Positions 1 to 64,000 of a stretch of 64,000 nucleotides of DNA are shown one piece after another. Position numbers and translations under genes: made by a program. The stretch is from Patescibacteria group bacterium. Its GTDB lineage: Bacteria; Patescibacteriota; WWE3; UBA101185; UBA10185. The stretch lies in the NCBI GenBank assembly GCA_018825365.1, contig JAHJEV010000003.1:174619-238618 (forward strand), in the 5' to 3' direction. Each line of letters starts with the position of its first letter. Positions within the stretch are counted from its first letter, which is position 1. A model generated the notes under the pieces. The model was not told where the DNA came from, made no database searches, and was given only the letters and a program-made list of their open reading frames with translations.

Positions 1-574
1 TTTCCATATCAACATTTCCGATTCCCAGGTACCTAACTATCGTTTGAATTTTCTTGCAAAACTCAACTGCATCTTTTATTTCAGTAAAAATAGGTTTAGT
101 AACTATCTCAACTAAAGGAATTCCGGACTTATTAAAATCAAGGAGTGTTTTGTCTTTCAAATGAAGGGACTTGGCGACATCTTCCTCGAGGTGAACGTGG
201 TCGATTTCTGCTTTGCCCCCCAAGTCAAGTTCGATGTAACCCCCAAGACATAAAGGATTTTTGTATTGGCTTATTTGGTAGCCTTTTGGAAGATCGGGAT
301 AAAAATAATGTTTTCTATCAAACCAGGTGTTTTTATTTACTTGGGAGTTTAAAGCAAGACCCAATAACTGCGTTTTTCTGATAGCCTCCTTGTTGGGAAC
401 CGGTAAGGCGCCGGGAAGTCCAAGACATGTGGGACATGTGAGTGAGTTTGGCTCCTTTTCCCAAATTTCTGCTGGACAGCTGCAAAACATCTTCTTTTTA
501 GTACTTAGATGAAGATGCACCTCAAGCCCCAGTACTAACTTATATTTATCTTTTAGTAATTCTTTTTCAGTCAT
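1..574 (-). CDS. gatB: Asp/Glu-tRNA amidotransferase subunit B, N-terminal part. The gene runs off the 5' edge of the window.
   Basis: Not in the ORF track because there is no stop codon in the window. Minus-strand translation from the ATG at 574 reads MTEKELLKDKYKLVLGLEVHLHLSTKKKMFCSCPAEIWEKEPNSLTCPTCLGLPGALPVPNKEAI, which matches the conserved GatB N-terminus (GLEVH...CPVCLGLPGALPVLN). It lies in the same operon orientation as gatC/gatA. Confidence 0.85.
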   Translation of the reverse strand, partial: MTEKELLKDKYKLVLGLEVHLHLSTKKKMFCSCPAEIWEKEPNSLTCPTCLGLPGALPVPNKEAIRKTQLLGLALNSQVNKNTWFDRKHYFYPDLPKGYQISQYKNPLCLGGYIELDLGGKAEIDHVHLEEDVAKSLHLKDKTLLDFNKSGIPLVEIVTKPIFTEIKDAVEFCKKIQTIVRYLGIGNVDME

Positions 575-575
575 T

Positions 576-1256
576 TTAATAACCAGTTCTTCTAAAAACT
601 ACTTCGTCTAGATTAATATCATCAAACAAAACCGCCGCCTCAACAATCCTTGCAACATTTTCCGGATCCATTGCCTCACTCAAATCCCTACTTACATCCG
701 CATTTTTGAACAGATTAGTTTTCATAAGTCCAGGATAAATCCCAACAACTTTGATATTGTATTTTTCAAGTTCTTTGCTTAAGGCTTTTGTAAAGCCTGT
801 AACTGCCCATTTTGAGGCTATATAAATACTTCTCTCGGCTTTAACCTCAATACCATCAATGGAGTTTATATTGATAATCTTTCCTGATTTTTGTTTTTTC
901 ATTACGGGAAGAACCGACTTTGTCATGTTTATTGTTCCTACCGAGTTGACAAGCAAAACTCTTGCAATGTCATCGTAATTATTTTCGTCAAGTTCCCCAC
1001 CAACCCAAACACCGGCGTTATTTACTAACACATCTATCTTCCCGTACTTCCGCTCAATCTCTAAAATTACTTTTTTTATTTGTTCAACATTTGTAATATC
1101 GCAAAGATATTTCCCGCATCTAAGTTCATTTGCCGTAACATCAAGTTCTTCTTTCTTATTTGAAATTATGATCACCTCATTATCCATATGAAGTTTACGA
1201 GCTATTTCTTTTCCGAGTCCTTCAGACCCGCCGGTTATTAAAATTACTTTTTTCAT
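576..1256 (-). CDS. short-chain dehydrogenase/reductase (SDR) family oxidoreductase
   Basis: N-terminal Rossmann motif ITGGSEGLGKEIARKL. There is a YxxxK-like catalytic segment (IYIASKWAV) and the length is typical of classical SDRs. Confidence 0.8.
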   Translation of the reverse strand: MKKVILITGGSEGLGKEIARKLHMDNEVIIISNKKEELDVTANELRCGKYLCDITNVEQIKKVILEIERKYGKIDVLVNNAGVWVGGELDENNYDDIARVLLVNSVGTINMTKSVLPVMKKQKSGKIININSIDGIEVKAERSIYIASKWAVTGFTKALSKELEKYNIKVVGIYPGLMKTNLFKNADVSRDLSEAMDPENVARIVEAAVLFDDINLDEVVFRRTGY

Positions 1257-1642
1257 ATTCTTAAACCCAACGACTGCAAAGCAGTCTTTAAAACTTGAAT
1301 TGATTCAGTAATAACAAAATGGGGAGGTTCGTATCCCGATTCGTGCACTAAATTATTCCTAATCTTATGCGCTTCCCATATTTTGTTATACAAATTCCGA
1401 TCAAACATGTTTTCGGCATTTTTAAGCCTGTCCCCCATTGTTTCTCCGTCAACCATGTCCCTTAAGGCATTATCTAAAGTTTTGTCCGCGGTAATTAAAG
1501 CGTTTTTCAAAGAAGACGGGCCTTTTTGAGATATCAAAATCGATATACTCCTCCAGTCGGATACTATATTCTTTTCAGTTAATTGCGTAACTGTTCTTCT
1601 TGATGTTTTATTTCCGCCAAATAGTAAATTAAATATGTTCAT
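1253..1642 (-). CDS. hypothetical protein with an HEPN-like R-x4-H motif (HepT/DUF86-like)
   Basis: 129 aa. The C-terminal segment WEAHKIRNNLVHESGY fits the HEPN Rx4-6H signature seen in HepT-type RNase toxins. No cognate nucleotidyltransferase partner is adjacent. Its start and stop overlap gatA and the SDR gene by 4 nt each. Confidence 0.45.
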   Translation of the reverse strand: MNIFNLLFGGNKTSRRTVTQLTEKNIVSDWRSISILISQKGPSSLKNALITADKTLDNALRDMVDGETMGDRLKNAENMFDRNLYNKIWEAHKIRNNLVHESGYEPPHFVITESIQVLKTALQSLGLRI

Positions 1643-3060
1643 AGTTTTGGTTTTAACCTATGAAATTCCGTTTCGTTTTGAAATTTTTTAGCCACGTTTA
1701 AGATCATATCTTCATCATACATTTTTCCAATAAACTGAATTCCCACAGGGAGACCTTCAGATAAACCACAGGGAATACTGATTCCCGTAATTCCCGCGAT
1801 AGCGCTTGGTTCTGACAACACAGCCATTAATTCTCCAAACATTGAAGATTTTTCACCCCCACCTAATTTCATAGCAACACAGGGAAGAGTGGGCGCTACT
1901 AATAAGTCAACTTCCTCGAAAGCCTTATTAAAATCCTCAATTATTAAGGTCCTTACTCTCTGGGCCTTTTGGTAGGCACCGCTTAATGTTGCGTTTAAGG
2001 AGTAAGACCCAAGCATTATTCTTTTCCTGGCTTCAAATCCAAAACTACCTCTATCATTTCCATATCTTATTCCGTCGTACCTCGCTAGATTTGATGACAC
2101 CTCAGATCTTTGAATTATCGTATAAACTGCGATTGAGTATTTTGGATCCAGTAGATCCATGTCAATAATCTCCGCGCCCAAATCTTTCAGAATCTTTAAG
2201 GCCTCGTCAATTCTTTTTCTTACACCCTCTTCCATCTCTAATTTAAAATACGATCTAGGTTTTCCGATTCTTAGTCCTTTTAATGTAAATTCCTTACTTA
2301 AATAATCCGGCACTGGTACGCTGGAAGTTGTGGCGTCATTTACATCTTTACCGGCAATTACTTTTAAAACAAAGGCTGCATCCTCAACTGTTTTTGTTAT
2401 TATACCCGGACTATCAGTAGACGAAGCCATAGCAATGACTCCGTATCTACTTACTCTTCCATAGGACGGTTTAAGGCCTGCAACACCGCACCAAGAAGCC
2501 GGCGTTCTTATGCTGTCTGCTGTTTCTGTGCCTGTTGCAAAAATACACATACCAGAAGCGACGGCCGCAGCGGATCCTCCAGATGACCCCCCAGACATTC
2601 TTTTTATGTTCCAAGGGTTTCTGGTTGGGAAAAAATCAGATGTTTCCGTGGACGAACCATGTGCGAATGCGTCCATGTTGGTTTTTCCTAAAAGAATAGC
2701 TCCCGCTTCCTTAAGTCTTCCCGTTACGGTAGATTCATAAGGCGGAATGTAATTATTTAAAATGTTTGAGCTAGCCGTTGTAAGAACTCCTTTAGTAGAA
2801 TAATTATCTTTACATGCATAGGGAATTCCCAAAAGTGACTTTCTTTCAAATATCACGGCTCCTTCTTTTTCAATTTCTTTATCGGCAACCTCCGCCTGCT
2901 TTAAGGCAAGCTCTCCTGTAACGGTTACAAAGGCCTTTATTTTCTTATCGTGTTTTTTTATAGTTGTGAGACAAGATTTTGTTAAATCAACTGATGTAAA
3001 CTTCCCAGTTTTTAAACCCTCTAAAGCTTCTGATAAATTGAGTTTGTTTAAATCTTTCAT
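1639..3060 (-). CDS. gatA: Glu-tRNA(Gln)/Asp-tRNA(Asn) amidotransferase subunit A
   Basis: Amidase signature GGSSGGSAAAVASG with a Ser-cisSer-Lys context. 473 aa. Immediately downstream of gatC. Confidence 0.95.
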   Translation of the reverse strand: MKDLNKLNLSEALEGLKTGKFTSVDLTKSCLTTIKKHDKKIKAFVTVTGELALKQAEVADKEIEKEGAVIFERKSLLGIPYACKDNYSTKGVLTTASSNILNNYIPPYESTVTGRLKEAGAILLGKTNMDAFAHGSSTETSDFFPTRNPWNIKRMSGGSSGGSAAAVASGMCIFATGTETADSIRTPASWCGVAGLKPSYGRVSRYGVIAMASSTDSPGIITKTVEDAAFVLKVIAGKDVNDATTSSVPVPDYLSKEFTLKGLRIGKPRSYFKLEMEEGVRKRIDEALKILKDLGAEIIDMDLLDPKYSIAVYTIIQRSEVSSNLARYDGIRYGNDRGSFGFEARKRIMLGSYSLNATLSGAYQKAQRVRTLIIEDFNKAFEEVDLLVAPTLPCVAMKLGGGEKSSMFGELMAVLSEPSAIAGITGISIPCGLSEGLPVGIQFIGKMYDEDMILNVAKKFQNETEFHRLKPKL

Positions 3061-3353
3061 CTATCAAACACCGCCTTTGTGGCAAAAAGTCCATTTGATT
3101 GCTCCTTGGCATTAGACAAAGCTTCTTTTGATGTTATTGTTTTGGAATTTTTCTCATCCTGAAAAACATTAGTCAGACCTGTAACTTGGTTTGTTTCAGG
3201 AACCTTTGAAGTATCAAGCTCATCTAAAACTTCTAAGTATTTTAGCGTGTCGCTAAATAAAAGCACAAGTTTTTCTTCCTGACCTGAAACATCAAGATTT
3301 GACAAAACTGCCATTCTTTTTACTTCTTCTTCTGATATTTTTTTATCGGCCAT
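3057..3353 (-). CDS. gatC: Glu-tRNA(Gln)/Asp-tRNA(Asn) amidotransferase subunit C
   Basis: 98 aa. The N-terminus (MADKKISEEEVKRMAVLSNLDVSGQEE) is typical of GatC. It overlaps gatA by 4 nt. Confidence 0.85.
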   Translation of the reverse strand: MADKKISEEEVKRMAVLSNLDVSGQEEKLVLLFSDTLKYLEVLDELDTSKVPETNQVTGLTNVFQDEKNSKTITSKEALSNAKEQSNGLFATKAVFDR

Positions 3354-3404
3354 AACTTATGTTATTTAAGCAGATTTAGAGTTGAAATTAAAGACATTCG
3401 GAAA

Positions 3405-4310
3405 TTACATCGATTTCAATCTCTTGATTCTTTCCTCAATCGGCGGGTGGGTATCAAATAGATTTGAGACAGAACTCTTAATTTTGTTTCTTACAGGGTC
3501 GGTGATGTATAAATGGGCCGTAGCACTGTTTGCTACCTCAAGAATTTCTGTATCCTGACTTATTTTTCTCAAAGCATCCGCCAGACCTCTAGGATACCTC
3601 GTAATAAGTGCAGCTGTTGAGTCCGCCAGAAACTCACGCTTTCTGCTTACAGCAAGCTTTATGAGAGTTGCAACAAAGGGGCTTAAAATAAGGAGGACAA
3701 GACCCACCAAAAATAAAATCCCTCCAAGTTCTCCCTCACTACTACTGCTTCTCCTCCGACCTCTGAAAAATAAACCTCTTGTAAACCAGTCTGCTAACAA
3801 AGATATTGTTCCAACAAGAATTGTAACTATACACATAAGTCTCGTATCAAAATTTCCAATATGAGACATCTCATGGGCAACAACACCTTCAAGTTCCCTT
3901 TTATCAAGTCTATGAATTATGCCACTTGTAAAGCAGATAGTTGAATGTTGAGGGTCCCTTCCAGTTGCAAATGCGTTCATCGAAGAATCGTCTATTATGT
4001 ACACCTTAGGCTTTGGGATACCTGATGCAATACACATATTTTCAACAAGGTTGTGGAGATCCGGAGCTTCCTGGGGAGTAACTTCTTTGGCTTTAGAAAC
4101 TGCAAGAACAACCTTATCTGAGCTATAGTACGAAAATAGACCGGAAAATCCAGCAATAATTAAAGCAAAACTTAAAAATGAGATTCCACTTCCGTCATAA
4201 AAGTAGTTTCCAACAAACCATCCAATAAAGCATGTGACCGCAACAAAAAATACCATAATAACAAAAGTGTCCCTCTTATTTGAGCCAATGTTTTGATATA
4301 TGTTTGGCAT
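3405..4310 (-). CDS. htpX: zinc metalloprotease HtpX (M48 family)
   Basis: HEMSHI HExxH motif and N-terminal TM helices. It is adjacent to lemA, a common pairing. Confidence 0.85.
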   Translation of the reverse strand: MPNIYQNIGSNKRDTFVIMVFFVAVTCFIGWFVGNYFYDGSGISFLSFALIIAGFSGLFSYYSSDKVVLAVSKAKEVTPQEAPDLHNLVENMCIASGIPKPKVYIIDDSSMNAFATGRDPQHSTICFTSGIIHRLDKRELEGVVAHEMSHIGNFDTRLMCIVTILVGTISLLADWFTRGLFFRGRRRSSSSEGELGGILFLVGLVLLILSPFVATLIKLAVSRKREFLADSTAALITRYPRGLADALRKISQDTEILEVANSATAHLYITDPVRNKIKSSVSNLFDTHPPIEERIKRLKSM

Positions 4311-4326
4311 TTTTCACTAATCAGAC

Positions 4327-4557
4327 CTAACCTTTTTTCCACCTAGGTAGGGTAGGCATCGTTTCATCTACCATGTTCTCAGCTTCTTCTTTTGTTTTCC
4401 CCATAAACTTCATAGTAGCACCTATGTTACCTGCTCTTACCTGCACCCTTGTAGCTAAACCTCCGGTTTTTTGATCCTGGCAGTAGACACAATACCTTCC
4501 ATCCTTCTTAGATATAAACTTCCCATTAAGCGGCATACCACAGCTTTCGCACATCAT
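4327..4557 (-). CDS. zinc-ribbon domain protein
   Basis: 76 aa with a CxxC...CxxC arrangement (CESCGMPLNG...CVYCQDQ). Confidence 0.6.
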   Translation of the reverse strand: MMCESCGMPLNGKFISKKDGRYCVYCQDQKTGGLATRVQVRAGNIGATMKFMGKTKEEAENMVDETMPTLPRWKKG

Positions 4558-4609
4558 ATGAGTACCTCCTTTAAATGAGACGGCCTTTGGATTTCTAAGA
4601 CTGTCCTAA

Positions 4610-5155
4610 TTAAAACTTTACCTCAACTAGCTTCTTTTCCGGTTCCTCAGCTTCAAAAAACTCCTGTTGCTTGAATCCAAACATCCCAGCAATCAAATTG
4701 CTTGGGAACACAACAATCTTTTCGTTAAATTGTCTAACAACGCTGTTGTAAAACTGTCTCGAGTAGGCAACTTTGTCTTCTGTGTCGGATAGTTCTTTTT
4801 GTAGGTTTACAAACCCTTCCTGAGCTTTAAGTTCCGGGTAAGCTTCGGCAATGGCAAGAAGCCTTCCAAGCGCGCCCCCCAAAATTTTATCCGCCTCACC
4901 AGCTTCTTTTGGAGTTTTTGCAGACATTAAAGCCACCCTTGCGCTGGTAACACTCTCAAACACTTCCTTCTCATGAGCCGCGTAACCTTTTACTGTCTCT
5001 ACGATGTTTGGAATAAGGTCTGCCCTTCTTTTTAGCTGCACATCAATCTGACTCCACGCCTCTTTTATCTTTACATTCAAAGAAACGAGTCCATTGTAAA
5101 TACTAATAATCAAAACCGCCAATACTATAGCGATCAACAATACTGTGTATAGCAT
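4610..5155 (-). CDS. lemA: LemA family protein
   Basis: N-terminal TM helix followed by the characteristic LemA region (NGLVSLNVKIKEAWSQIDVQLKRRADLIPNIVETVKGYAAHE). Confidence 0.85.
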   Translation of the reverse strand: MLYTVLLIAIVLAVLIISIYNGLVSLNVKIKEAWSQIDVQLKRRADLIPNIVETVKGYAAHEKEVFESVTSARVALMSAKTPKEAGEADKILGGALGRLLAIAEAYPELKAQEGFVNLQKELSDTEDKVAYSRQFYNSVVRQFNEKIVVFPSNLIAGMFGFKQQEFFEAEEPEKKLVEVKF

Positions 5156-5197
5156 TAAAACTTCACCTCCTTAAAAACTAATACGATACTCTATATA

Positions 5198-6949
5198 TTA
5201 TCTTATACTTAAATGCTTAACAAATTTTTCGTAAGGCAGTGTATTTAAGATATCTTTTTTCTCGGCCCAACCCCTTCTTGCGTTGTCTATCCCGTATTTC
5301 ATATAGTCTAGCTGGTCAATTGAATGAGCATCTGAGTTTATAACAAGTTTAACACCCCACGAAATTGCACTTTTAATCAGATCATCAGGAAGATCAAGTC
5401 TATTTGGTTGACCATTTATTTCTAAAATAACTCCCCTGTCCCTTGCTGCATCAAAAATCTTATTCCAATCAGGATCTGACGGATCTCTCTCGTTTAACAT
5501 TCTTCCTGAAGGATGAGCAATTATATTCACATAAGGATTTTCAATTGCTGAAAGAAGCCGTTTGGTTACGGTCTTTTTATCTTGATTTAACGATGTGTGA
5601 ATTCCTGCTATTACAAAATCTAGATTCTTAAGAATATCTTCCGGGAGGGCTAAAGATTCGTCCACCGATATATTCACCTCGTATCCATATAAAACTTTGA
5701 CATCTTTTTGGGAAGTATTAATCTCATCAATTTTTTTCCTTGTATCACGTATCGTTTTTAAAACAGTCCCTAAACCTCGGGATTGTATACTTGGGGAGTG
5801 GTCGGTAATTCCGAGGTATTCGTACCCAAGATTTTTTGCTGCCTCAACCATCTCCTCAATGGTATTTAGACCATCTGAAAAATTCGTGTGGACATGCAAA
5901 TCCCCTTTAATATCTTTAAGGTCGATAAGTTCCGGTAGTTTATTTTTTAGTGCTGCTTCAATTTCAAAATTCCCATGTCTTATCTCAGGGGGAATATATG
6001 GAAGTCCGATTTCTCTATAGAAACCCCTTTCACCTGAAAACTCCTTAACATTATCGCCCCTTTTAATCCCATACTCAGAAAGGGACATTCCTTTAGTTAA
6101 AGCGTGATTTCTAAGTAAAATATTGTGCTGTTTTGAACCTGTGAAATATTGAAGCATTGCCCCGTAAGCCTGCGGTGTGCTTACTCTAATGTCAACCTGA
6201 ACCTCATTTTTTAATACAACACTGGCTTTTTTGTCCCCCTCAACCAAAATTTCCTCAACTTCCGGAAATTTTAAAAAGTGTTTTATTACACTTTCGGGCT
6301 TGTTAGTTGCGATTGGTATATCCAAATCCCCAATTGTTGGATTTCTTCTCCTAAAAGAACCGGCTGCCTCCATTTCTACAACTTCTTTGCATTTTTCCAT
6401 ATGTTTTTTGATCCGATCAACTATCTCTTCGGCATGGATAATAAGCAGTCTTTGCTTTAAATTTTTAGTCATCTTCAGCTCACCTATCGCATCCTGTATA
6501 GATTTCTCCATTTTTTCACCAAAGCCTTCCAATACTTGAATTTTTCCCTTTTCAGCCGCATCCTTTAGCTTATCTAAGGCTGTTTCTCTATCACCAAGCT
6601 TAAAAGCCAGTGCGAGTTTGTATGCTCTTTTAGCCCCAATACCTCTTAAACCAATAAGAGCAAACATTCCCTCGGGTAAGTCCTCTTTTATACTTTCAAA
6701 CTCAGATACAACGCCGGTTGAGAACAACTCGTTAAGATGAGCCTCAATTCCCGGACCGACACCGGGGATTTCTTTAAGTCTTTTGTTTTCCCAAAGGTCA
6801 TAAATAGAAACTGTGATATTATCTAATATTGAAATAGCGTTTTGATAGGCTCGTACACGGAAGGGATTGACGCCCTTTACTTCCATCGCGGCGAGAATCT
6901 CTTTAAGTAAAGTTACAACTGCCTTATTTGAGAGTCTTTTTCCTTCCAT
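5198..6949 (-). CDS. polX: DNA polymerase X family protein with C-terminal PHP phosphoesterase domain
   Basis: HhH/pol-beta-like N-terminal half (GVGPGIEAHL, nucleotidyltransferase GDLDI). PHP motifs are present (DLHVHTNFSDG, GITDHS). Confidence 0.85.
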   Translation of the reverse strand: MEGKRLSNKAVVTLLKEILAAMEVKGVNPFRVRAYQNAISILDNITVSIYDLWENKRLKEIPGVGPGIEAHLNELFSTGVVSEFESIKEDLPEGMFALIGLRGIGAKRAYKLALAFKLGDRETALDKLKDAAEKGKIQVLEGFGEKMEKSIQDAIGELKMTKNLKQRLLIIHAEEIVDRIKKHMEKCKEVVEMEAAGSFRRRNPTIGDLDIPIATNKPESVIKHFLKFPEVEEILVEGDKKASVVLKNEVQVDIRVSTPQAYGAMLQYFTGSKQHNILLRNHALTKGMSLSEYGIKRGDNVKEFSGERGFYREIGLPYIPPEIRHGNFEIEAALKNKLPELIDLKDIKGDLHVHTNFSDGLNTIEEMVEAAKNLGYEYLGITDHSPSIQSRGLGTVLKTIRDTRKKIDEINTSQKDVKVLYGYEVNISVDESLALPEDILKNLDFVIAGIHTSLNQDKKTVTKRLLSAIENPYVNIIAHPSGRMLNERDPSDPDWNKIFDAARDRGVILEINGQPNRLDLPDDLIKSAISWGVKLVINSDAHSIDQLDYMKYGIDNARRGWAEKKDILNTLPYEKFVKHLSIR

Positions 6950-7047
6950 AGTTTAATTTTATCAAAAATAGCGCCTTGAAGCAGGGGTTTTTCTTTTGTT
7001 GACCAGAAAATCCTTTACTGATAGTATAGGGACTGCATTGTGAATGT

Positions 7048-7125
7048 GGGGTCGTAGCTCAGCTAGGTTAGAGCGCTGCTCTGTCACAGCAGAGGTCACG
7101 GGTTCGAATCCCGCCGGCCCCGCCA
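7048..7125 (+). tRNA. tRNA-Asp (anticodon GTC)
   Basis: Manual cloverleaf: acceptor GGGGTCG/CGGCCCC, D-arm GCTC-AGCTAGGTTA-GAGC, anticodon loop CTGTCAC, T-loop TTCGAAT, encoded CCA. An upstream promoter-like TTGACC-N17-TAGTAT lies at 6999-7027. Confidence 0.85.
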
Positions 7126-7183
7126 CGATAAATTGCCCGTTTCCTAAATGCTCTGTTTTTCCAATTTTGGTTAGGTTAAAAGA

Positions 7184-7230
7184 AAGAACCTCAGCTTTTT
7201 TGGTTTTTAAGCCTAAAAGTTGAGGTTCTT
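7184..7230 (-). terminator. rho-independent terminator hairpin
   Basis: Inverted repeat AAGAACCTCAGCTTTT / AAAAGTTGAGGTTCTT (16 bp, 1 mismatch) with a 15-nt loop. It sits 18 nt after the stop of the 7249..7623 gene and is T-rich downstream on the minus strand. Confidence 0.6.
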
Positions 7231-7248
7231 GATTTCTATGGCAGAAGG

Positions 7249-7623
7249 CTAAGCGAGATTGCAACCGCTGAGCATAATCATGCCACTGCCTGCGAGATCA
7301 TTTGCATCTTTTCCGGTTATACCGAGGGTTGCAGGAGTGATGACGTCCCAAAAGCCCAGCGCTTTGCCGACCGCGAACAGAATGAACGCTGTGCGCTGGC
7401 TTCCAATGACAGCACCTACTTCAATGTACGAGGGTCCTTCTGAAAGAGCGTGAGGTCCTTCGTACCCGGCGAGAAGCTGTTTCAGAGAATCCTTGTTCGC
7501 TTGAGCTTTCGGCGTGTTGACGGCCACCTTAAGATTGTGGATCTGTACAACAGTCGTGTCGGGGGAGTCTTCCTTTTCGCTGAGACAGCCCATCAAAAGA
7601 TCGTGTAACTTCTGAAGATCCAT
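7249..7623 (-). CDS. hypothetical protein; GC-rich (~50% vs ~35% locally), likely horizontally acquired
   Basis: Long ORF with strikingly elevated GC. The second Met (MDLQKLHDLL...) is preceded by GGAGGAA at RBS spacing, so the start is probably 7623 rather than 7635. No recognisable domain. Confidence 0.55.
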   Translation of the reverse strand: MDLQKLHDLLMGCLSEKEDSPDTTVVQIHNLKVAVNTPKAQANKDSLKQLLAGYEGPHALSEGPSYIEVGAVIGSQRTAFILFAVGKALGFWDVITPATLGITGKDANDLAGSGMIMLSGCNLA

Positions 7624-7777
7624 GTGTTCCTCCAATTCGTTGATTTGTAGAGCCTTATTTGGCTTTTATGCTACGCATTTTACCATAGTAATCTACTTAT
7701 GTAAACTACAGGTTAAGCGTGTTTTTACAGCACATTCCTTTCTAAAACAGCACTTTTGTTACTGGACACTGAGCTAA

Positions 7778-7810
7778 AAAAGTTCCAAGTACGTCCCACA
7801 CGCCCCGCCA
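7778..7810 (+). repeat. 33-bp direct repeat, copy 1 (AAAAGTTCCAAGTACGTCCCACACGCCCCGCCA)
   Basis: One of three near-identical copies at 7778, 8400 and 9022, with a 622-bp period. The 3' part GCCCCGCCA equals the tRNA-Asp acceptor/CCA end and the 5' part GTTCCAAGT resembles its T-loop. Confidence 0.9.
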
Positions 7811-7852
7811 GTTAAAAAACCAAACCTTTGGTTACTCTAGCAAGCTCCAAAA

Positions 7853-7860
7853 TGTATAAT
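7853..7860 (+). promoter_or_regulatory. extended -10 promoter element (TGTATAAT) driving a leaderless transcript
   Basis: TGnTATAAT ends 6 nt before the ATG at 7867, so the predicted TSS coincides with the A of the start codon. No Shine-Dalgarno sequence is present. Confidence 0.45.
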
Positions 7861-7866
7861 GTGTTT

Positions 7867-8400
7867 ATGAAAACCATCGATCTATCCCAACCTCTTTATG
7901 ATGGAATGGATGTTTACCCAGGTGATCCCAAGGTACATATAAAACAAATTCACACTTTGGATAAAGAGGGTTGGAGACTTAGATACCTTCAATTCTCAAC
8001 CCACATTGGTACCCATGCAGATGCCCTTGCCCATATGGACAATAAAGGAGCAACGATCGATAAAATACCTATCAGTAAATTTATAGGTAAAACGGTACTG
8101 GTTAAACCCAGTGACACTTTTCCCAAAGAAGTCGGTCTCGCCTTCAGAGATAGCATCTTAGGAGTGGATCTTTTAAAGAAAATCATAGAGGCAAAACCAC
8201 TCTTTGTCGTAGTTGGAGGTAAGAGTGACTTTGAGCTTGAGATGGAGAGAAAGCTTCTTCAGGCTGGAATTATCACAATGGCTGAGTTGGTAAATATGGA
8301 CAAATTACCAAGAAATAAACCTTTTATGTTCTACGGAGTTCCACTAAATATCAAAGACGGAGATGGTTCTCCGATTAGGGCGTTTGCAGTTATAGAGTAA
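7867..8400 (+). CDS. cyclase family protein / kynurenine formamidase-like
   Basis: HxGTHxDxxxH metal-binding motif (STHIGTHADALAHM). N-terminus MKTIDLSQPLYDGMDVYPGDP is typical of the family. The ORF-track start at 7828 is a TTG; the ATG at 7867 is preferred. Confidence 0.75.
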   Translation: MKTIDLSQPLYDGMDVYPGDPKVHIKQIHTLDKEGWRLRYLQFSTHIGTHADALAHMDNKGATIDKIPISKFIGKTVLVKPSDTFPKEVGLAFRDSILGVDLLKKIIEAKPLFVVVGGKSDFELEMERKLLQAGIITMAELVNMDKLPRNKPFMFYGVPLNIKDGDGSPIRAFAVIE

Positions 8401-8432
8401 AAAGTTCCAAGTACGTCCCACACGCCCCACCA
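8400..8432 (+). repeat. 33-bp direct repeat, copy 2
   Basis: AAAAGTTCCAAGTACGTCCCACACGCCCCACCA, with one substitution relative to copies 1 and 3. It lies between the convergent ends of the cyclase and glycosylase genes. Confidence 0.9.
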
Positions 8433-8438
8433 AGAAAG

Positions 8439-8993
8439 CTATAGGAGGTATCTATAAGGATTTTTGTTTCCCTTTAATCTACTGTTTATCCCAACTCTCT
8501 TTGCAGATTTAATAGATGAATGGAGATCCCCCGCATTCTCCAGATATAACTTATCTCCAGTTAGATCCTCACCATATAAACTTAGTGTTATTCCAAATGA
8601 TTTACATAAATTTCCAGGAGATTTTGTTAAATCAGATACTTTTTTAACACCTTTGTCAAAGTTTAACCTCATTATCTCAATACCATCTTTTGGTATAACA
8701 GCTCTTATGAAAACTACATCCGGGATATCTTTTTTGTTAACGACTACAGCAAGTTGGTAATGTAAACCATAAATGAGGTACACATAAGCGTAACCTCCCT
8801 CCTTATACATTATTTCAGTCCTTGGAGTTCTCCTATTTCCATGTGACACATCAATAAAAGCAGGGTACGCTTCGACTTCTGAAATAATTCCACTAACCAA
8901 ACCTTTTTCTGAATTATAAACCAGCTTTTTTCCGAGAAATTCTTTTGCTACATCTAGAGCGGGCTTTAAGTAAAAGCTTTTCTCAATCTTCAT
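8439..8993 (-). CDS. mpg: DNA-3-methyladenine glycosylase (Mpg/AAG family)
   Basis: Family signature SEVEAYPAFIDVSHGNRRTPRTEIMYKEGGYAYVYLIYGLHYQLAVVV, matching ETEAY...D.ASHA..G.T.RN..MF..G..YVY..YG.H.C.NVV. Confidence 0.8.
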   Translation of the reverse strand: MKIEKSFYLKPALDVAKEFLGKKLVYNSEKGLVSGIISEVEAYPAFIDVSHGNRRTPRTEIMYKEGGYAYVYLIYGLHYQLAVVVNKKDIPDVVFIRAVIPKDGIEIMRLNFDKGVKKVSDLTKSPGNLCKSFGITLSLYGEDLTGDKLYLENAGDLHSSIKSAKRVGINSRLKGNKNPYRYLL

Positions 8994-9021
8994 AGCTACA
9001 TTTTATCAAATTCCTGGAAAT

Positions 9022-9054
9022 AAAAGTTCCAAGTACGTCCCACACGCCCCGCCA
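9022..9054 (+). repeat. 33-bp direct repeat, copy 3
   Basis: AAAAGTTCCAAGTACGTCCCACACGCCCCGCCA, exactly 622 bp after copy 2. Confidence 0.9.
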
Positions 9055-9100
9055 GGAATCAATAACTCTATAAACGTAAAAAGTCATGTAAAATAATCGT

Positions 9101-9580
9101 ATGAGCAGTAACAATGACTCAGTATTCAAAAAATTATTTCCTAGAGTTCTTGTATTTATACTTGATTATTTAAGTTACATATCTCTTACCTATATAGTTA
9201 TTTTCTGTTTTGTAACTCTACTTGTTTTAGTTGCAGGTTCGCCTTTCGAAGCCTTCTTCATAAAAGTGTTACTTGTAACTCTACAAAGTAAAGAAACAAG
9301 TGTAACTCTCAATACCGGAGATATTATGAATGCATTTTTTATCTGGTGGTTAATATTAGGTACTTTCTTCAAAATCGTTAAAGAACTACTTGGCGTAAAT
9401 TTTAATAAAATAGTATTACCTCTTGTACTATTTATAACATTGGTAAGCACATTACTTCTGACCACTAATATTGGATCGTCTTTTGTACCAATTTTCTTGT
9501 TTGGTTTGTTTATAGTTAACTTTATTATTTACTATTCGTTATCAAGAATATCTGAGATAACTCGAAATTTTATAAGATAG
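9101..9580 (+). CDS. hypothetical polytopic membrane protein
   Basis: 159 aa and very hydrophobic (4-5 predicted TM helices). No SD sequence. Confidence 0.5.
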   Translation: MSSNNDSVFKKLFPRVLVFILDYLSYISLTYIVIFCFVTLLVLVAGSPFEAFFIKVLLVTLQSKETSVTLNTGDIMNAFFIWWLILGTFFKIVKELLGVNFNKIVLPLVLFITLVSTLLLTTNIGSSFVPIFLFGLFIVNFIIYYSLSRISEITRNFIR

Positions 9581-9698
9581 CATTTCTTAATAAATTTGAT
9601 GTAGGGTAGATTTTAATAATTAGAGTAGAACTCTATGAATTGTAAACTAACCAAATTTTAATTTCCTACGTACACTTTCTATTTGCTATCATTTACCA

Positions 9699-11207
9699 AT
9701 GAGAAAATTTCTCAGCAAACTTCTCCTTTTTCTATTGCTACTTTCCTGCTTTTCAATACTTTTTGTTCGAAAAATAAACTTAGCTACAGCTGACATTGGT
9801 AGACATATAAAAAACGGCGAAGTACTTCTAACTACAGGGAAAATTGTTTCTACAAACTTTTACTCATACACACAACCGGATTTAAAAGTGGTTAACCATC
9901 ACTGGTTAAGTGGTGTAATATTTTTTCTTGTCTATAAAGCATTCGGATTTTCAGGATTATCGTTTTTCTATGCAATCCTATCTGGTCTTGCGGTTTATCT
10001 TCTTTACTTAATTTCTAAAAAACAAGTTGGGGGCGACATTGCTTTTTTTGTCGTGATGCTTCTTCTTCCACTAATGTCGTATCGGGTTGAGGTTCGCCCC
10101 GAAGTCTTTAGTGTTCTTTTTATCTGTATTTACCTTTATCTACTGTTTGGCTACATTCGAAATGAAATTAATTTTAAATATTTGTTACTGTTTATTGCTT
10201 CAACCCAACTTTTTTGGGTTAATCTTCACATATTTTTCATAGTCGGCCCCTTTTTAATAGCTCTTTTCATTTTTGCTTTGTTTATTACCCACAATGTCAA
10301 ACGTGCAAAAAAACTTTTACCTGTGTTATTTCTATCGATTGCAGTTTGTTTTATTAACCCTTTTGGAATAAACGGGGTTTTAGAACCGCTGACAATACTT
10401 AGGACATACGGTTATAGAATCTACGAGAATCAACCACTTTTATTTGTACAGGGCTATAACCCTTCAATGATTTATTACTACGCTGATATCATATTTACTC
10501 TTGGGGTCGTGTATCTGGGGTTATTTATAGGATCTGCAAGAAAAAAACTTTGTACTGAGGATGTTATTGTTTTGACGCTTTTTGTCATTTTTGGTCTTGC
10601 CGCATTTGGGATGGTTCGTATGCTTTCTTTGTTCGGTTTTATTGCCTGTTTATTTTTTGCCTCTGTTTTGGAAAAAATTCCTAACACACTTATGAATGTA
10701 AGTTCTGCGATAAACTACTTATTGCTAGCCTCACTAGTCTCTATAGCTATTATTACCAGAAGTTTGGGATGGGGTCTTTACCCCGGGGTGCAAAATGGTG
10801 CCAGATTTTTTGTTGAGAACAACTTGAAAGGTCCAATTTTTAATAATTACGATATTGGAGGATATTTGATATTTAATTTGTTTCCAAAAGAAAAAGTATT
10901 TGTTGATAACAGGCCCGAGGCTTACTCTGTTTCGTTTCTTAAGGATACTTTAATAAAAATGCAGCAAGATGAAGAGGCCTGGAAGGAACTCTCGCCGAAG
11001 TTTAATTTTAACGTGATTTTTTTCTATCTTAATGACATGACTGATTGGGCGCAGCCCTTTTTACTAAGGCGGCTAGACGATCCGCAGTGGGTCCCGGTAT
11101 ATGGTGACAGTTTTACTCTGGTTTTTGTTAAAAATACACCAGAGAACCAAAGCATTATTCAAAGTTATAAAATTCCAAGAGAATCTTTCCGCCTAACAAA
11201 GCGTTAA
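9699..11207 (+). CDS. large polytopic membrane protein, possibly a GT-C-fold glycosyltransferase (PMT/ArnT-like)
   Basis: 502 aa with ~10 TM helices in the N-terminal two thirds and a soluble C-terminal domain. There is an acidic/His loop after TM1 (ADIGRHIKNGE). The family assignment is inference only. Confidence 0.5.
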   Translation: MRKFLSKLLLFLLLLSCFSILFVRKINLATADIGRHIKNGEVLLTTGKIVSTNFYSYTQPDLKVVNHHWLSGVIFFLVYKAFGFSGLSFFYAILSGLAVYLLYLISKKQVGGDIAFFVVMLLLPLMSYRVEVRPEVFSVLFICIYLYLLFGYIRNEINFKYLLLFIASTQLFWVNLHIFFIVGPFLIALFIFALFITHNVKRAKKLLPVLFLSIAVCFINPFGINGVLEPLTILRTYGYRIYENQPLLFVQGYNPSMIYYYADIIFTLGVVYLGLFIGSARKKLCTEDVIVLTLFVIFGLAAFGMVRMLSLFGFIACLFFASVLEKIPNTLMNVSSAINYLLLASLVSIAIITRSLGWGLYPGVQNGARFFVENNLKGPIFNNYDIGGYLIFNLFPKEKVFVDNRPEAYSVSFLKDTLIKMQQDEEAWKELSPKFNFNVIFFYLNDMTDWAQPFLLRRLDDPQWVPVYGDSFTLVFVKNTPENQSIIQSYKIPRESFRLTKR

Positions 11208-11260
11208 ATGGTAAAACCTGGCGTCAGCAATCTAATGATGGCCTCAAAAATAATACTCTT

Positions 11261-12697
11261 ATGTATAATGCATTTGTTATGAAACTTTTTTTAAAAAGAA
11301 AAAAAGATACAATCTCGTCTCTTACAAAAACAAGGCCACGTAAATTATCAAAACCTTTAAAACTAGCCGGAAAAATTCTAATTCTCGTTTTTATAGCACT
11401 TTCTATTTTGGCAGCGGGCATATACATTGGGCAAAAGAATCAAAAATATTCTTTGCATGCTCTTCTTCCAAAAATCAGTTTTAAAGCCACACCGCAAAAA
11501 GATACGGATGCGCAGTTTTTCTCCGAAATTTACAATTTAATAAAAAATGACTACTGGGACAAGGACATGGACGACACGGCTCTCTCAAACCTTTACCTGC
11601 TTGCTATACAAAAACTCACATCCAAAGCCCAGGTTATTACATCTCAAGACGAACAAGGTATAGAAAAACTCATTAAAGAAGCAACAAAAACTATGGATCC
11701 GAAGCACAAAATCGCTTTTATAGCACAAGTATCTGACGTGGTTTTGCAAAATCTTCAGCCGTTTGGAAGAAGCAGATTGTATGGAGAAAAAATGATTACA
11801 GATATACAAAATGAGGTTAAAAATGCCAACCCGGGAAAAAATTTATACGATAATCTGAAAGTAAGTAATTCATCTCCCCAACAAGAAATAGCTATAGCGT
11901 ATAAAAGTAGGATGAACGAGCTTCAATCTCAAAAGCAAACCCCCGAAGTTTCGCAGAAAATGCAAGAAGTTCAAAGAGCGTATGACACTATTGGTGACAT
12001 CGAAGCCAGAAAAACATATGATGTATCCGGAGTTGAAAGCACAATTAGTTATAAACTTATAAGCCCAAGAATTTTTTACATGCATTTTACAAGATTTTCA
12101 CCCACAAGCCTGGAGGATATTAACAGATCAGCTGAAAAGGTAAACCAAGGGGACGAGCTGGATACTTTAATATTTGACTTGCGGGATAATATTGGCGGAT
12201 TGGTAGACGGCCTACCATATTTTTTAGGACCTTTTATCGGGCCTGACCAATATGCATATCAACTGTTTTCCAGAGGAGAAACTACAGATTTTAAAACCAA
12301 ATTAGGATGGCTTCCCTCACTTGTTAGATACAAAAAAGTCATTGTCCTGATAAACGGAGGGGGTCAATCCTCTACAGAAGTATTTGCGGCAACTCTCAAA
12401 AAGTACAACGTGGGAATTTTGGTTGGAACAAAGACTAAAGGATGGGGAACAATTGAAAAAATTGAAACTTTAAAAACCCAGCCAAACCCACAAGAAAAAT
12501 ATTCGGTTTTACTTGTACAGCAGCTAACTCTAAGGGAAGACGGACAGCCAATAGAAGGGCTTGGGGTAGAACCTAATATCAATATTGCAAACGAGGGGTG
12601 GGAAAACGAACTTTTTAGGCGGTTTAATAGCCAGGAGATAGTAAACACTGTAAAAGAGCTCCTGAAACCAGATATAGCGGCTTTGCCGAAAAAGTAA
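11261..12697 (+). CDS. S41 family C-terminal processing peptidase-like protein with N-terminal TM anchor and an internal degenerate J-like segment
   Basis: Ser/Lys dyad region LINGGGQSSTEVFAATLKKYNVGILVGTKTKGWGT resembles the CtpA motif (SASASE...TFGKG). Residues ~200-250 align with J-domain helices II-IV but lack the HPD motif. Confidence 0.65.
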   Translation: MYNAFVMKLFLKRKKDTISSLTKTRPRKLSKPLKLAGKILILVFIALSILAAGIYIGQKNQKYSLHALLPKISFKATPQKDTDAQFFSEIYNLIKNDYWDKDMDDTALSNLYLLAIQKLTSKAQVITSQDEQGIEKLIKEATKTMDPKHKIAFIAQVSDVVLQNLQPFGRSRLYGEKMITDIQNEVKNANPGKNLYDNLKVSNSSPQQEIAIAYKSRMNELQSQKQTPEVSQKMQEVQRAYDTIGDIEARKTYDVSGVESTISYKLISPRIFYMHFTRFSPTSLEDINRSAEKVNQGDELDTLIFDLRDNIGGLVDGLPYFLGPFIGPDQYAYQLFSRGETTDFKTKLGWLPSLVRYKKVIVLINGGGQSSTEVFAATLKKYNVGILVGTKTKGWGTIEKIETLKTQPNPQEKYSVLLVQQLTLREDGQPIEGLGVEPNINIANEGWENELFRRFNSQEIVNTVKELLKPDIAALPKK

Positions 12698-12803
12698 GGG
12701 TAGTGTCGCGTAATTTATAAATCACCATACATAGCTACTTCGTTCTTCAAAATACTAATTTTGATAGAATATTCATATTGCCAATTTTAAACTTTGTTTT
12801 AAA

Positions 12804-13061
12804 ATGGTTCTGATGAGTAAAATTCTTCCTAATAGCTGGTATATTACAAAAAAAGAGTTCAACACTGAAATAAAAGATATAAAGGGTACCCTTAGCACTC
12901 TTAAGGTTTCAACAATGAATATAGAAGCGAAAATTAACATATATTCAGATATGTACGAAATGAACAAGTGGAATTTAAATAAGCTAGCAAACAGGGTTAA
13001 TAAACTGGAAAAACAAAGTGGGGTAATACCTCCTCAGGAGCTTCTTATATCAGGTCTTTAA
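12804..13061 (+). CDS. hypothetical small coiled-coil protein
   Basis: 85 aa, lysine/asparagine rich with a heptad-like pattern. No SD sequence. An overlapping minus-strand 64-aa ORF is considered less likely. Confidence 0.35.
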   Translation: MVLMSKILPNSWYITKKEFNTEIKDIKGTLSTLKVSTMNIEAKINIYSDMYEMNKWNLNKLANRVNKLEKQSGVIPPQELLISGL

Positions 13062-13189
13062 GCAAACTTTATATAAATCCCTAATCCAAATTGCTTTAAC
13101 CTAAATCTTTCTTGTGGTAACTTAAAAATATTCCTGCCCCACGAATTTATATTTATTAAATCAAAGGGGGTGTAACCAACTAACCAAAC

Positions 13190-13642
13190 ATGGTAGATAC
13201 TAAGAAAAATCCGAAAGATGGATTGGGACTGGTAGTGGGCGGACTTTTTATCCTTGCCTTGGTTTTTGCAACCTACAACTATTTCAATAAGAAACAACCC
13301 GGCACAGAAAATCAGAAGGGACAGGAGACGTTATTCCAGAAGCAAACAGGGAGTATTAATGGAGAGGGAGCTACAGATAAAAAGCAAGTACAAGCCTTGG
13401 GAACTGGCGGCCCAATAACAACCGGCCAGAAGTGGGTAGCAACCGACTATCAAAAAGGGGATATAAAAGGACCAACCCATACCGTAAAATCCGGAGACAC
13501 ACTTTGGGAAATAGCAGAAGCTGTATATGGAACCGGGACTATGTGGACAAAAATACTTGAGGCTAATAAATCCTCAATTGGATTTTTACCAAACGGATCA
13601 CAAGCTTTAATTGTCCCAGGACAAGTTCTAATACTGCCTTAG
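13190..13642 (+). CDS. LysM domain membrane-anchored protein
   Basis: N-terminal TM helix. C-terminal LysM (HTVKSGDTLWEIAEAVYGTGTMWTKILEANK...LIVPGQVLILP). Confidence 0.8.
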   Translation: MVDTKKNPKDGLGLVVGGLFILALVFATYNYFNKKQPGTENQKGQETLFQKQTGSINGEGATDKKQVQALGTGGPITTGQKWVATDYQKGDIKGPTHTVKSGDTLWEIAEAVYGTGTMWTKILEANKSSIGFLPNGSQALIVPGQVLILP

Positions 13643-13694
13643 AAGGTTTTTTACATTTTAGATGAGTTGAAGCTGTTTTGAATAACAGTATGTT

Positions 13695-13724
13695 TTGGGT
13701 GTGCTTTTTCTTTTAAGGTATAAT
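13695..13724 (+). promoter_or_regulatory. sigma70-like promoter for tRNA-Gly (TTGGGT-N18-TATAAT)
   Basis: The -10 TATAAT at 13719-13724 lies 10 nt upstream of the tRNA 5' end. Confidence 0.5.
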
Positions 13725-13734
13725 TTACTAAATT

Positions 13735-13809
13735 GCGGGCGTGGCTTAGTGGTAAAGCGTCTCCTTCCCAAGGAGAAGATCGCGGGTTCAAATCCCGTCG
13801 CCCGCTCCA
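13735..13809 (+). tRNA. tRNA-Gly (anticodon CCC)
   Basis: Acceptor GCGGGCG/CGCCCGC, anticodon stem-loop TCTCC-TTCCCAA-GGAGA, T-loop TTCAAAT, encoded CCA. Confidence 0.85.
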
Positions 13810-13859
13810 GAAGTTCAAAGTTCCGATAGACCCGAGTGCCCTTTCCTTAAATATCATAA
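13804..13859 (+). repeat. att-like direct repeat R1 (overlaps tRNA-Gly 3' end): GCTCCAGAAGTTCAAAGTTCCGATAGACCCGAGTGCCCTTTCCTTAAATATCATAA
   Basis: Shares GCTCCA-GAAGTTCAAAGTTCCGA...CCCTTTCCTT.AATA..ATAA with R4 at 17608-17658. Confidence 0.85.
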
Positions 13860-13893
13860 TAATTTCGTTCTTATTTCGTATCCTAGATAATTG

Positions 13894-13938
13894 TTTCCAG
13901 ACCCGTCGGACCCTAGGTGAAGTTCAAAGTTCCGACCA
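13894..13938 (+). repeat. att-like direct repeat R2: TTTCCAGACCCGTCGGACCCTAGGTGAAGTTCAAAGTTCCGACCAC
   Basis: Shares TTTCCAGAC-N-GAAGTTCAAAGTTCCGAC with R3/R4. Lies immediately upstream of the P-type ATPase gene. Confidence 0.8.
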
Positions 13939-14010
13939 CTTCAAGAAATTGCCGATGCTTGATACAAATCAAATATATGTTTTACCAACAACAATGTTAA
14001 AATAATAGCA

Positions 14011-16659
14011 ATGCCCCAAGGACTTACATTTACCGAAGCCCGGCAGAGGCTAATTGAATACGGGTTTAATGAAATAGTAGAAGTATCAAAATCTACCCCA
14101 TTTAAAATCTTATTGCGACAAATAAAAAGCAATTTTGTTATTTATATGCTCTCAATAGCAGTAGTTATTTCTTTTTCTGTGGGAAAACCAATAACAGCTT
14201 ACACAATCCTCATTGTTATATTTATTGTCATTTTTGTAGGATTTTTTCAAGAATACAAAGCAGAAGAATCTATTAACAGTTTAAAGAAAATGCTGATGCC
14301 TATTTCTATAGCGTATAGAGATGGAAAGAAAAAGGAAATACCCTCCAGAGATATTGTGCCAGAAGATATTATTCTTTTGGGAAATGGAGAAAAAATTCCT
14401 GCTGATTGTGAGCTATTAGAGTCCTTTGACCTGAGAGTAAACGAGAGTGCTTTGACAGGTGAGTCTAAAGAAATTGCAAAAATAGCAAAGAGTAACAACG
14501 AACAACAAATTACGGATCAAAACAGAATCTTCATGGGTACATATATAGTTAATGGAAGATGCCTTGCAAAAGTAACTCATACAGGCATGAATACTAACTT
14601 TGGTAAGATCGCGCACTTAATATCTACTGCCGAAAAAGAATTACCATTACAAAACAAGGTTAACACTATCGCGAAGTATATGGTAACTATTGCCATAGTT
14701 GCATCAATATCTACTGGGGCTCTGCTTGCCTTTAGGGCCCCTGTCATTAATACCGCTGTTTTAGTAGACATTTTAATATTAATGATTGCACTATCTGTTT
14801 CTGCATTTCCCGAAGGATTTCCAATAGTTTTAGCAACCACCTTAGCTTTAGGTGCAAAACGTATGTCTGAAAAGAAAGCTATAGTCAATAGAATGTCCAT
14901 TATCGAAACGCTGGGTGAAGTAACAGCAATATGTTCAGATAAAACAGGCACAATAACCAGAGGGGAAATGACAGTAAAATTTATATTTACTGGTAATGAA
15001 CTTTACGAGGTACAGGGAAGCGGTTATGTAGCTCATGGAAAAATAACTAAAGAGGGTATCGAGGTTGATATAAACAAGCAACAGGATATAAAACAAATGC
15101 TATTAGCCTCTATATTATGTAATAACTCCGAAATAGAACGAACTGGAGAAAATAATGATTATAGAGCAATTGGCTCTCCGACAGAAACGGCACTATTAAT
15201 ACTAGGTGCCAAGGTCGGTATTTTTAAGGATAACTTTTTATATGACCGCGTAAATGAATACCCCTTTAATTCCGAGCGTAAAATGATGTCCGTTCTATTC
15301 GTGCAAGATGGGAGGTATTACGTTTATGCCAAAGGTGCTCCTGAGGTACTTCTTGAGAAATGTTCCAAAGCCTATAATAACGGCAATGAGAAAGTCCTTA
15401 CAAACAAAGAAAAGGAGCGTATATATTCTTTACAGCAAGAAATGTCCAGTACGGCTTACAGAACACTGGTAACATGCTATAAGGAAATTGATGCCGGGAA
15501 TAAGAGTTACGAAGAAGAAAACTTCACCTTTCTGGGTTTGATAGCTATGGAAGATCCCCCAAGAGAAGAAGTCGCAGAGGCAATAAAAACAGCAAAAAGT
15601 GCGGGTATAAAGGTTTACATGGTTACAGGAGACAGCAAAGAAACAGCACTTTCCATAGCTAAACAAATTGGTCTTAGTGTTGACACTAAAACGTTAGACG
15701 GTAATACAATGGATCAGCTTTCAGACGCAGAATTAGCAATAGAAGTTAAAGAAACCACAGTTTTTGCAAGAGTAAAACCAGAACATAAAATTCGTTTAGT
15801 GAAGATTTTCAAAGCTTTAGGGGAAATTGTTGCCATGACAGGGGATGGTGTTAATGATGCTCCCGCACTAAAAGAAGCCCATGTAGGCATTGCTATGGGC
15901 AAAAACGGAACTGATGTTTCCCGTTCTGTTGCGGACCTTATATTAAGGGACGATAATTTTGCAACTATTGTTTCTGCAATAGCAGAAGGCAGAACTGTTT
16001 ATAACAATATTAGGAAGTTTGTAACTTACCAACTTAGCTGTAACTTAGCAGAACTAATTACTTTATTTTTGGGGGTTTTGTTAGCACCCACGCTTGGATG
16101 GCAGACACCACTTCTTGTATCTATACAAATACTGTTTATGAATTTAGTAACCGATAACTTACCTGCTCTAACACTAGGGGTCAATCCAACTTCAAAAGAT
16201 ATTATGGAGGATAAGCCCAGAAATAATGGGGATATATTAAATAGCGAGTTATTAAAACTACTGTTGGGTACAGCATTTTTTATGGCTTTTACAACACTTC
16301 TTGCATATTTCATCTCCTTTAACGTTTTGGGATTAACTCTTGAAGTCAGTAGAACCGTGGCTTTACTAACATTAATATTAGTTGAAATAGCATCGGCCTT
16401 CAGCTTTAGATCTTTTAGGAAAATGACACTTACGCGATCACCCTTTGTTAATAAATATTTAGTAACTGCTTCTATTTTGTCGATTTGCTTTACTTTAGTA
16501 ATTATTTATACGCCGTTTAATAAAATCTTGGAAACAACTCCACTAAACATCACGGGCTGGATCATTGCATTAGTATGTAGCAGTTTAATTCTAATTCTTA
16601 ATGACGTAATAAAGACAATGAACTTGAGAAATCCTAACTATATATCCAGTACTAAATAA
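14011..16659 (+). CDS. P-type cation-transporting ATPase (P2-type, Ca2+/Mg2+-like)
   Basis: Phosphorylation motif CSDKTGTIT, TGDS and GDGVNDAPAL motifs, ~10 TM helices, 882 aa. Confidence 0.9.
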   Translation: MPQGLTFTEARQRLIEYGFNEIVEVSKSTPFKILLRQIKSNFVIYMLSIAVVISFSVGKPITAYTILIVIFIVIFVGFFQEYKAEESINSLKKMLMPISIAYRDGKKKEIPSRDIVPEDIILLGNGEKIPADCELLESFDLRVNESALTGESKEIAKIAKSNNEQQITDQNRIFMGTYIVNGRCLAKVTHTGMNTNFGKIAHLISTAEKELPLQNKVNTIAKYMVTIAIVASISTGALLAFRAPVINTAVLVDILILMIALSVSAFPEGFPIVLATTLALGAKRMSEKKAIVNRMSIIETLGEVTAICSDKTGTITRGEMTVKFIFTGNELYEVQGSGYVAHGKITKEGIEVDINKQQDIKQMLLASILCNNSEIERTGENNDYRAIGSPTETALLILGAKVGIFKDNFLYDRVNEYPFNSERKMMSVLFVQDGRYYVYAKGAPEVLLEKCSKAYNNGNEKVLTNKEKERIYSLQQEMSSTAYRTLVTCYKEIDAGNKSYEEENFTFLGLIAMEDPPREEVAEAIKTAKSAGIKVYMVTGDSKETALSIAKQIGLSVDTKTLDGNTMDQLSDAELAIEVKETTVFARVKPEHKIRLVKIFKALGEIVAMTGDGVNDAPALKEAHVGIAMGKNGTDVSRSVADLILRDDNFATIVSAIAEGRTVYNNIRKFVTYQLSCNLAELITLFLGVLLAPTLGWQTPLLVSIQILFMNLVTDNLPALTLGVNPTSKDIMEDKPRNNGDILNSELLKLLLGTAFFMAFTTLLAYFISFNVLGLTLEVSRTVALLTLILVEIASAFSFRSFRKMTLTRSPFVNKYLVTASILSICFTLVIIYTPFNKILETTPLNITGWIIALVCSSLILILNDVIKTMNLRNPNYISSTK

Positions 16660-16789
16660 AGTCTTTTAGGTCCATAAAGCAAACCAGGTTTCGCATTATA
16701 TACGTACATAAGATGCTACGAGACAACTACCCTTAGCACTGCCTCATTTGTCTCATTTCTAGCCTGGAGAGTATAACCTGCTTGTGGGG

Positions 16790-16834
16790 TTTCCAGACAC
16801 GGCCAGTGCTCCAGAAGTTCAAAGTCTCGGTTAC
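16790..16834 (+). repeat. att-like direct repeat R3: TTTCCAGACACGGCCAGTGCTCCAGAAGTTCAAAGTCTCGGTTAC
   Basis: Contains the tRNA-Gly 3' end GTGCTCCA plus the GAAGTTCAAAGT core. Lies between the ATPase and the GC-rich ORF. Confidence 0.85.
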
Positions 16835-16852
16835 TTACGCTATACTTATAGA

Positions 16853-17584
16853 ATGATAGGCGACGTTGCCAATAAACTAGATCTTCCAGATATATCAGAG
16901 ACGGATGAAAAATTAACTCCTCCGGAAGTTGTGGATGTTGCCAGGCAAACTGAAAATTTGTTCTTACAGTCTGGGTTACCAAATGAACCTCGCACACGTG
17001 GACAATGCTGTGGTGTCGGGGCTGAAATAGAAAACCATCTCTTTCATTTTCATAATAAAGACATCAGAAGAGACATCGGTGATGGCGGGGAATCATTTGT
17101 AGTGATGCTTTGGCAAATACATGCGGCCTCTAGAAACATAGATCAAGATGCACTACAACAGAACTTGCTAAATACAGGTATGAGACCCGAGACACAGCTA
17201 GGTGTTTTTCACCACACACTTTGTGTATACAAGAAAGATGGGCGGGCATACGTTTTAGATAGAGCTTTCTGTCAATTTGTTAATCCAAAAGATCTTTCAT
17301 TGGATGATGGTCTAGCGGAAGGGGGACCTAACGATTATGCATCTGGTTCTTCGGCCAACACAACTCCTATAAATCAGTTGCTGGAACTAGGTTATTTTGA
17401 ACTTACAGAAAAAACCGCTAGAGACTTTTTAGTTGCAACTTGTGATAAAAACCTCCAACACCAAATACCTGAGAAGATAGATGTAACCGACTTATTAGCA
17501 AGAGTGGTACCAGAGATGCCTGATCTCACTAAGGAAGAACTTGATGATATCTGCTTCTTAGGTAAAAGGTTAACGGGTCAGTAA
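16853..17584 (+). CDS. hypothetical protein with Cys...His...Asp spacing reminiscent of papain-fold/transglutaminase-like hydrolases; moderately GC-rich (~44%)
   Basis: The ORF-track start at 16784 translates repeat R3; the in-frame ATG at 16853 is the more plausible start, though it has no clear SD. Candidate triad: GQCCGVGA (Cys), FHHTLCVY (His) ~65 aa later, YVLDRAF (Asp) ~16 aa after His. This mirrors the spacing in the transglutaminase-like protein at 45429. Confidence 0.5.
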   Translation: MIGDVANKLDLPDISETDEKLTPPEVVDVARQTENLFLQSGLPNEPRTRGQCCGVGAEIENHLFHFHNKDIRRDIGDGGESFVVMLWQIHAASRNIDQDALQQNLLNTGMRPETQLGVFHHTLCVYKKDGRAYVLDRAFCQFVNPKDLSLDDGLAEGGPNDYASGSSANTTPINQLLELGYFELTEKTARDFLVATCDKNLQHQIPEKIDVTDLLARVVPEMPDLTKEELDDICFLGKRLTGQ

Positions 17585-17585
17585 A

Positions 17586-17658
17586 TTTCCAGACTTGGGA
17601 GGTGCTCCAGAAGTTCAAAGTTCCGACGGACTTATCGCCCTTTCCTTGAATACTATAA
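17586..17658 (+). repeat. att-like direct repeat R4 (full-length): TTTCCAGACTTGGGAGGTGCTCCAGAAGTTCAAAGTTCCGACGGACTTATCGCCCTTTCCTTGAATACTATAA
   Basis: Combines the left half shared with R2/R3 and the right half shared with R1, and includes the tRNA-Gly 3'-end octamer GTGCTCCA. Confidence 0.85.
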
Positions 17659-17711
17659 CTTTTCCATGTTTTCCTCACACAACACGGATCTTGGTTTCAA
17701 ACATAATTTAG

Positions 17712-19025
17712 ATGATATACTTCCCCTTGAAATTATTTTTATCTATGAAGCCTTTTGTCTACACCAGCAAGTCTAAAAAGAGACTCATTACAGCACTTGT
17801 CTTGATTGATTCTGTACTAGTTGCTTTGTGTTTTGTTTTTTATACAAAGACACAAAACAATGATGCCGGCTTAACAGGATCCGTACTGGCAGCGGTGGAT
17901 ATTTCAATGAGTGCTGTTGAAACTATCTCAGCCTCAAGCGAACCCGCAACATCAACAACAATTAAGTCAACTTCAACGCCCACTCCCAGCCCCATACCCC
18001 AGCCTGTACAAACTCCCATTGTGTTAGGAGTTTCCGATGCCACTGGTGAAGTTTTCTTTGGCCGTGGAACACCAAACAATAAAATCGGAATGTATGTACA
18101 TAACAATGCCGATGATATTAAAGCTGCCGCAAAATTAATCAACAGCAATGGAGGTGATTGGGGTTACATACTTTTAACAATTGATATAAATGACCGAAAC
18201 AAATCCAGTTGGAAGGATTTGTTTAATGCAGCATCTAGTAGTCATTTAATTCCCATTGTGCAGATTTTTAATAATAATAACTGCAACCCCGACAAGCTTG
18301 ATTTTAAAGGATTAGCAAGTACATTAAACAGCGTAAAGTGGCCAAATAAGCATCGGTACATAAGTGTTTTTAATGAGATGAATTCTAAGGATTATTGGTG
18401 CGAAAAAATAGCACCTGATGAATACGCGAAGGCATTAAATAACGCTATCAAAGCCTTTAAAGACAAAAGCAGCGATTTTTTTATTATGCCGGGCGCTTTT
18501 AACAGCAGTGCGAGAACTCAAGACAGATACATGAGTGAAGAAACCTATCTAGTTAAGATGAACGAAGCTGTACCAGGGATTTTCAAAAAAATAGATGGGT
18601 GGGCAACACATTCCTATCCCCAGCCAAACTTTAGCGGAGATATTAATAACTTACCCGGAGGTTACGGAACACGCGATACTATTAATAATTACGAGTGGGA
18701 AATGCAAATACTTAGAAATTATTTTGGTGTTGGCTCTTTGCCTATATTTATTACAGAAACAGGATGGTTACATAGGGAAGGCCAAAGTGGTTGTGTGCAA
18801 TATTCACAAAGTAACTTATTATCTGCGGATGTTGTTTCCAGCAGATATAAAATCGCCTATCTTAATTACTGGCTAAAAAATCCTCAGATAGTAGCTATTA
18901 CCCCTTTTATATTCAGAAGTAAAGATCCGTGTGCGGAGGGGTTTGCATGGCAAAAAAAAGATGGCGGCTGGTATCCCCAGGCAAACATGCTTTTGAATAT
19001 TGCCAAAACAGCAGGTACTCCCTAG
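17712..19025 (+). CDS. membrane-anchored clan GH-A (GH5-like) glycoside hydrolase, paralog A
   Basis: N-terminal TM helix plus a Ser/Thr/Pro linker. Candidate acid/base is VFNEMN and candidate nucleophile is FITETGW, ~130 aa apart as in GH5 TIM barrels. It is a paralog of 22810..24018. Confidence 0.6.
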   Translation: MIYFPLKLFLSMKPFVYTSKSKKRLITALVLIDSVLVALCFVFYTKTQNNDAGLTGSVLAAVDISMSAVETISASSEPATSTTIKSTSTPTPSPIPQPVQTPIVLGVSDATGEVFFGRGTPNNKIGMYVHNNADDIKAAAKLINSNGGDWGYILLTIDINDRNKSSWKDLFNAASSSHLIPIVQIFNNNNCNPDKLDFKGLASTLNSVKWPNKHRYISVFNEMNSKDYWCEKIAPDEYAKALNNAIKAFKDKSSDFFIMPGAFNSSARTQDRYMSEETYLVKMNEAVPGIFKKIDGWATHSYPQPNFSGDINNLPGGYGTRDTINNYEWEMQILRNYFGVGSLPIFITETGWLHREGQSGCVQYSQSNLLSADVVSSRYKIAYLNYWLKNPQIVAITPFIFRSKDPCAEGFAWQKKDGGWYPQANMLLNIAKTAGTP

Positions 19026-19138
19026 GTAGTACTTTTACACATATCCTGCTATTCACTAAAAAATTGATGCATCTAAACTTTTCCAAGAATAATAACTATA
19101 TTTTGTTATAATCTAATACGCTAATCACTTTGTTTATT

Positions 19139-19213
19139 GCCAGAGTAGCTCAATGGTAGAGCAAGCGCATCGTAAGCGTTAGGTTGAGGGTTCGATTCCC
19201 TCCTCTGGCTCCA
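19139..19213 (+). tRNA. tRNA-Thr (anticodon CGT)
   Basis: Acceptor GCCAGAG/CTCTGGC, anticodon loop ATCGTAA, T-loop TTCGATT, encoded CCA. An upstream extended -10 TGTTATAAT is present. Confidence 0.85.
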
Positions 19214-19300
19214 AAATTCCTCTGATTTATTATTTTCTAATTTGACAACCTACCTACTATAAGTTACAATTAGTCATTCTCTAAAATAAAAGGAGACAAA

Positions 19301-19477
19301 ATGAAAAAGCTTCTTGGCTTTGCGGCTCTTTTAGTTATTGGCCTTTTGGGGATTGTATTTATTGACCACCAATCAGCCACTCAACCCGACGGCGCGTACG
19401 GAGTTTGTTTGGCAGCTATCTGGGGAGCGGGGTTCGTTATTGCATCTTTCTACTGGTTATTCAAGAACAATAAATGA
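19301..19477 (+). CDS. small membrane protein (58 aa, 2 predicted TM helices)
   Basis: Not in the ORF track (<60 aa). Strong RBS AAGGAGACAAAATG. Sequence MKKLLGFAALLVIGLLGIVFIDHQSATQPDGAYGVCLAAIWGAGFVIASFYWLFKNNK. Followed by the terminator at 19497-19547. Confidence 0.5.
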   Translation: MKKLLGFAALLVIGLLGIVFIDHQSATQPDGAYGVCLAAIWGAGFVIASFYWLFKNNK

Positions 19478-19496
19478 AACTCACAAGTGATCTTTG

Positions 19497-19547
19497 GCAA
19501 CTAAGTAAATCGTGATTATATGAAATACTTAGTTGCCCTTTTTTTGT
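19497..19547 (+). terminator. rho-independent terminator
   Basis: Perfect 12-bp stem GGCAACTAAGTA...TACTTAGTTGCC followed by CTTTTTTTTG. Confidence 0.75.
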
Positions 19548-19650
19548 TCCCTTTTCAAACTACTGATAAAATAACCGTGATATTTTTATTAGAAACGAAT
19601 TTAACTAAATCTCTTTTTATTTAGTACGTCTGTTGTGATATCATTTCGTC

Positions 19651-20385
19651 ATGAACACGAGCAAAATGTCATTACTTCCTCACCAGAAACTATCTGAAAA
19701 AGATTTAAGAATAAGGCTTAGACTGATTTCCTGGGCAATACTTGGAATTATCATATTTTCAATATCTTCTCTTTTCTTATTTCCCACCCAAGTTGGTTCT
19801 TTCTTTGGTTTTTTTTCAAAGCACAGAAACGAAAAACCTTACCAGCCAACAGCTAAACCATCAACCCCGGTATTTGAAAATGCACCGGAATCCGTAAAGG
19901 ACACAAAAGTAACCTTAAACGGAAGGGCAACACCCGGAACAACGGTAAAACTTTTTGTTAACGGACCGGAAAGGGCAACAACAACGACCGGATCGGACGG
20001 CATTTTTACATTTGTGGATGTGCCTCTTATACTGGGAAAGAATCTGCTATTTGCCAAGTCCTCGGATAACAGGGGTGTGGGAAGCGATACATCAGAATTT
20101 TTGAGTATTACAGTTGATAAGGATTTGCCGAAAGTTGAAATTACAAACCTGAAAGACGGTGCCACCGTTAAAAACTTGAATAAAAGAATTGAGGTTATCG
20201 GAACTGTAAATGAAAAGGCAAATATAACTATAAATGACAAGTATGTGATACAAAAATCGGATTTTTCCTTTGATTACTGGCTCGGAGTAGAAGAAGGGAG
20301 TGTTAAAATTAAAGTCATAGCCACGGATCCCGCAGGAAACAAAACGGAAAAGGAAATAGCGGTCACGTACTCAAAAAGCAACTAA
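19651..20385 (+). CDS. membrane-anchored protein with bacterial Ig-like beta-rich extracellular domain
   Basis: N-terminal TM helix, then Thr/Val/Lys-rich repeats of beta-strand character (VKLFVNGPERATTTTGSDGIFTF...). Assigned by composition only. Confidence 0.45.
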   Translation: MNTSKMSLLPHQKLSEKDLRIRLRLISWAILGIIIFSISSLFLFPTQVGSFFGFFSKHRNEKPYQPTAKPSTPVFENAPESVKDTKVTLNGRATPGTTVKLFVNGPERATTTTGSDGIFTFVDVPLILGKNLLFAKSSDNRGVGSDTSEFLSITVDKDLPKVEITNLKDGATVKNLNKRIEVIGTVNEKANITINDKYVIQKSDFSFDYWLGVEEGSVKIKVIATDPAGNKTEKEIAVTYSKSN

Positions 20386-21543
20386 TATTGCAAATAATGC
20401 AAAAAGAATCTGCGGGTAAAAGAGAGAGTTTATAAACAAAGACTCAACCAAAAGTCCCAGCATAACTGAAAAGACTACTAATTCTTTAATATTTCTTTTT
20501 CTGAAACCCCCAACTAAACAATACGTATACGAACTTAGATAAAAAACAAAGCCAAGTATTCCAGTGGTTGCAAAAACAAAAAGAAGACTCGAATCAGAAC
20601 CAGCCCCAGAACGTATATTTTCACTATCAGGGGTCAAAAACCCGTATTGTTTTTGCACATACCTATAAGTATTAAATCCGGTCCCAACCCAAAAATTATC
20701 TTTTATTATCTTATAGGCGTTTTTCCACGATGCGATTCTTAAGCTTGCTGAATCAGCCGGATCTGTAATACCGGAGATTCTGGTTTGAATTCTGGGAACA
20801 GCGAAGTAGACCATAAAAGACATCAAAAAAGCCGTAATTAGGAGCATTTTTGACCTAAAAATGCCATAAATTAGAATAACTACAGCAAACATTGCCCACG
20901 CACTCCTTGAAAATGTCAAAAAGAGAGCTAAAAGGATAATTGCGAAAGCTGCTATATCAAATCTCCCTATTTTTTTGTCGCCGAAAATCCTATCGATGAT
21001 AATGGTCAAACATATAGTTAAATACGCCCCCACAAAATTCGGATCAAAAAAAGTAGATGCCAAACGGTTTTTGTGAGGATCCCAGCCAAGATTTGGACTT
21101 AACTTTGTAAAATCCGGTATAACAAGAAGTTGGATAAATCCAATTAGCGAAACTAAAACTCCTGAAACAATTAAGGCATTAAGTATTTTTCCTTTACTGA
21201 TCATCTTTTTATCAAGCATATTAAAAATTACAACGGAAGATACTAAATAAGCCGCCCACCTGACAAGGTAAAATCCAGAAACCACAAACTGTTCAATTGA
21301 AAATTTGTTGAATGAAAAAACTAATGAAGCCAAAGCGGATACAGTAAAAATCAAAAACATGATTGAAAACTTCGGAAGCTTAAATGACTTTCTTACGAGT
21401 AAAAAATAGAAAGATCCATACCAAGCAAGGAAAATTACAGCAAAATCAAAAAGGTAAAAATTAGACTCGCCACTTTTGTACACGGAAGTTAGTTGATTAA
21501 GACTTAATAAGAAAAGGGTTATATAAAAGGTTGTGTTAAGCAT
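20371..21543 (-). CDS. O-antigen ligase/polymerase (Wzy_C) family membrane protein
   Basis: ~10 TM helices and a conserved FLTFSRSAWAM loop motif typical of the Wzy_C/O-antigen ligase domain. Confidence 0.65.
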   Translation of the reverse strand: MLNTTFYITLFLLSLNQLTSVYKSGESNFYLFDFAVIFLAWYGSFYFLLVRKSFKLPKFSIMFLIFTVSALASLVFSFNKFSIEQFVVSGFYLVRWAAYLVSSVVIFNMLDKKMISKGKILNALIVSGVLVSLIGFIQLLVIPDFTKLSPNLGWDPHKNRLASTFFDPNFVGAYLTICLTIIIDRIFGDKKIGRFDIAAFAIILLALFLTFSRSAWAMFAVVILIYGIFRSKMLLITAFLMSFMVYFAVPRIQTRISGITDPADSASLRIASWKNAYKIIKDNFWVGTGFNTYRYVQKQYGFLTPDSENIRSGAGSDSSLLFVFATTGILGFVFYLSSYTYCLVGGFRKRNIKELVVFSVMLGLLVESLFINSLFYPQILFALFAILVAF

Positions 21544-22810
21544 ATTTTTCTTTCCAGAATTTGTAGGCAGTTAAACTTAAGAAAACTAAAATAAAAAACT
21601 CAGTGAGTATTGTCGTTGTAGCGGTAGCATAAAAAGAATATTTTGGAATATAAATTAAATTCGTGACAAAATTAAAAACCGCACTCGCAAAATAAATCAA
21701 CGGGAGTTTGCCTTGTTTATCAAGTATAACTATAAGCCAAGACAATGGTTGGGTTAAGTAAAATATAAAAAGTCCCAAAGACAAAATCCTCAAAACCAAC
21801 ACTGACTGTGAAAAAGCCTCCCCGCCCAGTATCTTTGTCGCAAAAGGTGCAAAAAGAATCCCCAGCAACCCAACTATCAACCCCGAGGAAAGAAGGACAA
21901 TCAGAATATTTGAGAATGTCTTTTTGAGTCTGTCTTGCCCTTCGGTCATATGCCTGACAAGAATGGGGTACGTTGCATTCATAAAAAATGTGGGTATTAC
22001 AAGAAACACCTCAAAAATCTTGTAAGCTAAAGCGTAAATAGCAACACTTTCCGTATTGTTCAGACCATATTTATCCGGAACCTTCATTGCCGACATCATT
22101 AAGGTGTCTTGTTTGAAACTTACTTGGGAAAAACAAAACATTATTCCAAGCGGAAGTGCCGAAATTAAAAGATACCTCCATAAAGTAGGGTCGAATGTAA
22201 AGTCCGGTTTTACACCCAATCTTCCAACTAAAAGAAGGCTTAGTATAAAGGTGATCAACCCTCCAATCACATAAGAAAAATTAACCCAAGTTACATCTAC
22301 TTTTAAATGCGAGAACAAAAGTACTAGCGCCAAAATTACCAAATAACCAAAGGTGTAAGCAATTGTTGAAAAATCGTATCTTAGTTTAACCTGGAAAAAG
22401 ATATTGGTTGTTGTGTACAAAGCCTGAGTCAGCAGAATAAAAAGGCCAAGTCTTATACCAAGTTTTAATCCATCGGAATATGGGAAAAAATGAACACCAA
22501 AGGACATTATAGCTATGAGAAGGATAGAAAATAAAAGTCTTATAATTAAAATATTTCCTAAATACCTATTAGCTTTTGACCAATCCCTGGAAAGTTCTCT
22601 TGCAGCAATAGCGTTAATCCCAAAATCGACGATAATAAAAAAAAGCGCCGGCCAGGACTGCATTAAACTAAACGCCCCGTACCCCTCTCTTCCATAAGAG
22701 CGGGTGATGATAACCACGGCCAACATAGTTATGCACATGCTGATAACTTTTCCAACAATCTGATAAACGGTGTTTTTAGCTATTTTGTTTGCTGTTTCTG
22801 ATTTGAACAT
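21536..22810 (-). CDS. wzx: polysaccharide biosynthesis flippase (Wzx, MOP superfamily)
   Basis: 424 aa, 12-14 TM helices. The N-terminus NKIAKNTVYQIVGKVISMCITMLAVVIITRSYGREGYG is typical of Wzx flippases. Confidence 0.7.
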   Translation of the reverse strand: MFKSETANKIAKNTVYQIVGKVISMCITMLAVVIITRSYGREGYGAFSLMQSWPALFFIIVDFGINAIAARELSRDWSKANRYLGNILIIRLLFSILLIAIMSFGVHFFPYSDGLKLGIRLGLFILLTQALYTTTNIFFQVKLRYDFSTIAYTFGYLVILALVLLFSHLKVDVTWVNFSYVIGGLITFILSLLLVGRLGVKPDFTFDPTLWRYLLISALPLGIMFCFSQVSFKQDTLMMSAMKVPDKYGLNNTESVAIYALAYKIFEVFLVIPTFFMNATYPILVRHMTEGQDRLKKTFSNILIVLLSSGLIVGLLGILFAPFATKILGGEAFSQSVLVLRILSLGLFIFYLTQPLSWLIVILDKQGKLPLIYFASAVFNFVTNLIYIPKYSFYATATTTILTEFFILVFLSLTAYKFWKEKYA

Positions 22811-24018
22811 TAAAACTCACAGTTGGGCGTTGTTACTCCGCCGGTTTCAAGTTTTGGAGGTTCTCCGGCAACCTTGTTCATCAATTTTATAACATCATAG
22901 TGTAAATACGGCACAAAATCTTTATTCACCCATGAAAAATGATCGTACGGAGTATCATAAATCACGGTAAACGGCATCACTGCCCTCACCCGGTCGTTTT
23001 TTAACCACACCTCGTTGAAAGCAGTTTTAAAATACTCCGCTACGGTTTTATCAGGCAAGTACGATGAGTTGTAGCTCTCTCCCTCAGCATGTGCCCACCC
23101 TGTTTCAGTTATAAAAACCGGAAGGTCTTTTTTTACATGCAAAACACTCTTCAGATATTCAAGTTCATCTTCATACGCACGTATGCTCATCCTTCCCGTA
23201 TCTAGCGGATTTCCTGCAAAATTAGGCTGGGGGTATGGATGAGAGGCCCACGCATCAAGCTTATCGAATATTCCCGGAACCTCTTCATTCATTTGTTTCA
23301 TAAATTCAAAGGCATCCATATGGTCCGTCGTATTTAAGGCGCTTATATTAAAAGCCCCATTCATAATATAAAAGTCCTCATTATTTTCTTTAAAAGTCTT
23401 GATGGTGTAATCCAAAATCTTGGCATACTGCGAAGCATTCGCCTTCCCATACCAAAAATTATTGTCGTTTTGTTCATTGTAAACACTTATGTATCTATAT
23501 CTGATTGGCCATAAGAAAGTGTTTAAAAATTTGGCCGCATTTTTAGTTTCTTTCTTATAATTATCTACATCCACATTCCAAAGTTGTATCACCGGAATAA
23601 GATGCTTTCCTATTAACTGATTAAAAACCCTTCCCCATTTCCCATAATCATAATCACGAACATTGTAGGGAATTAAAACGTAACCCCAATCACCGCCATT
23701 TGAGTTGACTAACCTGTCTGCAATTGAAAAAAATTCTTTTTCTTCCGCGTAAACATAAAGTCCAAACTTATTGTTTACCTTCCACAAGGGATCGCTTCCT
23801 GTGTAATAAGAATATTTAATCTGATCTGAGACAGAACAAGTGGATTGGGGTACATCGGTGTTACCAAAAATAAAGTTTAGGGGTGTGTTTTTCAAATCCC
23901 TTTCCTTATCGGTGAATTTAAGATAATAAAATAAACCAGCTGCTGTAAGAGTAAGCACTAAAGAAATAATAGAAATTATAAGTATTTTCTTCCTTTTAGT
24001 CCTAAACGAAGGCTCCAT
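22810..24018 (-). CDS. membrane-anchored clan GH-A (GH5-like) glycoside hydrolase, paralog B
   Basis: Shares NSNGGDWGY, YISVYNEQN and FITETGW blocks with 17712..19025, at roughly 45-50% identity by eye. Confidence 0.6.
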   Translation of the reverse strand: MEPSFRTKRKKILIISIISLVLTLTAAGLFYYLKFTDKERDLKNTPLNFIFGNTDVPQSTCSVSDQIKYSYYTGSDPLWKVNNKFGLYVYAEEKEFFSIADRLVNSNGGDWGYVLIPYNVRDYDYGKWGRVFNQLIGKHLIPVIQLWNVDVDNYKKETKNAAKFLNTFLWPIRYRYISVYNEQNDNNFWYGKANASQYAKILDYTIKTFKENNEDFYIMNGAFNISALNTTDHMDAFEFMKQMNEEVPGIFDKLDAWASHPYPQPNFAGNPLDTGRMSIRAYEDELEYLKSVLHVKKDLPVFITETGWAHAEGESYNSSYLPDKTVAEYFKTAFNEVWLKNDRVRAVMPFTVIYDTPYDHFSWVNKDFVPYLHYDVIKLMNKVAGEPPKLETGGVTTPNCEF

Positions 24019-24082
24019 TAGAATATTCTAACATCTTTAGGGAGTGGGATAGACCTCAAATATCCTGTACAATGAGGTCCAA

Positions 24083-25306
24083 GTGAAACCAGAGGTGAAA
24101 CTTACACTATTTATATTTTTAATCAGTATAGTACTTGGATGTGCTGTGGTTATATCAAGAGCGAAAAATACATCTGGAAACATTTTATCTCCCTTTGCAA
24201 AAGGATCCTCATTGTTTTCACTTTTCGGAAGACATGAAAAACCAAAGAAAATAATTTACGGGTACTTCCCTTATTGGAATTTTGAAAAAATTAAATACCT
24301 AAGGCTTGATGAACTGACACATCTTGCCTACTTTGGGATTTACTTGGAAGAGAACGGTAATTTTGAAAAAACAGCCATTGGAGAAGACGGGAGTATTGTC
24401 TTTGAACCCGGATACAAAAACTGGAAAGAAAGTAAAGAACTTGGAAGCCTAATTGAAAAATGTAAACAGGAAGGAGTGAGGGTTGCTTTAACCGTTATTG
24501 CACACACGGATGAAAAAATAGACAATTTCTTAGATTGTAAGGAGTGTTGGAATACCTTGCTAAATAACTTGGTAATGGAGTTAAACGTAAGGGGGATAAA
24601 AGACGTAAATCTTAATTTTGAGTATGCGGGAGAAACCGATCCTAAAAGAGCTGTAGAATTTTCAGAACTTACAAAATTTGTTAATGAGCAACTTGATTCA
24701 ATCTATGGCGATTCTTTTGTCGTTGCATCAGCCTTTGCTGATTCCGCGCAGGCGCAAAGAGTAAGTTCAGATCTTGATAATTTGGGAAGAAACGCGGATG
24801 GAATTTTTATCATGGGGTATGATTTTCACAGACCCCAGTCAGATGAAATAGGTCCGGTGGCTCCAATATCCGGAAACAAGCAAAATATTACATCTATTCT
24901 TAATGATTTTCTTACAAAGGTTCCGCCAAATAAAATAATTTTAGGAGTTCCGTATTATGGCTATAACTGGGTGGTAAAAAGTGATGATCCAAATGCCAAA
25001 ACACTCAAGGACGCAGATGACAACCCACGTGCTCAATCCCAACCATACGAAAGCGTTATGGATACGATACTTGATACAGATCCGGAAGTTAAGTGGAACG
25101 AGGAAGGAAAATCCCCATATTTCACGTACACCAGCCCCGAAACAGGAGAGCTAAGAACGGTTTACTTTGAAAATAAAGATTCTTTGAGAGCAAAATATCA
25201 GCTTGTTAAAGACGCAAATCTTGCGGGGGTTGGTATATGGGCACTGGGGTACGATGGTGGGTACAACGAACTTTGGGATCTTTTATACGACGAGTTTATC
25301 CGATAA
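24083..25306 (+). CDS. glycoside hydrolase family 18-like protein (chitinase-like fold)
   Basis: GH18 blocks YGYFPYWNF, IMGYDFH and GVPYYGYNW. The catalytic-motif region reads DVNLNFEY, i.e. DxNxNxE instead of DxDxDxE. Confidence 0.6.
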   Translation: MKPEVKLTLFIFLISIVLGCAVVISRAKNTSGNILSPFAKGSSLFSLFGRHEKPKKIIYGYFPYWNFEKIKYLRLDELTHLAYFGIYLEENGNFEKTAIGEDGSIVFEPGYKNWKESKELGSLIEKCKQEGVRVALTVIAHTDEKIDNFLDCKECWNTLLNNLVMELNVRGIKDVNLNFEYAGETDPKRAVEFSELTKFVNEQLDSIYGDSFVVASAFADSAQAQRVSSDLDNLGRNADGIFIMGYDFHRPQSDEIGPVAPISGNKQNITSILNDFLTKVPPNKIILGVPYYGYNWVVKSDDPNAKTLKDADDNPRAQSQPYESVMDTILDTDPEVKWNEEGKSPYFTYTSPETGELRTVYFENKDSLRAKYQLVKDANLAGVGIWALGYDGGYNELWDLLYDEFIR

Positions 25307-25757
25307 ACCTAAATCCGATTAAAAACAACACCACCCACAAAAAAGCTGAGTAATAATACCTGAGCGGCAACGGACCCCACCAATCTTTATGCCATAAAAC
25401 ATGTTTTTTATTGAATTTTTTAATTCCAAAGTGTGGATTCAAAACAAACCAGAAAAAATCCTCTAAATTCGTAGTCAGCATATACGCTGAAAGAAGAATA
25501 AGCTCTGTATGAAAATCCCAGCGCATAAAAAGAAACGGAACGTGTAAAAGAAGTAAAACAGAAATAAAAAAGTATATGTGGTAACCTGAAAAATCCCCCT
25601 GTAAACCTGGGAGCAAATCAACTAGCTTAATTCGAAATCTCCAAGTAGGGAGTTTCTCTGCCCAGCCGTACCTACCCTCTATCTGTATTTCAAGAAGAGC
25701 CAAAAGTGTGGCGATAACAAAGCAAAAAACAAAATATTTTATGAGCAGTTCATTCAT
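25296..25757 (-). CDS. hypothetical membrane protein
   Basis: 153 aa from the internal Met (MNELLIKYFVF...). The upstream part of the ORF-track entry (to 25841) is a translation of the tRNA-Val gene and is spurious. No SD, so the start is uncertain. Confidence 0.4.
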   Translation of the reverse strand: MNELLIKYFVFCFVIATLLALLEIQIEGRYGWAEKLPTWRFRIKLVDLLPGLQGDFSGYHIYFFISVLLLLHVPFLFMRWDFHTELILLSAYMLTTNLEDFFWFVLNPHFGIKKFNKKHVLWHKDWWGPLPLRYYYSAFLWVVLFLIGFRFIG

Positions 25758-25762
25758 CTTTT

Positions 25763-25838
25763 TGGTGGGTCCATCTGGGATCGAACCAGAGGCCTTTCGG
25801 ATGTGACCCGAGCGCTCTACCAACTGAGCTATGGACCC
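25763..25838 (-). tRNA. tRNA-Val (anticodon CAC)
   Basis: Reverse complement gives GGGTCCATAGCTCAGTTGGTAGAGCGCTCGGGTCACATCCGAAAGGCCTCTGGTTCGATCCCAGATGGACCCACCA, with a canonical D- and T-arm, anticodon loop GTCACAT and encoded CCA. Confidence 0.8.
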
Positions 25839-25893
25839 CAAGTGCTTTTATTTTACTACACTTGTTTACTTTACTCATGTAAAATAAATTAAC

Positions 25894-26454
25894 TTGGTAA
25901 AAACACTTCACGCAATTTTTAAGATCTTTCTGGATTTTATAGAAATCATTTTCATATGTACTTCGGTATTTCTTGTTGTTTACCTATTTATCGGGCAGCT
26001 TCTGGAAGTTACGGGGGACTCAATGTCCCCGAACTTTCACGATAAAGAACAAATGTTAGCTGAAAAGCTTTCAACAAAATTCATCGAGTTAAAAAGAGGT
26101 GAGATCGTAGTTTTTAAACACCCGCTGGAACAAGATAGATTATTAATAAAAAGGGTAGTAGGTCTGCCGGGAGAAACAATAAGAATATCAAACGGTTTTG
26201 TTTACATAAATGATAAAGTCCTTAATGAACCATACCTTGCTCCAGGTACCAAAACCCAGCAAGAGCAAGCATTTCAGGAGGGTTTAGAGTATAAGATACC
26301 GGACGGTTCTTATGTTGTTTTGGGGGACAACCGTGCAAAAAGCACCGATTCAAGAGAGTGGGGGTTTTTATCTAAGGATTTAATAGTCGGAAGGGCCGTA
26401 TTAGTCTACTACCCGATAAATAAAATAAGGTTGGTTGAAAGTAAAATCTTTTAA
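25894..26454 (+). CDS. lepB: signal peptidase I (S26)
   Basis: Catalytic Ser box GDSMSPN. Lys box and [15 protein letters not shown]-terminal motif are present. Confidence 0.85.
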
Positions 26455-26738
26455 GGATTATTTGGAAGATTTTTTAGTGCCTCAAAAGGAACTACATGGA
26501 CCTTTTTTCTCTTGTTCGTTGCCCACTTAAACTCAACCGTACCTTGTGATGTTGCAAAAAGAGTGAAGTCTTTTCCCATCTTCACATTTTTCCCGGCAAT
26601 GATCTGTCTTCCTCTTTGTCTCATAATAATTTGACCTGGTTTTGCCGGCTGACCGCCATATGTTTTGACTCCCAGTCTTTTACCGGATACGTTTCCTTTT
26701 TGAGTTGCTTTAGCCCCACCACCTTTTTTATGTGCCAT
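26451..26738 (-). CDS. rpmA: 50S ribosomal protein L27
   Basis: [30 protein letters not shown] matches the L27 N-terminus. Confidence 0.9.
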
Positions 26739-27166
26739 TACTTAGTCTCCTTTTTCTTAACTGTCTTTTTGACGGGTTTTTTTGCCGCTGGTTTCTTAAC
26801 CGGTTTTTCAGTTTTTTCTACTTTTTTAGCTTCGGCTTTAGCGGCCCTCTCAGCTTTTTCTGTACCAATTGAAATTTTTTCAATCTTTATAATACTCATT
26901 GGTTGTCGGTGCCCTTTCACTTTTTCGTAACCTGACTTTTTCTTGAATCTAGCAACCCTTACCTTTTTTCCAAGTTTCTCTTCAAGAACAACTGCCTTTA
27001 CGGAAACTTCCTTTAGTTCAGGCTCTCCTACAAGCCTTTTACTGCCATCACGATACATTAAAACTGATATTTTAAGCGGAATTTTTTGCCTTTCCAACTC
27101 AATAACATCGCCCTCTTGGACCAAAAACTGTTTTGAAGCAAATTTTATCACTGCATATTTTTCCAT
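26738..27166 (-). CDS. rplU: 50S ribosomal protein L21 with Lys-rich C-terminal extension
   Basis: [25 protein letters not shown] is typical of L21. The start at 27166 has the SD AAGGTAG; the ORF-track start at 27181 is less likely. Confidence 0.85.
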
Positions 27167-27238
27167 ATCTACCTTACGCAAACTTAACAGAAGGATACTA
27201 CACTAAACTTAAAAATTCGGCAATACTGCCAGCTCAAA

Positions 27239-28600
27239 TCAAAGTTTAGAACTTCTTCCGACGGTAATTAACAAATCGTACTCGGTTGTGTCAGGCAAAT
27301 CTTCTTTCACGGTGATTCCCGGGAATTTATCTTTCATATCAGCTTTGATAAGATCTGTGTAGGCTACCTTGTCTTTTTTAAATCGAAAAATTGTGTCGGC
27401 AACATCGGAATTCGCTGTATCAATACTTTGGATACTATATCCAAGAGCTGTTAAAAATAGCTCCGTTTTTCTCGCCAATTTATCAATGCCGGCTCCATTT
27501 TCTATTCTTATTTTAATATCTGATTTTTTAAGTTCCTCTTTTTGGGTAACTACCGCAGGAGCAGAACCGCTTAGGACAGCGTTGGAGTTTTGATCCTGCT
27601 TTTGATTGGTGTTTTGGGCAATATTTGTATTTCTTAGGTCGTTTTTGCCTCTTAAATAAAGGTAACCACCAACCAAGCCGCCTATAAGAAGGAAAAGGGC
27701 TACTATTGTTCCAGCGGCGACTAAAGAGAAGCTTTTTTCCTCTACAACAGGAAGCGGAAGAAGGTTTAGCAAATTTAACTGGCTGTCTATCGCCTCTGGG
27801 TCGGTATCAAAAATATAACCCACGATAACATTTTGTTCGTATCCTTGAGTTATTTCAGGTTCATCTCGAAACTTAGGAATTGCAATTTCTCTTACCTTGT
27901 ATCCTTCAAGCGTGAAATAATCTGCATTAATTGTAAATACATGACTTATGGGGCTTGATCTTTTGTAAAACGATAAATCTTTAATCAAAACCTGAAGCTC
28001 CTTTCCAGTCAACTCTTTTTCGTATACATCTGCAAAAAATATTCCCCCAAGCTCGGAAAGTGCAATAACCTGCCTGTTCCCTGTTTTACATATAAAAATT
28101 GATGGTTCGTTTACTTTCTCATATTTTGGGAGGGCCCTCACCCAAGGGACTACACTTTTTAAACCCACTCCCATGTTGTTTGAAACTTCAATATACTTTT
28201 CCAAAATATCTTTTCTTACCCCAGTAAACTGGTACACAAACGGAGCAATCTTTTTATACGAGAAGTAAATATCATTTAAAGGAATTTCCTTCGCCTTTTC
28301 TTTTAGTTCAGTAATTATTTGAGCCTCAATATCGATGTCTTTTTTGGAAAGAGTAATAAATCTTAAATAAACATCCTGTGGCTCAATAACGAAATTAAGA
28401 CCCACCTTGTTTTTTGTAAGTGTAGTTATGTGAGGTAACAATTCGTTCAAAACAATAGCGAAGGCCTCCGAGTTTACTATTTTTGTATCATTTACAACAT
28501 CTTTTGAAACGTCTATTAGTGTCGTCCTTAAAGAAGCGTCTTTGTCAACTGTGGAAAGTCTGGCAACGTTTTTGTTTATTGAAATAAATATATCTTGCAT
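27239..28600 (-). CDS. membrane protein with C-terminal LytR_C (cell-envelope-related) domain
   Basis: Single TM helix (LVAAGTIVALFLLIGGLVGGYLYL), then IRIENGAGIDKLARKTELFLTALGYSIQSIDTANSD...TIFRF, characteristic of LytR_C. The N-terminal ~290 aa are unassigned. Confidence 0.55.
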   Translation of the reverse strand: MQDIFISINKNVARLSTVDKDASLRTTLIDVSKDVVNDTKIVNSEAFAIVLNELLPHITTLTKNKVGLNFVIEPQDVYLRFITLSKKDIDIEAQIITELKEKAKEIPLNDIYFSYKKIAPFVYQFTGVRKDILEKYIEVSNNMGVGLKSVVPWVRALPKYEKVNEPSIFICKTGNRQVIALSELGGIFFADVYEKELTGKELQVLIKDLSFYKRSSPISHVFTINADYFTLEGYKVREIAIPKFRDEPEITQGYEQNVIVGYIFDTDPEAIDSQLNLLNLLPLPVVEEKSFSLVAAGTIVALFLLIGGLVGGYLYLRGKNDLRNTNIAQNTNQKQDQNSNAVLSGSAPAVVTQKEELKKSDIKIRIENGAGIDKLARKTELFLTALGYSIQSIDTANSDVADTIFRFKKDKVAYTDLIKADMKDKFPGITVKEDLPDTTEYDLLITVGRSSKL

Positions 28601-28637
28601 ACGTTAAATAATACACGATGGGGTAGTGTTAGGCACC

Positions 28638-31502
28638 TTAGATTTTTTCTATTTTTAACTCCTGTCCGGGTATTAACTCCTTCGCAAAAACCCTCTTTTT
28701 TATTTCCTTTCCGTATTCCTCTACAACTTCTTTATTTTCATCAGTATCCGGATAGATTACTTTTATTTCATCTGAAACCGATAACCCCTTTTCTTTTCTT
28801 AAATCTTGGACAGACCTTATAAACTCTCTCATCTTCCCCTCTGTTATAAGTTTTGGAGTTAGCTCTAAATCAAGACACACCAAACCCGACTCGTCTTTAA
28901 TCCAACCGGTTTTCTCGTCAAGAGAATTGACCATTTCTAATTTTTTGATGTTGGTCTCGTCAAGGACAAGTGATTCGTATTCTTTTTTAACGGCGCGATC
29001 TTTAAGTATAGCGAGCGAACCAAGTACCTGACGGATCGGAATTGCTTTTAAGACTCTGACTGAGAGAGCCGCCGATACTATTTCTCTAGTTTTTTTCATT
29101 TCTGACATTATTTTTTCAGATTTCTCAATAACGCTCTCGTCAAATAACGGATAGTCACACAAATGAACCGATTCCAAAGCATCCTTATCAACTGAAACAA
29201 CTAAATTCCTGTACATATTTTCAGCAATAAAAGGAATTATAGGGGCGCAAGCTTTTGAAAAATCAACTAATACTTTATACAAGGTTGAAAGCGCCTCATT
29301 ATCTCCGGAAGAAATTCTGTCCCGAGATCTTCTCACATACCATCTTGATAAATCGTCAACAAATTCTTCTATTGCCCTAACCACGGGGGGAACATCGTAC
29401 TTTTCCATATTGACGGTTATCTCCTTTATAGTCTGATTTAGTCTAGCCTTAATCCACGTATCCAACACCCTATCTGAATCTGATAGCTTACTTGGATCCC
29501 ATTTGTGCAAAGAGGCGTATATCAAAAAATAATTAACCGAATTCCACAGCGGATTAATTACATTTCTGGATTTATTTTTAAGCTCAACTTCATCAAAGTT
29601 GGCGTTTTCCGCATTCATTAAAGGAGACCCCATTAGATAAAGTCTTAAGGCGTCACCACCATAATTTGTCAGTATTCCCTTCGGATCGGGGTAGTTTTTG
29701 TAGGTCTTACTCATTTTTCTACCGTCAGTTCCAGTTATTACTCCTGTTACTATTACATTGTTAAAACACCTCGATTTAAAAAGAAGTGTGGAGATAATAT
29801 GCATTCTTTGAAACCAGGCTCTTACCTGACCCGCATATTCAACAATGTAGTCGCCAGGAAAGTTTTTCTCAAATTTCTCTTGGTTCTCAAACGGGTAGTG
29901 AATCTGTGCAAAGGGCATGGATCCGGCTTCCATCCAAGAATCTAAAACTTCGCTTTTTCTTTTGTACTCTTTTCCATTTTTATTAATTACAATTTCATCG
30001 ATATAGGGTCTATGAAGGTCTTTAACTTTCTGACCTGAAAGCTCCTCAATCTCTTGTATCGATGAGACAACTATCCTATCTCCATCTTTCGATTCCCAAA
30101 CCGGCATTGGTGTTGCCCAATATCTGTTTCTGGAAATACACCAATCGGGTGCCTGTTCAATCGTTTTTTCAAAGTTTCCATGCTTTATATAGGAAGGAAC
30201 CCAGTTTATACCCTCATTGTTATTAACCAGTTCTTTTTTAATATCCTGAATGTTTATAAACCAAGAATTTTGAGCTTTTTGTACCAGTAAGGTGTCGCAT
30301 CGATCGTGGAAAGGTACTCTGTGTGTCACCGTTTCGTTTTTGAATAATATTTTTCTTTTTTCCAAATCTTCAAGTATCAAGGGGTTCGCTTTAAGGTAAA
30401 ACATCCCTTCGTATGGATTTTTGTCTTGATTTCCCGGAACAAATTTTCCCTCATCATCCAAAGTCATCATTAAGGTGAGACTGTAAGTCCTTCCCATGTC
30501 GGTATCTATTTCGCCAAACCCCGGAGCGCTGTGCACAACACCTGTCCCATCTTCCATGTTTACCATTCCTTCGTAGGAATAAACCTTAAACTCACCCTCT
30601 TTTGGCGCGTAAAACGTGTATAAAGGTTCGTATTCCACACCCACGAGGTTCTTACCTGGAAACTCTTTCACAGTTTTGTATTTTTTGTCACCAAAAACAG
30701 CTTCTAGTCTTAATCTTGCTAAAATGTAAGTCTCTCCATCAGAAACTACCTCCACGTAAGTTTCTTTTTTATCAACAACCAGCGCTCTGTTTGAAGGTAA
30801 CGTCCAAGGTGTAGTTGTCCATGCCAAGATACTCTTATCCTTGAAATTTCCTTCTGATGTAACTTTAAATTTTACAGTTATTGATGGGTCTTTCTCATCT
30901 CTATAGGAGTTGTCCATTGCTATTTCAAAATCGGAAACCGGGGTACCGCAGACCGGACAATACAAAGATGTTCTTATCCCCTCATAAATATAGCCTTTTT
31001 CATACAGCTGTTTGAATGCCCACATGACGCTTTCCATATACGACGGGTCTATTGTTTTATAAGCATTTTTAAAGTCAACCCATCTTCCGATCTTGTCAAC
31101 ATACCACTCCCATTCGGCTGACACTTTTGATGTGTATTGATAGCAAGCTTTAGTAAACTTTTCCAAACCATAGTTTTCTATGTCCCGCCTGTTTTTGATT
31201 CCAAGCTCCTCCTGAACACGATTTTCCACAGCCAATCCGTGAGCATCCCAACCCCAAACCCTTTCCACTCTTTTTCCTTTCATAGTCCAGTATCTTGGGA
31301 TAACATCTTTAGCGATAGAACCTAATAGATGTCCGTAATGCGGCGTTCCCGAAATAAACGGAGGGCCATCATAAAAAACATACAAATTATCCTCTGAGTT
31401 TTTTTCAACAGATTTTTCAAAAATCTTTTTTTCCTTCCAGAACTGAAGAACCGCCTCTTCGAATTCAAGAATAGTTTTTTTGTCAGACGGAGCAAATGCC
31501 AT
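28638..31502 (-). CDS. ileS: isoleucine--tRNA ligase
   Basis: Class I HIGH-like (PHYGHLL) and KMSKT motifs, GWDAHGL block, 954 aa. Confidence 0.85.
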   Translation of the reverse strand: MAFAPSDKKTILEFEEAVLQFWKEKKIFEKSVEKNSEDNLYVFYDGPPFISGTPHYGHLLGSIAKDVIPRYWTMKGKRVERVWGWDAHGLAVENRVQEELGIKNRRDIENYGLEKFTKACYQYTSKVSAEWEWYVDKIGRWVDFKNAYKTIDPSYMESVMWAFKQLYEKGYIYEGIRTSLYCPVCGTPVSDFEIAMDNSYRDEKDPSITVKFKVTSEGNFKDKSILAWTTTPWTLPSNRALVVDKKETYVEVVSDGETYILARLRLEAVFGDKKYKTVKEFPGKNLVGVEYEPLYTFYAPKEGEFKVYSYEGMVNMEDGTGVVHSAPGFGEIDTDMGRTYSLTLMMTLDDEGKFVPGNQDKNPYEGMFYLKANPLILEDLEKRKILFKNETVTHRVPFHDRCDTLLVQKAQNSWFINIQDIKKELVNNNEGINWVPSYIKHGNFEKTIEQAPDWCISRNRYWATPMPVWESKDGDRIVVSSIQEIEELSGQKVKDLHRPYIDEIVINKNGKEYKRKSEVLDSWMEAGSMPFAQIHYPFENQEKFEKNFPGDYIVEYAGQVRAWFQRMHIISTLLFKSRCFNNVIVTGVITGTDGRKMSKTYKNYPDPKGILTNYGGDALRLYLMGSPLMNAENANFDEVELKNKSRNVINPLWNSVNYFLIYASLHKWDPSKLSDSDRVLDTWIKARLNQTIKEITVNMEKYDVPPVVRAIEEFVDDLSRWYVRRSRDRISSGDNEALSTLYKVLVDFSKACAPIIPFIAENMYRNLVVSVDKDALESVHLCDYPLFDESVIEKSEKIMSEMKKTREIVSAALSVRVLKAIPIRQVLGSLAILKDRAVKKEYESLVLDETNIKKLEMVNSLDEKTGWIKDESGLVCLDLELTPKLITEGKMREFIRSVQDLRKEKGLSVSDEIKVIYPDTDENKEVVEEYGKEIKKRVFAKELIPGQELKIEKI

Positions 31503-31684
31503 ACTGATTGATTTTACCAGACTTTTACAAATAGGGGATAAAGATTCTATCTTTTTTCTAGCAACCCTTGGGAAACATTAACAATTAGATCCGCTCTTCT
31601 AGCAGTGCTGAACAATACATAAACAAGAAGAGAGAACATTAATACTATTAGAAAAAGAAGAAAGGAATATTTTTTCATTTAAGC

Positions 31685-32230
31685 CTATTTATTTTCCCAG
31701 ATTATGTCTTTAAAACCAAGCTTTTTATTTGAATATCTTGCCATAGTAAACAAAAGGTCGGACAGTCGATTTAGATACTTAACAACAAATACTCTATCCT
31801 TTTTATGTTTAACATAATTAACGACAAGTCTTTCAAGTCTTCTGCAAATAACCCTTGAAAGATGTGAAAAGCTGCTTTCCCTGCACCCACCTACTAAAAG
31901 AAAGTTCTTAAGAGGATCTATCTGAGATCCAAAGTAATCAATTACTTCCTCAAGTTCTTTTATCCTTCCTTCCCAATATTTTATTTTCTCACCTGGAATT
32001 TTTTCTGGAGAAATTATTAGAGACCCTAAATTCAATAGATCTTTTTGTACCTCCTGAGAAGTTTTTCTAACATCGGGAAGTCTTGCTGTATGCAAAAACC
32101 CAAGACTTACACCCAGCTCATCAAATGTTCCCAATACATCAAATATCAAATCCGATTTTGAAATCTTTCTATTTATCTTAGGCAAAAATGTCTGCCCAAA
32201 ATCACCATTTCGAGTATACATCTTAAACAT
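31685..32230 (-). CDS. pduO: ATP:cob(I)alamin adenosyltransferase, PduO type
   Basis: N-terminus MYTRNGDFGQTFL...KSDLIFDVLGTFDELGVSLG matches Cob_adeno_trans (MMAB/PduO). ~180 aa. Confidence 0.75.
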   Translation of the reverse strand: MFKMYTRNGDFGQTFLPKINRKISKSDLIFDVLGTFDELGVSLGFLHTARLPDVRKTSQEVQKDLLNLGSLIISPEKIPGEKIKYWEGRIKELEEVIDYFGSQIDPLKNFLLVGGCRESSFSHLSRVICRRLERLVVNYVKHKKDRVFVVKYLNRLSDLLFTMARYSNKKLGFKDIIWENK

Positions 32231-32282
32231 ATTCGCGGGGCAGAAATTACCCTCAATATACTCTTTGTGTATTTTCAGTCAA

Positions 32283-34820
32283 TCAGCAAACAGAGTACCC
32301 ACAATCGTGGCATTTAACACAACCCTCTTCTCTTATAAAAGAATAGTTGCCGCATTCGGGACACATATCAACATTGGAAGATATACCATGAGGGTTGTTT
32401 TTGACATATTCACTTTTTTCATCGTCGCTATTGTTTGTGTTACCATTCTCTTCGCTTGCCTTGTACTGTGAATACCCAAACTCCTCAGCCAAAACTTTCG
32501 CAACGGCATCTGGAATGGAACCAATTTTGTTCTTACCAAACCCAACAGACCTCGACCCACCTATTCCCCCTAACTGAGCTATCAACTCCCCAACTGCGTC
32601 CTCGGTTGTGGAAGAGGTTCTGAAAAACCCGGACACAAGTCTGCCCAAAGCTTCCGCAAGAGCGGAGACATCAGTCCCCGCCTTACCAACATTGATAAAT
32701 ACCTCAAAAGGTTTTCCGTCTTTATTTTTATTTACCGTAATAAAGGCCTTCCCTTGAGGAGTTTTAACACTATATGTTGCTCCTTCAAGTCTGTATTCTC
32801 TTTTGAGTTTTCCCACACCATCGATTTCTTTTAATGGAGCCTGTGACCTAGTCTCAATTGGAGCAGATTCCGTTGTTAACTCTGTTTTATCCTGCTGTTT
32901 TCCTTCCTTTGTGCTTTTAGTTTCTAATGCAACCTCCTGTCTGCTGCCAGTAACATACACGGTAAGCCCCTTGCACCCAAGTTTCCATGCCATCAAGTAA
33001 ACCTTGGCTATATCTTCCCTTACCGCCGTTGATGGGAAATTGCAGGTCTTAGAAATAGAATTATCGACAAACGCCTGTAGCGATGCCTGCATCAATACAT
33101 GCTGTTCGGGAGAAATATCTCCTGCAACAACAAATGATTTTCTTATCTTTTCCGGAATCTCAGAAACATCTTGGCATGTTCCATTATGGACCGCTTTTTC
33201 GACAATCTTTTTCTTTAGCTCCGGATCTATATTTAGCTTATCAAGAGCTTTCTGGAAGGAGGGGCTCACATAAGTGAGGGTCATTTGTTTATCTTGACCT
33301 GCAGCTTGATAAACATTCATATAATAAGCAAGTGCAAATACCGGTTCGCATCCATATCCCTCGACTCCCGCAACGATGGATATCGTTCCTGTTGGTGCTA
33401 TGGTTGTAGTTGCGGCGTTTCTTATCCCATAAAGTCTTACGCCATCAACTATTTCCTGCCACTCGATACCCGGTCTTTCCCAATTATTTGTAAAGGGCTT
33501 AAGGGGTTTTGGAAGTTTCCACTGAGGATTTTCCGAATCATATATGCTCCCTCTTATCTTTGGAAACGGTCCTCTTTCTCTTGCAAGCTCAATTGACGCC
33601 TTCATGGAATGGAATCTTATAAATTCCATCACCTGTCCTGCAAAGTCCTGTGCCTCTTCACTTCCATAAGAGATACCCAGGTGATACATGACATCTGCAA
33701 GCCCCATTAACCCCAAACCTATCCTTCTACAGTTTAAGGCTGCTTCCTTAAGCTGAGGAACCGCCGGAACATACTTATTTGCTGTTACAACATTGTCTAA
33801 AAATCTAGTGGATAAAATAATTGTTCTTCTTAGTTCTTCCCAATCAAACTTCTTATCCTCAGAAATGTGCTGCAAAAGATTAATCGAGCCTAAAACACAA
33901 TTCTCATAAGGCCCAAGCCATTGCTCGCCGCAAGGATTGGTAGATTCAAGTTTATAAAGATGCGGAACTGGGTTGTATCTATTTGCCTCATCTATAAACA
34001 AAATTCCAGGTTCCCCGTTTTGGAACGATTGGCTAACGATCAGCTCGTATATTTCTCTGGCTCTTGGAGTTTCTACAATCTCGCCAGTTTTTGGATCAAA
34101 AATATTATATGTCGTGTCATTTTCTACCGCTCTCATAAATTCATCTGTGATCGCAACCGATATGTTAAAGTTTGAGATACTTCCTTCAACGGTCTTACAC
34201 TTAATAAACTCTCTTATATCCGGATGATCTACTCTCAATACACCCATATTGGCACCTCTTCGTATTCCGCCTTGGGCTATTTCACCAAAAGCAGCATCAT
34301 AAACCTTCATAAAACCAACTGGCCCGGAAGAAACTCCCTTACTGGTTGAAATCATGGAACCTCGGGATCTTAATCTTGTGAAGGAAAAGCCATTTCCCCC
34401 TCCGGATTGCTGAATTAGTGCTGCGTTTCTTAAAGTGGAAAATATGCCATCGTCATATTTTCCAAGGTCATCTGAAATCGGAAGAACAAAACAGGCCGCT
34501 AATTGCCCAAGGGGGGTACCTGCGCCTGTAAATGTAGGGGCGTTAGGAAAAAACTTTTTTGTAGAGAGTAAATTGTAAAACTCAACTTCCGATATTTTTG
34601 GATCCCTGTGTGGTAAGTCCGGTTCTGCCATGGTTTTTGCAACCCTTTCAAACATCTGCTCAACGGTCTCCGCGGGGTTTCCTTCCTCATCTCTTTGGAA
34701 AAATCTCTTTTCAAGAATCTTAAGTGAGTTCTCAGAAAATTCGATCTTTTTGTTTTGTTCCAAATTTACTCCCTCATTAAAATATAAATAGCTCATAATG
34801 ATTCGTTTATAACGTAACAC
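32283..34820 (-). CDS. nrdJ: adenosylcobalamin-dependent (class II) ribonucleotide reductase
   Basis: Class II RNR blocks (NPCGEQWL, GSINL) with a C-terminal Zn-ribbon CPECG...CHDCG. 845 aa. The start is possibly an internal Met. Confidence 0.85.
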   Translation of the reverse strand: MLRYKRIIMSYLYFNEGVNLEQNKKIEFSENSLKILEKRFFQRDEEGNPAETVEQMFERVAKTMAEPDLPHRDPKISEVEFYNLLSTKKFFPNAPTFTGAGTPLGQLAACFVLPISDDLGKYDDGIFSTLRNAALIQQSGGGNGFSFTRLRSRGSMISTSKGVSSGPVGFMKVYDAAFGEIAQGGIRRGANMGVLRVDHPDIREFIKCKTVEGSISNFNISVAITDEFMRAVENDTTYNIFDPKTGEIVETPRAREIYELIVSQSFQNGEPGILFIDEANRYNPVPHLYKLESTNPCGEQWLGPYENCVLGSINLLQHISEDKKFDWEELRRTIILSTRFLDNVVTANKYVPAVPQLKEAALNCRRIGLGLMGLADVMYHLGISYGSEEAQDFAGQVMEFIRFHSMKASIELARERGPFPKIRGSIYDSENPQWKLPKPLKPFTNNWERPGIEWQEIVDGVRLYGIRNAATTTIAPTGTISIVAGVEGYGCEPVFALAYYMNVYQAAGQDKQMTLTYVSPSFQKALDKLNIDPELKKKIVEKAVHNGTCQDVSEIPEKIRKSFVVAGDISPEQHVLMQASLQAFVDNSISKTCNFPSTAVREDIAKVYLMAWKLGCKGLTVYVTGSRQEVALETKSTKEGKQQDKTELTTESAPIETRSQAPLKEIDGVGKLKREYRLEGATYSVKTPQGKAFITVNKNKDGKPFEVFINVGKAGTDVSALAEALGRLVSGFFRTSSTTEDAVGELIAQLGGIGGSRSVGFGKNKIGSIPDAVAKVLAEEFGYSQYKASEENGNTNNSDDEKSEYVKNNPHGISSNVDMCPECGNYSFIREEGCVKCHDCGYSVC

Positions 34821-34915
34821 CGGCCTTGGACTTATAAAACTAGCGCCACATCACAAACGTAAATAACTACATTTACAACAACTCTCAACCTTATTTTTCT
34901 AGATTTGGGACTTTT

Positions 34916-34945
34916 CGGTGAAAAACGATTAGATGTTTCTCACCG
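34916..34945. promoter_or_regulatory. inverted repeat CGGTGAAAAAC-N8-GTTTCTCACCG in the nrdJ / small-ORF divergent intergenic region
   Basis: 11-bp arms with one mismatch and an 8-bp spacer. Candidate operator. Confidence 0.35.
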
Positions 34946-35074
34946 CTGCCTGTTAGTATATAAAATCAAAAAAACTACTAAATACCAAGCTACGAAGATT
35001 AGAATATTTAATAAATTTACTTATGCAAATTACAAATAGTAGAATCTCCATAATAATATCTGGAAGGAGGAGCT

Positions 35075-35350
35075 ATGATCACTGAAGTAGAATTCGATAA
35101 GTTAAAGGTTGGGTACGGTGTTCTCGTAATGTCGAGAAAATTGAAATTTCTTGCACACGGGGTTGTAACCCGAATAGATGACTCTCAAAAATGTGCGGTG
35201 GTAGAAATCACCTCCTTTGACAGTAAAGGAATAGATGTTAAGTCGTGCATCGGTAGCGAGAACGCCCCCGGCAATGTCAATCTAACAATCGGAAAAAGTA
35301 CTTGGTTCCCAAGCACTGAGATTTTTTGGATTGTCGATAACGACAAGTAA
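35075..35350 (+). CDS. hypothetical protein
   Basis: 91 aa. Strong SD GGAGGAGG 5 nt upstream of the ATG. Divergent from nrdJ. Confidence 0.55.
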   Translation: MITEVEFDKLKVGYGVLVMSRKLKFLAHGVVTRIDDSQKCAVVEITSFDSKGIDVKSCIGSENAPGNVNLTIGKSTWFPSTEIFWIVDNDK

Positions 35351-35419
35351 AGCGTAATTTCTACCCAGTTGCAAAACAAGACCTCTTGATCCCGAAGACG
35401 TCTTTTTCTTTGCGTTTAT

Positions 35420-36574
35420 CTATTTTCCTCTTAGAAACGCAGGGATATCGTACTTGCTCTCAAAATCACCTTCAAAATCCTGTGGTTTAAAAATATCTTT
35501 CTTATTAGACTGATTTTTTTTCTCACTACCAGTTTTGGTTTCAGAAGTAGTAGATTTTTCTACTTTTTCTTTTCTCGTAGCGTAAGCGGGCTCAACAAAA
35601 CCGTATCCAAGATCGTCATGCTTTATATCAAACCCCGTTGCAATAACTGTAATCTTAATCTGACTGGACATCCTTTCATCAATTGTTGTACCAAATATGA
35701 TGTTGGCCTCGCTGTTTGCAATATCTCTAATGATATTCGCGGCCTTATCAACTTCCTTCATGGTCAAATCTTTACCTCCAATAACATTGAATAAAATTCC
35801 CTTCGCATCTTCGACGGATTGCTCAAGCAAAGGTGAGGAGATAGCGGCTTTTGCTGCGATCTCTGCTCTGTTTTCGCCTGTTCCGATTCCAATTCCCATC
35901 AACGCTGTTCCAGCATCTTTCATTATCGTTTTTACATCTGCAAAGTCGACATTGATAAGCCCCGGCATAACAATAAGATCTGATATCCCCTGAACTCCCT
36001 GATTTAAAACGCTGTCTGAAAGTTTAAAGGCTTCTAAAATGGACATATTTTGATCTGCAACCTCAAGGAGTCTTTGGTTTGGTATAGTAATGAGCGCATC
36101 AACCTCAGATCTGAGATCAGTAATTCCGGTTTCTGCGTTTCTCATTCTCAAAGAACCTTCAAATGGAAAAGGTTTTGTTACCACACCTATCGTTAAAGCA
36201 CCTAAGTCTTTGGCCATTCTTGCAATTACAGGGGATGCCCCCGTTCCAGTCCCGCCACCCATACCGGCCGTAATGAAAACCATATCTGCCCCCTCAATGT
36301 GTTTTTGAATGATCTCAGAGGATTCTTCGGCCGCTCTTCTTCCTATTTCAGGATTGGCGCCAGATCCCAAACCATGAGTGATTTCCTGGCCAATCGGAAT
36401 TTTTACAACTGCTTTGTTTTTGGATAAATCTTGGGTATCGGTGTTTATAGCTACAAACTCAACGCCTGTAATCTGGCCGGATTCAATCATTGAATTTAAA
36501 ACATTCCCCCCAGCACCACCTATACCTAAAACCTTTATTTTAGCGAAATTTTCAACCTCGGGCTTTACCTGCAT
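35420..36574 (-). CDS. ftsZ: cell division GTPase FtsZ
   Basis: GGGTGTG tubulin signature and N-terminal GIGGAGGN. Confidence 0.95.
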
Positions 36575-36616
36575 TGTATTTTTTGTGTGGGCAGATTAAA
36601 TATATTATTTCAAATC

Positions 36617-37873
36617 TTAGGGCAGAAATGATTTTAGCTTACCGAAAAGTTTGGACAAACCTATTTTTATGCTACCTCTTTTATCATCAAATGACAATAG
36701 ATTACCACCTCTGTAAAGCTTTGAGCCATATAAGATTGCTCCGACTCCTGCAGAGGAATCAGGACCTTTAATTTCGTCAATTAAACCCGTTACCCCCTTT
36801 GGAGTTCCTATCCTTACGGGCATTTTAAGATTCACTTTTGCACTTTTTTCAATTCCTACAGTCAGGGCAGCACCACCTGTTATAACGATTCCAGCAGGAA
36901 GTTTCCCATTAAGACCTGCTTTTGTAACTTCCAAAGCTACAAGTCTAAAAATCTCCTCAAGTCTCGCTGATAAAATCTTGTGAAGCATGCTTCGAGGTAT
37001 TCTTTCGATTTCTAAGTCAAATTCAGAAACATCAAAATCTTCCTCTTGGTTGTCATTCTGACTTCCCCGTGAAATCATAGCCTCATTGCTTAATCTCAAT
37101 TTAATTTTTTCAGAGTCCTCAAGCCTTGACCTTAAGCCGATTGCCAAATCACTTGTAATCAACTTTCCACCGATGGGTAAAACTACTGAATGAATTGGAC
37201 TTCCCTCCAAAAAAGCGATGACGGAGGTTGTTCCTCCGCCTATGTCTACTAAAAGTGTCCCAAGCTCCTTTTCTGTATCAGTTAAAACTGCATAAGATGA
37301 AGCAAGACCCGTATAAACGAGCTCATTTACATCAACACCAACCTGATTAACACATTTTGTGATATTTCTCATCGCCGTGGCTGATCCATGAATAACGTTT
37401 GTTTCAACTTCAAGTCTCACACCCGACATCCCAACAGGATCTTTTATACCTTCCTGGGAGTCAACAACAAAATCTCTTGGGATAACGTGAATAATTTCCC
37501 TGGTCGAGGGCAAAGATATCGCCTGAGCTGCTTCAATTACTCTTGCCACATCTTCTTTTGATATCTCGGATGTTTCGTTTGGAGAAACCGCAACAACTCC
37601 ATGAGAATTCAAGTTCTCAATGTGGCTTCCATTTATTGTTACGAAGGCGCTTGATATTGAAACTCCTGCCATTCTTTCAGCTTTTTCAATACTTTGAGAA
37701 ATGGCTTCAACAGCACTGTCTATGTCAACAACATTACCTTTATTTATACCTTTGGAAGGTATATTTCCCGAAACACCTATAATTGAGACCTTATTGTCAG
37801 ATACACAAGCAACTGTTGTACCTATTTTTGTGGATCCTATATCAATACCGGTTATAATTTTTTCTTTGGGCAT
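36617..37873 (-). CDS. ftsA: cell division protein FtsA
   Basis: Actin-like ATPase. N-terminus ITGIDIGSTKI. Position immediately upstream of ftsZ. Confidence 0.9.
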   Translation of the reverse strand: MPKEKIITGIDIGSTKIGTTVACVSDNKVSIIGVSGNIPSKGINKGNVVDIDSAVEAISQSIEKAERMAGVSISSAFVTINGSHIENLNSHGVVAVSPNETSEISKEDVARVIEAAQAISLPSTREIIHVIPRDFVVDSQEGIKDPVGMSGVRLEVETNVIHGSATAMRNITKCVNQVGVDVNELVYTGLASSYAVLTDTEKELGTLLVDIGGGTTSVIAFLEGSPIHSVVLPIGGKLITSDLAIGLRSRLEDSEKIKLRLSNEAMISRGSQNDNQEEDFDVSEFDLEIERIPRSMLHKILSARLEEIFRLVALEVTKAGLNGKLPAGIVITGGAALTVGIEKSAKVNLKMPVRIGTPKGVTGLIDEIKGPDSSAGVGAILYGSKLYRGGNLLSFDDKRGSIKIGLSKLFGKLKSFLP

Positions 37874-37885
37874 AGCGCTGACGGA

Positions 37886-38749
37886 TTAATCATATAATAC
37901 TATTACTTTATCATAGCGTAAATCAATTCTTCTAATTGTCTTTTTCTCGGCAACTGACTTTTTGATTAAAGCTCCAACCGTCTTTAGGGATTGTTCAGTG
38001 TTTTTATCGTACCCAAGGTATACTTCGATACCACCGCCAACATAAATCTTTGAATATTCGGCGTAAAAACTCATATTGGTTACTTTTACCCCATTTCTCT
38101 CAGCGAATTTTACTATGTCCACACTAATCAGTGTTAATTCCTTATCCAAAAAACTCCCTACTTTTATATCCCCTTCATATTTAATCTTCGCTAAGCCTGA
38201 GTAGTTTTTATCAACAACCCCTAAAACATAACCTTCCGAGTCAATCAGGAAATGATTGTTATTTTCATTGTAAACAATTGCCAGCGGAACTCTTTCTTCC
38301 ACGATAATTCTTATCTTGTTGGGATATCTTTTCTCAACTTCAATTAATTTTGCTCCCAAAAAGTTTTTACTTAAAACCTCAGATAGACTTTTTTCACTGA
38401 TAACAAAAATTGATTGACCAAGAGAATCCTTCTCAGACAAGGTTCTTAGATCCTTTTCATTTACAAACCTCCCGGTTCCACTTATCAAAACCCCTGAGAT
38501 CGTAAAATAACTTAGAATATTAAATTTCCATACAACATACCCAAGCGCAGACACAAAAAGTGTGAGAAAGATAAGTTTTTTATATATTCCATGATGTTTT
38601 CTTAAGATAACTCCAGGTTTTTTCAGCCCTCTCTTTCTGCTGTTTATCTGATCAATAAGAGCGTCGCCTCCACTTGTCTGAGCAGATGGGGACATTTTAA
38701 ATGCCGGAATTTTTTTACTTTGCTTGGATTTGAATAATCTCATCCGCAA
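37886..38749 (-). CDS. ftsQ: cell division protein FtsQ/DivIB (POTRA)
   Basis: Single N-terminal TM helix then a POTRA-like region. Sits in the conserved position between murG and ftsA. Confidence 0.7.
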   Translation of the reverse strand: MRMRLFKSKQSKKIPAFKMSPSAQTSGGDALIDQINSRKRGLKKPGVILRKHHGIYKKLIFLTLFVSALGYVVWKFNILSYFTISGVLISGTGRFVNEKDLRTLSEKDSLGQSIFVISEKSLSEVLSKNFLGAKLIEVEKRYPNKIRIIVEERVPLAIVYNENNNHFLIDSEGYVLGVVDKNYSGLAKIKYEGDIKVGSFLDKELTLISVDIVKFAERNGVKVTNMSFYAEYSKIYVGGGIEVYLGYDKNTEQSLKTVGALIKKSVAEKKTIRRIDLRYDKVIVLYD

Positions 38750-39821
38750 TTAAACTCGCCGGATCTTCCTTAAGAAAGTCCAGCGCCGATTCATCATTAA
38801 GTTTGTACTTTGATAAATCCTTCAGCATTTCTTTTATCTTTTGCACTAAAATTTCTGGGTTCAAATTCCTTTCTTCAATAATTTCTCCCAGCCCATATTT
38901 TTTAAGCACCGACGCATTCTCAAACTGCTCGTTGTGAGATACCCAAGATATTGGAATCAAAAGACACGGCTTTTTAAGCGCAAGCAGCTCCGCTGTCGTG
39001 TGCGCTCCGCAGCGGGAGACAACTAAACTTGATCTAAGTAGGGCCTCCCCAATTTCTTCTTCAAAAACAAACTTTCTCAAAAACATTTTCCCTTCTACCG
39101 AATCTTCTATCTTTTTATACAAACCTTCTATAACATCGTGGTCATTAAAAATATAATTATCTCCACATTGAAGAATAACATTGCAAAAACCAAGTAAGTC
39201 AGAAAGACTTTGTTTCATAACCTCGTTTATAATATGGGAGCCTGTCTTTCCTTCTGATACATAAATTGTTGGAAGTTCACTATTTCCTTTAAAAGAGTCC
39301 GATTTTATTTGAAAAATACTTCTTCTTAGCGGAATACCTACAAACTTAACCTTTTTGCTTGGAAAAAACTTCGCTGACTGCTTCCAACTTATTAGGATTT
39401 TTTTCACAAACTTGGATATGAATCTATTCGAATACCCAGCAACAACAGTTTGCTCGTGGGTCAAACTTGGAATTTTCAAAAACCAACCTGCTGAAACAAC
39501 CGGGGCTGCAAGATACCCACCAAAAGACATAATTACATCGGGTTTTATTTTCAAAAGGTAATAAAACGCTTGGATAAAGCCTAAGGGTATTTTTACCCAC
39601 CTTCCAAAATCATATGTTTTGTACACTTTTCCTGCCTTTAGGTCAAAAAACGGGATGCCTAAAGCCTTAATTTCCCTGTATTCAAGAGTTGTGTTTTTAT
39701 CTCCTTTAGCAGAATATTTGTGGCCTACCCAAAAAAGCTTAACATCAGAAACTTTTTCCTTAAGTTTTTCTATTACCGGCAAGGCCGAACTGTGATGTCC
39801 TCCTGTTATTACTACTTTCAT
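38715..39821 (-). CDS. murG: undecaprenyldiphospho-muramoylpentapeptide beta-N-acetylglucosaminyltransferase
   Basis: GT28 N-terminal motif VVITGGHHSSALPVIEKL and a C-terminal UDP-binding region. Confidence 0.85.
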   Translation of the reverse strand: MKVVITGGHHSSALPVIEKLKEKVSDVKLFWVGHKYSAKGDKNTTLEYREIKALGIPFFDLKAGKVYKTYDFGRWVKIPLGFIQAFYYLLKIKPDVIMSFGGYLAAPVVSAGWFLKIPSLTHEQTVVAGYSNRFISKFVKKILISWKQSAKFFPSKKVKFVGIPLRRSIFQIKSDSFKGNSELPTIYVSEGKTGSHIINEVMKQSLSDLLGFCNVILQCGDNYIFNDHDVIEGLYKKIEDSVEGKMFLRKFVFEEEIGEALLRSSLVVSRCGAHTTAELLALKKPCLLIPISWVSHNEQFENASVLKKYGLGEIIEERNLNPEILVQKIKEMLKDLSKYKLNDESALDFLKEDPASLIADEIIQIQAK

Positions 39822-40981
39822 ATTTGTGAAACTTCATCTATACTAGCTAAAATCCCAAGGGCCATCAAACTAAAAACCATTGACGACCCACCATATGATA
39901 TCAAAGGAATAGGTACACCAGTTAAAGGAATTATTTTTGTCATCGAAGCCACATTAATCAAAAACTGTATTCCAAACCACGAACTTATACCGATTGCCAA
40001 AAGCTTTCCCAAAAGGTCTGGAGCTTTCTTGGCAACTATAAATCCACGATAGATAAAATAAAGATAAGCAAAAACAAGAAGCGTTGCTCCAATAAACCCA
40101 AATTCTTCCCCAATAAGTGCAAAAATAGAATCTGAGGCTACTTCCGGAAGGTATTGATACTTTTGTTTCGACTGCCCAAGTCCAACACCGGCTACTCCCC
40201 CCGAACCAAGCGCCACCAAAGCCTGTTTAACGTGGTAACTAGTCCCGCTTTCTGACGAATCACCTGAAAATAAGCTCATTAGTCTTTGTTTTCTGTAAGG
40301 AGATGTCATTATCACCGCTCCAACCAAGATCGACATAATGGGAACCATAATAAGAATTGGCTTAAGAGGGGCTCCGGAAACAAAGTAGATAATAGTTCCT
40401 AAAGCGAAAACCATCATCGCCGTACTCATATTTGGTTGTAAAAGTATCAAACCCGCCAAAAGACCTGAGATTACTATGTAAACCATAAACAAATCTTTTT
40501 TTCTCTCAATGTTTTTACTTAGTTGAATAGCTAAATACAGAACAATGGTAAGTTTTGCAAGCTCCCCTGGTTGAAAACCCAATACCCCAAGAAATGGAAT
40601 TGGTGGAAAAGGTGGTGGATTTAGAAAAAACCATCTATTCGCTCCGTTTATGCAAGGAGCAAAAGGCATTTTGTTAGAACACGGAAGTATCCCAGTTATA
40701 GCAAGTAGAATTAGGAACAATACATTTACAACAAATAGGATATAAGAAATTTTGGAAAGATTTCTATAATCAAATTTCAGAAAAGCAAATAAACAAACAA
40801 GTCCGACCGAAACCCACCCCAGTTGAAGAAGAACAAACTTATAAGGCTGGCCATACAAAGACTTGGATGTGATTACGGTTGAATTAGCAATCATCAAAAG
40901 TCCAAACCCCAAAAAAGCTAGAGTGATATAAAGCAAGGATCTGTCTTTAGGCTTCACTATCAAAACGTATTTTTTCTTCAT
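39818..40981 (-). CDS. ftsW: SEDS family peptidoglycan glycosyltransferase FtsW/RodA
   Basis: 10 TM helices. Conserved C-terminal SYGGSSM motif. Confidence 0.85.
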   Translation of the reverse strand: MKKKYVLIVKPKDRSLLYITLAFLGFGLLMIANSTVITSKSLYGQPYKFVLLQLGWVSVGLVCLFAFLKFDYRNLSKISYILFVVNVLFLILLAITGILPCSNKMPFAPCINGANRWFFLNPPPFPPIPFLGVLGFQPGELAKLTIVLYLAIQLSKNIERKKDLFMVYIVISGLLAGLILLQPNMSTAMMVFALGTIIYFVSGAPLKPILIMVPIMSILVGAVIMTSPYRKQRLMSLFSGDSSESGTSYHVKQALVALGSGGVAGVGLGQSKQKYQYLPEVASDSIFALIGEEFGFIGATLLVFAYLYFIYRGFIVAKKAPDLLGKLLAIGISSWFGIQFLINVASMTKIIPLTGVPIPLISYGGSSMVFSLMALGILASIDEVSQI

Positions 40982-40984
40982 TTT

Positions 40985-42085
40985 TTATAGGATTGCGATA
41001 AAAATACCTGCAAATGCAAACAGTATCCCAAAAAGCAGGAAACGGAGAGTTATCTTGCTCTCATGCCAACCCTTAAGTTCAAAGTGATGGTGAAGTGGAG
41101 CCATTCTAAGTAGCCTCTTTTTTGTGAATTTGTAAACAATCTGCTGAAGAGGACTTGAAACTCCGTCTACCAAAAATACAAGTCCCATGATCAAAAATGC
41201 CACTTCGCGGTGCATCACAACCGCCAATATTACCAGGATGGCCCCCAAAACATATGAACCGACATTCCCCATAAAAACTCTCGCTGGAAACACATTGAAA
41301 TACAAAAATGGAACTAGCGCCCCGACAAATGTGGCGCAAAACCCGGCTAGAGAGTTGTACCCGAGAAGTCTTGACAAAATCCAAAAAGAAACCAAACAAA
41401 CCAAGGAGAGACTTCCTGCCAAGCCATCAAGGCCATCCGTAAAAGCAACTGCATTCAAAATTACGATGAATAAGAAAAAAACAAATATCGGGTATCCAAA
41501 CCCGATATGAACATTTCCAATCAATGGGAACCAAATATAATCCCAACCTAACTTAAAATAAACCCAATATGACACAAAACCCGCAACAAGCCCTTGAAAT
41601 ATGAATTTGTGGTATGTTTTAATCCCACCCTCGTCAGAACTGCCGACGATTCTGGAAATCTCCTTGAAACCTTTCCAGATCCTCGAAAATATGGTTTCTC
41701 TCCCTTTGCCAGTAACCTTTTTCCTAAATAGATTTCTAAAATGATACTCAAAAAACCCCGGAAGACCTGATTTTCTATAAACTTTCGTAAAATCCTCCAG
41801 TAAACCCAAAAGTCCCGCCAGCGTTGCTATAAACAATGGAAATATCGTTTGGGTTCTTGATCTGTTAAAAACAAGGCTCACAATGGTAACGGACAACACA
41901 AACACCAAACCTCCCATTGTCGGGGTTCCCTCTTTTTTCTTGTGTGTCTCTGGGCCTTCAGTTCTTATGCTCTCTCCCATCTGGAATTTGTAAACAAAAT
42001 TTATCCAAATAGGGTAAAGTGCAAACGATATGAGACACGCCAAAAATAACAAAAGTAAATCTATCATTATTCCTACTGTTCCCAT
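40985..42085 (-). CDS. mraY: phospho-N-acetylmuramoyl-pentapeptide transferase
   Basis: FTDGLDGLAGS motif. Polytopic membrane protein. Confidence 0.85.
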   Translation of the reverse strand: MGTVGIMIDLLLLFLACLISFALYPIWINFVYKFQMGESIRTEGPETHKKKEGTPTMGGLVFVLSVTIVSLVFNRSRTQTIFPLFIATLAGLLGLLEDFTKVYRKSGLPGFFEYHFRNLFRKKVTGKGRETIFSRIWKGFKEISRIVGSSDEGGIKTYHKFIFQGLVAGFVSYWVYFKLGWDYIWFPLIGNVHIGFGYPIFVFFLFIVILNAVAFTDGLDGLAGSLSLVCLVSFWILSRLLGYNSLAGFCATFVGALVPFLYFNVFPARVFMGNVGSYVLGAILVILAVVMHREVAFLIMGLVFLVDGVSSPLQQIVYKFTKKRLLRMAPLHHHFELKGWHESKITLRFLLFGILFAFAGIFIAIL

Positions 42086-43398
42086 ATTTTTGCTCCTAGT
42101 GACTTAAGTTTATTTACAAAATTCTCAAAGTAATTTTCTATATTCTCAACTCCGATTATCTCGCTTTTTCCGTCCGCGCACAAAGAGGCGAGCAACAAAA
42201 CGGCACCGTCTCTAAAATCCTCTATTGTTAGTCTTTCTCCTTTAAGTTTCGATGGGCCAGAAATCTTGGCAACGGTTTTCGGCTCCCCAAGTTTCTCAAA
42301 ATCGTACGAATCGTCACTGATAATACAAGCACATCCGGATTCGCTAGGTTTAGTAAGCTCAATTTTTGCACCCATTCTATTAAGATCCATAACAAAGTTG
42401 AACCTATCTACGTAAACAGTGTCATGAATAGTGCTCTCACCTTCCGCCTGAGTCAAAACTAATGTAGCAGCGGACATCCAATCCGGCACAAAACCCGGCG
42501 TTGGCGAGACCTCTATGTTTACTGGTTGAATTGTCTCGTCGTTTCTCCAGACCTTCAACTCATCATTTTGAAAATCAAATCTTACCCCTATTTTGTTTAG
42601 AAAATTTACAAACTGAACCATCACATCCCTCTTGACTCCCTTTATTGAAATATTTCCTTTTGTTAAAACTGCAGCGACAGCAAAAGCAGCGATTTCTGCC
42701 TTGTCCGGGCAAACCTCAAGCTTTGCCCCTTTGAACATGTTCCCACCGATAATTTTGATTTTTCTTGGCTCTACTCTTTCGATATTTGCCCCCATTGCCT
42801 TAAAAAGATTAATCAAATCATCAACTTCGCACTCCTCGGATGCGTTAGTAATTGTTGTCTCGCCGGACACAAAAATCGAGGAAAGTATTGCGTTATCAGT
42901 TGCTGTGTGGCTGGAAGTTTTGAAAACAATATCCGCCGATTTCATATCTTCCCCTAAAAGAGTTATAAAATCTTCATCTTCTTCAATAAGCACGCCCAAA
43001 CTTTTCCAGGCATCAAAAAACCTATTCATGGGACCTCCACTAAAAGCACTCGGTTTGTATTTTGGTAAGACCGCCTTTCCGAACCTAAAAAGCAGGGGTC
43101 CCGCAAGAAGAACGATTGTTCTGTATTTCAAACCAATTTCTTTCGGGACTTCGTAAGAAGTTACACTTGCTCCATTTATGATCAAGGTGTTGTTACTTGC
43201 CCACTCAGCTTTCCCCCCAATGCTTTGAATTATTGAAATATCATCAAAAACGGATTTTATCCTTGGAACATTGGTTAAAACTACATCCTCATTAGAAAAC
43301 AATGAGGCATACATAAGTTTAATAGCAGAATTTTTGGCTCCTGAAACAGTCACACTCCCAGTAAGGGGGATGCCGCCTTCAACATTAATTCCAGGCAT
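42073..43398 (-). CDS. murA: UDP-N-acetylglucosamine 1-carboxyvinyltransferase
   Basis: N-terminus GGIPLTGSVTVSGAKNSAIKLMYASL. 441 aa, EPSP-synthase fold. Confidence 0.9.
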   Translation of the reverse strand: MPGINVEGGIPLTGSVTVSGAKNSAIKLMYASLFSNEDVVLTNVPRIKSVFDDISIIQSIGGKAEWASNNTLIINGASVTSYEVPKEIGLKYRTIVLLAGPLLFRFGKAVLPKYKPSAFSGGPMNRFFDAWKSLGVLIEEDEDFITLLGEDMKSADIVFKTSSHTATDNAILSSIFVSGETTITNASEECEVDDLINLFKAMGANIERVEPRKIKIIGGNMFKGAKLEVCPDKAEIAAFAVAAVLTKGNISIKGVKRDVMVQFVNFLNKIGVRFDFQNDELKVWRNDETIQPVNIEVSPTPGFVPDWMSAATLVLTQAEGESTIHDTVYVDRFNFVMDLNRMGAKIELTKPSESGCACIISDDSYDFEKLGEPKTVAKISGPSKLKGERLTIEDFRDGAVLLLASLCADGKSEIIGVENIENYFENFVNKLKSLGAKIWEQ

Positions 43399-43399
43399 A

Positions 43400-43618
43400 T
43401 TAGGATAACAAAACTATGGCGATGGAATTAAGTACTAAAAATACACCTAAAATTATCGTAAGTACAAAAACTCCCTTTTCGACTCCTCTTAAGGATCTGT
43501 ACATATTAAAGGACCCTTTAAGTCCGGAGGTTAAGCCCGCACTTTTTGATTGTATCAATACCAGAACTACGAGCAGGGCCGAGATTATTATTTGAGTTGT
43601 TTTACAGAACAAAAACAT
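43400..43618 (-). CDS. secG: preprotein translocase subunit SecG
   Basis: 72 aa with two TM helices. LVVLVLIQSKSAGL matches the SecG LLQ.GKG motif. Confidence 0.6.
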   Translation of the reverse strand: MFLFCKTTQIIISALLVVLVLIQSKSAGLTSGLKGSFNMYRSLRGVEKGVFVLTIILGVFLVLNSIAIVLLS

Positions 43619-43619
43619 A

Positions 43620-44060
43620 TTATTTTTTATTGTCGTTACAAAGACTTTCCAAAAATAAGTACACTAAAGATGTGGCCAGAGCAGAAAAAACAAGAGACAT
43701 CACGTTGTTTAAATCTTTAGAAGGTAAATTATAACCAAAAAGCGTAATCCCCGGAAGTGTGGTGGGTTTAAATGCAAAGGACGGCAGGACAATGGTAAGA
43801 ATATAAAAAAGTATCCCCGTTGTCAAAAAGGAAAGGAAGAAAAACAAAATGCCCCTATTGGGTAAAGATATGATTGCAAGAAGCGGTTTAATGAAAAGGT
43901 ATAAAATACTTACAGCTAAAATCAAAAGGCCTGTTGTTTTCCAATCACTCGCGCCAAAGTCAAAAGCCCCCATGAGTAAATAAGTGACGTACAAAGAAGC
44001 GGCAGTAAAAAGAAGGGTTCTAATTATCTTTTTCATAAGATAATTATACCTAAACTCCAA
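43620..44060 (-). CDS. hypothetical membrane protein (4 TM helices)
   Basis: 146 aa and hydrophobic. No recognised motif. Confidence 0.5.
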   Translation of the reverse strand: MEFRYNYLMKKIIRTLLFTAASLYVTYLLMGAFDFGASDWKTTGLLILAVSILYLFIKPLLAIISLPNRGILFFFLSFLTTGILFYILTIVLPSFAFKPTTLPGITLFGYNLPSKDLNNVMSLVFSALATSLVYLFLESLCNDNKK

Positions 44061-45405
44061 GAGACTTTCTTCTCAAAAGACTATGATATTTTTTTGCAAA
44101 TCTATGTGCCTCGTCACGCAGGTGAATAATTAACTTTAAACCTTCGTTATCTTTGGGTATAAAGATGTTTTTAAAGCCATCTTTTTGTTTAATAACCAAA
44201 GTCTCCTGTTTCTTAGTTATGCCAACAAAAGGAATCTGAATACCTAAATCTTTCATTACGCCGTCGCATGCAGATACCTGGGGAGCCCCTCCGTCCAAGA
44301 TAACAAGGTCCGGTCTTGGCCAACTCTTAGCCTTGCCATTTTTGGGAGTTTTAAATCTTCTTGAAAGTGTTTCGTACATCATTCCAAAATCATCCGGTGT
44401 ATTTTTAAACTTTATTTTGAACCTTCTGTACTGCCTCTTGTCTATCTTTCCACTACTTGCAACTACCATTGATGAAACTGCCTCCTTACCTGAAAGATTT
44501 GATACGTCGTAGCATTCAATTCTTTTTGGAGTAGTGGATAGACCCAGAAAATTTTTAATCTCTTCCAAAGCTTTTTTACTTATATCCTCTATTAAGTAAG
44601 GGTTGTTTATGTATTCGGACGCATCTTTGAAGTTTTGCGCTAAGTAATTAAATTTAGCTAGCAAATTTCTGTATTCCTTCGCTTTCTCATACTCTTGTGC
44701 CTCGGAGTGCATCTTCATTTTCTTATTAATATCAGAAACCAGTTTTGAAGACCCGCTCAAAAGAATCTTTTCGGCATACCCGATATCCTTTTTATACTTG
44801 GAAATAATATTTTCAGACGTGCAGGGGGCTGAGCAAAGCCCCAAGTGTCCATAAAGACAGGGTGCTTTTAGTTTTTCATACCTGGCAAACTTTGCGGGAG
44901 AACAGTCCCTGAAAGGAACTACTTTTCTTATTGTTCCAACAATATTTTTAACTACAGTGGAATTCGGAAAAGGACCAAAAGAAATATCTTTCTTTTCAAT
45001 CTGGGTTTTCCTTGCGGTAATTATTTTGGGAAGAATATACTTTTTCCCCGCAACATTTAGGTATTCTTTTCTTATTACTATGTAGATGTAAGATCTATCA
45101 TCTTTTAAAACTATGTTGTAATGAGGTTTGTATTTCTTGATCAATTCCGCTTCCAGTATTAAAGCTTCGAACTCAGAATCGACTTCTATAAATTCGAAGT
45201 CGTTAATCTTACGAACAAGAGCTGATGTTTTGGTACCACTTTCAAAATCGATTTTAAAGTAAGACCCTACACGAGACCTAAGGTTTTTTGCCTTTCCCAC
45301 GTAAATGACTTTCCCGTTTTTATCTTTAAAAATATACGATCCGGGAAGTTGTGGGAGACTTTTTAGCTTCTCTATCAGCTTTTCATCACAGGTTGAGGAT
45401 TTCAC
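44050..45405 (-). CDS. uvrC: excinuclease ABC subunit C (short form, 451 aa)
   Basis: N-terminal GIY-YIG (GSYIFKDKNGKVIYVGKAKNLRSRVGSYF). C-terminal RNase H-like endonuclease region. Appears to lack the C-terminal (HhH)2 of long UvrC. Confidence 0.8.
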   Translation of the reverse strand: MKSSTCDEKLIEKLKSLPQLPGSYIFKDKNGKVIYVGKAKNLRSRVGSYFKIDFESGTKTSALVRKINDFEFIEVDSEFEALILEAELIKKYKPHYNIVLKDDRSYIYIVIRKEYLNVAGKKYILPKIITARKTQIEKKDISFGPFPNSTVVKNIVGTIRKVVPFRDCSPAKFARYEKLKAPCLYGHLGLCSAPCTSENIISKYKKDIGYAEKILLSGSSKLVSDINKKMKMHSEAQEYEKAKEYRNLLAKFNYLAQNFKDASEYINNPYLIEDISKKALEEIKNFLGLSTTPKRIECYDVSNLSGKEAVSSMVVASSGKIDKRQYRRFKIKFKNTPDDFGMMYETLSRRFKTPKNGKAKSWPRPDLVILDGGAPQVSACDGVMKDLGIQIPFVGITKKQETLVIKQKDGFKNIFIPKDNEGLKLIIHLRDEAHRFAKKYHSLLRRKSLGV

Positions 45406-45428
45406 AAAGTTATTGTAGCATTTGAAAG

Positions 45429-47147
45429 ATGAAATTTATTTCCCTAACACTAAAGTGCATCTTTCTTTCACTGCTGCTTTCTGTTTACACAAAACTTGTT
45501 TTTGCGGAAAGCTACCAGTTCACAATAGATTACAACGTAAGCTACATAGTCTCTGAGGATGGGGTAACAAACGTCGATCAAAAAGCAACGATAACTAATC
45601 TCCTAAACGATGTGATACCGACAACCTATACCTTTACAGCAAAGTCAATGAAGATTTACGACGTCTCTGCAGTAACCAATGGAAAATCTTCCGAAGTAAA
45701 ACTTGAAGAAAAAAATGATGATACTTTAGTATCGGTGAATATAAAAGAATATGCGATAGGACAAGGAAGGCAAAATGAAATTGAACTTAAATATAAAACT
45801 CAAAGTATCCCGTCTCAATCAGGAAAAATTTGGAATATCTATATTCCAAAAATACAAATTTCTGAAACAACCTCAAAATATGATATAAAATTAACAATTC
45901 CCGCATCTTTCGGAGCAAAAATTTACCTCTCCCCTACTCCCACCAGCGAAAAAAGTGCGGGTAAAACCATTACTTATTTTTTTAATAAGGAAACATTTAA
46001 ATCTACAGGCATAACAGCGGCCTTTGGTGAGTATCAGCCGGTTAATTTTAAATTGAAATACCAGCTGAAAAATTCATTTATTATACCTCTATTCAAAGAA
46101 ATAGCTCTTCCACCCGACATTAAAAATGTTCAGGGAATAAGTTATCAAAGCATAAACCCCAAACCGTATAAAATTAAGGTCGACAAAGATGGCAACGCAA
46201 TAGCAACTTACATTCTTTCGCCGCTTGGAAAATTAGAAATAGAAGTTATCGGGACTGCAAAACTTTTCGGAAAACAAATTGATTCCGACTATGGAAGAAA
46301 CTTTACGGAAATTCCCAAGGATTTAATCAAAAAATATACAAAAGCAGAAAAATATTGGGAGGTCAATTCCCCATATGTCCAAAAACTCGCCTCGCAGCTT
46401 AAGGATGAAAAACTTAATGTTATCAAAAACGCACAGAAGATATACGACTTTATTACAAATAATTTAACTTATGACTACACTGCCTCTGAATCCGGCTTGA
46501 TTGAAAGAAAAGGAGCGGAGGTTGTACTTACTCAGAAAGGAAGCTGGACATGTATGGAATTCACCGATTTGTTTATAGCTACAGCTAGAGCAATGGGGAT
46601 ACCGGCCAGAGAGATGAATGGATATGCATTTGTCGGTAACGAAACCAACAAACCCCTATCCATCAGTTTTAAAGGAGGAGATTTGTTGCACTCGTGGGCA
46701 GAGTTTTACGATCCTTATTATGGCTGGATACAAATAGATCCCACATGGGGGACAACCTCAGGGATAGATTACTTTACAAAACTAGACACGGGGCATTTAA
46801 CTTTTGTTGTTAAGGGGATTAACTCTTCTTATCCTTTCTCCGCAGGGACTTATAGATTTCCTGATAATAAAGATGGGAAGTTAATAGATGTTGCTTTTTC
46901 ACAAAGCATTACCGAAGATAATTTCAAACCAAAAATCGAAGCAAAGAAAGTTTTTAACTGGAATATCATAAGAGCAATTGTGGGCCAGAAAAAGTATAAA
47001 GTAACAAACATAGGCAATGTTTTTATTTATAACCTAAACGGGCAAACTTTAGCACCGGGAACCTCAAAAAACCTTTATTTAGATAGAAATTCAAAGGCAA
47101 TTACGTACGAGAATTTAGGTGGAGCCACGGTAGTTTATCCACTTTAA
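45429..47147 (+). CDS. secreted transglutaminase-like (papain-fold) domain protein
   Basis: Signal peptide. Cys/His/Asp triad blocks: GSWTCMEFTDLFIATARAMGIPAR, LHSWAEFYDP and IQIDPTWG. Confidence 0.75.
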   Translation: MKFISLTLKCIFLSLLLSVYTKLVFAESYQFTIDYNVSYIVSEDGVTNVDQKATITNLLNDVIPTTYTFTAKSMKIYDVSAVTNGKSSEVKLEEKNDDTLVSVNIKEYAIGQGRQNEIELKYKTQSIPSQSGKIWNIYIPKIQISETTSKYDIKLTIPASFGAKIYLSPTPTSEKSAGKTITYFFNKETFKSTGITAAFGEYQPVNFKLKYQLKNSFIIPLFKEIALPPDIKNVQGISYQSINPKPYKIKVDKDGNAIATYILSPLGKLEIEVIGTAKLFGKQIDSDYGRNFTEIPKDLIKKYTKAEKYWEVNSPYVQKLASQLKDEKLNVIKNAQKIYDFITNNLTYDYTASESGLIERKGAEVVLTQKGSWTCMEFTDLFIATARAMGIPAREMNGYAFVGNETNKPLSISFKGGDLLHSWAEFYDPYYGWIQIDPTWGTTSGIDYFTKLDTGHLTFVVKGINSSYPFSAGTYRFPDNKDGKLIDVAFSQSITEDNFKPKIEAKKVFNWNIIRAIVGQKKYKVTNIGNVFIYNLNGQTLAPGTSKNLYLDRNSKAITYENLGGATVVYPL

Positions 47148-47208
47148 ACGTCTTATAGTTTGTGTTACAATGTCACAAAATAACTTTTCTGATGAGGAGA
47201 GAAAAAAC

Positions 47209-47421
47209 ATGAGCATGTGTTTAGGTACTCACAGTGACTTCGTTCACTTTATCGAAGCAGCTAGGGATCTTGAAATCAACGAATACCTTTTGTGGACTGT
47301 CCCCCTTGAAATAGAAATCTTGGATGCGGAAGAAAAAGCCCGGAAGAAATTTTCGGACGAAGAGTTTGTCGTGTCCTCAAGCTTTTCTAAGGGAACCGTC
47401 AAAGTCGAAAAAATCAATTAA
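47209..47421 (+). CDS. hypothetical small acidic protein
   Basis: The start is preferred at the Met preceded by SD GAGGAGAG. The ORF-track start at 47170 overlaps a TACAAT hexamer. No recognisable domain. Confidence 0.4.
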   Translation: MSMCLGTHSDFVHFIEAARDLEINEYLLWTVPLEIEILDAEEKARKKFSDEEFVVSSSFSKGTVKVEKIN

Positions 47422-47438
47422 ACTTAAGGGAGACGAAA

Positions 47439-47639
47439 ATGAAAACTGTAGGTACGATAAGTCAAATTAGGGCATTCATGAAAGGCTGCTCGCAAGATGA
47501 AACGTTCGCAGTTGCCGAAGAAGTTAACCCGGTGCAGTTCGAGGTACTAGTAGGAAGCATTGAGGAATCCGGAGATCTTACCGTACTGGAATATGATACC
47601 GAAGGTACCCCAAGAACGATCAATGTCCTATGTAGATAA
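47439..47639 (+). CDS. hypothetical small acidic protein
   Basis: 66 aa. SD AAGGGAGACGAAAATG. Followed by the terminator at 47654. Confidence 0.5.
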   Translation: MKTVGTISQIRAFMKGCSQDETFAVAEEVNPVQFEVLVGSIEESGDLTVLEYDTEGTPRTINVLCR

Positions 47640-47653
47640 ATAACAAAACCAAA

Positions 47654-47690
47654 GGCACCTTGAAAAAACAATCAAGGTGCTTTTTCTTTT
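47654..47690 (+). terminator. rho-independent terminator
   Basis: Stem GCACCTTGA / TCAAGGTGC (9 bp) with loop AAAAACAA, then TTTTTCTTTTT. Confidence 0.7.
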
Positions 47691-47692
47691 TC

Positions 47693-50689
47693 CTAAAACA
47701 TTTTTAAAGCTTGTGAGGTATACGATTCTTTGCATTTTTTAAGATTCTCAAGCGTTCCTTCAAACATAATCTTTCCACCTGCATCTCCGCCATCAGGCCC
47801 TAAATCTATCACCCAATCACAATTTCTAATCACATCCAAGTTGTGTTCTATCATAACAACCGTGTTTCCCCTTACAGTTAGTCTTTTGCATATCGCAATC
47901 AGATTTTCGAGATCAGCAAAATGAAGACCAGTTGTGGGTTCGTCAAGAATATAAAGAGTGCTTCCGGTTGATTTTTTTGATAACTCTAAGGCAAGTTTAA
48001 CCCTTTGAGCTTCTCCTCCTGAAAGAGTCGGAGCGGGCTGACCCAGTTTTATGTACCCCAAACCTACATCATTTAAAGTTTTAAGTTTTCTTCTTATCTG
48101 AGGAATATTTTCAAAAAATCTCAAAGCCTCCTCAACATTCATATCCAAAACATTAGCTATGTTTTTTCCTTTGTACTCAATTTCCAAAGCTTCTCTGTTG
48201 TATCTTTTTCCTTCACAGACTTCACATGTAACATAAACGTCCGGCATAAACTGCATTTCAATTTTTATCTGACCTTCTCCATTACACGCCTCACATCTAC
48301 CACCCTTCACATTAAAACTAAACCTACCCTGTTTGTAACCTCTAAGCCTCGCATCTTGAGTTTGAGAAAAAAGATCTCTTACAAAATCAAAAACTTTGGT
48401 GTATGTCGCGGGATTTGATTTTGGTGTCCTACCAATAGGACTTTGGTCTATTGCAATTACATTTGAAATGTTTTCAACTCCGGAAAGACTCTCGAATGTT
48501 TCCGCCTTTTGCTCAATTTTTAATCCAAATTCTTGTCTTAAAGCCAAATACAAAGTGTCCATTATCAAGGTTGATTTTCCGGATCCCGATACTCCCGTAA
48601 CACATGTAAATTTTCCAAGTGGAATATTTAAATCAATTTTTTTAAGATTTCTTCCGGAGGCTTTTTTTAAAGTTATGCATTTTCCTTCAACCTTCTTTTT
48701 GACTTTATGATTGGTTTCTTCCTCTAAAAGTTCATCTAACTCATCAGGCTTATAGGTCCCACCTTTTCCAACCATTAATTTTTTACAGAGGTATCTTCCG
48801 GTAAGAGAACCCGGGTTTTTCATTATTTCCTGTGGAGTTCCCTGCGCAATTATTTTTCCACCATGTTCCCCAGCCCCGGGTCCAAAATCAAAGATGTAGT
48901 CACTTTCAAGCATAGTTTCCGCATCATGTTCAACCACTACAACGGTATTTCCCAAATCTCTTAATTGGTGAAGTGTCCTTATTAGCTTTCCTTGGTCTCT
49001 TTGATGAAGACCTAATGACGGCTCATCTAAAACATACAAAACCCCGGACAAACCCGATCCGATTTGAGAGGCCAACCTTATTCTTTGAGCTTCCCCTCCC
49101 GAAAGTTCGGATGAAGAACGGCTTAGAGTCAAATATGCCAATCCCACATCAATTAAAAATTTAAGTCTGTAGTTTATTTCTTTAAGAATCGTACTCGCTA
49201 TTTTGTTTTCCCTTTCGGTAAGAAGATTCGGAAGATTTTTGCACCACGTCTGTGCATCGATTATTGAAAGCGACGTGATTTGAGAAATATTTTTATCATC
49301 TATAACAACGGACAGAGATTCCTTTTTGAGTCTCACGCCATTACAAACCGGGCAAAGTTCCTTTATCATGTATTTTTCAATCTCCCCTCTTATAAAATCT
49401 GACTCAGTTTCTTTAAATCTCCTTGCTAAGTTTGGAATAACCCCTTCATACTGAGCCTCAAAAGTTCTTCTTGCCCCATCCTGAGACCGATAAGAAACTT
49501 TAAACCTCCTACCTTTAACTCCATATAAAATTATTTGCCTGTGTTCACGGCTTAGCTCACCTATTGGGGTGTCTTGAGATATTCCGTACTCCAAAGATAC
49601 CGCTTGCACAACCTTTCCGGTCCAACTTGTGTGTTCAAAAAGTTTTGTCCACGGAAGCACCCCGCCCTCACTAATGGATAACCTTGGATTAATAACTAAG
49701 GATTCCTCAACTCTAAGCTGTGTTCCTATACCATCACACGCCACACAGGCTCCATGAGGAGAATTAAATGAAAATGTTCTTGGTTCAATATCTGGTAATG
49801 AAATGTTACAGGAAGGACAGGCAAAGTTTTCAGAAAATAAGTGGTCTTTGAATTTCTTTGGCCTGTCTTCAAATTCAAATGTTTTGTCTTTGACTAGTGT
49901 AACGATCGCACTTCCGTTGCTCATTCTTAGTGCTGTCTCAACAGACTGAAAAATAGCACTTTCAATTTCTTTTTTACCTTTTTCATCTTTAACTTTCTTA
50001 GAGTTTAAAATCTGCCTTGAAACTAACCCATCAACACTATGTTTATTTGTCTTAATAAGCTGAAAATCAGCACCCAATTCTCTTATATCTCCATCTATTC
50101 TTGCTCTCACAATTCCTTGCTTTCTGAGGTTTTCAAAAAGAGTAGAAAACTCACCTTTTCTATCTTTGATTATTGGGGAGAAGATAAAAAATCTAACGCC
50201 ATGCTCAGATTTAAAATCAGGTTCGGTAGACACAAGTTCAAGAATTTTCTGGGTTATTTCATCTAAACTTTGTCTTTTAATCTCTCTTCCACAATTAGGA
50301 CAGTGAGGATGACCAGCTCTTGCATACAAAAGTCTTAGGTAATCATAGATCTCGGTGATTGTCCCTACGGTTGATCTGGGATTTTTGGATGTAGTCTTTT
50401 GATCTATTGCAATTGCTGGTGATAAACCTTCTATTTTGTCTACATCAGGTTTATCCATTACGCCCAAAAATTGTCTTGCGTAGGCAGAAAGGCTCTCTAC
50501 ATATCTTCTTTGACCCTCAGCATAGATCGTGTCCATAGCAAGAGATGACTTTCCCGAACCTGAGACACCTGTGAAAACCACCATTTTGTTCTTTGGAATA
50601 TCAAGATCTATATTTTTAAGGTTGTGCTGTCTCGCGCCTCTTATCTGGATAAAGTTTAATGAATCTTTCATGACCAAATCATTGTACAA
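47693..50689 (-). CDS. uvrA: excinuclease ABC subunit A
   Basis: Two ABC ATPase modules ([15 protein letters not shown]), zinc-finger Cys clusters, 998 aa. Confidence 0.95.
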
Positions 50690-50734
50690 GATTACTTAAT
50701 AATTTGTCTACGGGTTTTATTTGGGTTATTGGGG

Positions 50735-50776
50735 CACAAAAAACGGACCCAGAGATTTTTCAATCTAAAGATCCGT
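50735..50776 (-). terminator. rho-independent terminator of the 50823..51398 gene
   Basis: Minus-strand RNA ACGGAUCUUUAGAUUGAAAAAUCUCUGGGUCCGU followed by UUUUUGUG. Confidence 0.55.
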
Positions 50777-50822
50777 GTATTTTTATTTACCAAGTGGCGG
50801 CTTGGTATCTAGCTAACTAATC

Positions 50823-51398
50823 TCATTCGTCTCTTCTAAACTTGAGTTTCCCGTTGACATATAGTGTGGACTCACCTGGAAGCACTCGAACACTTACAGG
50901 AGGAATTGCTAAAAGGGTTCCGAAAAGCCTTGCCTCCTCATCGTGAGCGAGCGATGCAATATCACGCTCTACCCTCTGAGGACTCATATTCCCTGCAATC
51001 GCAAGAGCTATGAGATTGTCTATTTCGTCAAGCAGCAGGTCGACCTGGTTTTCATGGATTGTGTGTTTTTTCCGAAAATCCTTCATGACCACAACCATTT
51101 GCGACTTAAACGATCCCCCAAGCTGTCGATTGAATGCCTTTCGGCAGAGCAACTTCCGATTAGCCCTCTCATGGTAACGATCAAAGATCCCCACAGTAAG
51201 CAGAAAGCTCGAAAAACCAAGGAGGAAGTTAAAGATCATTCCCCCCAACCAAGCCCTTGGCGATAAGGGTGATGTAATATCCCAGTTAACGCCAGCGCTG
51301 GCTAAGGTGACCACAGCAATGGCACCGAAGGTCAATCCACCTAAAACAGTAAACCACAGACTAGTGCCACGACTAACATAAAAACTGTTGGCTTTCAT
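50823..51398 (-). CDS. hypothetical 2-TM membrane protein; GC-rich (~50%), likely horizontally acquired
   Basis: 191 aa. TM1 is LWFTVLGGLTFGAIAVVTLASAGV and TM2 is WLGGMIFNFLLGFSSFLLTVGIF, followed by a ~120-aa charged cytoplasmic tail. Strong SD TAAGGAGA 8 nt upstream of the ATG. Confidence 0.65.
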   Translation of the reverse strand: MKANSFYVSRGTSLWFTVLGGLTFGAIAVVTLASAGVNWDITSPLSPRAWLGGMIFNFLLGFSSFLLTVGIFDRYHERANRKLLCRKAFNRQLGGSFKSQMVVVMKDFRKKHTIHENQVDLLLDEIDNLIALAIAGNMSPQRVERDIASLAHDEEARLFGTLLAIPPVSVRVLPGESTLYVNGKLKFRRDE

Positions 51399-51586
51399 TT
51401 TTTTTTCTCCTTATGAGCCTTATAGGCCATATTTTAAGAGCCGGAAAGGGGTCACGCCCCGTATGGCTCTGATACTCTACAGATTCCATCCGCCAATGGA
51501 AACCGCAGGCAAGCTGGGTTTTATTAACTAAAGCCCAAATTACCTGTGGTTTCCCTGTTTTTCAAAGTACCTAAAGAGCTACGGAC
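51399..51586 (-). ncRNA. GC-rich structured 5' leader (candidate cis-regulatory RNA / riboswitch of unknown class)
   Basis: ~190 nt between the predicted TSS and the start codon. Hairpins present: CCCUGU...ACAGGG, UUCCAU-UGGCGG-AUGGAA, GGGG-CGUGA-CCCC. AGAGCC/GGCUCU nests that last hairpin and competes with GCCAUA/UAUGGC next to the SD. Confidence 0.35.
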
Positions 51587-51592
51587 AGGGGC

Positions 51593-51621
51593 ATTGTAAC
51601 CCAAAACGGTACTTTTGTCAA
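51593..51621 (-). promoter_or_regulatory. consensus sigma70 promoter TTGACA-N17-TACAAT
   Basis: On the minus strand: -35 TTGACA at 51616-51621, 17-nt spacer, -10 TACAAT at 51593-51598. Confidence 0.6.
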
Positions 51622-51651
51622 TGCTATAGGGTAGCGCTAATGGGGTTCCTT

Positions 51652-53724
51652 TTATAATATTTTTCTTAACTCTCTAATCTTATCCCTAAGAATCGCAGCT
51701 TTTTCAAAATTCAAAACCTCAGCTTCATATTTCATTTCTTTCTCAAGGTTTTTAATGTATTTGTTAATCTCCTGCGGAGGCATTTGTTTGAAATCAATAT
51801 CTTTAAACTCATCTTTCTTCTTTCCTTCAAGCTGCTCCTCAATTTCCTCATCAATCAACTTTTCCCTAATTGGTTTTATAATCTGCTCGGGAGTTATCCC
51901 ATATTCCTCATTGTATTTAAGCTGAATGTTTCGCCTTCTTTCAACTTCATTAATAGCCCTGGTCATACTCCCCGTTACATTATCAGCATACATAACAACC
52001 TCGCCCTGAATATGTCTTGCGGCTCTTCCCATTGTTTGAATAAGCGAAGTTTGGGATCTTAAAAACCCTTCTCTATCGGCATCCAAAATAGCAACCAGGG
52101 AAACTTCCGGAAGATCCAACCCTTCTCTTAAAAGATTTATTCCCACCAAAACATCGTATTCGCCTTTCCTTAGGTTATCCAAAATATTTGTCCTTTCAAG
52201 AGTATCTATGTCTGAATGAAGATAAGTAACTTTAATTTCTTTTTCTATTAAATAGGCCGCAAGTTCCTCAGCCATTCTTTTTGTTAAGGTTGTAACCAAA
52301 ACCCTTTGATGTATGGACACTTTTTCCTCAATTCTTTTCAGCAAATCTTCTATCTGTCCTTTTGTTGGAAGAATTGTAACCTTTGGGTCAATGACCCCTG
52401 TAGGTCTCAAAAGAAGCTCAACTATGTTTCCTTTTGATTTTTCAATTTCCCACTCATCCGGAGTCGCACTAGCATAAACAGTCCTACCTGCCTTCTTTTC
52501 AAACTCCTCAAAGTTAAGAGGTCTATTATCAAAAGCTGATGGAAGTCTGAATCCATAATTTATTAAAGTTTCTTTTCTTGCGTGATCTCCGTTAAACATC
52601 CCCCTTATTTGAGGAACCGTCATGTGAGACTCATCTATTACCAAAAGATAGTCTTTGGGGAAAAACCCAAGAAGTGAATAAGGGGCATCTCCAGGTTTTC
52701 TGCCGTCAAAATATCTAGAGTAATTCTCAATTCCCTTGCAATAACCAAGCTCCTCCATCATTTCTATATCGTAATTAGTCCTTTGCTCAAGTCTGTATGC
52801 TTCAATCTGTTTTCCGGCATCTCTAAGTTCTTTCAAACGTATTTCCAAGTCTTTTTTAATATTCTCGATCGCGTCTTTTCTTTTCTCCTCAGCCGTGATG
52901 TAGTGTTTAGCAGGATATATGACTGTTACATATTGGTCACTTTGCAGTCTGTGTTCCAAATAATCCTGTTCATTCTGCACGTACTCTCTTGCATGTCCGC
53001 CTCTTCTGACTTCGGGAAGATTTTCAAGTGAAATCGTTGTCCCAGTCAAAGGATCAAAATGGGTAATATTCATTAATGTATCGTTGTATATTTCCAACCT
53101 CACGGCGTAATCTACGTAAGCGGGGAAAACATCTACTACTTCTCCCACGACTCTGTAAGTTCCTCTTTTGAAATCAAAATCAGATCTCTCGTAATGAGTT
53201 TGAGAAAGCCTTATTAAAAGATCCGCAAGCCTTAGTTTCATCCCTTTTTTGAGTTCGATCGCAACTTTACTGTACTCGGCGGGAGAACCGAGGTTATAAA
53301 TACAAGAAACTGACGAAACTACAATTACATCCTTTCTGGTCATAAGAGAAGTTGTTGCAGAAAGTCTAAGTTTATCTATTTTCTCGTTTATATCCGCATC
53401 TTTTTCTATATACGTGTCTGTAGAGGGAATATAACTTTCGGGTTGGTAGTAATCGTAGTAACTTACAAAATATTCAACAGCATTTTTAGGAAAAAATTCC
53501 CTAAATTCCTGATAAAGCTGAGCCGCTAACGTTTTGTTGTGGGAAATTACAAGCGTTGGCTTGTTAATATTTTTAATTACATTTGCTATTACGTAAGTTT
53601 TCCCACTACCAGTAACGCCCAGTAAAACTTGATCTTTAATATTTTTTTCCAGGTTTTCTGTGAGTTTTTCTATCGCCTGGGGCTGATCGCCTGTTGGTTT
53701 AAACGGAGCTTTTAAATTAAACAT
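51652..53724 (-). CDS. uvrB: excinuclease ABC subunit B
   Basis: Helicase motifs (GVTGSGKT, DESH), beta-hairpin region, C-terminal UvrB/UvrC-interaction motif. 690 aa. Confidence 0.95.
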   Translation of the reverse strand: MFNLKAPFKPTGDQPQAIEKLTENLEKNIKDQVLLGVTGSGKTYVIANVIKNINKPTLVISHNKTLAAQLYQEFREFFPKNAVEYFVSYYDYYQPESYIPSTDTYIEKDADINEKIDKLRLSATTSLMTRKDVIVVSSVSCIYNLGSPAEYSKVAIELKKGMKLRLADLLIRLSQTHYERSDFDFKRGTYRVVGEVVDVFPAYVDYAVRLEIYNDTLMNITHFDPLTGTTISLENLPEVRRGGHAREYVQNEQDYLEHRLQSDQYVTVIYPAKHYITAEEKRKDAIENIKKDLEIRLKELRDAGKQIEAYRLEQRTNYDIEMMEELGYCKGIENYSRYFDGRKPGDAPYSLLGFFPKDYLLVIDESHMTVPQIRGMFNGDHARKETLINYGFRLPSAFDNRPLNFEEFEKKAGRTVYASATPDEWEIEKSKGNIVELLLRPTGVIDPKVTILPTKGQIEDLLKRIEEKVSIHQRVLVTTLTKRMAEELAAYLIEKEIKVTYLHSDIDTLERTNILDNLRKGEYDVLVGINLLREGLDLPEVSLVAILDADREGFLRSQTSLIQTMGRAARHIQGEVVMYADNVTGSMTRAINEVERRRNIQLKYNEEYGITPEQIIKPIREKLIDEEIEEQLEGKKKDEFKDIDFKQMPPQEINKYIKNLEKEMKYEAEVLNFEKAAILRDKIRELRKIL

Positions 53725-53804
53725 TTCGGAATAATAATATCAGGTTTCGGGTATTATTTGTATATTTAGTGTTTTTATTTGAAAATTCTTTTTTATGGTT
53801 GAGT

Positions 53805-55139
53805 CTATCGGTTAGAACCTTTTAATAACCACTCTCGTTTGGTAAGCGTAGACTCCCTCAAATCTCCTGATAAAGAAAGCAATATTTTTGTGATTCTTGC
53901 TATATCGTCAACTATCTCCTGTTCGTTTACATTTGGTTGCACTGATGATGCAAACCTCCCGGTATATTCCACCTCCATTTCATAGAGCTTTCTTTCCGAA
54001 GTTTGACAAATATCGAAAGAAATGTGATATATCCTTCTTGTTTCCGGATTTTCAACCCAAAAAGCTTTTCTGTACCGATATAGCTCTCCCTGTAATCTAC
54101 CTTTTTTGAGTATCTCGGGTTGTATATTTTCGAATCTCTGTTTAGTCTCGGATCTTTTTAAAATACATTTAAGATTTTCAGAGTTACTACATACTTTTAC
54201 TTTCCCTTTTCTTACAACACTCATGTAGTCGGGACGCAGTAATACTTTGAATGATTCTTTGGAGTTTTTATAATACTGGTTGATACTAGACGACTCAAAA
54301 ACGTGTTTAAAATGGCTGGGTATCTTATACGCGTATTTTCCAGACCTAAGAGCATTAAATACTAACGGGAACACCGACTCAGTTTTTGATACCAGCTTTG
54401 ATTCTATCTCGCACTCTTTTAGTTCTTTTAGAAAAAATATACTATCCTTTTTATACATATACTTACAAAGTAAATTGTAAGCTTGGCCTTTTTTGGAAAT
54501 CACTGGAATGACTTTTAGATCCGATTTTAATTTTTCGATGAGACCAATAAGTTTTTTTGAGTTTCCTTTGGTCTTTATTTCTAACCTTGGATAAGGCTCC
54601 GTGCCAATCAACACGGGATTTTTTTGTTTGTTGTCGAAATAAAAGTATCTGGTATTTTTGTCTATGGAGAATCTTGCGTACACGCCTTTTCCGTCATTAT
54701 AAACATAATGTTGACGTTTATACTTAAGCATAAAAAACGGTCTTAATGTCATTATTTTTTTACCGTATTTTTTATTTGCGATGTCTAAAGCCTCTTTTAG
54801 AGTCACTCTTATACGAGTTTTGTATTTTAAATCATCCCTTCTTTCTTTAATGTCAAAAAACCATTTTCCTCGAAATGTTCTGGGTTCTGACTTGTGTTTA
54901 GCCGGAAGATACCTTCTGGTCTTCAAAGTCAGAAGAAAAGGCAAACTGTGATCGTCGTTTGAGAAGTATATTGTCTGAACCACCTCATTATCGGAAAATT
55001 TATGTCGCTCTAAATTTCGTTTTAATAAACCAATAAAATCGGGGGAGAACGGGATATACCTCTCCTCTTTTCTTTTAGGCAGGTCTGTTTTAATGGTTAT
55101 TATTTCATGCATAATGACGGCTTCTACGCCGAGAAACAT
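53805..55139 (-). CDS. hypothetical protein, possibly tandem triphosphate-tunnel (VTC-like + CYTH-like) domains
   Basis: N-terminal half has VQTIYFSNDDHSLPF...LKTRRY, resembling the VTC-domain YFD...RxRxY blocks. C-terminal half has ExExK-like ECEIESK and an acidic EMEVEY strand as in CYTH enzymes. Inferred from motifs only. Confidence 0.35.
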   Translation of the reverse strand: MFLGVEAVIMHEIITIKTDLPKRKEERYIPFSPDFIGLLKRNLERHKFSDNEVVQTIYFSNDDHSLPFLLTLKTRRYLPAKHKSEPRTFRGKWFFDIKERRDDLKYKTRIRVTLKEALDIANKKYGKKIMTLRPFFMLKYKRQHYVYNDGKGVYARFSIDKNTRYFYFDNKQKNPVLIGTEPYPRLEIKTKGNSKKLIGLIEKLKSDLKVIPVISKKGQAYNLLCKYMYKKDSIFFLKELKECEIESKLVSKTESVFPLVFNALRSGKYAYKIPSHFKHVFESSSINQYYKNSKESFKVLLRPDYMSVVRKGKVKVCSNSENLKCILKRSETKQRFENIQPEILKKGRLQGELYRYRKAFWVENPETRRIYHISFDICQTSERKLYEMEVEYTGRFASSVQPNVNEQEIVDDIARITKILLSLSGDLRESTLTKREWLLKGSNR

Positions 55140-55176
55140 CTGAAACTTTCCAGCTTCATACCTTGGATTTTACCAT

Positions 55177-55824
55177 TTATTCGACCTGTTTTACCTTCAG
55201 CTTGCTTTTAACAATCTCCAAAATCATCGGTAAAACGGAAATTACAATAATTACCAAAATCACAACAGAAAAATTATTCCTCACGAAAGGTATATTTCCA
55301 AAGAAAAACCCCGCCAGCGTAGCAATCAGTACCCATGCAATTCCGCCGATAATGTTAAACGAAATAAACTTTCCGTAATTCATTTTCCCTACCCCTGCAA
55401 CAAACGGAGCAAATGTTCTAACGATTGGAACAAATCTTGCCAGAATAATTGTTTTCCCACCGTATTTTTCAAAAAACTCCTTAGTCTTATCAATATGTTC
55501 TTTTTTTATCGGAACTCTCGGATTTGCTATTAATTTCTCACCAAAAAAGTGGCCAATCCAGTAATTGCAGGTATCACCTAAAACAGCAGCAACAATCATA
55601 AGCCCCAAAAGTGCAAAAATATTAAGTGAACCTAGTGCCGCGAATGCCCCGGCGGCAAAAAGTAGTGAGTCTCCTGGTAGAAATGGAGTAAATACAATTC
55701 CGGTTTCAATGAAAATAACGAAAAACATTATCGCATATGTAGCTACCCCATATGTTGAGATTATTTGTCCAAGGTGAGTGTCGATGTGAAGAACAAAATC
55801 TATTAGGAAATTTATTATAATCAT
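55177..55824 (-). CDS. dedA: DedA/VTT family membrane protein
   Basis: Re-entrant loop motif FTPFLPGDSLLFAAGAFAALG, plus the GHFFG block. Confidence 0.8.
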   Translation of the reverse strand: MIIINFLIDFVLHIDTHLGQIISTYGVATYAIMFFVIFIETGIVFTPFLPGDSLLFAAGAFAALGSLNIFALLGLMIVAAVLGDTCNYWIGHFFGEKLIANPRVPIKKEHIDKTKEFFEKYGGKTIILARFVPIVRTFAPFVAGVGKMNYGKFISFNIIGGIAWVLIATLAGFFFGNIPFVRNNFSVVILVIIVISVLPMILEIVKSKLKVKQVE

Positions 55825-55873
55825 TGAGTAATTTTAATTGAATACGAAAACCTAAGCAAGAAACCCCTTGACA

Positions 55874-55910
55874 TCTTCGTGTATTGTTCGGTATCGTATA
55901 CATACGAAGA
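55874..55910. promoter_or_regulatory. palindromic candidate operator (TCTTCGT-N-TCGTATACATACGA-AGA) overlapping the lexA promoter
   Basis: -35 TTGACA at 55868-55873. The 14-bp palindrome TCGTATACATACGA at 55894-55907 is nested within 7-bp arms TCTTCGT/ACGAAGA, overlapping the -10 region upstream of lexA. Confidence 0.4.
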
Positions 55911-55953
55911 AAATCCGTAACATTCTTCAAATAAATTTTCTAAAGGAGGAAAA

Positions 55954-56586
55954 ATGAGCCCCGTAACTCTTTATAAAAAACAAAAACAAATTTTAGATTT
56001 TATCTCTCAGTATATTCAGATGAATGGGTTCTCCCCCACCCTCCAGGAAATTGCAGACTCCATGAATCTTTCCTCTTTGGCAACAGTTCACGAACACCTT
56101 CAAGCGTTAGAAAGAAAGGGAATTATAAGAAAATTCGAAGGAGCCGTTAGAGGTATTGAGATAGTCGACAGCTCTGTAAACGCAAATTTAAATGCAGTTG
56201 AACTCCCATTAATAGGCTACATTGCAGCAGGACAGCCTATTGAGGCGATAGAAAATCCCCTATCAACAGTGATGGTGTCCCCAGATATGGTTTCAAAATC
56301 AAAAAGGTGCTTTGTTTTGCAAGTTAGAGGAGATTCCATGATTGGGGAAGGCATCATAGACGGAGATTTTGTAGTTTTAAAACAACAGGAGACAGCAGAA
56401 AATGGTCAGATAGTTGTTGCTTTGATAGACAATGGTTTCGCAACTCTAAAAACTTTCCATAGAGAAAAAAATGGAAAGATAAGACTTCAACCAGCCAACG
56501 ATAAAATGCATCCAATCATGGTGGAAGCTGATAATTGCAAGGTCCAGGGAGTGGTTACCGGCATCGTAAGAAGATATAGTCACTGA
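55954..56586 (+). CDS. lexA: LexA repressor (S24 peptidase)
   Basis: N-terminal wHTH (LTPRQ-like: SPTLQEIADSMNLSSLATVHEHLQALERKG). Cleavage-site region AAG. Ser/Lys catalytic region VRGDSM...KQQETAENGQIVVALIDN. SD AAAGGAGG. Confidence 0.9.
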   Translation: MSPVTLYKKQKQILDFISQYIQMNGFSPTLQEIADSMNLSSLATVHEHLQALERKGIIRKFEGAVRGIEIVDSSVNANLNAVELPLIGYIAAGQPIEAIENPLSTVMVSPDMVSKSKRCFVLQVRGDSMIGEGIIDGDFVVLKQQETAENGQIVVALIDNGFATLKTFHREKNGKIRLQPANDKMHPIMVEADNCKVQGVVTGIVRRYSH

Positions 56587-56633
56587 TTCAAATTTATTGT
56601 CTCAGTTAATAAACTCCTGTAAACTCAAACTAT

Positions 56634-57308
56634 ATGACTGGTGTAAATCCGTCAGCTGAATTAGAAGAGGCCAAAAATTTACTTAACTATAAAGATGTTA
56701 CAGAACTCCCAAAACAGGAATCGGATGAATTTCCTACCATCTATATTTTTAGACACGGACAAACTGAGGACAACGAAAAATATATTTTCAGCGGCTGGAG
56801 AGAATCAAAACTTACCAAAGAAGGAGAGGAACAATCTCTGATATTGGCCGGTAAACTTAAAGATAAGAAAATAGATCGACTCATTTCTTCTCCTCAAATA
56901 AGGGCGGTAGACACTATGAAGCTTGCAATGTCAAAAAATGAGAGTGCCAAAAATATCACGATAGAAACTAATGAAAGGATAAAAGAGAGATCATACGGGG
57001 ACCTCACAGGCAAAAGCAAGCTTGAAATACAACTAGAAGATCCCAAGAAGCTTAAGAAAATAAGAAGGTCGTATGATTTTGTACCCCCAAACGGAGAAAG
57101 CATCGAGATGGTGTGCAAAAGGGTCGGGGAATTCTGCGAAGATCTGATCCAAAGTATTAAAGGAACAAAAACTAACGTTGCGATTTCCTGCCACGGTAAT
57201 TCAATCAGAGGATTCAGGAAATATTTTGAACACTTAGGCAACACCGAAACGGCAGAAATTGAAACACCCCTTGGACAAGATTACGCCGCGTACGTTATAA
57301 AAGGTTAA
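56634..57308 (+). CDS. histidine phosphatase family protein (phosphoglycerate mutase-like)
   Basis: RHGQTEDN catalytic His motif. Adjacent to eno. Confidence 0.75.
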   Translation: MTGVNPSAELEEAKNLLNYKDVTELPKQESDEFPTIYIFRHGQTEDNEKYIFSGWRESKLTKEGEEQSLILAGKLKDKKIDRLISSPQIRAVDTMKLAMSKNESAKNITIETNERIKERSYGDLTGKSKLEIQLEDPKKLKKIRRSYDFVPPNGESIEMVCKRVGEFCEDLIQSIKGTKTNVAISCHGNSIRGFRKYFEHLGNTETAEIETPLGQDYAAYVIKG

Positions 57309-58531
57309 AATCCGTAGAAAATTTCTAGGAGTCTGTTGTATTTAGCAACTCTTTCCCCTCTTGCCGGCGCGCCTGACTTAATAAAATCAGCTTCAACCGC
57401 CACAGCAAGATCCGAAATAAAGGTGTCATTTGGATTCTCGCCACTTCTATGAGAAATGATAACCGCCATCTTTGACTTTCTGGCCTCTTTTATAAACTCC
57501 AAAGTTTCAGTTAGAGTTCCGATTTGGTTTGGTTTCACAATAACTGCGTTTATCATCTTCTCTTTGGCCACACTTCTTAGTATCTCCGGGTTAGTAGCAA
57601 CTAAATCATCCCCAACGATCATCAACTTGTTTGCAAAGTTGCTATGTAGTTCCTTCCAGCCATCTAGATCCTTCTCGAATAAAGGGTCTTCCAGGTAAAT
57701 TAACTCGTACTTTGAAAATAAATTGGAATAGTAATCAATCATTTCTTTTGACGTCAGACTCAAATGCTCCTCACTCACAACATACTTTCCATTTTTATAA
57801 AAGGATCCTGCCGCTGCATCCATCCCAAGAAACACATCGCTGCCAACTTCATAATGACTGTCGATCGCTCTTTTTAGAAAATCTAACGCCGTATCCGCAG
57901 ATAGCCCGTGAGGTTCAAAACCGCCTTCGTCACCAACTCCCGTTTCAAAACCCTCATCAACAAGAAGCCGTTTCAAATCTTTGTAGATTTCAACCCCCAT
58001 CCCTATCGCCTGATTTAAAGGAGTGTTTAATGCAGGAATAACCATGAATTCCTGAAACGATAGATTATTTCTAGCGTGCTTCCCCCCATTTAACACATTA
58101 AATATCGGGGTTGGAAATTTTAATTCCCCCTTGGGTTTTTCTTTCCCGTTATATAAAAAATTTAAATAACTATAAAGTTCCAGGTCTTTTGATTTTGCTG
58201 CTGCTTGAGCTGCCGCCAAGGAAACAGAAATGATGCTGTTTGCTCCCAAACGACTCTTGTCTTTCGTTCCATCCATTTTTATCAGAATTTCATCTATAAG
58301 TTTCTGGTTACCGGGATCTTTTCCTATTAAAATATCGTTGATGGAAGTTGAAACGAAATCGGCCGCCTTTTCCTCGTCAATATACTTGGCCTCATTCTCG
58401 CCAACAGAGGCCCCGGATGGTACCGGTTGAACAACAACAGTTCCATCATCCAGGGAAATTTTTGTTTCTATAGTCCAATCTCCCCTTGAATCTAAAACTC
58501 TTTGGCATCTGACATTTTCGATTCTGGCCAT
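57305..58531 (-). CDS. eno: enolase
   Basis: N-terminus ENVRCQRVLDSRGDWTIE and conserved enolase blocks. 408 aa. Confidence 0.9.
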   Translation of the reverse strand: MARIENVRCQRVLDSRGDWTIETKISLDDGTVVVQPVPSGASVGENEAKYIDEEKAADFVSTSINDILIGKDPGNQKLIDEILIKMDGTKDKSRLGANSIISVSLAAAQAAAKSKDLELYSYLNFLYNGKEKPKGELKFPTPIFNVLNGGKHARNNLSFQEFMVIPALNTPLNQAIGMGVEIYKDLKRLLVDEGFETGVGDEGGFEPHGLSADTALDFLKRAIDSHYEVGSDVFLGMDAAAGSFYKNGKYVVSEEHLSLTSKEMIDYYSNLFSKYELIYLEDPLFEKDLDGWKELHSNFANKLMIVGDDLVATNPEILRSVAKEKMINAVIVKPNQIGTLTETLEFIKEARKSKMAVIISHRSGENPNDTFISDLAVAVEADFIKSGAPARGERVAKYNRLLEIFYGF

Positions 58532-58532
58532 A

Positions 58533-60842
58533 TCATTTTTTATCTTTTTTAGATAAAACCTTCTTTTCTGCTTCGTAAACTATTTCCCTTGTTTTTTCGA
58601 TAACATCAGGACTTACAGAAACAGATGTAATTCCCCATTCAACAAGCATCTCAACTAAATCAGGATAAACAGAGGGGGCTTGCCCACACATCGAACAGGT
58701 AATCTTCCTTTTTTTACATGTTGTAACAATTTTTTCAAACGATTTCAAAACCGCCGGATCCATTTCACTGTAAACATTTGCAACTCTTTCGTTGTCCCTA
58801 TCAACTCCGAGTGTCAACATCGTTAAGTCATTCGATCCGACCGAAACCCCGTCTATACCTTCATCAATAAACTCATCAAGCAAAATAACATTTGAAGGAA
58901 TTTCAACCATCATCCAAAATTTAAACATCCCGCTTCTTCTTAAACCTGCAGCAGAAACCAGTTTCTTAACTTCTCTCATCTCTCCCAAAGTTCGAACAAA
59001 CGGCATCATTATCCAAAGATTTTTGTATCCCTTTTTGTTTCGAACTATTTTTATAGCTTCAAGCTCCATCTCAAACACATCGTAATCTTTGATATACCTT
59101 GAAACTCCTCTATAACCTATCAAAGGATTTGGTTCTTCCTGCTCAAATTCTTTGCCACCTTTAAGATTTGCGTATTCGTTTGATTTGAAGTCGTTAAATC
59201 TATAGACAACCGGTCTTGGGTTAAATGCCTCAGCAAACTTCTCTATTCCTTCGGAAAGCTTTTCTATAAATTCTCTTCTTTTTCCATCCTTAATAAACTT
59301 CTTTGGGTGAGTTCCAATATTTGCCATTATAAATTCAGCTCTCAAAAGTCCAATACCGTCGGTATTTCTTTTTGCCATATCAATAGCCAGTTCCGGCTCG
59401 GCCAAATTCACATAAATTTTAGTAGCAGTTTTTATTTTTGCTAAATCTACTTTTGATCTTTTCGATTGCTGAACAACTTTTGTCAGATCCCCCTCATAAA
59501 TTCTTCCTGCCTCCCCGTCAACCGTAATAACCTCGCCTGAGGAAAGCATTTTAGTGGCCTGCTCAGTACCAACTATGCATGGAACTCCAAGCTCGCGACT
59601 GACAATGGCAGCATGGCTTGTTCTGCCGCCCAAATCTGTAACTATACCCGCTGCTCTTTTCATAGCGGGTACATAATCAGGGTTTGTCATCTCAGCAACT
59701 AAAATATCACCTTGCTTAACTTTCCCGATTTCCTTAATTCCCTTAACAATTCTTACTTTCCCAGACGCAATCCCGGGAGAAGCGGCTAAACCTTCAAGAA
59801 TCGGCTTTTTCATCTTATCCTCATCAATAATTACGTCTTCGGAGACTCTTTCCTTCATGGTGGTCACAGGTCTTGTCTGAACAATCCTTATCTTCCCGTC
59901 TTCAATTCCATACTCAATGTCCTGAGGATGGCCGTAATGTTCTTCAAGTTTTATCCCGATTTTGGCAAGTTCAACAATCTGCCTATTTGTAAGTTTTTGC
60001 TTCTTTTGATATTTTTTCGAAACTGGAACTTTCTTTCCGTCTATTGTTGTCTGCCACTCCTGAGGAGCTATAAATCTTGACTTAATCTTCATGGTCTTTT
60101 TATCAACAATATATTGATCGGGGGTAATTTCCCCAAGAACAATAGGCTCCCCAAGCCCCCATCCGGACTCAATTGAAAGCTCCTCTCTGTTATTTGTTAC
60201 GGGGTTTATTGAAAACACTATTCCTGACACCTCTGACTGAACCATAAGCTGAACGGGAACCGCGATTCCTACTTTTAAGTGAGAAAACTTATTTGTAACT
60301 CTGTAAAAAATAGCTCTGGCTTCAAATAAAGATGCCCAGCACTTCTGTACATGTTTAACAACGTTTGAAGCGCCTTTGATTTCCAAAAAAGATGATTGCT
60401 GACCGGCAAAAGAGGCCTCCGGTAAATCTTCCGCTGTTGCTGATGATCTTACTGCGACCAATTTATTGCTCTCCCCGCAAAGCTCCAGGTAGTATTTTTT
60501 AATCTCATCGGCTAAATCCTCAGACATATCGGCTTCTAATATCGCCGTTTTGATATGTTCAGAGGCACGAACAAGCTTTTCGGAATCATCAACATCAAGA
60601 TCTGAAAGCTCGGTAAGTATTTTCTTTTTTATGGAAGTGGTATCTATAAAATCAAAGTAAGCCTTCGCGGTAACCACAAAACCTTCAGGTACAGGTATCC
60701 CTGCGTTGGTCATCTCTCCAAGGTTTGCACCTTTCCCCCCGACCAGAGGGATATCCGTCTTTCTAATTTGTTTGAACCAAAGCACATGGGCAGTTTCTTT
60801 ATTCATATATAAAATAGTAGCATTGATGTTTTGGAGTAACAA
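58533..60842 (-). CDS. ppsA: phosphoenolpyruvate synthase (pyruvate, water dikinase)
   Basis: N-terminal ATP-grasp-like region IPLVGGKGANLGEM, phospho-His domain GGRTSHAAIVSRELGVPCIVG, C-terminal PEP-utilising TIM barrel. 769 aa. Confidence 0.85.
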   Translation of the reverse strand: MLLQNINATILYMNKETAHVLWFKQIRKTDIPLVGGKGANLGEMTNAGIPVPEGFVVTAKAYFDFIDTTSIKKKILTELSDLDVDDSEKLVRASEHIKTAILEADMSEDLADEIKKYYLELCGESNKLVAVRSSATAEDLPEASFAGQQSSFLEIKGASNVVKHVQKCWASLFEARAIFYRVTNKFSHLKVGIAVPVQLMVQSEVSGIVFSINPVTNNREELSIESGWGLGEPIVLGEITPDQYIVDKKTMKIKSRFIAPQEWQTTIDGKKVPVSKKYQKKQKLTNRQIVELAKIGIKLEEHYGHPQDIEYGIEDGKIRIVQTRPVTTMKERVSEDVIIDEDKMKKPILEGLAASPGIASGKVRIVKGIKEIGKVKQGDILVAEMTNPDYVPAMKRAAGIVTDLGGRTSHAAIVSRELGVPCIVGTEQATKMLSSGEVITVDGEAGRIYEGDLTKVVQQSKRSKVDLAKIKTATKIYVNLAEPELAIDMAKRNTDGIGLLRAEFIMANIGTHPKKFIKDGKRREFIEKLSEGIEKFAEAFNPRPVVYRFNDFKSNEYANLKGGKEFEQEEPNPLIGYRGVSRYIKDYDVFEMELEAIKIVRNKKGYKNLWIMMPFVRTLGEMREVKKLVSAAGLRRSGMFKFWMMVEIPSNVILLDEFIDEGIDGVSVGSNDLTMLTLGVDRDNERVANVYSEMDPAVLKSFEKIVTTCKKRKITCSMCGQAPSVYPDLVEMLVEWGITSVSVSPDVIEKTREIVYEAEKKVLSKKDKK

Positions 60843-60863
60843 CAGAAATTTATAACACGAGGG

Positions 60864-61694
60864 TTATTTTATTGGCAGAGAGAAGATAAATTTAACTCCG
60901 CTGGGCTTGTTATCTTCCATCCAAATCTTTCCCCCGTGTGCTTCGATTATCCCCTTGCAAATCGCAAGTCCCAAACCGGTCCCTTTCTCCCCCACTCCTG
61001 CCTGATTTGAAGCTTGGAAAAACTTGTGAAATATCATGGGCTTGTCCTTATCAGGAATCCCTACCCCGTCATCCGCCACCTCTACAATCACAGACCGAGC
61101 GTCTTTCCTTGCGTTGACTACAACCTTACCCTTTTCAGGACAAAACTTTATAGAGTTTGCTATAAGATTATTTAAAACCTGCTTTACCCTATCCGAATCA
61201 AAGCTAAAACTTGGAATTTTCCCTGAAACCGGGCAGGAGAGTGCAACATTTTTTACTTTTGCTAAAGGTTCAAAATACCCACACTCCTCCCTTAATACAT
61301 CTCTTATATCGCCGTAGGTTTCGCTGATCTGGAACTTCCCACCCTCCATTTTTGAAATATCCAGTATGTCACCAACAACTTTTAAAAGACCGGAAGAAGA
61401 AGATTTTATTTGATGTAAAAGGGTATGTATTTGTTCAGCACTCAGCTCATCTGTAGTTTTAATAAGCAAGTCCGCGGCTCCACTTATCACTGAAAGTGGG
61501 GATCTTAACTCATGTATCACCATTGGGAAAAATTCGTTTTGTTCTGAGTGTTTCTTTGCTTGTTCTTCAATAAATGCTTCCTCATATTTTTTAAGCTTCG
61601 TAAGGTCTCTTGTTTTTGAGAAAAGTATCAAGGAGATAACTAGCAAAAGGATTGACTCGAATATAACTAAAATATTTAAGATATAATCTTGCAT
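60864..61694 (-). CDS. sensor histidine kinase (single TM, HisKA + HATPase_c)
   Basis: H-box HELRSPLSVISGAADLL. N, G1 and G2 boxes present (DDGVGIP, GTGLGLAICKGIIEAHGG). Confidence 0.85.
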   Translation of the reverse strand: MQDYILNILVIFESILLLVISLILFSKTRDLTKLKKYEEAFIEEQAKKHSEQNEFFPMVIHELRSPLSVISGAADLLIKTTDELSAEQIHTLLHQIKSSSSGLLKVVGDILDISKMEGGKFQISETYGDIRDVLREECGYFEPLAKVKNVALSCPVSGKIPSFSFDSDRVKQVLNNLIANSIKFCPEKGKVVVNARKDARSVIVEVADDGVGIPDKDKPMIFHKFFQASNQAGVGEKGTGLGLAICKGIIEAHGGKIWMEDNKPSGVKFIFSLPIK

Positions 61695-61703
61695 ATAGGC
61701 AGT

Positions 61704-62105
61704 TTAAGATTCTGTTACTCTTACGACCGATTCTTGAGCCTCGCCCAAAAGTCCAGCTATCTTTGCGGGGAGTTCGGAAGGAACTATGTTGTATTTCATA
61801 AGATAATCGTTGGAGCCATATTCCATAGCTTTGCTTATGTTATCATCGCTTCCAAAGTTTGTAAGCATCACTACCTTTACCTCTTTAGTCTCTTCTCTTT
61901 CTCTAAGCTCCTTCAAAATATCAAGCCCGCTCGTTCCCGGAAGAACAATATCAAGCAAAATTAAGTCGGGTTTTTCAGTAATTACTTTCTCAACTGCGAG
62001 CGATCCGTCGGAAACATGAATAACATCGTATCCCTTCATTTTTAAAGGAACCGAAAAAATATTATAAAATCCCTCATCATCCTCGACAAATAATATTTTC
62101 TTGGG
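61704..62105 (-). CDS. single-domain response regulator (receiver only)
   Basis: MPKKILFVEDDEG...LILLDIVLPGTSGLD...K has the receiver-domain Asp pocket. The ORF-track N-terminal extension to 62153 is unlikely to be translated. Confidence 0.8.
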   Translation of the reverse strand, partial: PKKILFVEDDEGFYNIFSVPLKMKGYDVIHVSDGSLAVEKVITEKPDLILLDIVLPGTSGLDILKELREREETKEVKVVMLTNFGSDDNISKAMEYGSNDYLMKYNIVPSELPAKIAGLLGEAQESVVRVTES

Positions 62106-62160
62106 CATATACAAATAGTACAGAATAGTAAAATGGAAGTAAATAACAAGCAAAGGTCAT

Positions 62161-62205
62161 GCGCGGGGCCGTAGTTTGCCACCACAGCCCCCGCTTTTTG
62201 ATTTA
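62161..62205 (+). terminator. GC-rich hairpin plus T-run (terminator-like, plus-strand oriented)
   Basis: GCGCGGGGCC-GTAGTTTGCCACCACA-GCCCCCGC followed by TTTTTGATTT. No plus-strand gene lies upstream. Confidence 0.4.
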
Positions 62206-62320
62206 TGTCCCAAATATTTTGAGTCTTTCTCATTTTCTTTCCTGCCTCTTTTCTCAATATCATTTATAGATCAGAAATTGAAATTTTAAAGAGTATGAAA
62301 TCTATTAAAAATAGAATGTA

Positions 62321-64000
62321 TCACTCTGTTGCTACAGAGACTTTGTCCGGGGGCAGTCCAAAAAACTTAGTTAGCTCTTTGGCAGTTTCCATCCACAAAG
62401 GAACAGCTGTTTCCGCAGCATATACGGATCTTCTTGGTTCTTCTAATTTTATAATCATTGAAAAAGCTTTTGATGCAGACATAAAACCGATGAATGTGGC
62501 ATTTGTTCTGTCCGGAGAGTATGACCCACCTTCCGGTATCTGGGCAGTACCGGTTTTACCTGCAATTTTGTAGTCTTTGAGGTTAAAATATCTAGACTCT
62601 CCTCCCTCAACTGCTTTTTCCAGCATTGAAATCATGGTTTCTGATGTTCCTTTTGATATAACCCTGCGGACATTCTTTACTGGAATATGTGTTTCCCCTT
62701 TATCGTCCACCATTTTGAGAATAATTCTTGGCTGAAGAAGATAACCGCCATTAATAACGGCATTAAACCCGTTTAAAACCTGAAGGGGGGTTGCAGACAC
62801 ACCTTGTCCGAAAGAAATGTTAGCCGTGTCGATATCCGTCCAATCTTTTCCATCCCTCAAAAGTCCGGCCTCCTCTCCTTCAAGATCAATATTCGTTTTA
62901 GAACCCATACCGTAACTAGTCAGATACTTATACAAACCATCCTTTCCTATCTGATGACCTACCCAAGACGCTCCAATATTGTTTGATTTTTGCAGTAATT
63001 GAATAATCGTCTGGACTCCGTAATGTTTGCCATCCCAATTGTCTATTTTATGGCCCGAATACCAAACCGGCCCACCATCATTAAATGTAGAATCTGGAGT
63101 AATCAATTTCAAATCAATAGCCGTAGAGATAGTAAAGGGTTTCATAACTGATCCCGGTTCATATATTCCGGAAATGGCCAGATTTTTTCTTTCAACAGAT
63201 TTTCTTCTTACATCAGTATCTTGCTCATCACCCGCGGAAAAATCAAAAGGAGAGTAAGCGGGATAGTTTACCATTGCTAAAATATCCCCTGTGAATGGAT
63301 CCATTATAATAATGCTTCCCGAAATCGCATCATATCTTTCAACACCTTCTTTTATCTTTTTCTCTGCGATATATTGAATGGCTCTATTTATTGTCAGGAC
63401 AACATTTCTTCCTTGAGACGGATCAATTTTCTTATAACTTCCCATTAAAATAGGAATTCCGAGAGCGTCCGTTTCTTCCATTAATTTACCGGGCTTGCCT
63501 TTCAAATCATCATTTAAACTTCCCTCTATGCCGTAGTAACCGGTTTTTTCTCCCTTTTCGTCGCTAGCTACAAACCCAAGAACATGACTTGCCAAGTTTC
63601 CTTCCGGATAATACCTCACTGGAAATTCTTCAAAACCAATACCTTGTATTTCTTTTGCCAGTATTTTTTCCCGTTCAACAGGAGTTACATCCTTCTTAAG
63701 AGAGACCCAAATCAAATCCATAACTAAGGCGTTATAAATCTCCTCAAAATATTTCTCTTTCAAACTATTTTTTTCTTCCCCGCTGCCATCAGAGAGAAAT
63801 CTCGACTCAACAAAGATATCAGCCAGATCACTTGCCACTTGGTACGGGTCTTTAACCCTTTTAGGTTCACCAAACATTAAATAGTGGTTTCTTGTCCCTG
63901 CCAAAACGTATCCGTCAGAAGTCAGAATCTCCCCTCTTTTGGCCGGAACCTCCTTAGATGTCTGATACTGTTCTTGAGCAAGTGCTAAATATTTGTTGTG
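62321..64000 (-). CDS. penicillin-binding protein 2 / transpeptidase. The N-terminus lies beyond the 3' edge of the window.
   Basis: SxxK (GSVMKPF) and KTGTA motifs. The reading frame stays open to position 64000 (upstream translation ...RGEILTSDGYVLAGTRNHYLMFGEP), so the gene is truncated by the window. Confidence 0.85.
   Translation of the reverse strand, partial: HNKYLALAQEQYQTSKEVPAKRGEILTSDGYVLAGTRNHYLMFGEPKRVKDPYQVASDLADIFVESRFLSDGSGEEKNSLKEKYFEEIYNALVMDLIWVSLKKDVTPVEREKILAKEIQGIGFEEFPVRYYPEGNLASHVLGFVASDEKGEKTGYYGIEGSLNDDLKGKPGKLMEETDALGIPILMGSYKKIDPSQGRNVVLTINRAIQYIAEKKIKEGVERYDAISGSIIIMDPFTGDILAMVNYPAYSPFDFSAGDEQDTDVRRKSVERKNLAISGIYEPGSVMKPFTISTAIDLKLITPDSTFNDGGPVWYSGHKIDNWDGKHYGVQTIIQLLQKSNNIGASWVGHQIGKDGLYKYLTSYGMGSKTNIDLEGEEAGLLRDGKDWTDIDTANISFGQGVSATPLQVLNGFNAVINGGYLLQPRIILKMVDDKGETHIPVKNVRRVISKGTSETMISMLEKAVEGGESRYFNLKDYKIAGKTGTAQIPEGGSYSPDRTNATFIGFMSASKAFSMIIKLEEPRRSVYAAETAVPLWMETAKELTKFFGLPPDKVSVATE

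Follow-up and report, generated by a model that had tools for sequence, protein, structure and literature searches.

Immediately downstream of a tRNA-Asp gene, the window (the whole 64-kb stretch of DNA that was analysed, part of a ~459-kb contig) carries three modules of one gene each, and every module ends in a copy of the 33-mer AAAAGTTCCAAGTACGTCCCACACGCCCCGCCA (Table 1). A first-pass annotation had reported these repeats at 7778, 8400 and 9022, and a sequence search confirmed them. All three copies lie on the plus strand, which is also the strand of tRNA-Asp, and their start-to-start spacings are 622 and 622 bp, an array for which 100 dinucleotide-preserving shuffles gave an expectation of 0. 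No further copy with three or fewer mismatches was found in the 64-kb window, the motif being absent from the remaining 61 kb, and a position-weight scan of the window returned only the same three copies.

The genes of the modules (Pfam/TIGR) are likewise as the annotation had described them, namely a GC-rich ORF, a cyclase gene on the plus strand and a 3-methyladenine glycosylase gene (Mpg) on the minus strand. The GC-rich ORF has no Pfam or NCBIfam match. The start of the cyclase gene was confirmed by an identical 177-aa database protein (P0241); the gene is probably leaderless, and its stop codon overlaps the repeat R2. The two 589-bp interiors between the repeats encode unrelated proteins on opposite strands. 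Neighbouring genes in the window (Pfam) encode PolX, LemA, M48, PMT_2-like and S41 proteins.

Table 1. Coordinates of the features at the tRNA-Asp locus of the window
Feature	Position	Strand	Remarks
tRNA-Asp(GTC)	7048-7125	+	ARAGORN; Rfam 63.7 bits; 3' end ...GGTTCGAATCCCGCCGGCCCCGCCA
Module 0 (685 bp)	7126-7810		closest to tRNA; R1 at right end
Hairpin in Module 0	7179-7235		
GC-rich foreign ORF, 124 aa	7249-7623/7635	-	50-53% GC vs ~36% around
Promoter-like site in Module 0	7705-7677	-	promoter scan
R1, attR-type site, 33 bp	7778-7810	+	exact; P arm AAAAGTTCCAAGTACGTCCCACAC + core GCCCCGCCA common to tRNA end
Module 1 (622 bp)	7811-8432		cyclase gene + R2
Extended -10 box TGTATAAT	7853-7860		upstream of cyclase gene
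Cyclase/arylformamidase-like gene, 177 aa	7867-8400	+	PF04199
R2, attR-type site, 33 bp	8400-8432	+	one mismatch (G>A), CCCCACCA
Module 2 (622 bp)	8433-9054		Mpg gene; R3 at right end
Mpg, 3-methyladenine DNA glycosylase	8439-8993	-	PF02245 at 4.5e-42; TIGR00567
R3, attR-type site, 33 bp	9022-9054	+	exact consensus; right-hand array end
Right flank of array (GGAATCAATAACTCTATAAAC...)	9055-9085	+	weak likeness (alignment) to GTTATCAAAATC...

The identical spacing of the repeats, to which the annotation had attached meaning, is a coincidence, since the L029 genome, which is 99.96% identical to the window, has spacings of 685, 622 and 625 bp. Module 2 is 625-626 bp long in relatives, and the second 622 in the window is explained by the loss of 3 bp within Mpg in comparison with L029, L001 and L005, as revealed by alignment of the orthologous cassettes.

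The last 9 nt of the repeat (GCCCCGCCA) are identical to the 3' end of tRNA-Asp, as had been noted before, and identity across the last 20 nt is ~70-80%; the P arm of the 33-mer aligns with the T-loop/acceptor region of the tRNA only with a 4-nt insertion. The tRNA 3' end provides the left, chromosomal half of the integration site; inserted DNA starts directly after its CCA. Folding of the three sites with their flanks as single-stranded DNA, on both strands, gave z values of -1.37 to +0.93 and no shared hairpin, and the 33-mer contains no terminator-like structure. The flank to the right of R3 resembles GTTATCAAAATC..., which in relatives directly follows the tRNA or the last repeat and constitutes the recombinase-side (P') arm of attP. 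From a likeness of only ~7/12 nt, this flank can tentatively be read as what probably remains, in decayed form, of either the original right half-site or the 3' end of a recombinase gene. C-terminal remnants of LSRs, the large serine recombinases described below, exist at far array ends; tblastn detected such remnants in L008 (E = 0.002) and L001.

Searches of the 64-kb window by tblastn with three LSR and three Rep queries found neither gene beyond an antisense-tRNA tail, and the array is thus non-autonomous. A Pfam scan of 19 of the roughly 50 window ORFs found no recombinase, tyrosine recombinases included; the recombinase search covered the window only. The annotation had stated that no mobility gene lies in or next to the array, which is borne out for LSR and Rep in the window, whereas full elements at the same site in relatives do encode an LSR.

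Module arrays at tRNA-Asp and tRNA-Gln genes

Module stacks differ between strains whose flanking genes are 94-100% identical. The array reads ORF124-cyclase-Mpg in the window and L029, 81aa-226aa-Mpg in L001, DUF1653-Mpg in L005, MazG only in L002 and GH130-MazG-MTase-HAD-181aa in L010, and L008 has no modules at tRNA-Asp. Repeat counts per array are three in the window, five in L010, three in L017 and three in L007, where the array lies at tRNA-Gln. Related genomes thus exhibit the strong presence/absence polymorphism that the annotation had proposed to look for, unoccupied tRNA-Asp sites included. Cargo elsewhere comprises MazG, methyltransferase, HAD, GH130, DUF1653 and a weak match to an HhH-GPD-type glycosylase. 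No LSR was found by tblastn in the arrays of the window, L001, L005 and L010, and the genes called in related loci within 5-9 kb of the arrays include no tyrosine recombinase.

Module 2 is the oldest and most distal module and is common to L001, L005, L006 and L029. Module 1 is missing from L001 and L005, and Module 0 is missing from L001, L005 and L010, which have other modules there, and from L008. A common distal Mpg module together with differing tRNA-adjacent modules fits serial insertion at the tRNA-proximal end, and we infer that Module 0, being closest to the tRNA, is the newest.

The modules examined (n = 18) measure 321-1166 bp and the full elements described below 4700, 5301 and 5974 bp, a bimodal distribution that lacks intermediates, and none of the 18 modules was found to contain fragments of LSR or Rep. 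Module left ends all fall exactly at the previous CCA, the genes are in mixed orientation, and the modules carry their own promoters. Sequence to the right of each junction is not conserved among the small modules (<=0.35 bits per position), so most internal junctions are without a recognisable P' half-site. Between the window and L005, the 33-mers are identical at 64/66 positions and the Mpg CDS is 83% identical (binomial estimate, p ~5e-4). In L001, one site has changes at 2/33 positions and the other has a tripled CACACGCCC, though the Mpg CDS is 97.8% identical, and the L001 sites look as if they are decaying.

The 33-mer did not prove to be a scattered intergenic motif, which the annotation had named as a possible outcome. 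With one exception, the copies found belong to arrays or elements that begin at a gene for tRNA-Asp or tRNA-Gln. Repeats at tRNA-Gln, in the arrays and the element of L007 and L020, retain the GTTCCAA... arm and end in CCCAGCCA, which is the end of tRNA-Gln. The one exception is in L022/L023, where a cyclase and P-arm unit recurs at an unrelated locus ~2.5 kb from tRNA-Gln(CTG); the P arm is missing beside a homologous cyclase of Woesebacteria.

Full-length LSR elements and the origin of the repeats

Full elements of 4.7-6 kb sit exactly 3' of the tRNA-Asp CCA in relatives. They consist of an LSR gene, which is antisense and runs into the tRNA, a rolling-circle Rep gene (REP_ORF2-G2P), some small genes and, beside the far end, a single cargo gene that varies between elements. 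Every called backbone gene reads toward the tRNA, the sole exception to this orientation being the NIF3 cargo gene of L014. The LSRs of L014, L017, L018 and L020 match PF00239, PF07508 and PF13408 (Resolvase, Recombinase and Zn_ribbon), their N-terminal domain is similar to TnpX (PDB 2mhc), and a conserved RKSS motif is present in the alignment.

The far end of a full element is the 33-mer, followed by the sequence that lies directly 3' of the tRNA in unoccupied genomes. In L012/L013, where the site is unoccupied, tRNA-Asp ends in ...GCCCCGCCA and continues as GTTATTCAGATAAAT. In L014, which has a PolX protein identical to that of L012/L013, a 4.7-kb insert with LSR and Rep ends in AAAAGTTCCAAGTACGTCCCACACCCTCCGCCA and the same GTTATTCAGATAAAT follows, both junctions having been read base by base. 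L001 and L008 form a second occupied/unoccupied pair. Insertion is thus precise, with attR consisting of the element arm and then the original flank. The sequence of R1 in the window is the terminal sequence of the LSR elements in L014 and L017. In L017, an LSR element at the tRNA is followed by two recombinase-less modules, and every unit is bounded by the 33-mer.

A free form of such an element was recovered from two samples. L018 and L019 match at 100% identity and are circular permutations of each other, with ends that overlap by 127 and 39 bp, and together give a 5,301-bp circle. Its attP reads ...TTTTTCCAATATCGTCCCACGCTCCCCGCCA joined to GTTATCAAAATCGCCAC..., in which a 33-mer-like P arm adjoins the 3' end of the recombinase gene (P'). 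The circle is a related element (LSR 72% identical) and not the donor of the cassettes in the window. An outer inverted motif of attP (AAAAGT...ACTTTT) is centred ~5 nt left of the CCA end, and identity to the tRNA is limited to 6-9 nt. The attP geometry seen here is consistent with the published form of LSR attP and attB half-sites.

Since the P arm is found at the far ends of elements and in the circle, every 33-mer of the window consists of a P arm and a core of 6-9 nt common to the tRNA, and is hence an attR-type junction. The annotation had regarded the repeat as a degenerate copy of the tRNA 3' segment, and this part of its reading has to be replaced: the repeat is the element's own attP arm. 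Its broader proposal of attR-type sites left by serial site-specific integration at tRNA-Asp, in a cassette-like modular array, is supported by the comparative data. Serial integration does occur in this family of LSR elements, as L027 carries a tandem stack of at least four of them. The backbones of L014 and L027 are 89% identical, and the cargo beside the P arm differs (NIF3 in L014, a methyltransferase in L027).

Assembly of the array and alternative explanations

The window contains three recombinase-less modules (GC-rich ORF, cyclase and Mpg) that end in attR-type sites, and the locus is very probably an accretion array built by an LSR integration system that targets the tRNA-Asp 3' end in this WWE3-like lineage of Patescibacteria. 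Each module would have been acquired by LSR-catalysed recombination between a P-core-P' circle and the tRNA-proximal junction, with the crossover predicted to fall within the final 6 nt of the tRNA (CCGCCA). Because insertion would take place at the tRNA-proximal junction, the array would grow at the tRNA end, and each insertion would push older attR sites outward. The outer inverted repeat would give an attP of ~56 bp, made up of the 33-mer and GTTATCAAAATCGCCACTTTTT.

Canonical LSRs recombine attP with attB and not with attL, and the canonical attP has a P' half-site. Repeated insertion at an occupied tRNA junction would therefore require relaxed specificity for the right half-site, and the arrays themselves suggest such a relaxation. 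The lack of a recognisable P' half-site at most internal junctions weakens the idea that each module is independently mobile. Points pertinent to module mobilisation are the turnover between strains, the presence of the cyclase with its P arm at a second locus, and sites that are better kept than the adjacent CDS.

The single-gene modules, each a cargo gene and P arm of 0.3-1.2 kb with its own promoter, may be satellites moved in trans by an LSR whose gene lies elsewhere or on a visiting element; alternatively, they may be what is left after loss of the LSR-Rep backbone. We slightly favour the view that they are trans-mobilisable or recently mobile cassettes. The competing explanation is that full LSR elements integrated serially and that each then lost its LSR-Rep backbone by deletion, leaving the cargo and the P arm, in which case the 33-mers would be fossils and the window would no longer contain anything mobile. 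This is a serious possibility, if not the one that we would choose, and several features fit it: the variable cargo gene of full elements directly adjoins the P arm, the methyltransferase cassette of L010 is homologous (69%) to the cargo and P-arm part of the full element in L027, the small modules have no conserved right half-site, LSR C-terminal remnants persist at far array ends, the L001 sites show decay, and the window has no LSR. The bimodal sizes, however, and the lack of LSR/Rep pseudogene fragments in the 18 modules argue against backbone loss, as does the exact placement of every module's left end at the previous CCA, an outcome that random deletion would not yield. Moreover, the 33-mers are better conserved than the adjacent CDS between the window and L005, and the mixed orientation of module genes differs from the uniform orientation of the backbone genes in full elements.

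It is very unlikely that the repeats are attR remnants of prophages or islands inserted by a tyrosine integrase, i.e., displaced and decayed copies of the tRNA 3' segment. Adjacency to a tRNA, direct repeats on the same strand and a 3' end in common with the tRNA are what such insertions would leave, but the match to the tRNA is limited to 9 nt and the remainder of the repeat is element sequence, found also in the attP of the free circle. Relatives have an LSR at such sites, the 19 scanned window ORFs and the genes called within 5-9 kb of related arrays include no tyrosine recombinase, and independent decay would not leave three copies that are 32/33 identical. A classical tyrosine-integrase tRNA island, with an integrase and long att repeats that match the tRNA 3' segment, was considered and set aside, given the 9 nt of identity and the LSR in relatives.

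Still less probable is an integron or CALIN-like array in which the 33-mers are attC sites recombined as folded single strands by IntI. Integron arrays do resemble the arrays described here in that they consist mostly of single-gene modules with one recombination site at one end of each, turn over strongly between strains, are inferred to grow at the end by the fixed primary site, and do not need the recombinase in the cassette. The integron recombinase, however, is the tyrosine recombinase IntI, whereas the enzyme linked to the present arrays is a serine recombinase, and no IntI was found among the 19 scanned window ORFs or the genes 5-9 kb around related arrays. The site is a 33-bp half-site of double-strand type, without a significant hairpin on either strand with its flanks, and is shorter than attC sites, which fold and are 57-141 bp long. 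In addition, the modules here have their own promoters, are in mixed orientation and use a tRNA 3' end as the primary site. Membership of the integron family was rejected on the basis of the LSR linkage and the lack of both a detected IntI and a foldable attC.

The least credible explanation, a host regulatory, terminator or REP-like motif, or a 622-bp period due to tandem duplication or a structural length constraint, draws on the two equal spacings in the window but is contradicted by the confinement of the motif to the array within the window, by its lack of terminator-like structure, by the unrelated interiors on opposite strands, by the 622/625 spacing in the 99.96%-identical genome and by spacings of 321 to 1166 bp in other arrays.

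Related systems and significance

The closest analogues of the array are the Dehalococcoides ssrA islands and the SCC composite islands. As at tRNA-Asp, the ssrA islands lie in tandem 3' of a t(m)RNA-type gene and are bounded by a direct repeat of its 3' end, with a conserved element-specific motif just 5' of the repeat that is not alignable to the RNA gene, and with an LSR gene beside attL whose 3' end overlaps attL or the RNA gene and whose stop codon lies outside the island (PMC3146451). Some ssrA islands are also without an integration module, and these were discussed as cis-mobilisable elements (PMC3146451). The two systems differ in target (tRNA-Asp or tRNA-Gln here, and tRNA-Ser in relatives, in contrast to ssrA), in core length (6-9 nt here and 20 bp in the ssrA islands) and in host, which here is a lineage of Patescibacteria. 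Unlike the ssrA islands, the full elements have a length of ~5 kb, encode a rolling-circle Rep and were obtained in circular form. A second, small recombinase of the DsiA/CcrA type was not found, and the recombinase-less modules are single genes of 0.3-1.2 kb whereas their ssrA counterparts are multi-gene islands.

Composite islands of the staphylococcal cassette chromosome (SCC and SCCmec, with CcrAB/CcrC) similarly rely on LSRs and form stacks of cassettes with short att sites at one fixed chromosomal site, with tandem att-bounded cassettes beside a recombinase-bearing one; Ccr supplied by SCCmec or from a plasmid excises and circularises tandem cassettes experimentally (PMC11470126). Mobilisation of SCC has been shown experimentally, whereas that of the modules described here is putative. 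The SCC target is the 3' end of rlmH rather than a tRNA, and SCC uses two recombinases (CcrA and CcrB) or CcrC, unlike the elements here. SCC cassettes range from several kb to tens of kb. Accretion at tRNA genes in streptococcal ICE/IME systems, including cis-mobilisable elements (CIMEs), is alike in concept, in that recombinase-less, att-flanked segments result from serial integration and are mobilisable by the recombinase of a related element. In the streptococcal systems the enzymes are mostly tyrosine integrases, the direct repeats are long and identical, and the segments are kilobases in length. Serine recombinases have already been found to produce similar tandem arrays at tmRNA and rlmH genes, so the present system has more precedent than the annotation had implied; what is new is the single-gene module size of 0.3-1.2 kb together with the host group.

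Another possibility, which we put forward tentatively, is that the small modules are gene cassettes of an integron-like capture platform that is run by an LSR instead of IntI. Each cassette would comprise one gene and a 33-bp P arm, would excise as a circle of ~0.3-1.2 kb and would insert in trans at the 3' end of tRNA-Asp or tRNA-Gln, with the recombinase coming from a ~5-kb rolling-circle element that resembles a plasmid or phage.

Patescibacteria (CPR) are ultra-small bacteria with tiny genomes, and to our knowledge their ways of acquiring and exchanging accessory genes have been little explored. Functionally, the array is a hot spot of accessory-gene supply beside a conserved tRNA, and its genes in the window are a glycosylase for DNA repair, a hydrolase of the cyclase family and a foreign gene of unknown function. 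The locus points to a concrete route of gene gain, in which ~5-kb circular elements with a serine recombinase and a rolling-circle Rep target tRNA 3' ends and leave, or feed, stacks of single-gene modules. The arrays also yield natural attP/attB pairs for a new clade of LSRs, a class of enzymes used in genome engineering, and GTTCCAAGTACGTCCCAC followed by a tRNA end offers an annotation marker for accessory islands in these genomes. If the modules are not mobile, the arrays would still preserve a legible history of integration, the most distal module being the oldest. If they are still mobile, they would represent a second, mechanistically independent, serine-recombinase route to the integron-style architecture of one gene and one recombination site, and a capture platform of this kind would provide the genome-reduced Patescibacteria with a dedicated slot for fast turnover of accessory genes.

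The repeat array downstream of tRNA-Asp

A sequence scan of the window confirmed the three copies of a 33-bp repeat (33-mer), AAAAGTTCCAAGTACGTCCCACACGCCCCGCCA, that the first-pass annotation had reported, all on the plus strand, the second with one mismatch, and with starts 622 and 622 bp apart; none would be expected by chance. They follow a tRNA-Asp(GTC) gene on the same strand, with which they share the 3' end GCCCCGCCA. No further copy occurs elsewhere in the 64-kb window, which rules out a dispersed repeat, the alternative raised against that annotation's own reading. The modules bounded by the repeats match the earlier description as well: a GC-rich ORF (ORF124), a cyclase gene on the plus strand and a glycosylase gene (Mpg) on the minus strand. 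The neighbors are housekeeping genes, with PolX upstream and a PMT_2-like glycosyltransferase and then an S41 peptidase downstream. An exact-protein look-up gave no match to the Mpg of the window, and a scan of viral contigs with a 25-nt repeat core returned no matches.

The exact 622-bp period, to which significance had been attached, is not a real constraint. One genome (L029) shares 99.96% identity with the window across 7 kb, differs by one 3-bp indel and shows spacings of 685, 622 and 625 bp, and the Mpg module is 625-626 bp in two further related loci (L001 and L005) as well. The second 622 in the window thus reflects a private 3-bp deletion in Mpg, and the two spacings are equal by coincidence.

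The absence of a mobility gene in or next to the array was borne out, as neither a large serine recombinase (LSR) nor a rolling-circle initiator (Rep) is encoded in the 64-kb window, and the ORFs that were scanned included no tyrosine integrase. None of the 120 LSR matches listed could be ascribed to the contig of the window. In a 444-aa ORF flanked by uvrB and a DedA-like gene, the N-terminal string RYIPFSPDFIGLLK at first suggested a tyrosine recombinase, but the full translation is unlike one and has no Pfam or PDB sequence match.

Rfam recovered only the tRNA from positions 6500-10000, plus a spurious sub-threshold mir-186 match on a hairpin. This hairpin is an inverted repeat with 21-nt arms that are 86% complementary and a 15-nt loop; with tRNA-Asp on one side and the stop codon of the GC-rich ORF on the other, it looks like a bidirectional terminator. 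The repeat sites themselves form no single-strand hairpin and are therefore neither attC-like nor terminators. Past the last repeat, and before the PMT_2-like gene, comes a predicted membrane ORF of 159 aa without a family match. We considered this segment as a fourth cassette, but it has no terminal P arm (the element-side arm of attP) even at low score and is missing from three related loci (L001, L005 and L008), and thus it is an indel outside the array.

Positions of features in the window and in related sequences
Sequence	Position	Strand	Feature
Window	7048-7125	+	tRNA-Asp(GTC)
Window	7179-7235		Inverted repeat
Window	7249-7623	-	GC-rich ORF (50-53% GC vs ~36% nearby), without family match
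Window	7778	+	33-mer, first copy
Window	7867-8400	+	Cyclase-family gene, 177 aa
Window	8400	+	33-mer, second copy
Window	8439-8993	-	Mpg 3-methyladenine glycosylase (repair-type cargo)
Window	9022	+	33-mer, third copy
Window	9101-9580		159-aa ORF (within 9055-9690)
Window	53805-55139	-	444-aa ORF
L001	~1264-1214	-	Repeat copy with tripled unit
L002	8669-8998		Repair- or housecleaning-type cargo
L010	6319-6627		Repair- or housecleaning-type cargo
L014	~2950-3045		Nested hairpin
L014	6628-6657		LSR frame open through att site
L017	1099-1833		Repair- or housecleaning-type cargo
L017	7833-7862		LSR frame open through att site
L018	1-5428		Circle contig (JGI Ga0116591_1001004)
L019	1-5340		Circle contig (JGI Ga0111547_1000807)
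L022	2961-5700		Mosaic island with second cyclase-plus-P-arm copy
L022	~4026-4058		Displaced tRNA-Gln 3' fragment
L022	~5668-5692		tRNA-Asp-end-like fragment
L027	1-15250		Stacked LSR elements
L027	~1133-1215		Nested hairpin

Full elements and the identity of the repeat

Three related loci (L012, L013 and L014) have identical PolX proteins. In L012 and L013, GTTATTCAGATAAAT... directly follows an unoccupied tRNA-Asp, and in L014 a 4.7-kb element is inserted between the CCA and GTTATTCAGATAAAT... The tRNA-side end of this element is the 3' end of an LSR gene (Resolvase, Recombinase and Zn-ribbon domains). Over its last 30 nt, this gene matches the tRNA end in reverse complement, and the protein accordingly ends in ...WRGRRDSNP. 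The element also encodes a REP_ORF2-G2P rolling-circle initiator, and its far end reads AAAAGTTCCAAGTACGTCCCACACCCTCCGCCA. Another locus, L017, carries an LSR element arranged as in L014; behind it come two modules that lack a recombinase and are delimited by the consensus 33-mer. These comparisons support the earlier proposal that the 33-mers are attR-type sites of serial integration at the tRNA.

Two contigs of a related element, from independent samples (L018 and L019), are 100% identical, circularly permuted and have exact terminal overlaps, and thus represent a 5,301-bp circle. Among the products of the circle are an LSR, a REP_ORF2-G2P initiator and a protein whose DNA-binding domain is of the LexA type; three more (63, 299 and 323 aa) fall into no clear family. 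The circle may represent either a small plasmid or a temperate ssDNA phage that infects Patescibacteria; IMG/VR lists two distant relatives (L020 and L021) among viral contigs. At the circle junction, a 33-mer-like arm abuts the 3' end of the recombinase gene (...TTTTTCCAATATCGTCCCACGCTCCCCGCCA/GTTATCAAAATCGCCACTTTTTGA).

The element ends and the circle junction together indicate that the 33-mer consists of the element's own P arm and a short core that the tRNA has as well, which is why the copies are near-identical to one another and their match to the tRNA is confined to the last 6-9 nt. The view of the 33-mer as a degenerate tRNA copy had to be abandoned, since the arm belongs to the attP of the free circle; a tRNA-like fold was also rejected, as inspection revealed no T-arm pairing. 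The attP would comprise ~56 bp, the 33-mer plus GTTATCAAAATCGCCACTTTTT, and the chromosomal 33-mers mark attR-type junctions.

The LSR frames of L014, L017 and the proteins P0121-P0134 are open through the att site. The integrated frame runs antisense into the tRNA gene (...WRGRRDSNP followed by a stop) and that of the circular form into the P arm (...WRGAWDDIGKM...). As these frames lack a stop codon ahead of the att site, integration alters the C-terminal tail of the protein. An equal oddity, a reading frame crossing the att site, has been reported for dsiB in Dehalococcoides.

Targets other than tRNA-Asp are used by related elements. The genome of locus L010 has a second array after tRNA-Gln(TTG), whose repeats keep the GTTCCAA... 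arm and end in CCCAGCCA, the 3' end of tRNA-Gln, and an LSR element in the IMG/VR contig L020 (41% identical) is integrated in tRNA-Gln with a similar arm. LSR homologues are common in Patescibacteria, and in many the C-terminus is an antisense translation of the 3' end of another tRNA. Two tRNA-Ser genes in L027 (GCA_020047475.1 JAHZTK010000104.1) have a stack of at least four LSR elements around them, and thus serial integration does occur among these elements.

One L027 element carries a Phage_CRI-type Rep and a 596-aa resolvase-domain protein, and another has a backbone 89% identical to that of the L014 element, with a methyltransferase replacing NIF3 in the slot adjacent to the P arm. L014 and L027 share a conserved nested hairpin, CCCCACCGC...ATCACTTGC-TGGC-GCAAGTGAT...GCGGTGGGG, exactly where the conserved backbone meets the variable cargo gene; this hairpin could serve as a replication origin, terminator or recombination signal. 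Only this hairpin, and no internal P arm or pseudo-site, was found at the backbone/cargo border of full elements. L022 has a second cyclase-plus-P-arm copy, in a mosaic island that follows tRNA-Gln(CTG) and also contains a DUF3800 gene, fragments of tRNA ends, transposase remnants and a GmrSD-type gene.

Array content and the origin of the small modules

Repeat-core scans, one over species-representative genomes and one over metagenomes, yielded seven stretches, and additional loci were retrieved through homologues of the flanking PolX. On contigs that reach a tRNA gene, the repeats always lie downstream of tRNA-Asp or tRNA-Gln in the orientation of the tRNA; the exception, L006, is a 1-kb fragment without a tRNA. 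As the first-pass annotation had anticipated, the contents differ. In order from the tRNA, the window and L029 carry ORF124, cyclase and Mpg; L001 an 81-aa ORF, a 226-aa ORF and Mpg; L005 DUF1653 and Mpg; and L010 GH130, MazG, a methyltransferase, HAD and a 181-aa ORF. L002 has a single MazG module, and L008, with a PolX 94% identical, has none. Among these sharp differences between close relatives, the distal Mpg module is common and the tRNA-proximal modules vary, which is the pattern predicted by serial insertion at the tRNA end.

DNA-repair or nucleotide-housecleaning cargo recurs (Mpg, a gene with a weak match to HhH-GPD-type glycosylases, and two distinct MazG-like genes), and the array adjoins the gene for the PolX repair polymerase; this could be chance or a functional theme. 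One L001 repeat copy has the 9-nt unit CACACGCCC tripled (GTCCCACACGCCCCACACGCCCCACACGCCCCGCCA), probably through replication slippage. An independent assembly of the strain of the window (L030, Logan SRR2544004) ends exactly inside the first 33-mer, indicating that such repeats fragment short-read assemblies and that arrays should be under-represented in MAGs.

One possibility is that the small modules are cassettes mobilised in trans, and the sequence comparisons lean slightly in this direction. The 18 modules are 321-1166 bp and full elements 4.7-6.0 kb, with no intermediate sizes and no LSR or Rep fragments within the modules. The left end of every module lies exactly at the preceding CCA, and a promoter-like element is present in those whose upstream sequence was read. 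These are mostly extended -10 boxes right before plus-strand start codons, as for the cyclase, which suggests leaderless mRNAs. Comparison of the window with L005 gives 64/66 identity for the two 33-mers but just 83% for the Mpg coding sequence that they enclose. A unit of the cyclase and the P arm abutting it is also present at an unrelated locus of another WWE3 genome, and a Woesebacteria cyclase homologue that sits in a core context lacks the P arm.

An alternative, slightly less favoured, is that the modules are debris left after backbone loss from full elements. The variable cargo gene of full elements directly adjoins the P arm, and one methyltransferase-plus-P-arm segment of a full element is homologous to an L010 cassette, so backbone loss could yield a "cassette." The L001 sites show decay, and sequences to the right of the junctions are unconserved, leaving most internal junctions without a recognisable second half-site. 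No conserved P' half-site (the recombinase-side arm) was detected at the left end of small modules (≤0.35 bits per position), and GTTATCAAAATC...CCACTTTTTGA is common only to full elements and far-end flanks. The motif (C/T)(A/T)ACTTT opens three independent cassettes (L010 R1, L010 R2/R5 and L002 R1), a post-hoc observation on four junctions, two of them identical in sequence.

Relation to known accretion systems

The ssrA islands of Dehalococcoides are a close architectural match to the tRNA-Asp array: they are tandem, with a direct repeat of the 3' end of the RNA gene and an element-specific motif alongside, the 3' end of the serine recombinase gene overlaps attL, and the integration module is missing from some of the islands (PMC3146451). 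SCC composite islands match in architecture as well; there, tandem att-bounded cassettes that adjoin SCCmec are excised and circularised by Ccr serine recombinases, which SCCmec or a plasmid provides (PMC11470126). Unlike both systems, the targets here are tRNA-Asp, tRNA-Gln and tRNA-Ser, the parent element is small, circular and Rep-encoding, and the modules are miniature and single-gene. Although module size recalls integron cassettes, tests of integron membership fail for the tRNA-Asp array. Full-text literature searches found no earlier description of such arrays in Patescibacteria.

The original reading of a cassette-like modular array built by serial integration at tRNA-Asp is supported, with refinements on repeat identity, recombinase, period and precedent. 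Judged from its sequence, the locus is a serine-recombinase accretion array at a tRNA gene, built of single-gene modules in a CPR bacterium. What is new here is this variant of the known serine-recombinase accretion arrays, with single-gene modules in a CPR host.

Follow-up and report, generated by a model that had tools for sequence, protein, structure and literature searches.

Large serine recombinases (LSRs), as described for Listeria A118/LI, Bxb1 and phiC31, act on attP and attB sites that share a distal 9-bp motif; this ZD motif occupies positions 16-24 in attP and, 5 bp closer to the centre, positions 11-19 in attB (Rutherford et al. 2013, PMC3783163). In staphylococci, SCC and SCC composite islands are inserted by the LSRs CcrAB/CcrC at the 3' end of the conserved housekeeping gene rlmH/orfX, which is not inactivated, and tandem elements are separated by short direct repeats, with recombinase-less 'pseudo-SCC' units beside recombinase-bearing ones (PMC3026799, 10.1101/336396). 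Tycheposons and tRNA-flanked islands of Prochlorococcus reflect repeated integration at one tRNA in streamlined genomes, in which newer elements displace older ones outward and partial-tRNA repeats and recombinase-less remnants are left behind; most use a dedicated tyrosine recombinase lineage, and a minority carry large serine recombinases (10.1101/2020.12.28.424599). Integrons (IntI, attI, attC) string together small cassettes whose accessory genes, mostly one to a cassette, have diverse functions; each cassette has one conserved site at one end, and insertion is platform-proximal.

Here we describe repeats that bound small cassettes behind two tRNA genes in a 64-kb stretch of patescibacterial DNA (the window, meaning the whole stretch analysed). 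As in LSR systems, a common distal 9-bp motif is displaced by 5 bp, a short identity block lies at the predicted crossover, the half-sites measure ~20 and 25 bp, and relatives carry the recombinase gene at the end of the element beside the target. The locus differs from those systems in its targets, which are tRNA gene 3' ends whereas serine integrases usually enter protein-coding genes, in having no visible conserved right half-site and no enzyme in the window, and in its tandem arrays of recombinase-less single-gene cassettes. The resemblance to SCC lies in apparently LSR-driven insertion at a gene's 3' end without inactivation, in tandem units separated by short direct repeats and in recombinase-less units; SCC elements, however, measure 3-60 kb and carry many genes, whereas the present units measure 0.3-1.3 kb, carry one gene, use several tRNA targets and occur in a different phylum. 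Repeated integration at a tRNA in a streamlined genome, apparent outward displacement and recombinase-less remnants recall tycheposons, but the repeats here, unlike plain partial-tRNA repeats, include a non-tRNA leader and a 5-nt spacer and bound single-gene cassettes. Likewise, one conserved site per cassette and apparently platform-proximal insertion recall integrons, although here a tRNA gene serves as the platform, a serine rather than a tyrosine recombinase is the candidate enzyme, the repeat shows neither the hairpin symmetry of attC nor a significant fold, and one repeat per cassette accompanies cargo in both orientations. No tyrosine recombinase, of the IntI type or another, was detected in the window, nor with XerD at E<3 in ~24 loci. 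Our literature searches turned up neither these repeats nor LSR cassettes with tRNA targets in CPR. Our preferred reading, to which we incline with restrained confidence, is that the repeats are recombination-site scars bounding small cassettes serially inserted at the 3' ends of tRNA-Asp and tRNA-Gly, presumably by an LSR. The first array follows tRNA-Asp:

7048..7125, plus strand: tRNA-Asp(GTC) with encoded CCA (ARAGORN, Rfam)
7126..7774: tRNA-proximal cassette, 45% GC, with a 124-aa hypothetical ORF at 7249-7623 on the minus strand
7775..7810, plus strand: REP copy 1 of family 1, TAAAAAAGTTCCAAGTACGTCCCACACGCCCCGCCA
7811..8397, plus strand: cyclase (PF04199) cassette, gene at 7867-8400
8398..8432, plus strand: REP copy 2 of family 1, discriminator variant ...CCCCACCA
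8433..9019, minus strand: methylpurine-DNA glycosylase (PF02245) cassette, gene at 8439-8996 on the minus strand
9020..9054, plus strand: REP copy 3 of family 1, the last of the Asp array
9055..9650, plus strand: variable segment with a 159-aa hypothetical ORF at 9101-9580 and no REP at its distal end

The family 1 element, REP, is a conserved 36-nt sequence in three parts: a T-loop-like leader rich in A (AAGTTCCAA), the spacer GTACG of 5 nt, and a tRNA-like tail, a near-copy of tRNA positions 60-76 (the last 17 nt) that ends exactly at CCA. The three family 1 copies (at 7778, 8400 and 9022; 33-36 nt) are identical at 32-33 of 33 positions and are spaced by 622 and 622 nt. Compared with tRNA-Asp, the tail matches at 14 of 17 positions, 9 nt of which are contiguous, and carries a 5-nt insertion relative to the T-arm; the three REPs are near-identical to one another, yet differ from the tRNA at 3 of 17 positions. 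A fourth REP was looked for at ~9640, at the end of the segment with the 159-aa ORF, and none is present. The repeat search reported no inverted-repeat pairs within or between the window REP copies, and REP with its flanks gave no significant fold (z = -0.01 and +1.6). The four genuine tRNAs are all that ARAGORN and Rfam detect in the window, and REP has no 5' partner strand. A candidate third array after tRNA-Val (25255-25296, minus strand) was rejected: it has a tRNA-Val-like tail, but its spacing is -7 and it overlaps the coding end of a GH18 gene.

The 20-mer AAGTTCCAAGTACGTCCCAC occurs at 20 metagenome loci, where the leader is invariant and is followed by a variable 11 nt resembling the nearest upstream same-strand tRNA, 290-1300 nt away. 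The tRNAs resembled in this way are tRNA-Asp, four tRNA-Ser isoacceptors and tRNA-Gln; over its last 8 nt the tail is 0.73-1.0 identical to the tRNA, with low agreement at positions 9-13. Eight loci hold arrays of 2-3 REPs. REP stands at the distal end of each cassette, always in the orientation of the tRNA and independently of the cargo strand. In 15/15 family 1 pairs, GTTC lies 29 nt from the 3' end of REP and 24 nt from that of the tRNA (+5). Past CCA, the sequence shows no conservation at 26 junctions (≤0.3 bit per position over 45 nt), so that the cassettes display no canonical attP with two half-sites; nor do these junctions show a conserved right half-site with dyad symmetry. A palindromic GTTCGAAC at ~+10 to +17 past CCA is found only in L046, one of the related loci. 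Viral contigs gave no matches to the family 1 20-mer; a family 2 17-mer gave 13, all in unrelated coding sequence, and these were discarded.

Cargo amounts to one gene per cassette, in either orientation, and related arrays carry GT87, YbaK-like, GH130, MazG, NUDIX, ASCH, EamA, CN-hydrolase and LigT genes. The original prediction proposed a check on whether cassette genes come and go independently; cassette content varies between close relatives, with the differences breaking at REPs. The tRNA-proximal cassette is missing from L030, L026 and L021, which have other genes at the same place, and the variable segment 9055..9650 is absent in L030. The cyclase cassette is also found, REP-bounded and with Ser-type tails, in L034 (84% over 661 nt), and the glycosylase cassette in L030 (84.5% over 660 nt) and L033; window positions 7776-8432 align to L034 and 8399-9055 to L030, homology ends at the REPs, and L030 is without the cyclase cassette. 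Cyclase homologues with 78-88% identity follow tRNA-Ser in WWE3, with a degenerate REP, and tRNA-Val in Microgenomates. A search of NCBIfam with one L040 ORF and five window ORFs lacking annotation, of which four are island cargo, gave no matches.

No LSR or other recombinase was found in the window, nor in 19/20 family 1 loci, and loci L021-L039 contain no LSR as defined by Resolvase, Recombinase and Zn-ribbon domains. A phmmer search with XerD gave no match at E<3 in the window or ~24 loci, and one with Hin gave no matches; the search with XerD and Hin also missed the LSR in L040. Phage_integrase was absent among the best 25 of 121 Pfam families listed for 149 ORFs, which is weak evidence. 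Of 8 LSR homologues examined in relatives, 7 terminate at, or run into, the 3' end of a convergent tRNA gene (respectively Gln, Gln, Asp, Trp, Trp, Asp and Asp), and the L045 LSR gene overlaps the orthologous tRNA-Asp, at the tRNA-Asp/polX/LemA/M48/GatCAB locus. LSR elements in relatives end in co-oriented REP-like sites; in L045, L046 and L040, the LSR element adjoins the tRNA and is followed by LSR-less cassettes with the same REP type. [quoted passage not shown] The +5-nt shift of GTT relative to the terminal identity block also occurs in L045, L046, L047, L048, L043 and L040, although the REP types may share ancestry and these cases are then not fully independent. The LSR P0002 (L043/L044), second-closest overall to that of L040 and the closest among those with both element ends in the fetched DNA, bears the REP most like family 1, and LSRs more distant from that of L040 have REPs of the GGTTCNAACATCCTC type. 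In L040, the family 1 REP terminates a LigT cassette that has no LSR, rather than the LSR element, and hence no LSR is seen directly paired with a family 1 REP. Judged from sequence, the family 1 layout appears to match LSR attachment sites at the same tRNA sites in relatives.

If the preferred reading holds, the enzyme would belong to the LSR family that adjoins tRNA 3' ends in related Patescibacteria. The tRNA T-arm and acceptor strand (at the proposed Asp insertion site, the tRNA-Asp T-arm, acceptor 3' strand and CCA) would act as the attB-type left half-site, and REP, with the same distal motif 5 bp further out, as the attP-type left half-site. Strand exchange is predicted ~5-6 nt before the tRNA 3' end, and this centre falls within the 9-nt tRNA/REP identity block, GCCCCGCCA; exchange inside that block would leave the tRNA intact and REP at the insert's far end. 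The newest inserts would enter beside the tRNA and older ones would be displaced outward, and the window cassettes, having no recombinase of their own, may have been mobilised in trans or stranded. A crossover at the T-loop, with its centre in GTTC and the acceptor end as the ZD motif, numerically fits the 11-19/16-24 geometry; it was rejected because the tRNA would then receive the 5-nt insertion and the distal junction the clean 3' end, and the opposite is observed. Serial insertion would require recombination between attP and attL, a reaction not known from canonical LSRs.

The second island lies downstream of tRNA-Gly, with all of the following features on the plus strand:

13735..13809, plus strand: tRNA-Gly(CCC) with encoded CCA (ARAGORN, Rfam), insertion site of the second island
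13810..13938, plus strand: conserved block, which follows tRNA-Gly or REP-G in L017 and L019
13810-13827, plus strand: family 2 copy 1, within the conserved block
13894-13918, plus strand: degenerate REP-G tail, within the conserved block
13919-13936, plus strand: family 2 copy 2, within the conserved block
14011..16659, plus strand: P-type cation ATPase, cargo of Gly-island cassette A
16737..16813, plus strand: REP-G, ~77 nt, ending at CCA (...TGTCTCATTTCTAGCCTGGAGAGTATA...GGGGTTTCCAGAC...GTGCTCCA)
16814..16831, plus strand: family 2 copy 3 (GAAGTTCAAAGTCTCGGT), directly 3' of the REP-G CCA
16853..17584, plus strand: 243-aa hypothetical ORF, cargo of Gly-island cassette B
17586..17661, plus strand: right-hand att-like repeat of the Gly island (short REP-G tail TTTCCAGACTTGGGAGGTGCTCCA, family 2 copy 4 and flank)
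17610-17627, plus strand: family 2 copy 4, after the short REP-G tail
17712..19025, plus strand: 437-aa hypothetical ORF after the last repeat and before tRNA-Thr, within the 5.3 kb missing in L024
19139..19213, plus strand: tRNA-Thr(CGT), right limit of the insertion relative to L024

In L024, tRNA-Gly and tRNA-Thr are 7 nt apart, which indicates that 5.3 kb is inserted in the window. The true junction repeat on the Gly side is REP-G, which is distinct from the family 2 core and multi-copy in WWE3, Saccharibacteria and other Patescibacteria loci. The flank GCCCTTTCCTTGAATACTATAA after family 2 copy 4 repeats positions 13838-13859, and in relatives the family 2 core lies inside a 144-nt block natively 3' of tRNA-Gly. 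The block 13810..13938 reads as a relic REP, with a T-loop-like leader and a decayed tRNA-Gly tail; the family 2 core would accordingly be part of a relic of the REP kind downstream of tRNA-Gly, and the Gly island would use REP-G as a separate junction repeat. The ZD-type shift of +5 (PMC3783163) is seen in family 1 and is lacking in family 2 and REP-G, whose spacing is +3, +10 or +1. A pseudo-tRNA considered at 16730-16816 was dismissed: its apparent GCACTG/CAGTGC acceptor pairing is lost in homologous copies, no Rfam match is found at E≤10, and its fold gives z = -0.6.

The original prediction was that the two families share a core, AAGTTC[C/A]AAGT, which mimics a T-loop and suggests one recombination system serving both tRNA sites. 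All seven copies exist at the positions it gave, those of family 2 at 13810, 13919, 16814 and 17610. The core is far above chance frequency: AAGTTCMAAGT has 8 exact matches in the window versus 0.27 expected, 0/100 shuffled sequences attain this number, and seven of the matches are the repeat copies, while the eighth, at 41075 within a CDS, looks like chance. Since the seven copies represent two independent families, the fair comparison sets one consensus beside the other; over 11 nt they agree at best at 10/11 (P ~0.01-0.02 if the families are unrelated). The T-loop mimicry is borne out in so far as both repeat sets carry T-loop-like motifs, but ungapped matches of both cores to real T-arms reach only 6-7/11, the common part being GTTCNAA. 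The core motif was not found downstream of the window's tRNA-Thr or tRNA-Val. A single system is partly supported, in that both families of repeats mark junctions where DNA is inserted at the 3' ends of tRNA genes and that relatives do have a co-varying recombinase of the kind it proposed to look for, an LSR family at several tRNAs that co-varies with the repeat leader.

The two families may instead be unrelated, each derived from its own tRNA's T-arm and 3' end, with a core reflecting the universal GTTCRAA T-loop and A/T bias and with no common recombinase. Among the four tRNAs of the window, the 3' halves agree with one another at 8-10/11, and common tRNA descent alone could therefore yield the 10/11 likeness of the cores; on the other hand, the cores are closer to each other (10/11) than to real T-arms (6-7/11), and both have a derived AA before GTTC and GT after AA. 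The family 1 core is upstream of the tRNA-like tail and the family 2 core on the other side of it, downstream of CCA, yet when aligned on AAAGTTCC, both families present a leader, a spacer, a T-stem 3' strand and an acceptor strand. Unrelated origins would also suit the position of the family 2 core within the native 144-nt flank and the break of the +5 rule by REP-G and the relic, and a single system is weakened further by the lack of a recombinase gene in the window and by one relative that has family 1 at at least three tRNAs but tRNA-Gly followed directly by tRNA-Thr. Two checks of a common family went against it: a family 1 profile fails to pick up family 2, and among the fetched loci the families occur together only in the window. 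Against these points, related LSRs use several different tRNAs, and overall we regard unrelated origins as possible but rather doubtful.

Classical tyrosine integrases (phage, ICE or tycheposon-like) might also have built the arrays, the repeats being decayed displaced tRNA 3' ends. Such enzymes are said to be the commonest known mechanism at tRNA genes, and L019 and L054 have exact 21-nt T-loop-to-CCA repeats without the 5-nt insertion, which fits identity-block att sites. A classical tRNA island, however, pairs an exact tRNA 3' copy with an integrase gene, whereas REP matches at 14/17 with no integrase present; the XerD search and, weakly, the Pfam list also speak against such enzymes. The leader of family 1, which is no tRNA sequence, does not vary between loci, the window REPs are too alike in their shared departure from the tRNA to have decayed independently, and the exact +5 spacing is left unexplained, so that this origin appears improbable. 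More improbable still seems a role of REP as a signal in RNA, for instance as a terminator, as a processing site or as the tRNA-like 3' end of the cassette mRNA, although REP often begins at or within a few nt of a co-oriented ORF stop codon and ends in CCA. The predicted structures are unstable (z = -0.01, +1.6, +1.1 and -0.6), Rfam and ARAGORN give no match, and the acceptor-like strand lacks a 5' partner. In addition, orientation tracks the tRNA and not the cargo, with the glycosylase, GH130, YbaK-like and L028 genes antisense to REP, and an RNA signal would not explain why cassette presence and absence break at REPs.

Patescibacteria (CPR) have tiny genomes, and their gain and exchange of accessory genes are poorly understood. 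The 20-mer AAGTTCCAAGTACGTCCCAC with a tRNA-matched tail provides a widespread, sequence-defined marker of tRNA-linked cassette arrays, whose cargo consists mostly of small enzyme or transporter genes; many of these have to do with nucleotides or DNA (glycosylase, MazG, NUDIX, LigT). REPs of at least 31 nt break short-read assemblies exactly at these variable loci. If LSRs use a T-arm attB and a +5-shifted mimic as attP, nature would have retargeted one integrase family to many tRNAs through a change of ~10 nt, cassettes could move with no recombinase linked to them, and genome engineering would gain compact att sites. More speculatively, Patescibacteria may possess an integron-like cassette platform run by LSRs, in which almost any tRNA 3' end could serve as a dock, a portable one-sided 36-nt REP would suffice for mobility, and a recombinase encoded elsewhere would excise cassettes and re-insert them between arrays and lineages.

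As the original prediction held, the two repeat families share a T-loop-like core: AAGTTCMAAGT was confirmed in both, with 8 occurrences in the window (GC ~38%) versus 0.27 expected. This enrichment weighs less than is apparent, because the seven repeat copies represent only two families, whose consensus sequences match at 10 of 11 positions (for unrelated sequences, P is ~0.01-0.02). Among the four real tRNAs, 3' halves match one another at 8-10 of 11 positions, and the repeat cores match real T-arms at only 6-7 of 11. The eighth exact core match (41075-41085) lies within a coding region, has neither a tRNA-like tail nor an A-rich leader, and was taken as chance. The tRNA genes and repeats are as follows.

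7048-7125: tRNA-Asp
7775, 8398 and 9020: family 1 repeat, 33-36 nt, (T)AAAAAAGTTCCAAGTACGTCCCACACGCCCCGCCA
13735-13809: tRNA-Gly
13810, 13919, 16814 and 17610: family 2 repeat, GAAGTTCAAAGTTCCGAY
19139-19213: tRNA-Thr
25763-25838, minus strand: tRNA-Val

The family 1 repeat (REP) terminates exactly at CCA, and its last 17 nt (TCCCACACGCCCCGCCA) match those of tRNA-Asp (TCCCGCCGGCCCCGCCA) at 14 of 17 positions, the final 9 being identical. On the 5' side of this tail, AAGTTCCAA is the counterpart of GGGTTCGAA in tRNA-Asp, plus an extra GTACG. The REP is not a structured RNA. The cargo of the Asp array, in order from tRNA-Asp, is listed below.

First, minus strand: 124-aa ORF in a 45% GC segment
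Second, plus strand: cyclase-family gene
Third, minus strand: methylpurine-DNA glycosylase gene

The GC content of the tRNA-proximal cassette (7126-7774), above that of the window, and its ORF, which has no Pfam or NCBIfam match, are consistent with recent foreign origin. The window REPs (7775-9054) are spaced by exactly 622 and 622 nt, although the cyclase and glycosylase cassettes are unrelated; the same cassettes measure 626 nt in L034 and 625 nt in L030 (compared loci are numbered L002-L054), and since cassettes elsewhere vary between 377 and 1005 nt, the equal spacing is probably coincidence.

Family 1 is widespread. Exact matches to the 20-mer AAGTTCCAAGTACGTCCCAC were found in 20 metagenome loci, followed in 20/20 by 11 variable nt that read as an acceptor 3' strand, discriminator and CCA. 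Wherever the upstream sequence suffices, a tRNA on the same strand lies 290-1300 nt upstream, and the tail resembles that tRNA, be it Asp, Ser (GCT/GGA/CGA/ACT) or Gln; across 15 pairs, tail-tRNA identity is 0.73-1.0 within the final 8 nt and low across positions 9-13, and in L023 all of 17 nt are identical. Leaders of other kinds also occur with tails matched to the local tRNA; one is ...AAGCTCCAAGTGTG in L035, joined to TCCTGTACTCTCCGCCA, which matches the tRNA-Ser T-stem of that genome. One 275-kb contig carries family 1 at three loci (L024, L026, L039), two of them after tRNA-Asp and tRNA-Gln. In eight loci a profile search revealed additional copies, a second and a third, that are more diverged, and therefore arrays are the rule. 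The k=31 assembly of L002 (a Logan contig) ends inside REP1 (positions 1-33), and many contigs bearing cyclase homologues measure no more than 1-3 kb; REPs of at least 31 nt probably fragment short-read assemblies at these loci.

Each interval carries a single gene (in rare cases two or three), which may point either way, and the REPs are always oriented as the tRNA. Examples of cargo are GT87, a YbaK-like editing domain, GH130, MazG, NUDIX, ASCH, a C39-like peptidase, EamA, CN-hydrolase and LigT. Homology between genomes stops at REPs, and cassette homology begins at the first base 3' of CCA. Window 7776-8432 (REP, cyclase, REP) is 84% identical over 661 nt to L034, where the tails are Ser-type and the neighbours unlike those of the window; window 8399-9055 (REP, glycosylase, REP) is 84.5% identical to L030. 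The window and L030 have tRNA-Asp and the 502-aa gene downstream (94% identity) in common; the cyclase cassette is missing from L030, and its cassette beside the tRNA is another one. At the polX/tRNA-Asp locus, tRNA-proximal content differs in each of the window, L030, L026 and L021, and the glycosylase cassette common to the window and L030 occupies the distal position, as insertion beside the tRNA would predict. Cyclase homologues (78-88% identity) follow tRNA-Ser(GGA) in WWE3, where a degenerate REP sits at the stop codon, and tRNA-Val in Microgenomates, with other REP-like ends; they also occur in Woesebacteria, where no REP is visible.

The stretch between the T-loop-like GTT and the terminal identity block is exactly 5 nt longer in the REP than in its cognate tRNA in 15/15 family 1 pairs, and this +5 spacing recurs in sites of L045, L046, L047, L048, L043 and L040. 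In large serine recombinases (LSRs), the 9-bp zinc-ribbon-domain (ZD) motif occupies positions 16-24 of attP half-sites and 11-19 of attB half-sites, 5 bp nearer the centre (Rutherford et al. 2013, PMC3783163). If the T-loop motif is placed at 11-19 in the tRNA and 16-24 in the REP, the crossover would fall within the block where tRNA and REP are identical, 5-6 nt short of the tRNA 3' end, and integration with that centre would yield an intact tRNA, then the insert, with a REP at the distal end, which is the arrangement observed. Placing the centre in the T-loop agrees numerically, but was rejected because the resulting topology is wrong. No conservation was found after CCA, and thus a normal two-sided attP is not visible. 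Canonical LSRs are not known to target attL. A further candidate, TATAAAAGATCCCAAAGTTCGTTGTACCCACCA, lies on the minus strand at 25255-25296, 508 nt beyond the tRNA-Val gene; it was rejected because its spacing is -7, not +5, and because the GH18 gene overlaps it with its 3' end. Its tail resembles tRNA-Val, and gene order at the site is kept in L024.

No recombinase was found in the window or in loci L021-L039. In L040, a truncated LSR and rolling-circle Rep genes lie upstream of the REP. Two Rep genes (1251-2375 and 6955-7890; Phage_CRI/G2P-like, HUH motif AIHYHM) stand beside two truncated LSR genes, and these units resemble integrative elements of the rolling-circle plasmid or inovirus type within a Patescibacteria array. 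At E≤1e-20 there are 105 homologues of the L040 LSR, many of them named as Paceibacterota, Parcubacteria or Beckwithbacteria; among the eight whose neighbourhoods were looked up, seven meet a convergent tRNA gene, either ending at its 3' end or overlapping it. Co-oriented REP-like sites mark the far ends of the LSR elements.

LSR at tRNA-Gln: L041, L043
LSR at tRNA-Asp: L045, L048/L049, L051/L052
LSR at tRNA-Trp: L046, L047
REP-like site in L043: AAAATAAGTTCGAACTTTGTCCAC...CAGCA
REP-like site in L045: TAAATAGGTTCGAACATCCTCTACTAGTCCCCGCAAAA, three copies
REP-like sites similar to these: L046, L047, L048

L045 lies at the orthologous locus, with tRNA-Asp followed by RRM, polX, LemA, M48 and GatCAB. 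In L045, L046 and L040 the LSR element adjoins the tRNA and is followed outward by LSR-less cassettes whose REPs are of the same kind; no LSR was paired directly with a family 1 REP in the loci compared. Two LSR-less cassettes of L045 (2670-4255), each with a 102-aa ORF, identical sequence upstream of the REPs and a terminator-like hairpin downstream, represent a tandem duplication of a cassette within the array. In L043, L045 and L046 the LSR ORF runs 10-31 nt into the tRNA gene; in L047 and L041 it stops 27 nt and ~196 nt short. GCTTTTTTCAGGTTCGAG(C), with a T-loop-like GGTTCGA, occurs in the LSR 3' coding ends of L043, L045, L046 and L047, ~60 nt from the tRNA 3' end, and L041 has only the related CAGGTTCTAAC; this may reflect protein-coding conservation or a DNA site.

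The Gly side differs. Because tRNA-Gly and tRNA-Thr are 7 nt apart in L024, with flanks syntenic to the window, 13810-19138 (5.3 kb) is extra in the window. A 144-nt block (13795-13938) contains the first two family 2 copies and recurs in L017 and L019 after tRNA-Gly or a junction repeat at 85-86% identity; there the motif precedes AGACCCGTCGCCCTACCGA, a decayed tail of tRNA-Gly, and the block is accordingly read as a relic REP. Family 2 copies 3 and 4 come after another element, REP-G (...TTTCTAGCCTGGAGAGTATAC...GGGGTTTCCAGACNNGNNNGGTGCTCCA), which spans ~75-85 nt, has multiple copies in loci of WWE3, Saccharibacteria and other Patescibacteria, and always ends in CCA with variable sequence downstream. 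Family 2 is thus a composite of a junction repeat and the start of the tRNA-Gly flank. REP-G (window 16737-16813; L017, L018, L019, L020) ends in GGTGCTCCA, is 80-87% conserved across these groups, and has a long leader and two alternative upstream parts, TGTCTCATTTGTCTCATT... or ATGCAAGCTGTGCTT.... The core follows CCA in family 2; it precedes the tail in family 1. A better alignment of the two is anchored on AAAGTTCC.

Family 1: AAAGTTCC-AAGTACGT-CCCAC-ACGCCCC-G-CCA
Relic: AAAGTTCC-GATAGA-CCCGT-CGCCCTA-C-CGA

L019 and L054 also carry plain T-loop-to-CCA repeats (L019 ~3551-3593 and ~545; L054 2625-2645), consisting of a leader, GAGTGTCTTAAGACAGGTGGC or GATGTGTGAC, and an exact copy of that part of the local tRNA; because they lack the 5-nt insertion, a second, classical integration system probably acts at the same tRNAs. 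The original interpretation is partly supported. A single recombination system serving both families is not supported as stated, since the family 1 profile misses family 2 and the Gly-side repeats do not obey the +5 rule; a mechanism directed at tRNA ends is supported.

Neither the REP element nor tRNA cassette arrays linked to LSRs in CPR were described in the literature searched, and tRNA has 0 occurrences in a large LSR survey (PMC10083194). Among the nearest known systems, the arrays resemble serine-integrase att sites in geometry, and integrons only in look. Further parallels are SCC composite islands (PMC3026799; 10.1101/336396), whose tandem units are driven by LSRs, sit where a housekeeping gene ends and in some cases lack the recombinase, and tycheposon islands, with serial integration at tRNAs in streamlined genomes. 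Site-specific recombination directed at tRNA ends is very likely, and an LSR is the best candidate enzyme.

Follow-up and report, generated by a model that had tools for sequence, protein, structure and literature searches.

In an uncultured WWE3 (CPR/Patescibacteria) bacterium the minus strand between two DNA-repair genes, uvrB and uvrA, carries a gene whose untranslated regions are far more conserved than the protein it encodes. This unit is transcribed independently and belongs to a sub-group of WWE3; its place in the chromosome is fixed, just upstream of uvrA. It is probably best explained as a locus for a variable membrane protein under post-transcriptional control, the 5’ and 3’ UTR of its mRNA engaging in a kissing interaction. 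The motif UGGCGG of the leader and the loop CCGCCA of a hairpin in the 3’ UTR would form a 6-bp kissing complex joining the ends of the mRNA, and this complex may set mRNA stability and/or translation, so that the membrane protein would be made under particular conditions only. The conserved UTRs and the flanking repair genes may also act as homology arms for the exchange of divergent coding cassettes.

The window analyzed here comprises 64,000 nt of contig JAHJEV010000003.1. Promoter, structured leader, Shine-Dalgarno sequence (SD), an ORF with two transmembrane (TM) helices and a terminator follow each other on the minus strand in this order. The original prediction of a self-contained monocistronic unit thereby held up, as every element was found at its proposed place, including the consensus promoter, the leader of ~190 nt, the strong SD, the 191-aa protein with two N-terminal TM helices and the intrinsic terminator. 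The sigma-70-type promoter TTGACA-17-TACAAT (51593..51621, minus strand) matches 11 of 12 consensus positions, and its hexamers and spacing are alike in relatives. Within 2.5 kb two promoter-like sites were observed, the unit promoter being one of them, compared to 5.2 expected from shuffled sequences. A conserved element abutting the -35 hexamer, CCTATAGCA (51622..51630, minus strand), shows few changes across all ten other copies. The terminator (50738..50775, minus strand) consists of a hairpin at 50775..50744 followed by T6; its stem pairing is kept in 10 copies with two stem pairs changed on both sides, and it was overlooked by a simple scanner because its loop exceeds 8 nt. The unit is flanked by uvrB (51652..53724; Pfam was used for gene context), and its downstream boundary is uvrA’s own promoter TAGACA-18-TACAAT (50681..50710, minus strand), which lies outside the unit and is identical in sequence in a relative without the unit.

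The ORF of the unit has a GC content of 46.9% (GC3 0.47) at a window mean of 38.0% and ranks first among the 45 long ORFs of the window, the others ranging from 0.28–0.43 in GC and from 0.23–0.42 in GC3. The raised GC content had been recognized correctly, although the proposed contrast of ~50% to ~35% was overstated (47% to 38% as measured). The leader has 45% GC. In most relatives the GC content of the unit also exceeds that of the respective genome. A donor genome of higher GC content was therefore rejected as the cause of the composition, and the idea that it marks a recent foreign donor was given up. Around the unit we detected just short chance repeats and no terminal inverted repeats or target duplications. 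There is no tRNA or tmRNA at the site and no second copy of the unit in the window as judged by blastn or covariance model; four tRNAs are the sole matches to Rfam at gathering score in the window.

The 5’ leader (51399..51586, minus strand) is ~188 nt long if transcription starts at the inferred position and measures 194 nt from the -10 hexamer to the ATG. It has a minimum free energy (MFE) of -68.5 kcal/mol, corresponding to a z-score of -4.1 in comparison to shuffled sequences. On its 5’ side lies a nearly invariant unpaired stretch, GGUACUUUGAAAA (GGUACYUUGAAAA; 51559..51571, minus strand), which may have a role of its own and whose CYUU can pair, according to some MFE folds, with the AAGG within the SD. 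It is followed by P1 (51498..51554, minus strand), a long hairpin of 23 base pairs identified as inverted repeat I1 and by RNAalifold, whose pairing is maintained in 98.6–100% of cells over 10 sequences, with both sides changed at four pairs and many switches between G-C and G-U. The candidate hairpin P2, UUCCAU-UGGCGG-AUGGAA (51484..51501, minus strand; loop at 51495..51490), is invariant in 10 copies except for two changes in the loop. Its stem shares bases with the base of P1 and never varies, and the placement of the leader motif UGGCGG within a hairpin loop is an unproven proposal. The 3’ strand of P1 and the UGGCGG region together form an almost invariant stretch of 28 nt.

Further downstream P3 (51437..51470, minus strand), a hairpin with an internal loop, was recognized from single-sequence folds and from comparison of cassette types. 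It is made up of outer pairs AGAGCC/GGCUCU, inner pairs GGGG/CCCC and a conserved internal loop UUUCC; four of the five outer pairs are changed on both sides between cassette types in a comparison registered by hand, and one relative (L097; loci of relatives are given by such numbers) has GUGCU/AGCAC at this position. The small hairpin P4 just upstream of the SD (51416..51428, minus strand) covaries between cassette types as well, its stem reading GGCCU/AGGCU in the window and GGCC/GGCC, GGCA/UGCC, GUC/GAC or AGGU/ACCU in relatives. The SD itself, AAGGAG (51407..51412, minus strand), is located 8 nt before the ATG and conserved in 8 of 10 copies. No consistent sequestration of the SD was found across the single-sequence MFE folds. 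Pairing of the SD with GCUCUUU, as seen in the MFE fold of the window sequence, was rejected since this 5’ segment lacks conservation among relatives. The idea of a conserved leader peptide was dropped as well, as the AUG within GGAUGG opens reading frames differing in length and sequence in each copy.

The 3’ UTR folds into a hairpin ACCAAG-CCGCCA-CUUGGU (50789..50806, minus strand) with the loop CCGCCA at 50800..50795. Over 10 sequences the RNA pairing is maintained in 98.3% of cells compared to 28–50% with partners slid. Ten pairs are changed on both sides compared to 3.6 +/- 1.5 in shuffles, none of 500 shuffles reaching the observed value; the 10 related sequences come from one narrow clade and the shuffle control ignores their relatedness. 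A covariance model of the leader scored 104 bits on the sense strand and 45 on the antisense strand and matched at the uvrA-adjacent locus only. Rfam gave nothing meaningful at E<=10 in 50650..51700 and nothing for the leader at gathering score, and the leader pattern is absent from IMG/VR. Judged by the good covariation in the aligned sequences, leader and 3’ hairpin constitute a candidate for a previously undescribed structured RNA motif from CPR/Patescibacteria. To our knowledge, almost no cis-regulatory RNAs have been described in this group. The conserved RNA structure of leader and 3’ UTR is the most distinctive feature of the unit and had been missed in the original prediction.

The leader motif UGGCGG and the 3’ loop CCGCCA are perfectly complementary over all six positions in nine of 10 copies, and L089 shows a terminal mismatch. 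In L087 both sides are changed, giving UGGUGG and CCACCA. In L093 and L097 the 3’ stem is rebuilt to UUGAG/CUCAA with three pairs changed on both sides, and the loop CCGCCA is retained. A further homologue, L090, has kept P3/P4, SD and ORF, and here P1/P2 and the 3’ hairpin are both missing. Complementarity between 5’ and 3’ UTR within one mRNA is hence evolutionarily maintained across 10 copies, and the two loops appear to pair. The case for the kissing interaction is built on one compensatory event, one co-absence and the invariance of the loops. It is possible, though on the unlikely side, that the leader is a stand-alone cis-regulator of riboswitch-like or protein-binding type, with the 3’ hairpin as a separate stability element and incidental loop complementarity. 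P1, P3 and P4 covary independently of any contact between 5’ and 3’ end, the almost invariant 28 nt suggest a sequence-specific partner, and just one loop pair covaries. However, the prior chance of perfect complementarity between two given 6-nt loops is about 1 in 4096, both loops stayed fixed while stems around the 3’ loop were rebuilt, L087 changed both loops, L090 lost both elements, and the leader matches no Rfam family.

We know of few bacterial mRNAs with natural contacts between 5’ and 3’ UTR, namely icaR and hbs, and this class would become broader by a case that relies on kissing loops and shows a compensatory change in nature. In the icaR mRNA of Staphylococcus aureus both UTRs base pair, whereby a UCCCCUG motif binds the SD region, prevents initiation and gives rise to a substrate of RNase III (PMC3868564). 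In contrast, the predicted 6-bp loop-loop complementarity of the unit involves a leader motif (51495..51490) lying ~80 nt upstream of the SD (51412..51407), the 3’ UTR does not pair with the SD region, and there is no sequence relationship to icaR. In the hbs mRNA of Bacillus subtilis a 14-bp interaction of 5’ and 3’ UTR modulates RNase Y cleavage (PMC5737220). The unit resembles hbs in its structured 5’ UTR, strong SD and a long-range 3’ UTR contact that could shield the leader from endonuclease, but hbs forms a linear 14-bp duplex and encodes a housekeeping protein, whereas the unit would use short kissing loops and encodes a variable accessory protein. Type I toxin mRNAs of the hok/sok type show fold-back inhibition between their 5’ and 3’ ends; toxins of the Hok type have less than 60 aa, a single TM helix and an antisense RNA antitoxin. 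The unit shares with them a membrane-protein mRNA, a long structured leader and a predicted 5’–3’ contact that could hold the mRNA inert, although its protein of 191 aa with two TM helices and a folded cytoplasmic domain is unlike Hok.

The ORF (50823..51398, minus strand) encodes 191 aa. Hydropathy shows hydrophobic segments at residues 12–37 and 49–73, at which places AF2 also predicts helices, and the 25 residues after TM2 contain seven K/R and two D/E. From a single sequence the AF2 model was too poor to be used (pLDDT 54), whereas an alignment of eight sequences gave a pLDDT of 78, reaching >=90 for residues 80–160. By hydropathy and this model the product is a small inner-membrane protein, its helical hairpin (N-in/C-in) being followed by a conserved three-helix bundle on the cytoplasmic side and a short C-terminal beta-hairpin. 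A first word-indexed protein search returned the query alone, and an exhaustive HMMER search of 1.84 billion representatives was required to find four homologues of 176–188 aa (E 2e-26 to 4e-11). Two further homologues came from a profile search, and the protein of L092 was found to be homologous by hhalign (probability 96.8%). Residues G95, D107, R109, Q118, L122, E155 and G160 are nearly invariant in this very small, uncharacterized and fast-diverging family. The family is new and very rare, and its small membrane proteins are encoded at the uvrA locus. That no motif would be recognized was confirmed by Rfam and the protein databases: Pfam had zero matches for the window protein at E<=10 and for 10 family members at E<=1, PADLOC had no family at E<=10, PHROGs gave no family match with a best E-value of 0.31, NCBIfam had zero matches, and PDB sequence profiles gave just marginal ubiquitin-repeat noise. 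The fold search with the model yielded no specific match, and tblastn against 50,697 phage records no homologue. The last 50 residues resemble Ig-like repeats found in giant proteins, but this similarity extends over two beta-strands only and was not accepted as domain homology.

The initial recovery of nothing but the ORF product itself, and the fact that structured RNAs often form GC-rich islands in AT-rich genomes, would fit a spurious ORF within one long non-coding RNA. We consider this hardly credible, as the ORFs of relatives are homologous and of equal length and architecture despite massive DNA divergence. Among close alleles dN/dS is below 1 (0.24–0.52), the SD is correctly spaced, the ORF shows GC1>GC2 periodicity, and the AF2 model is confident.

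The contrast in conservation follows the borders of the reading frame: identity falls to 17–41%, or below detection, precisely from start to stop codon. When L086 is compared to L087, identity is 78–97% in flanks and UTRs and 38–60% in the ORF, dropping at the ATG and recovering just past the stop codon; flanking synonymous sites differ by 54–60%. UTRs far more conserved than the encoded protein, with identity collapsing at the start and stop codons, make an unusual pattern, which points to strong selection on gene expression together with diversifying or relaxed selection on the expressed product. The non-coding parts of the mRNA, i.e. leader, 3’ hairpin and terminator, are those under strong purifying selection. 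The flanks in the window are nearest to L092 and L083 (83–100%). The P3/P4 region on the other hand shows 95% identity to L086 and 52% to L083, and the protein 41% identity to that of L086 and 22–23% to that of L083. ORF and 3’ half of the leader are thus like a distant lineage and the flanks like near relatives, which indicates cassette exchange. This incongruence, and it alone, shows that lineages have exchanged their coding cassette. In the flanking genes of “close” relatives dS already amounts to 0.65–1.2, and therefore much of the ORF divergence could have arisen by rapid evolution in place. For the same reason, the saturation of synonymous sites was no longer taken to prove that the alleles are ancient. 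Known loci in which conserved flanks enclose allelic cassettes include ospC of Borrelia and the agr specificity region of staphylococci, which encode surface antigens or determinants of signalling specificity whose agents of selection are known. The unit is like them in that the drop of identity is confined to the coding cassette, flanks are conserved and alleles depart from the genome tree, but its conserved flanks are, by prediction, functional RNA.

Homologous units occur at ten other WWE3 loci (L083, L086/L091, L087, L089, L092, L093, L094, L095 and L097), in each case directly upstream of uvrA. It is missing from at least four other lineages (L084/L085, L096, L098 and L003), and its distribution is therefore patchy. 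In a relative with 88% UvrB identity uvrB and uvrA follow each other directly, which is the adjacency suggested as a check for relatives without the insert; the closest GTDB genome has PBP1 after uvrB and is uninformative for synteny. A foreign acquired module had been proposed. Its atypical GC content stands, and patchy presence and mosaic structure agree with it, whereas an isolated one-off insert is at odds with the same slot in ten loci. The position is conserved in relatives but the composition is not native; the outcome named in advance as refuting an acquired module was thus observed in part.

A protein so tightly controlled, so variable and so patchily distributed is more likely to be a membrane effector expressed under certain conditions, possibly harmful or interaction-specific, than a housekeeping protein. 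A more far-reaching reading, which is speculative and unlikely to hold in full, is that a conserved kissing-loop closure of the mRNA between 5’ and 3’ end gates a hypervariable membrane effector and that the UTRs double as recombination arms through which lineages trade coding cassettes. The effector of this episymbiotic CPR bacterium would then possibly confer specificity in self/non-self discrimination, in host interaction or against phages. If true, this combination of RNA switch and allele-exchange locus would be without described counterpart.

The original prediction had seen in the protein a resemblance to SLATT-like or abortive-infection proteins, and a horizontally acquired defence effector permeabilizing the membrane on a phage signal would agree with the two TM helices and helical tail, the patchy presence, atypical GC content and cassette exchange, and a second variable slot next to the unit; a toxic protein would also fit tight control at the RNA level. 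Nevertheless such an effector is very unlikely. Profiles of SLATT/DUF4231, Abi and holins gave no match even at E<=10, and neither a specific fold match nor a phage homologue was obtained. None of 11 loci contains a sensor or nucleotide-signalling partner gene, in line with the predicted lack of partners, and in the window as in relatives the neighbors are uvrB and uvrA. Defence hotspots accommodate unrelated systems, whereas this slot is invariably taken by one and the same unit, UTRs included. The protein is like SLATT/DUF4231 in its small size, its two TM helices and the helical soluble part attached to them, but lacks profile or fold similarity and SMODS/SLOG/CBASS-like partners. Unlike holins and phage lysis proteins, it matches no phage family and has no endolysin neighbor.

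The unit lies within a cluster lexA-uvrB-(unit)-uvrA-...-uvrC, with lexA at a distance of 2.3–4.6 kb and divergent from uvrB-unit-uvrA. This environment and the strict adjacency to uvrA in 10 loci would suit a membrane protein with a part in nucleotide excision repair or the response to DNA damage, kept beside uvrA through joint use with repair, e.g. a division inhibitor of the SOS type like YneA, SosA, ChiZ and SidA. The genes of these known inhibitors lie near lexA and are LexA-regulated; their products are small membrane proteins that evolve fast and mostly have one TM helix and an extracytoplasmic domain. The protein of the unit likewise is a small, lineage-specific and rapidly diverging membrane protein in an SOS gene neighborhood. 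Its soluble domain however is predicted to be cytoplasmic, and a LexA site was not found at the unit promoter when searching for a GAAC-N4-GTTC box, a weak test as the LexA motif of WWE3 may differ from this box. Unit promoter and lexA promoter region have no repeat or palindrome in common, the unit has its own constitutive-looking consensus promoter and terminator, and close relatives live without it, so that a role in repair is quite unlikely.

All elements of the original prediction were found on the minus strand of the window. A TTGACA-17-TACAAT promoter (51621..51593; 11/12 consensus positions) precedes a leader; its -10 hexamer is separated from the ATG by 194 nt, and the Shine-Dalgarno sequence (SD) AAGGAG lies 8 nt 5' of that codon. 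Past the stop codon of the 191-aa ORF (51398..50823) come first a small hairpin and then a hairpin terminator with a T6 tract. Upstream, 30 nt separate the end of uvrB from the unit's -35 hexamer; downstream, uvrA has its own promoter. In the ORF listing uvrA starts at TTG 50689; the start conserved in all relatives is an ATG at 50671 (MKDSLNF), in the minus-strand interval 50671..50710. Since this ATG lies just 9 nt past the -10 hexamer TACAAT (50686..50681) and lacks an SD, transcripts of uvrA would have almost no leader.

The best matches of the window UvrB belong to candidate division WWE3 and Patescibacteria. In the related locus L083 (UvrB 95% identical) uvrB and uvrA likewise flank a unit. 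Promoter and 3' hairpin are the same as in the window, the leader is recognisably similar, and an SD, a terminator and a 180-aa ORF with two transmembrane (TM) segments are also present; the encoded protein shares just 27% identity over 94 residues with that of the window. The unit is absent from L084 and L085 (UvrB 88%), where uvrB and uvrA are adjacent, separated by 70 nt with the uvrA promoter sequence kept. At this empty site L084 carries GACTTTTGAAAAATA (8077..8095), similar to the conserved ACTTTGAAAAA of the leader, which may be a deletion remnant or a chance likeness in AT-rich DNA. Further copies were identified by exhaustive HMMER, a profile search, a covariance model and a 25-nt leader-pattern scan of JGI metagenomes. 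The insert had been thought isolated, but the unit was found in ten further lineages (L083, L086/L091, L087, L089, L092, L093, L094, L095 and L097), each time immediately next to uvrA on its upstream side; additional genes lie between uvrB and the unit in L094 and L097. On these comparative grounds the unit is shown to be a fixed-position gene with a predicted transcript of its own. Its distribution over the UvrB identity scale is patchy: present at 71, 78, 81 and 93–95%, absent at 73, 76, 78 and 88%. Three other WWE3 relatives (L096, L098 and L003) lack the unit and carry a PBP1 gene, encoding a class A penicillin-binding protein (transglycosylase and transpeptidase), after uvrB in the uvrB-uvrA interval, which argues that this gap is a generally variable site in WWE3-like genomes.

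The elevated GC content of the unit was confirmed, although the contrast initially given (about 50% against about 35%) was overstated: the ORF has 46.9% GC in a window of 38.0%, and both this and its GC3 of 0.47 are the top values among the 45 long ORFs. The related copies share the position but not a native composition, most being GC-enriched relative to their own genomes (ORF 0.40–0.47, loci 0.37–0.40). The enrichment is a trait of the unit, not the mark of a recent foreign donor.

The conserved parts of the unit are, by alignment, its non-coding parts. The window leader folds far better than its shuffles (MFE -68.5 kcal/mol, z-score -4.1). In order, the aligned leaders contain GGUACYUUGAAAA (unpaired, near-invariant), the 23-bp hairpin P1 (51498..51554), the invariant CCAUUGGCGGAUGG, a variable linker, the hairpins P3 (51437..51470) and P4 (51416..51428), and the SD. 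We tested a structure of P1, 3' hairpin, terminator and a loop-loop helix on an alignment of 10 sequences in which the leader core was joined to the 3' UTR. Standard pairs occupied 98.3% of cells, compared with 28–50% when partners were slid by 1–3 columns, and in these 10 related sequences from one clade both sides had changed at 10 pairs, against 3.6 ± 1.5 in shuffles (0/500). The 5' strand of P1 shows many G-C/G-U switches while its 3' strand is nearly fixed; the single change there, in L097, is compensated. G-U pairing, together with covariance-model scores of 104 bits in sense and 45 bits in antisense orientation (E-values are rough owing to shortened calibration), fixes the RNA strand. 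For P3 and P4 MAFFT gave no register; in a register set by hand, both sides differ between cassette types at 4/5 outer P3 pairs and 2/4 P4 pairs, and L097 adds GUGCU/AGCAC (P3) and AGGU/ACCU (P4). Together these comparisons show a predicted RNA structure conserved on both sides of the variable ORF. The leader motif matches no Rfam family and is absent from IMG/VR, and the covariance model found no second site for it in the 64-kb window or in the other loci searched. In L087 the apex of P1 is lengthened by a 12-nt tandem duplication (4838..4861; TTGGGTTTTAAG twice).

3' of P1 the leader contains UGGCGG (51495..51490), the exact complement of the 3'-hairpin loop CCGCCA (50800..50795), and it could form the loop of a UUCCAU/AUGGAA hairpin (P2, 51484..51501). 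We take the predicted 3' hairpin to be real, since L093 and L097 have a different stem, UUGAG/CUCAA, with three pairs changed on both sides and the loop untouched. L087 has UGGUGG in its leader and CCACCA in its 3' loop, the central C-G having become U-A on both sides. L090, the sole homologue outside the uvr context, keeps P3, P4, SD and ORF and lacks P1/P2 as well as the 3' hairpin. The prior chance of perfect complementarity between two given 6-nt loops is about 1 in 4096. The loop pair shows just one compensatory event, L089 has a terminal mismatch (leader UGGCGA), and the invariant P2 stem overlaps the base of P1. On balance we lean towards a kissing-loop interaction, with moderate confidence. 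The two mRNA ends would meet through these loops, and this contact, with the leader structure, might control mRNA stability or translation for a product needed only under some conditions. Most single-sequence folds leave the SD unpaired, so simple occlusion is not evident; candidate anti-SD elements, both lacking covariation, are the conserved CYUU in the 5' stretch and the internal loop UUUCC in P3. The 5'-3' UTR interactions of icaR (PMC3868564) and hbs (PMC5737220) are the nearest functional analogues, although here the loop-loop geometry lies away from the SD, and organism and controlled gene differ. In literature text searches, no such motif was found described for CPR bacteria.

Sliding-window identity confines divergence to the ORF. 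Between L086 and L087 identity is 78–97% in uvrB, leader, 3' UTR and uvrA and 38–60% in the ORF, shifting at the ATG and just past the stop codon; between L083 and L092 it is 83–98% in flanking genes and 3' UTR, 65–73% in the leader and 30–53% in the ORF. The flanking genes of both pairs have pS 0.43–0.60 and dN 0.004–0.04, the ORFs dN 0.7–1.1. With such pS in the flanks, a leader about 90% identical is under strong purifying selection. Because flank dS is already near 1, rapid evolution in place could account for much of the divergence in the ORF but not for the incongruence between flanks and cassette, the ORF-containing part. In the window, uvrB and uvrA have their closest counterparts in L092 and L083 (93–97% protein identity), while the P3/P4 segment of the leader matches L086 at 95% and L083 at 52% identity, and the protein is 41% identical to that of L086 and 22–23% to those of its near relatives. 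The window unit is thus a mosaic with its switch within the conserved P1/P2 segment. These comparisons show cassette exchange, best explained by homologous exchange between lineages.

The window protein has hydrophobic segments at residues 12–37 and 49–73 and, after them, a stretch rich in K/R, a pattern that fits an N-in/C-in hairpin. The exact protein occurs in only three Logan contigs from two samples. Exhaustive HMMER against 1.84 billion cluster representatives yielded only four homologues (176–188 aa, E 2e-26 to 4e-11), and three giant Ig-repeat proteins that matched only the last ~50 residues. Common to the family are two TM segments near the N-terminus and conservation in the C-terminal part, with near-invariant G95, D107, R109, Q118, L122, E155 and G160. 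AF2 with an 8-sequence alignment (pLDDT 78 overall, at least 90 for residues 80–160) models TM2 as running on into a long helix packed with two further helices, then a small beta-sheet. From dN/dS of 0.24–0.52 among three close alleles of the type B cassette, the ORF is judged to be translated and under selection that is purifying yet relaxed. Homology can still be demonstrated for the L092 protein (hhalign 96.8%), while those of L093 and L097 keep the architecture with homology below detection. Overall, sequence comparison shows that the unit encodes a real protein family. None of the libraries searched (Pfam, PADLOC, PHROGs, NCBIfam, PDB sequence profiles) recognised the window protein, and fold searches gave no specific match. 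The suggested likeness to SLATT, Abi or holin proteins did not hold, as defining features that were tested were lacking; membership of a type I toxin family was rejected likewise. The C-terminal PPVSVRVLPGESTLYVNGKLKF (residues 136–187; 50823..50990, minus strand) resembles the first two strands of Big_2-type Ig repeats in giant surface proteins (1500–2300 aa; 5–7 repeats matched per protein, whole-library E 1e-6 to 5e-4); a domain call was rejected, the match being too short.

The protein may be linked to DNA damage, given the synteny of its gene with uvrA and the lexA-uvr cluster; no LexA operator was found for the unit. Its variability and patchy occurrence suggest a role in interactions or in defence, but there is no defence signature. 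The lexA promoter region (window 55866..55910; L086 1393..1470) contains CGAA-N7-CGAA and TTCG-N14-CGAA repeats conserved in two divergent lineages, candidate LexA operator half-sites for WWE3; both show no enrichment in the window and are absent from other uvr promoters.

A 444-aa ORF without Pfam match (53805..55139, minus strand) lies between a VTT-domain gene and uvrB. It is missing in L084/L085 (39 nt between VTT gene and uvrB) and an unrelated 145-aa ORF stands there in L083, so its position is a second variable slot, adjoining the unit. The UvrB of L092 (1020..4670, 1216 aa) is interrupted after about residue 43, close to the ATP-binding motif, by an intein (Intein_splicing, LAGLIDADG_3, HTH_3). 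A second GC-rich patch (7130..7640, about 46% in 600-nt windows), directly after tRNA-Asp (7048..7125), is possibly a small insertion at the tRNA gene; it holds a 128-aa ORF (7249..7635, minus strand) without match in Pfam, PHROGs or NCBIfam.
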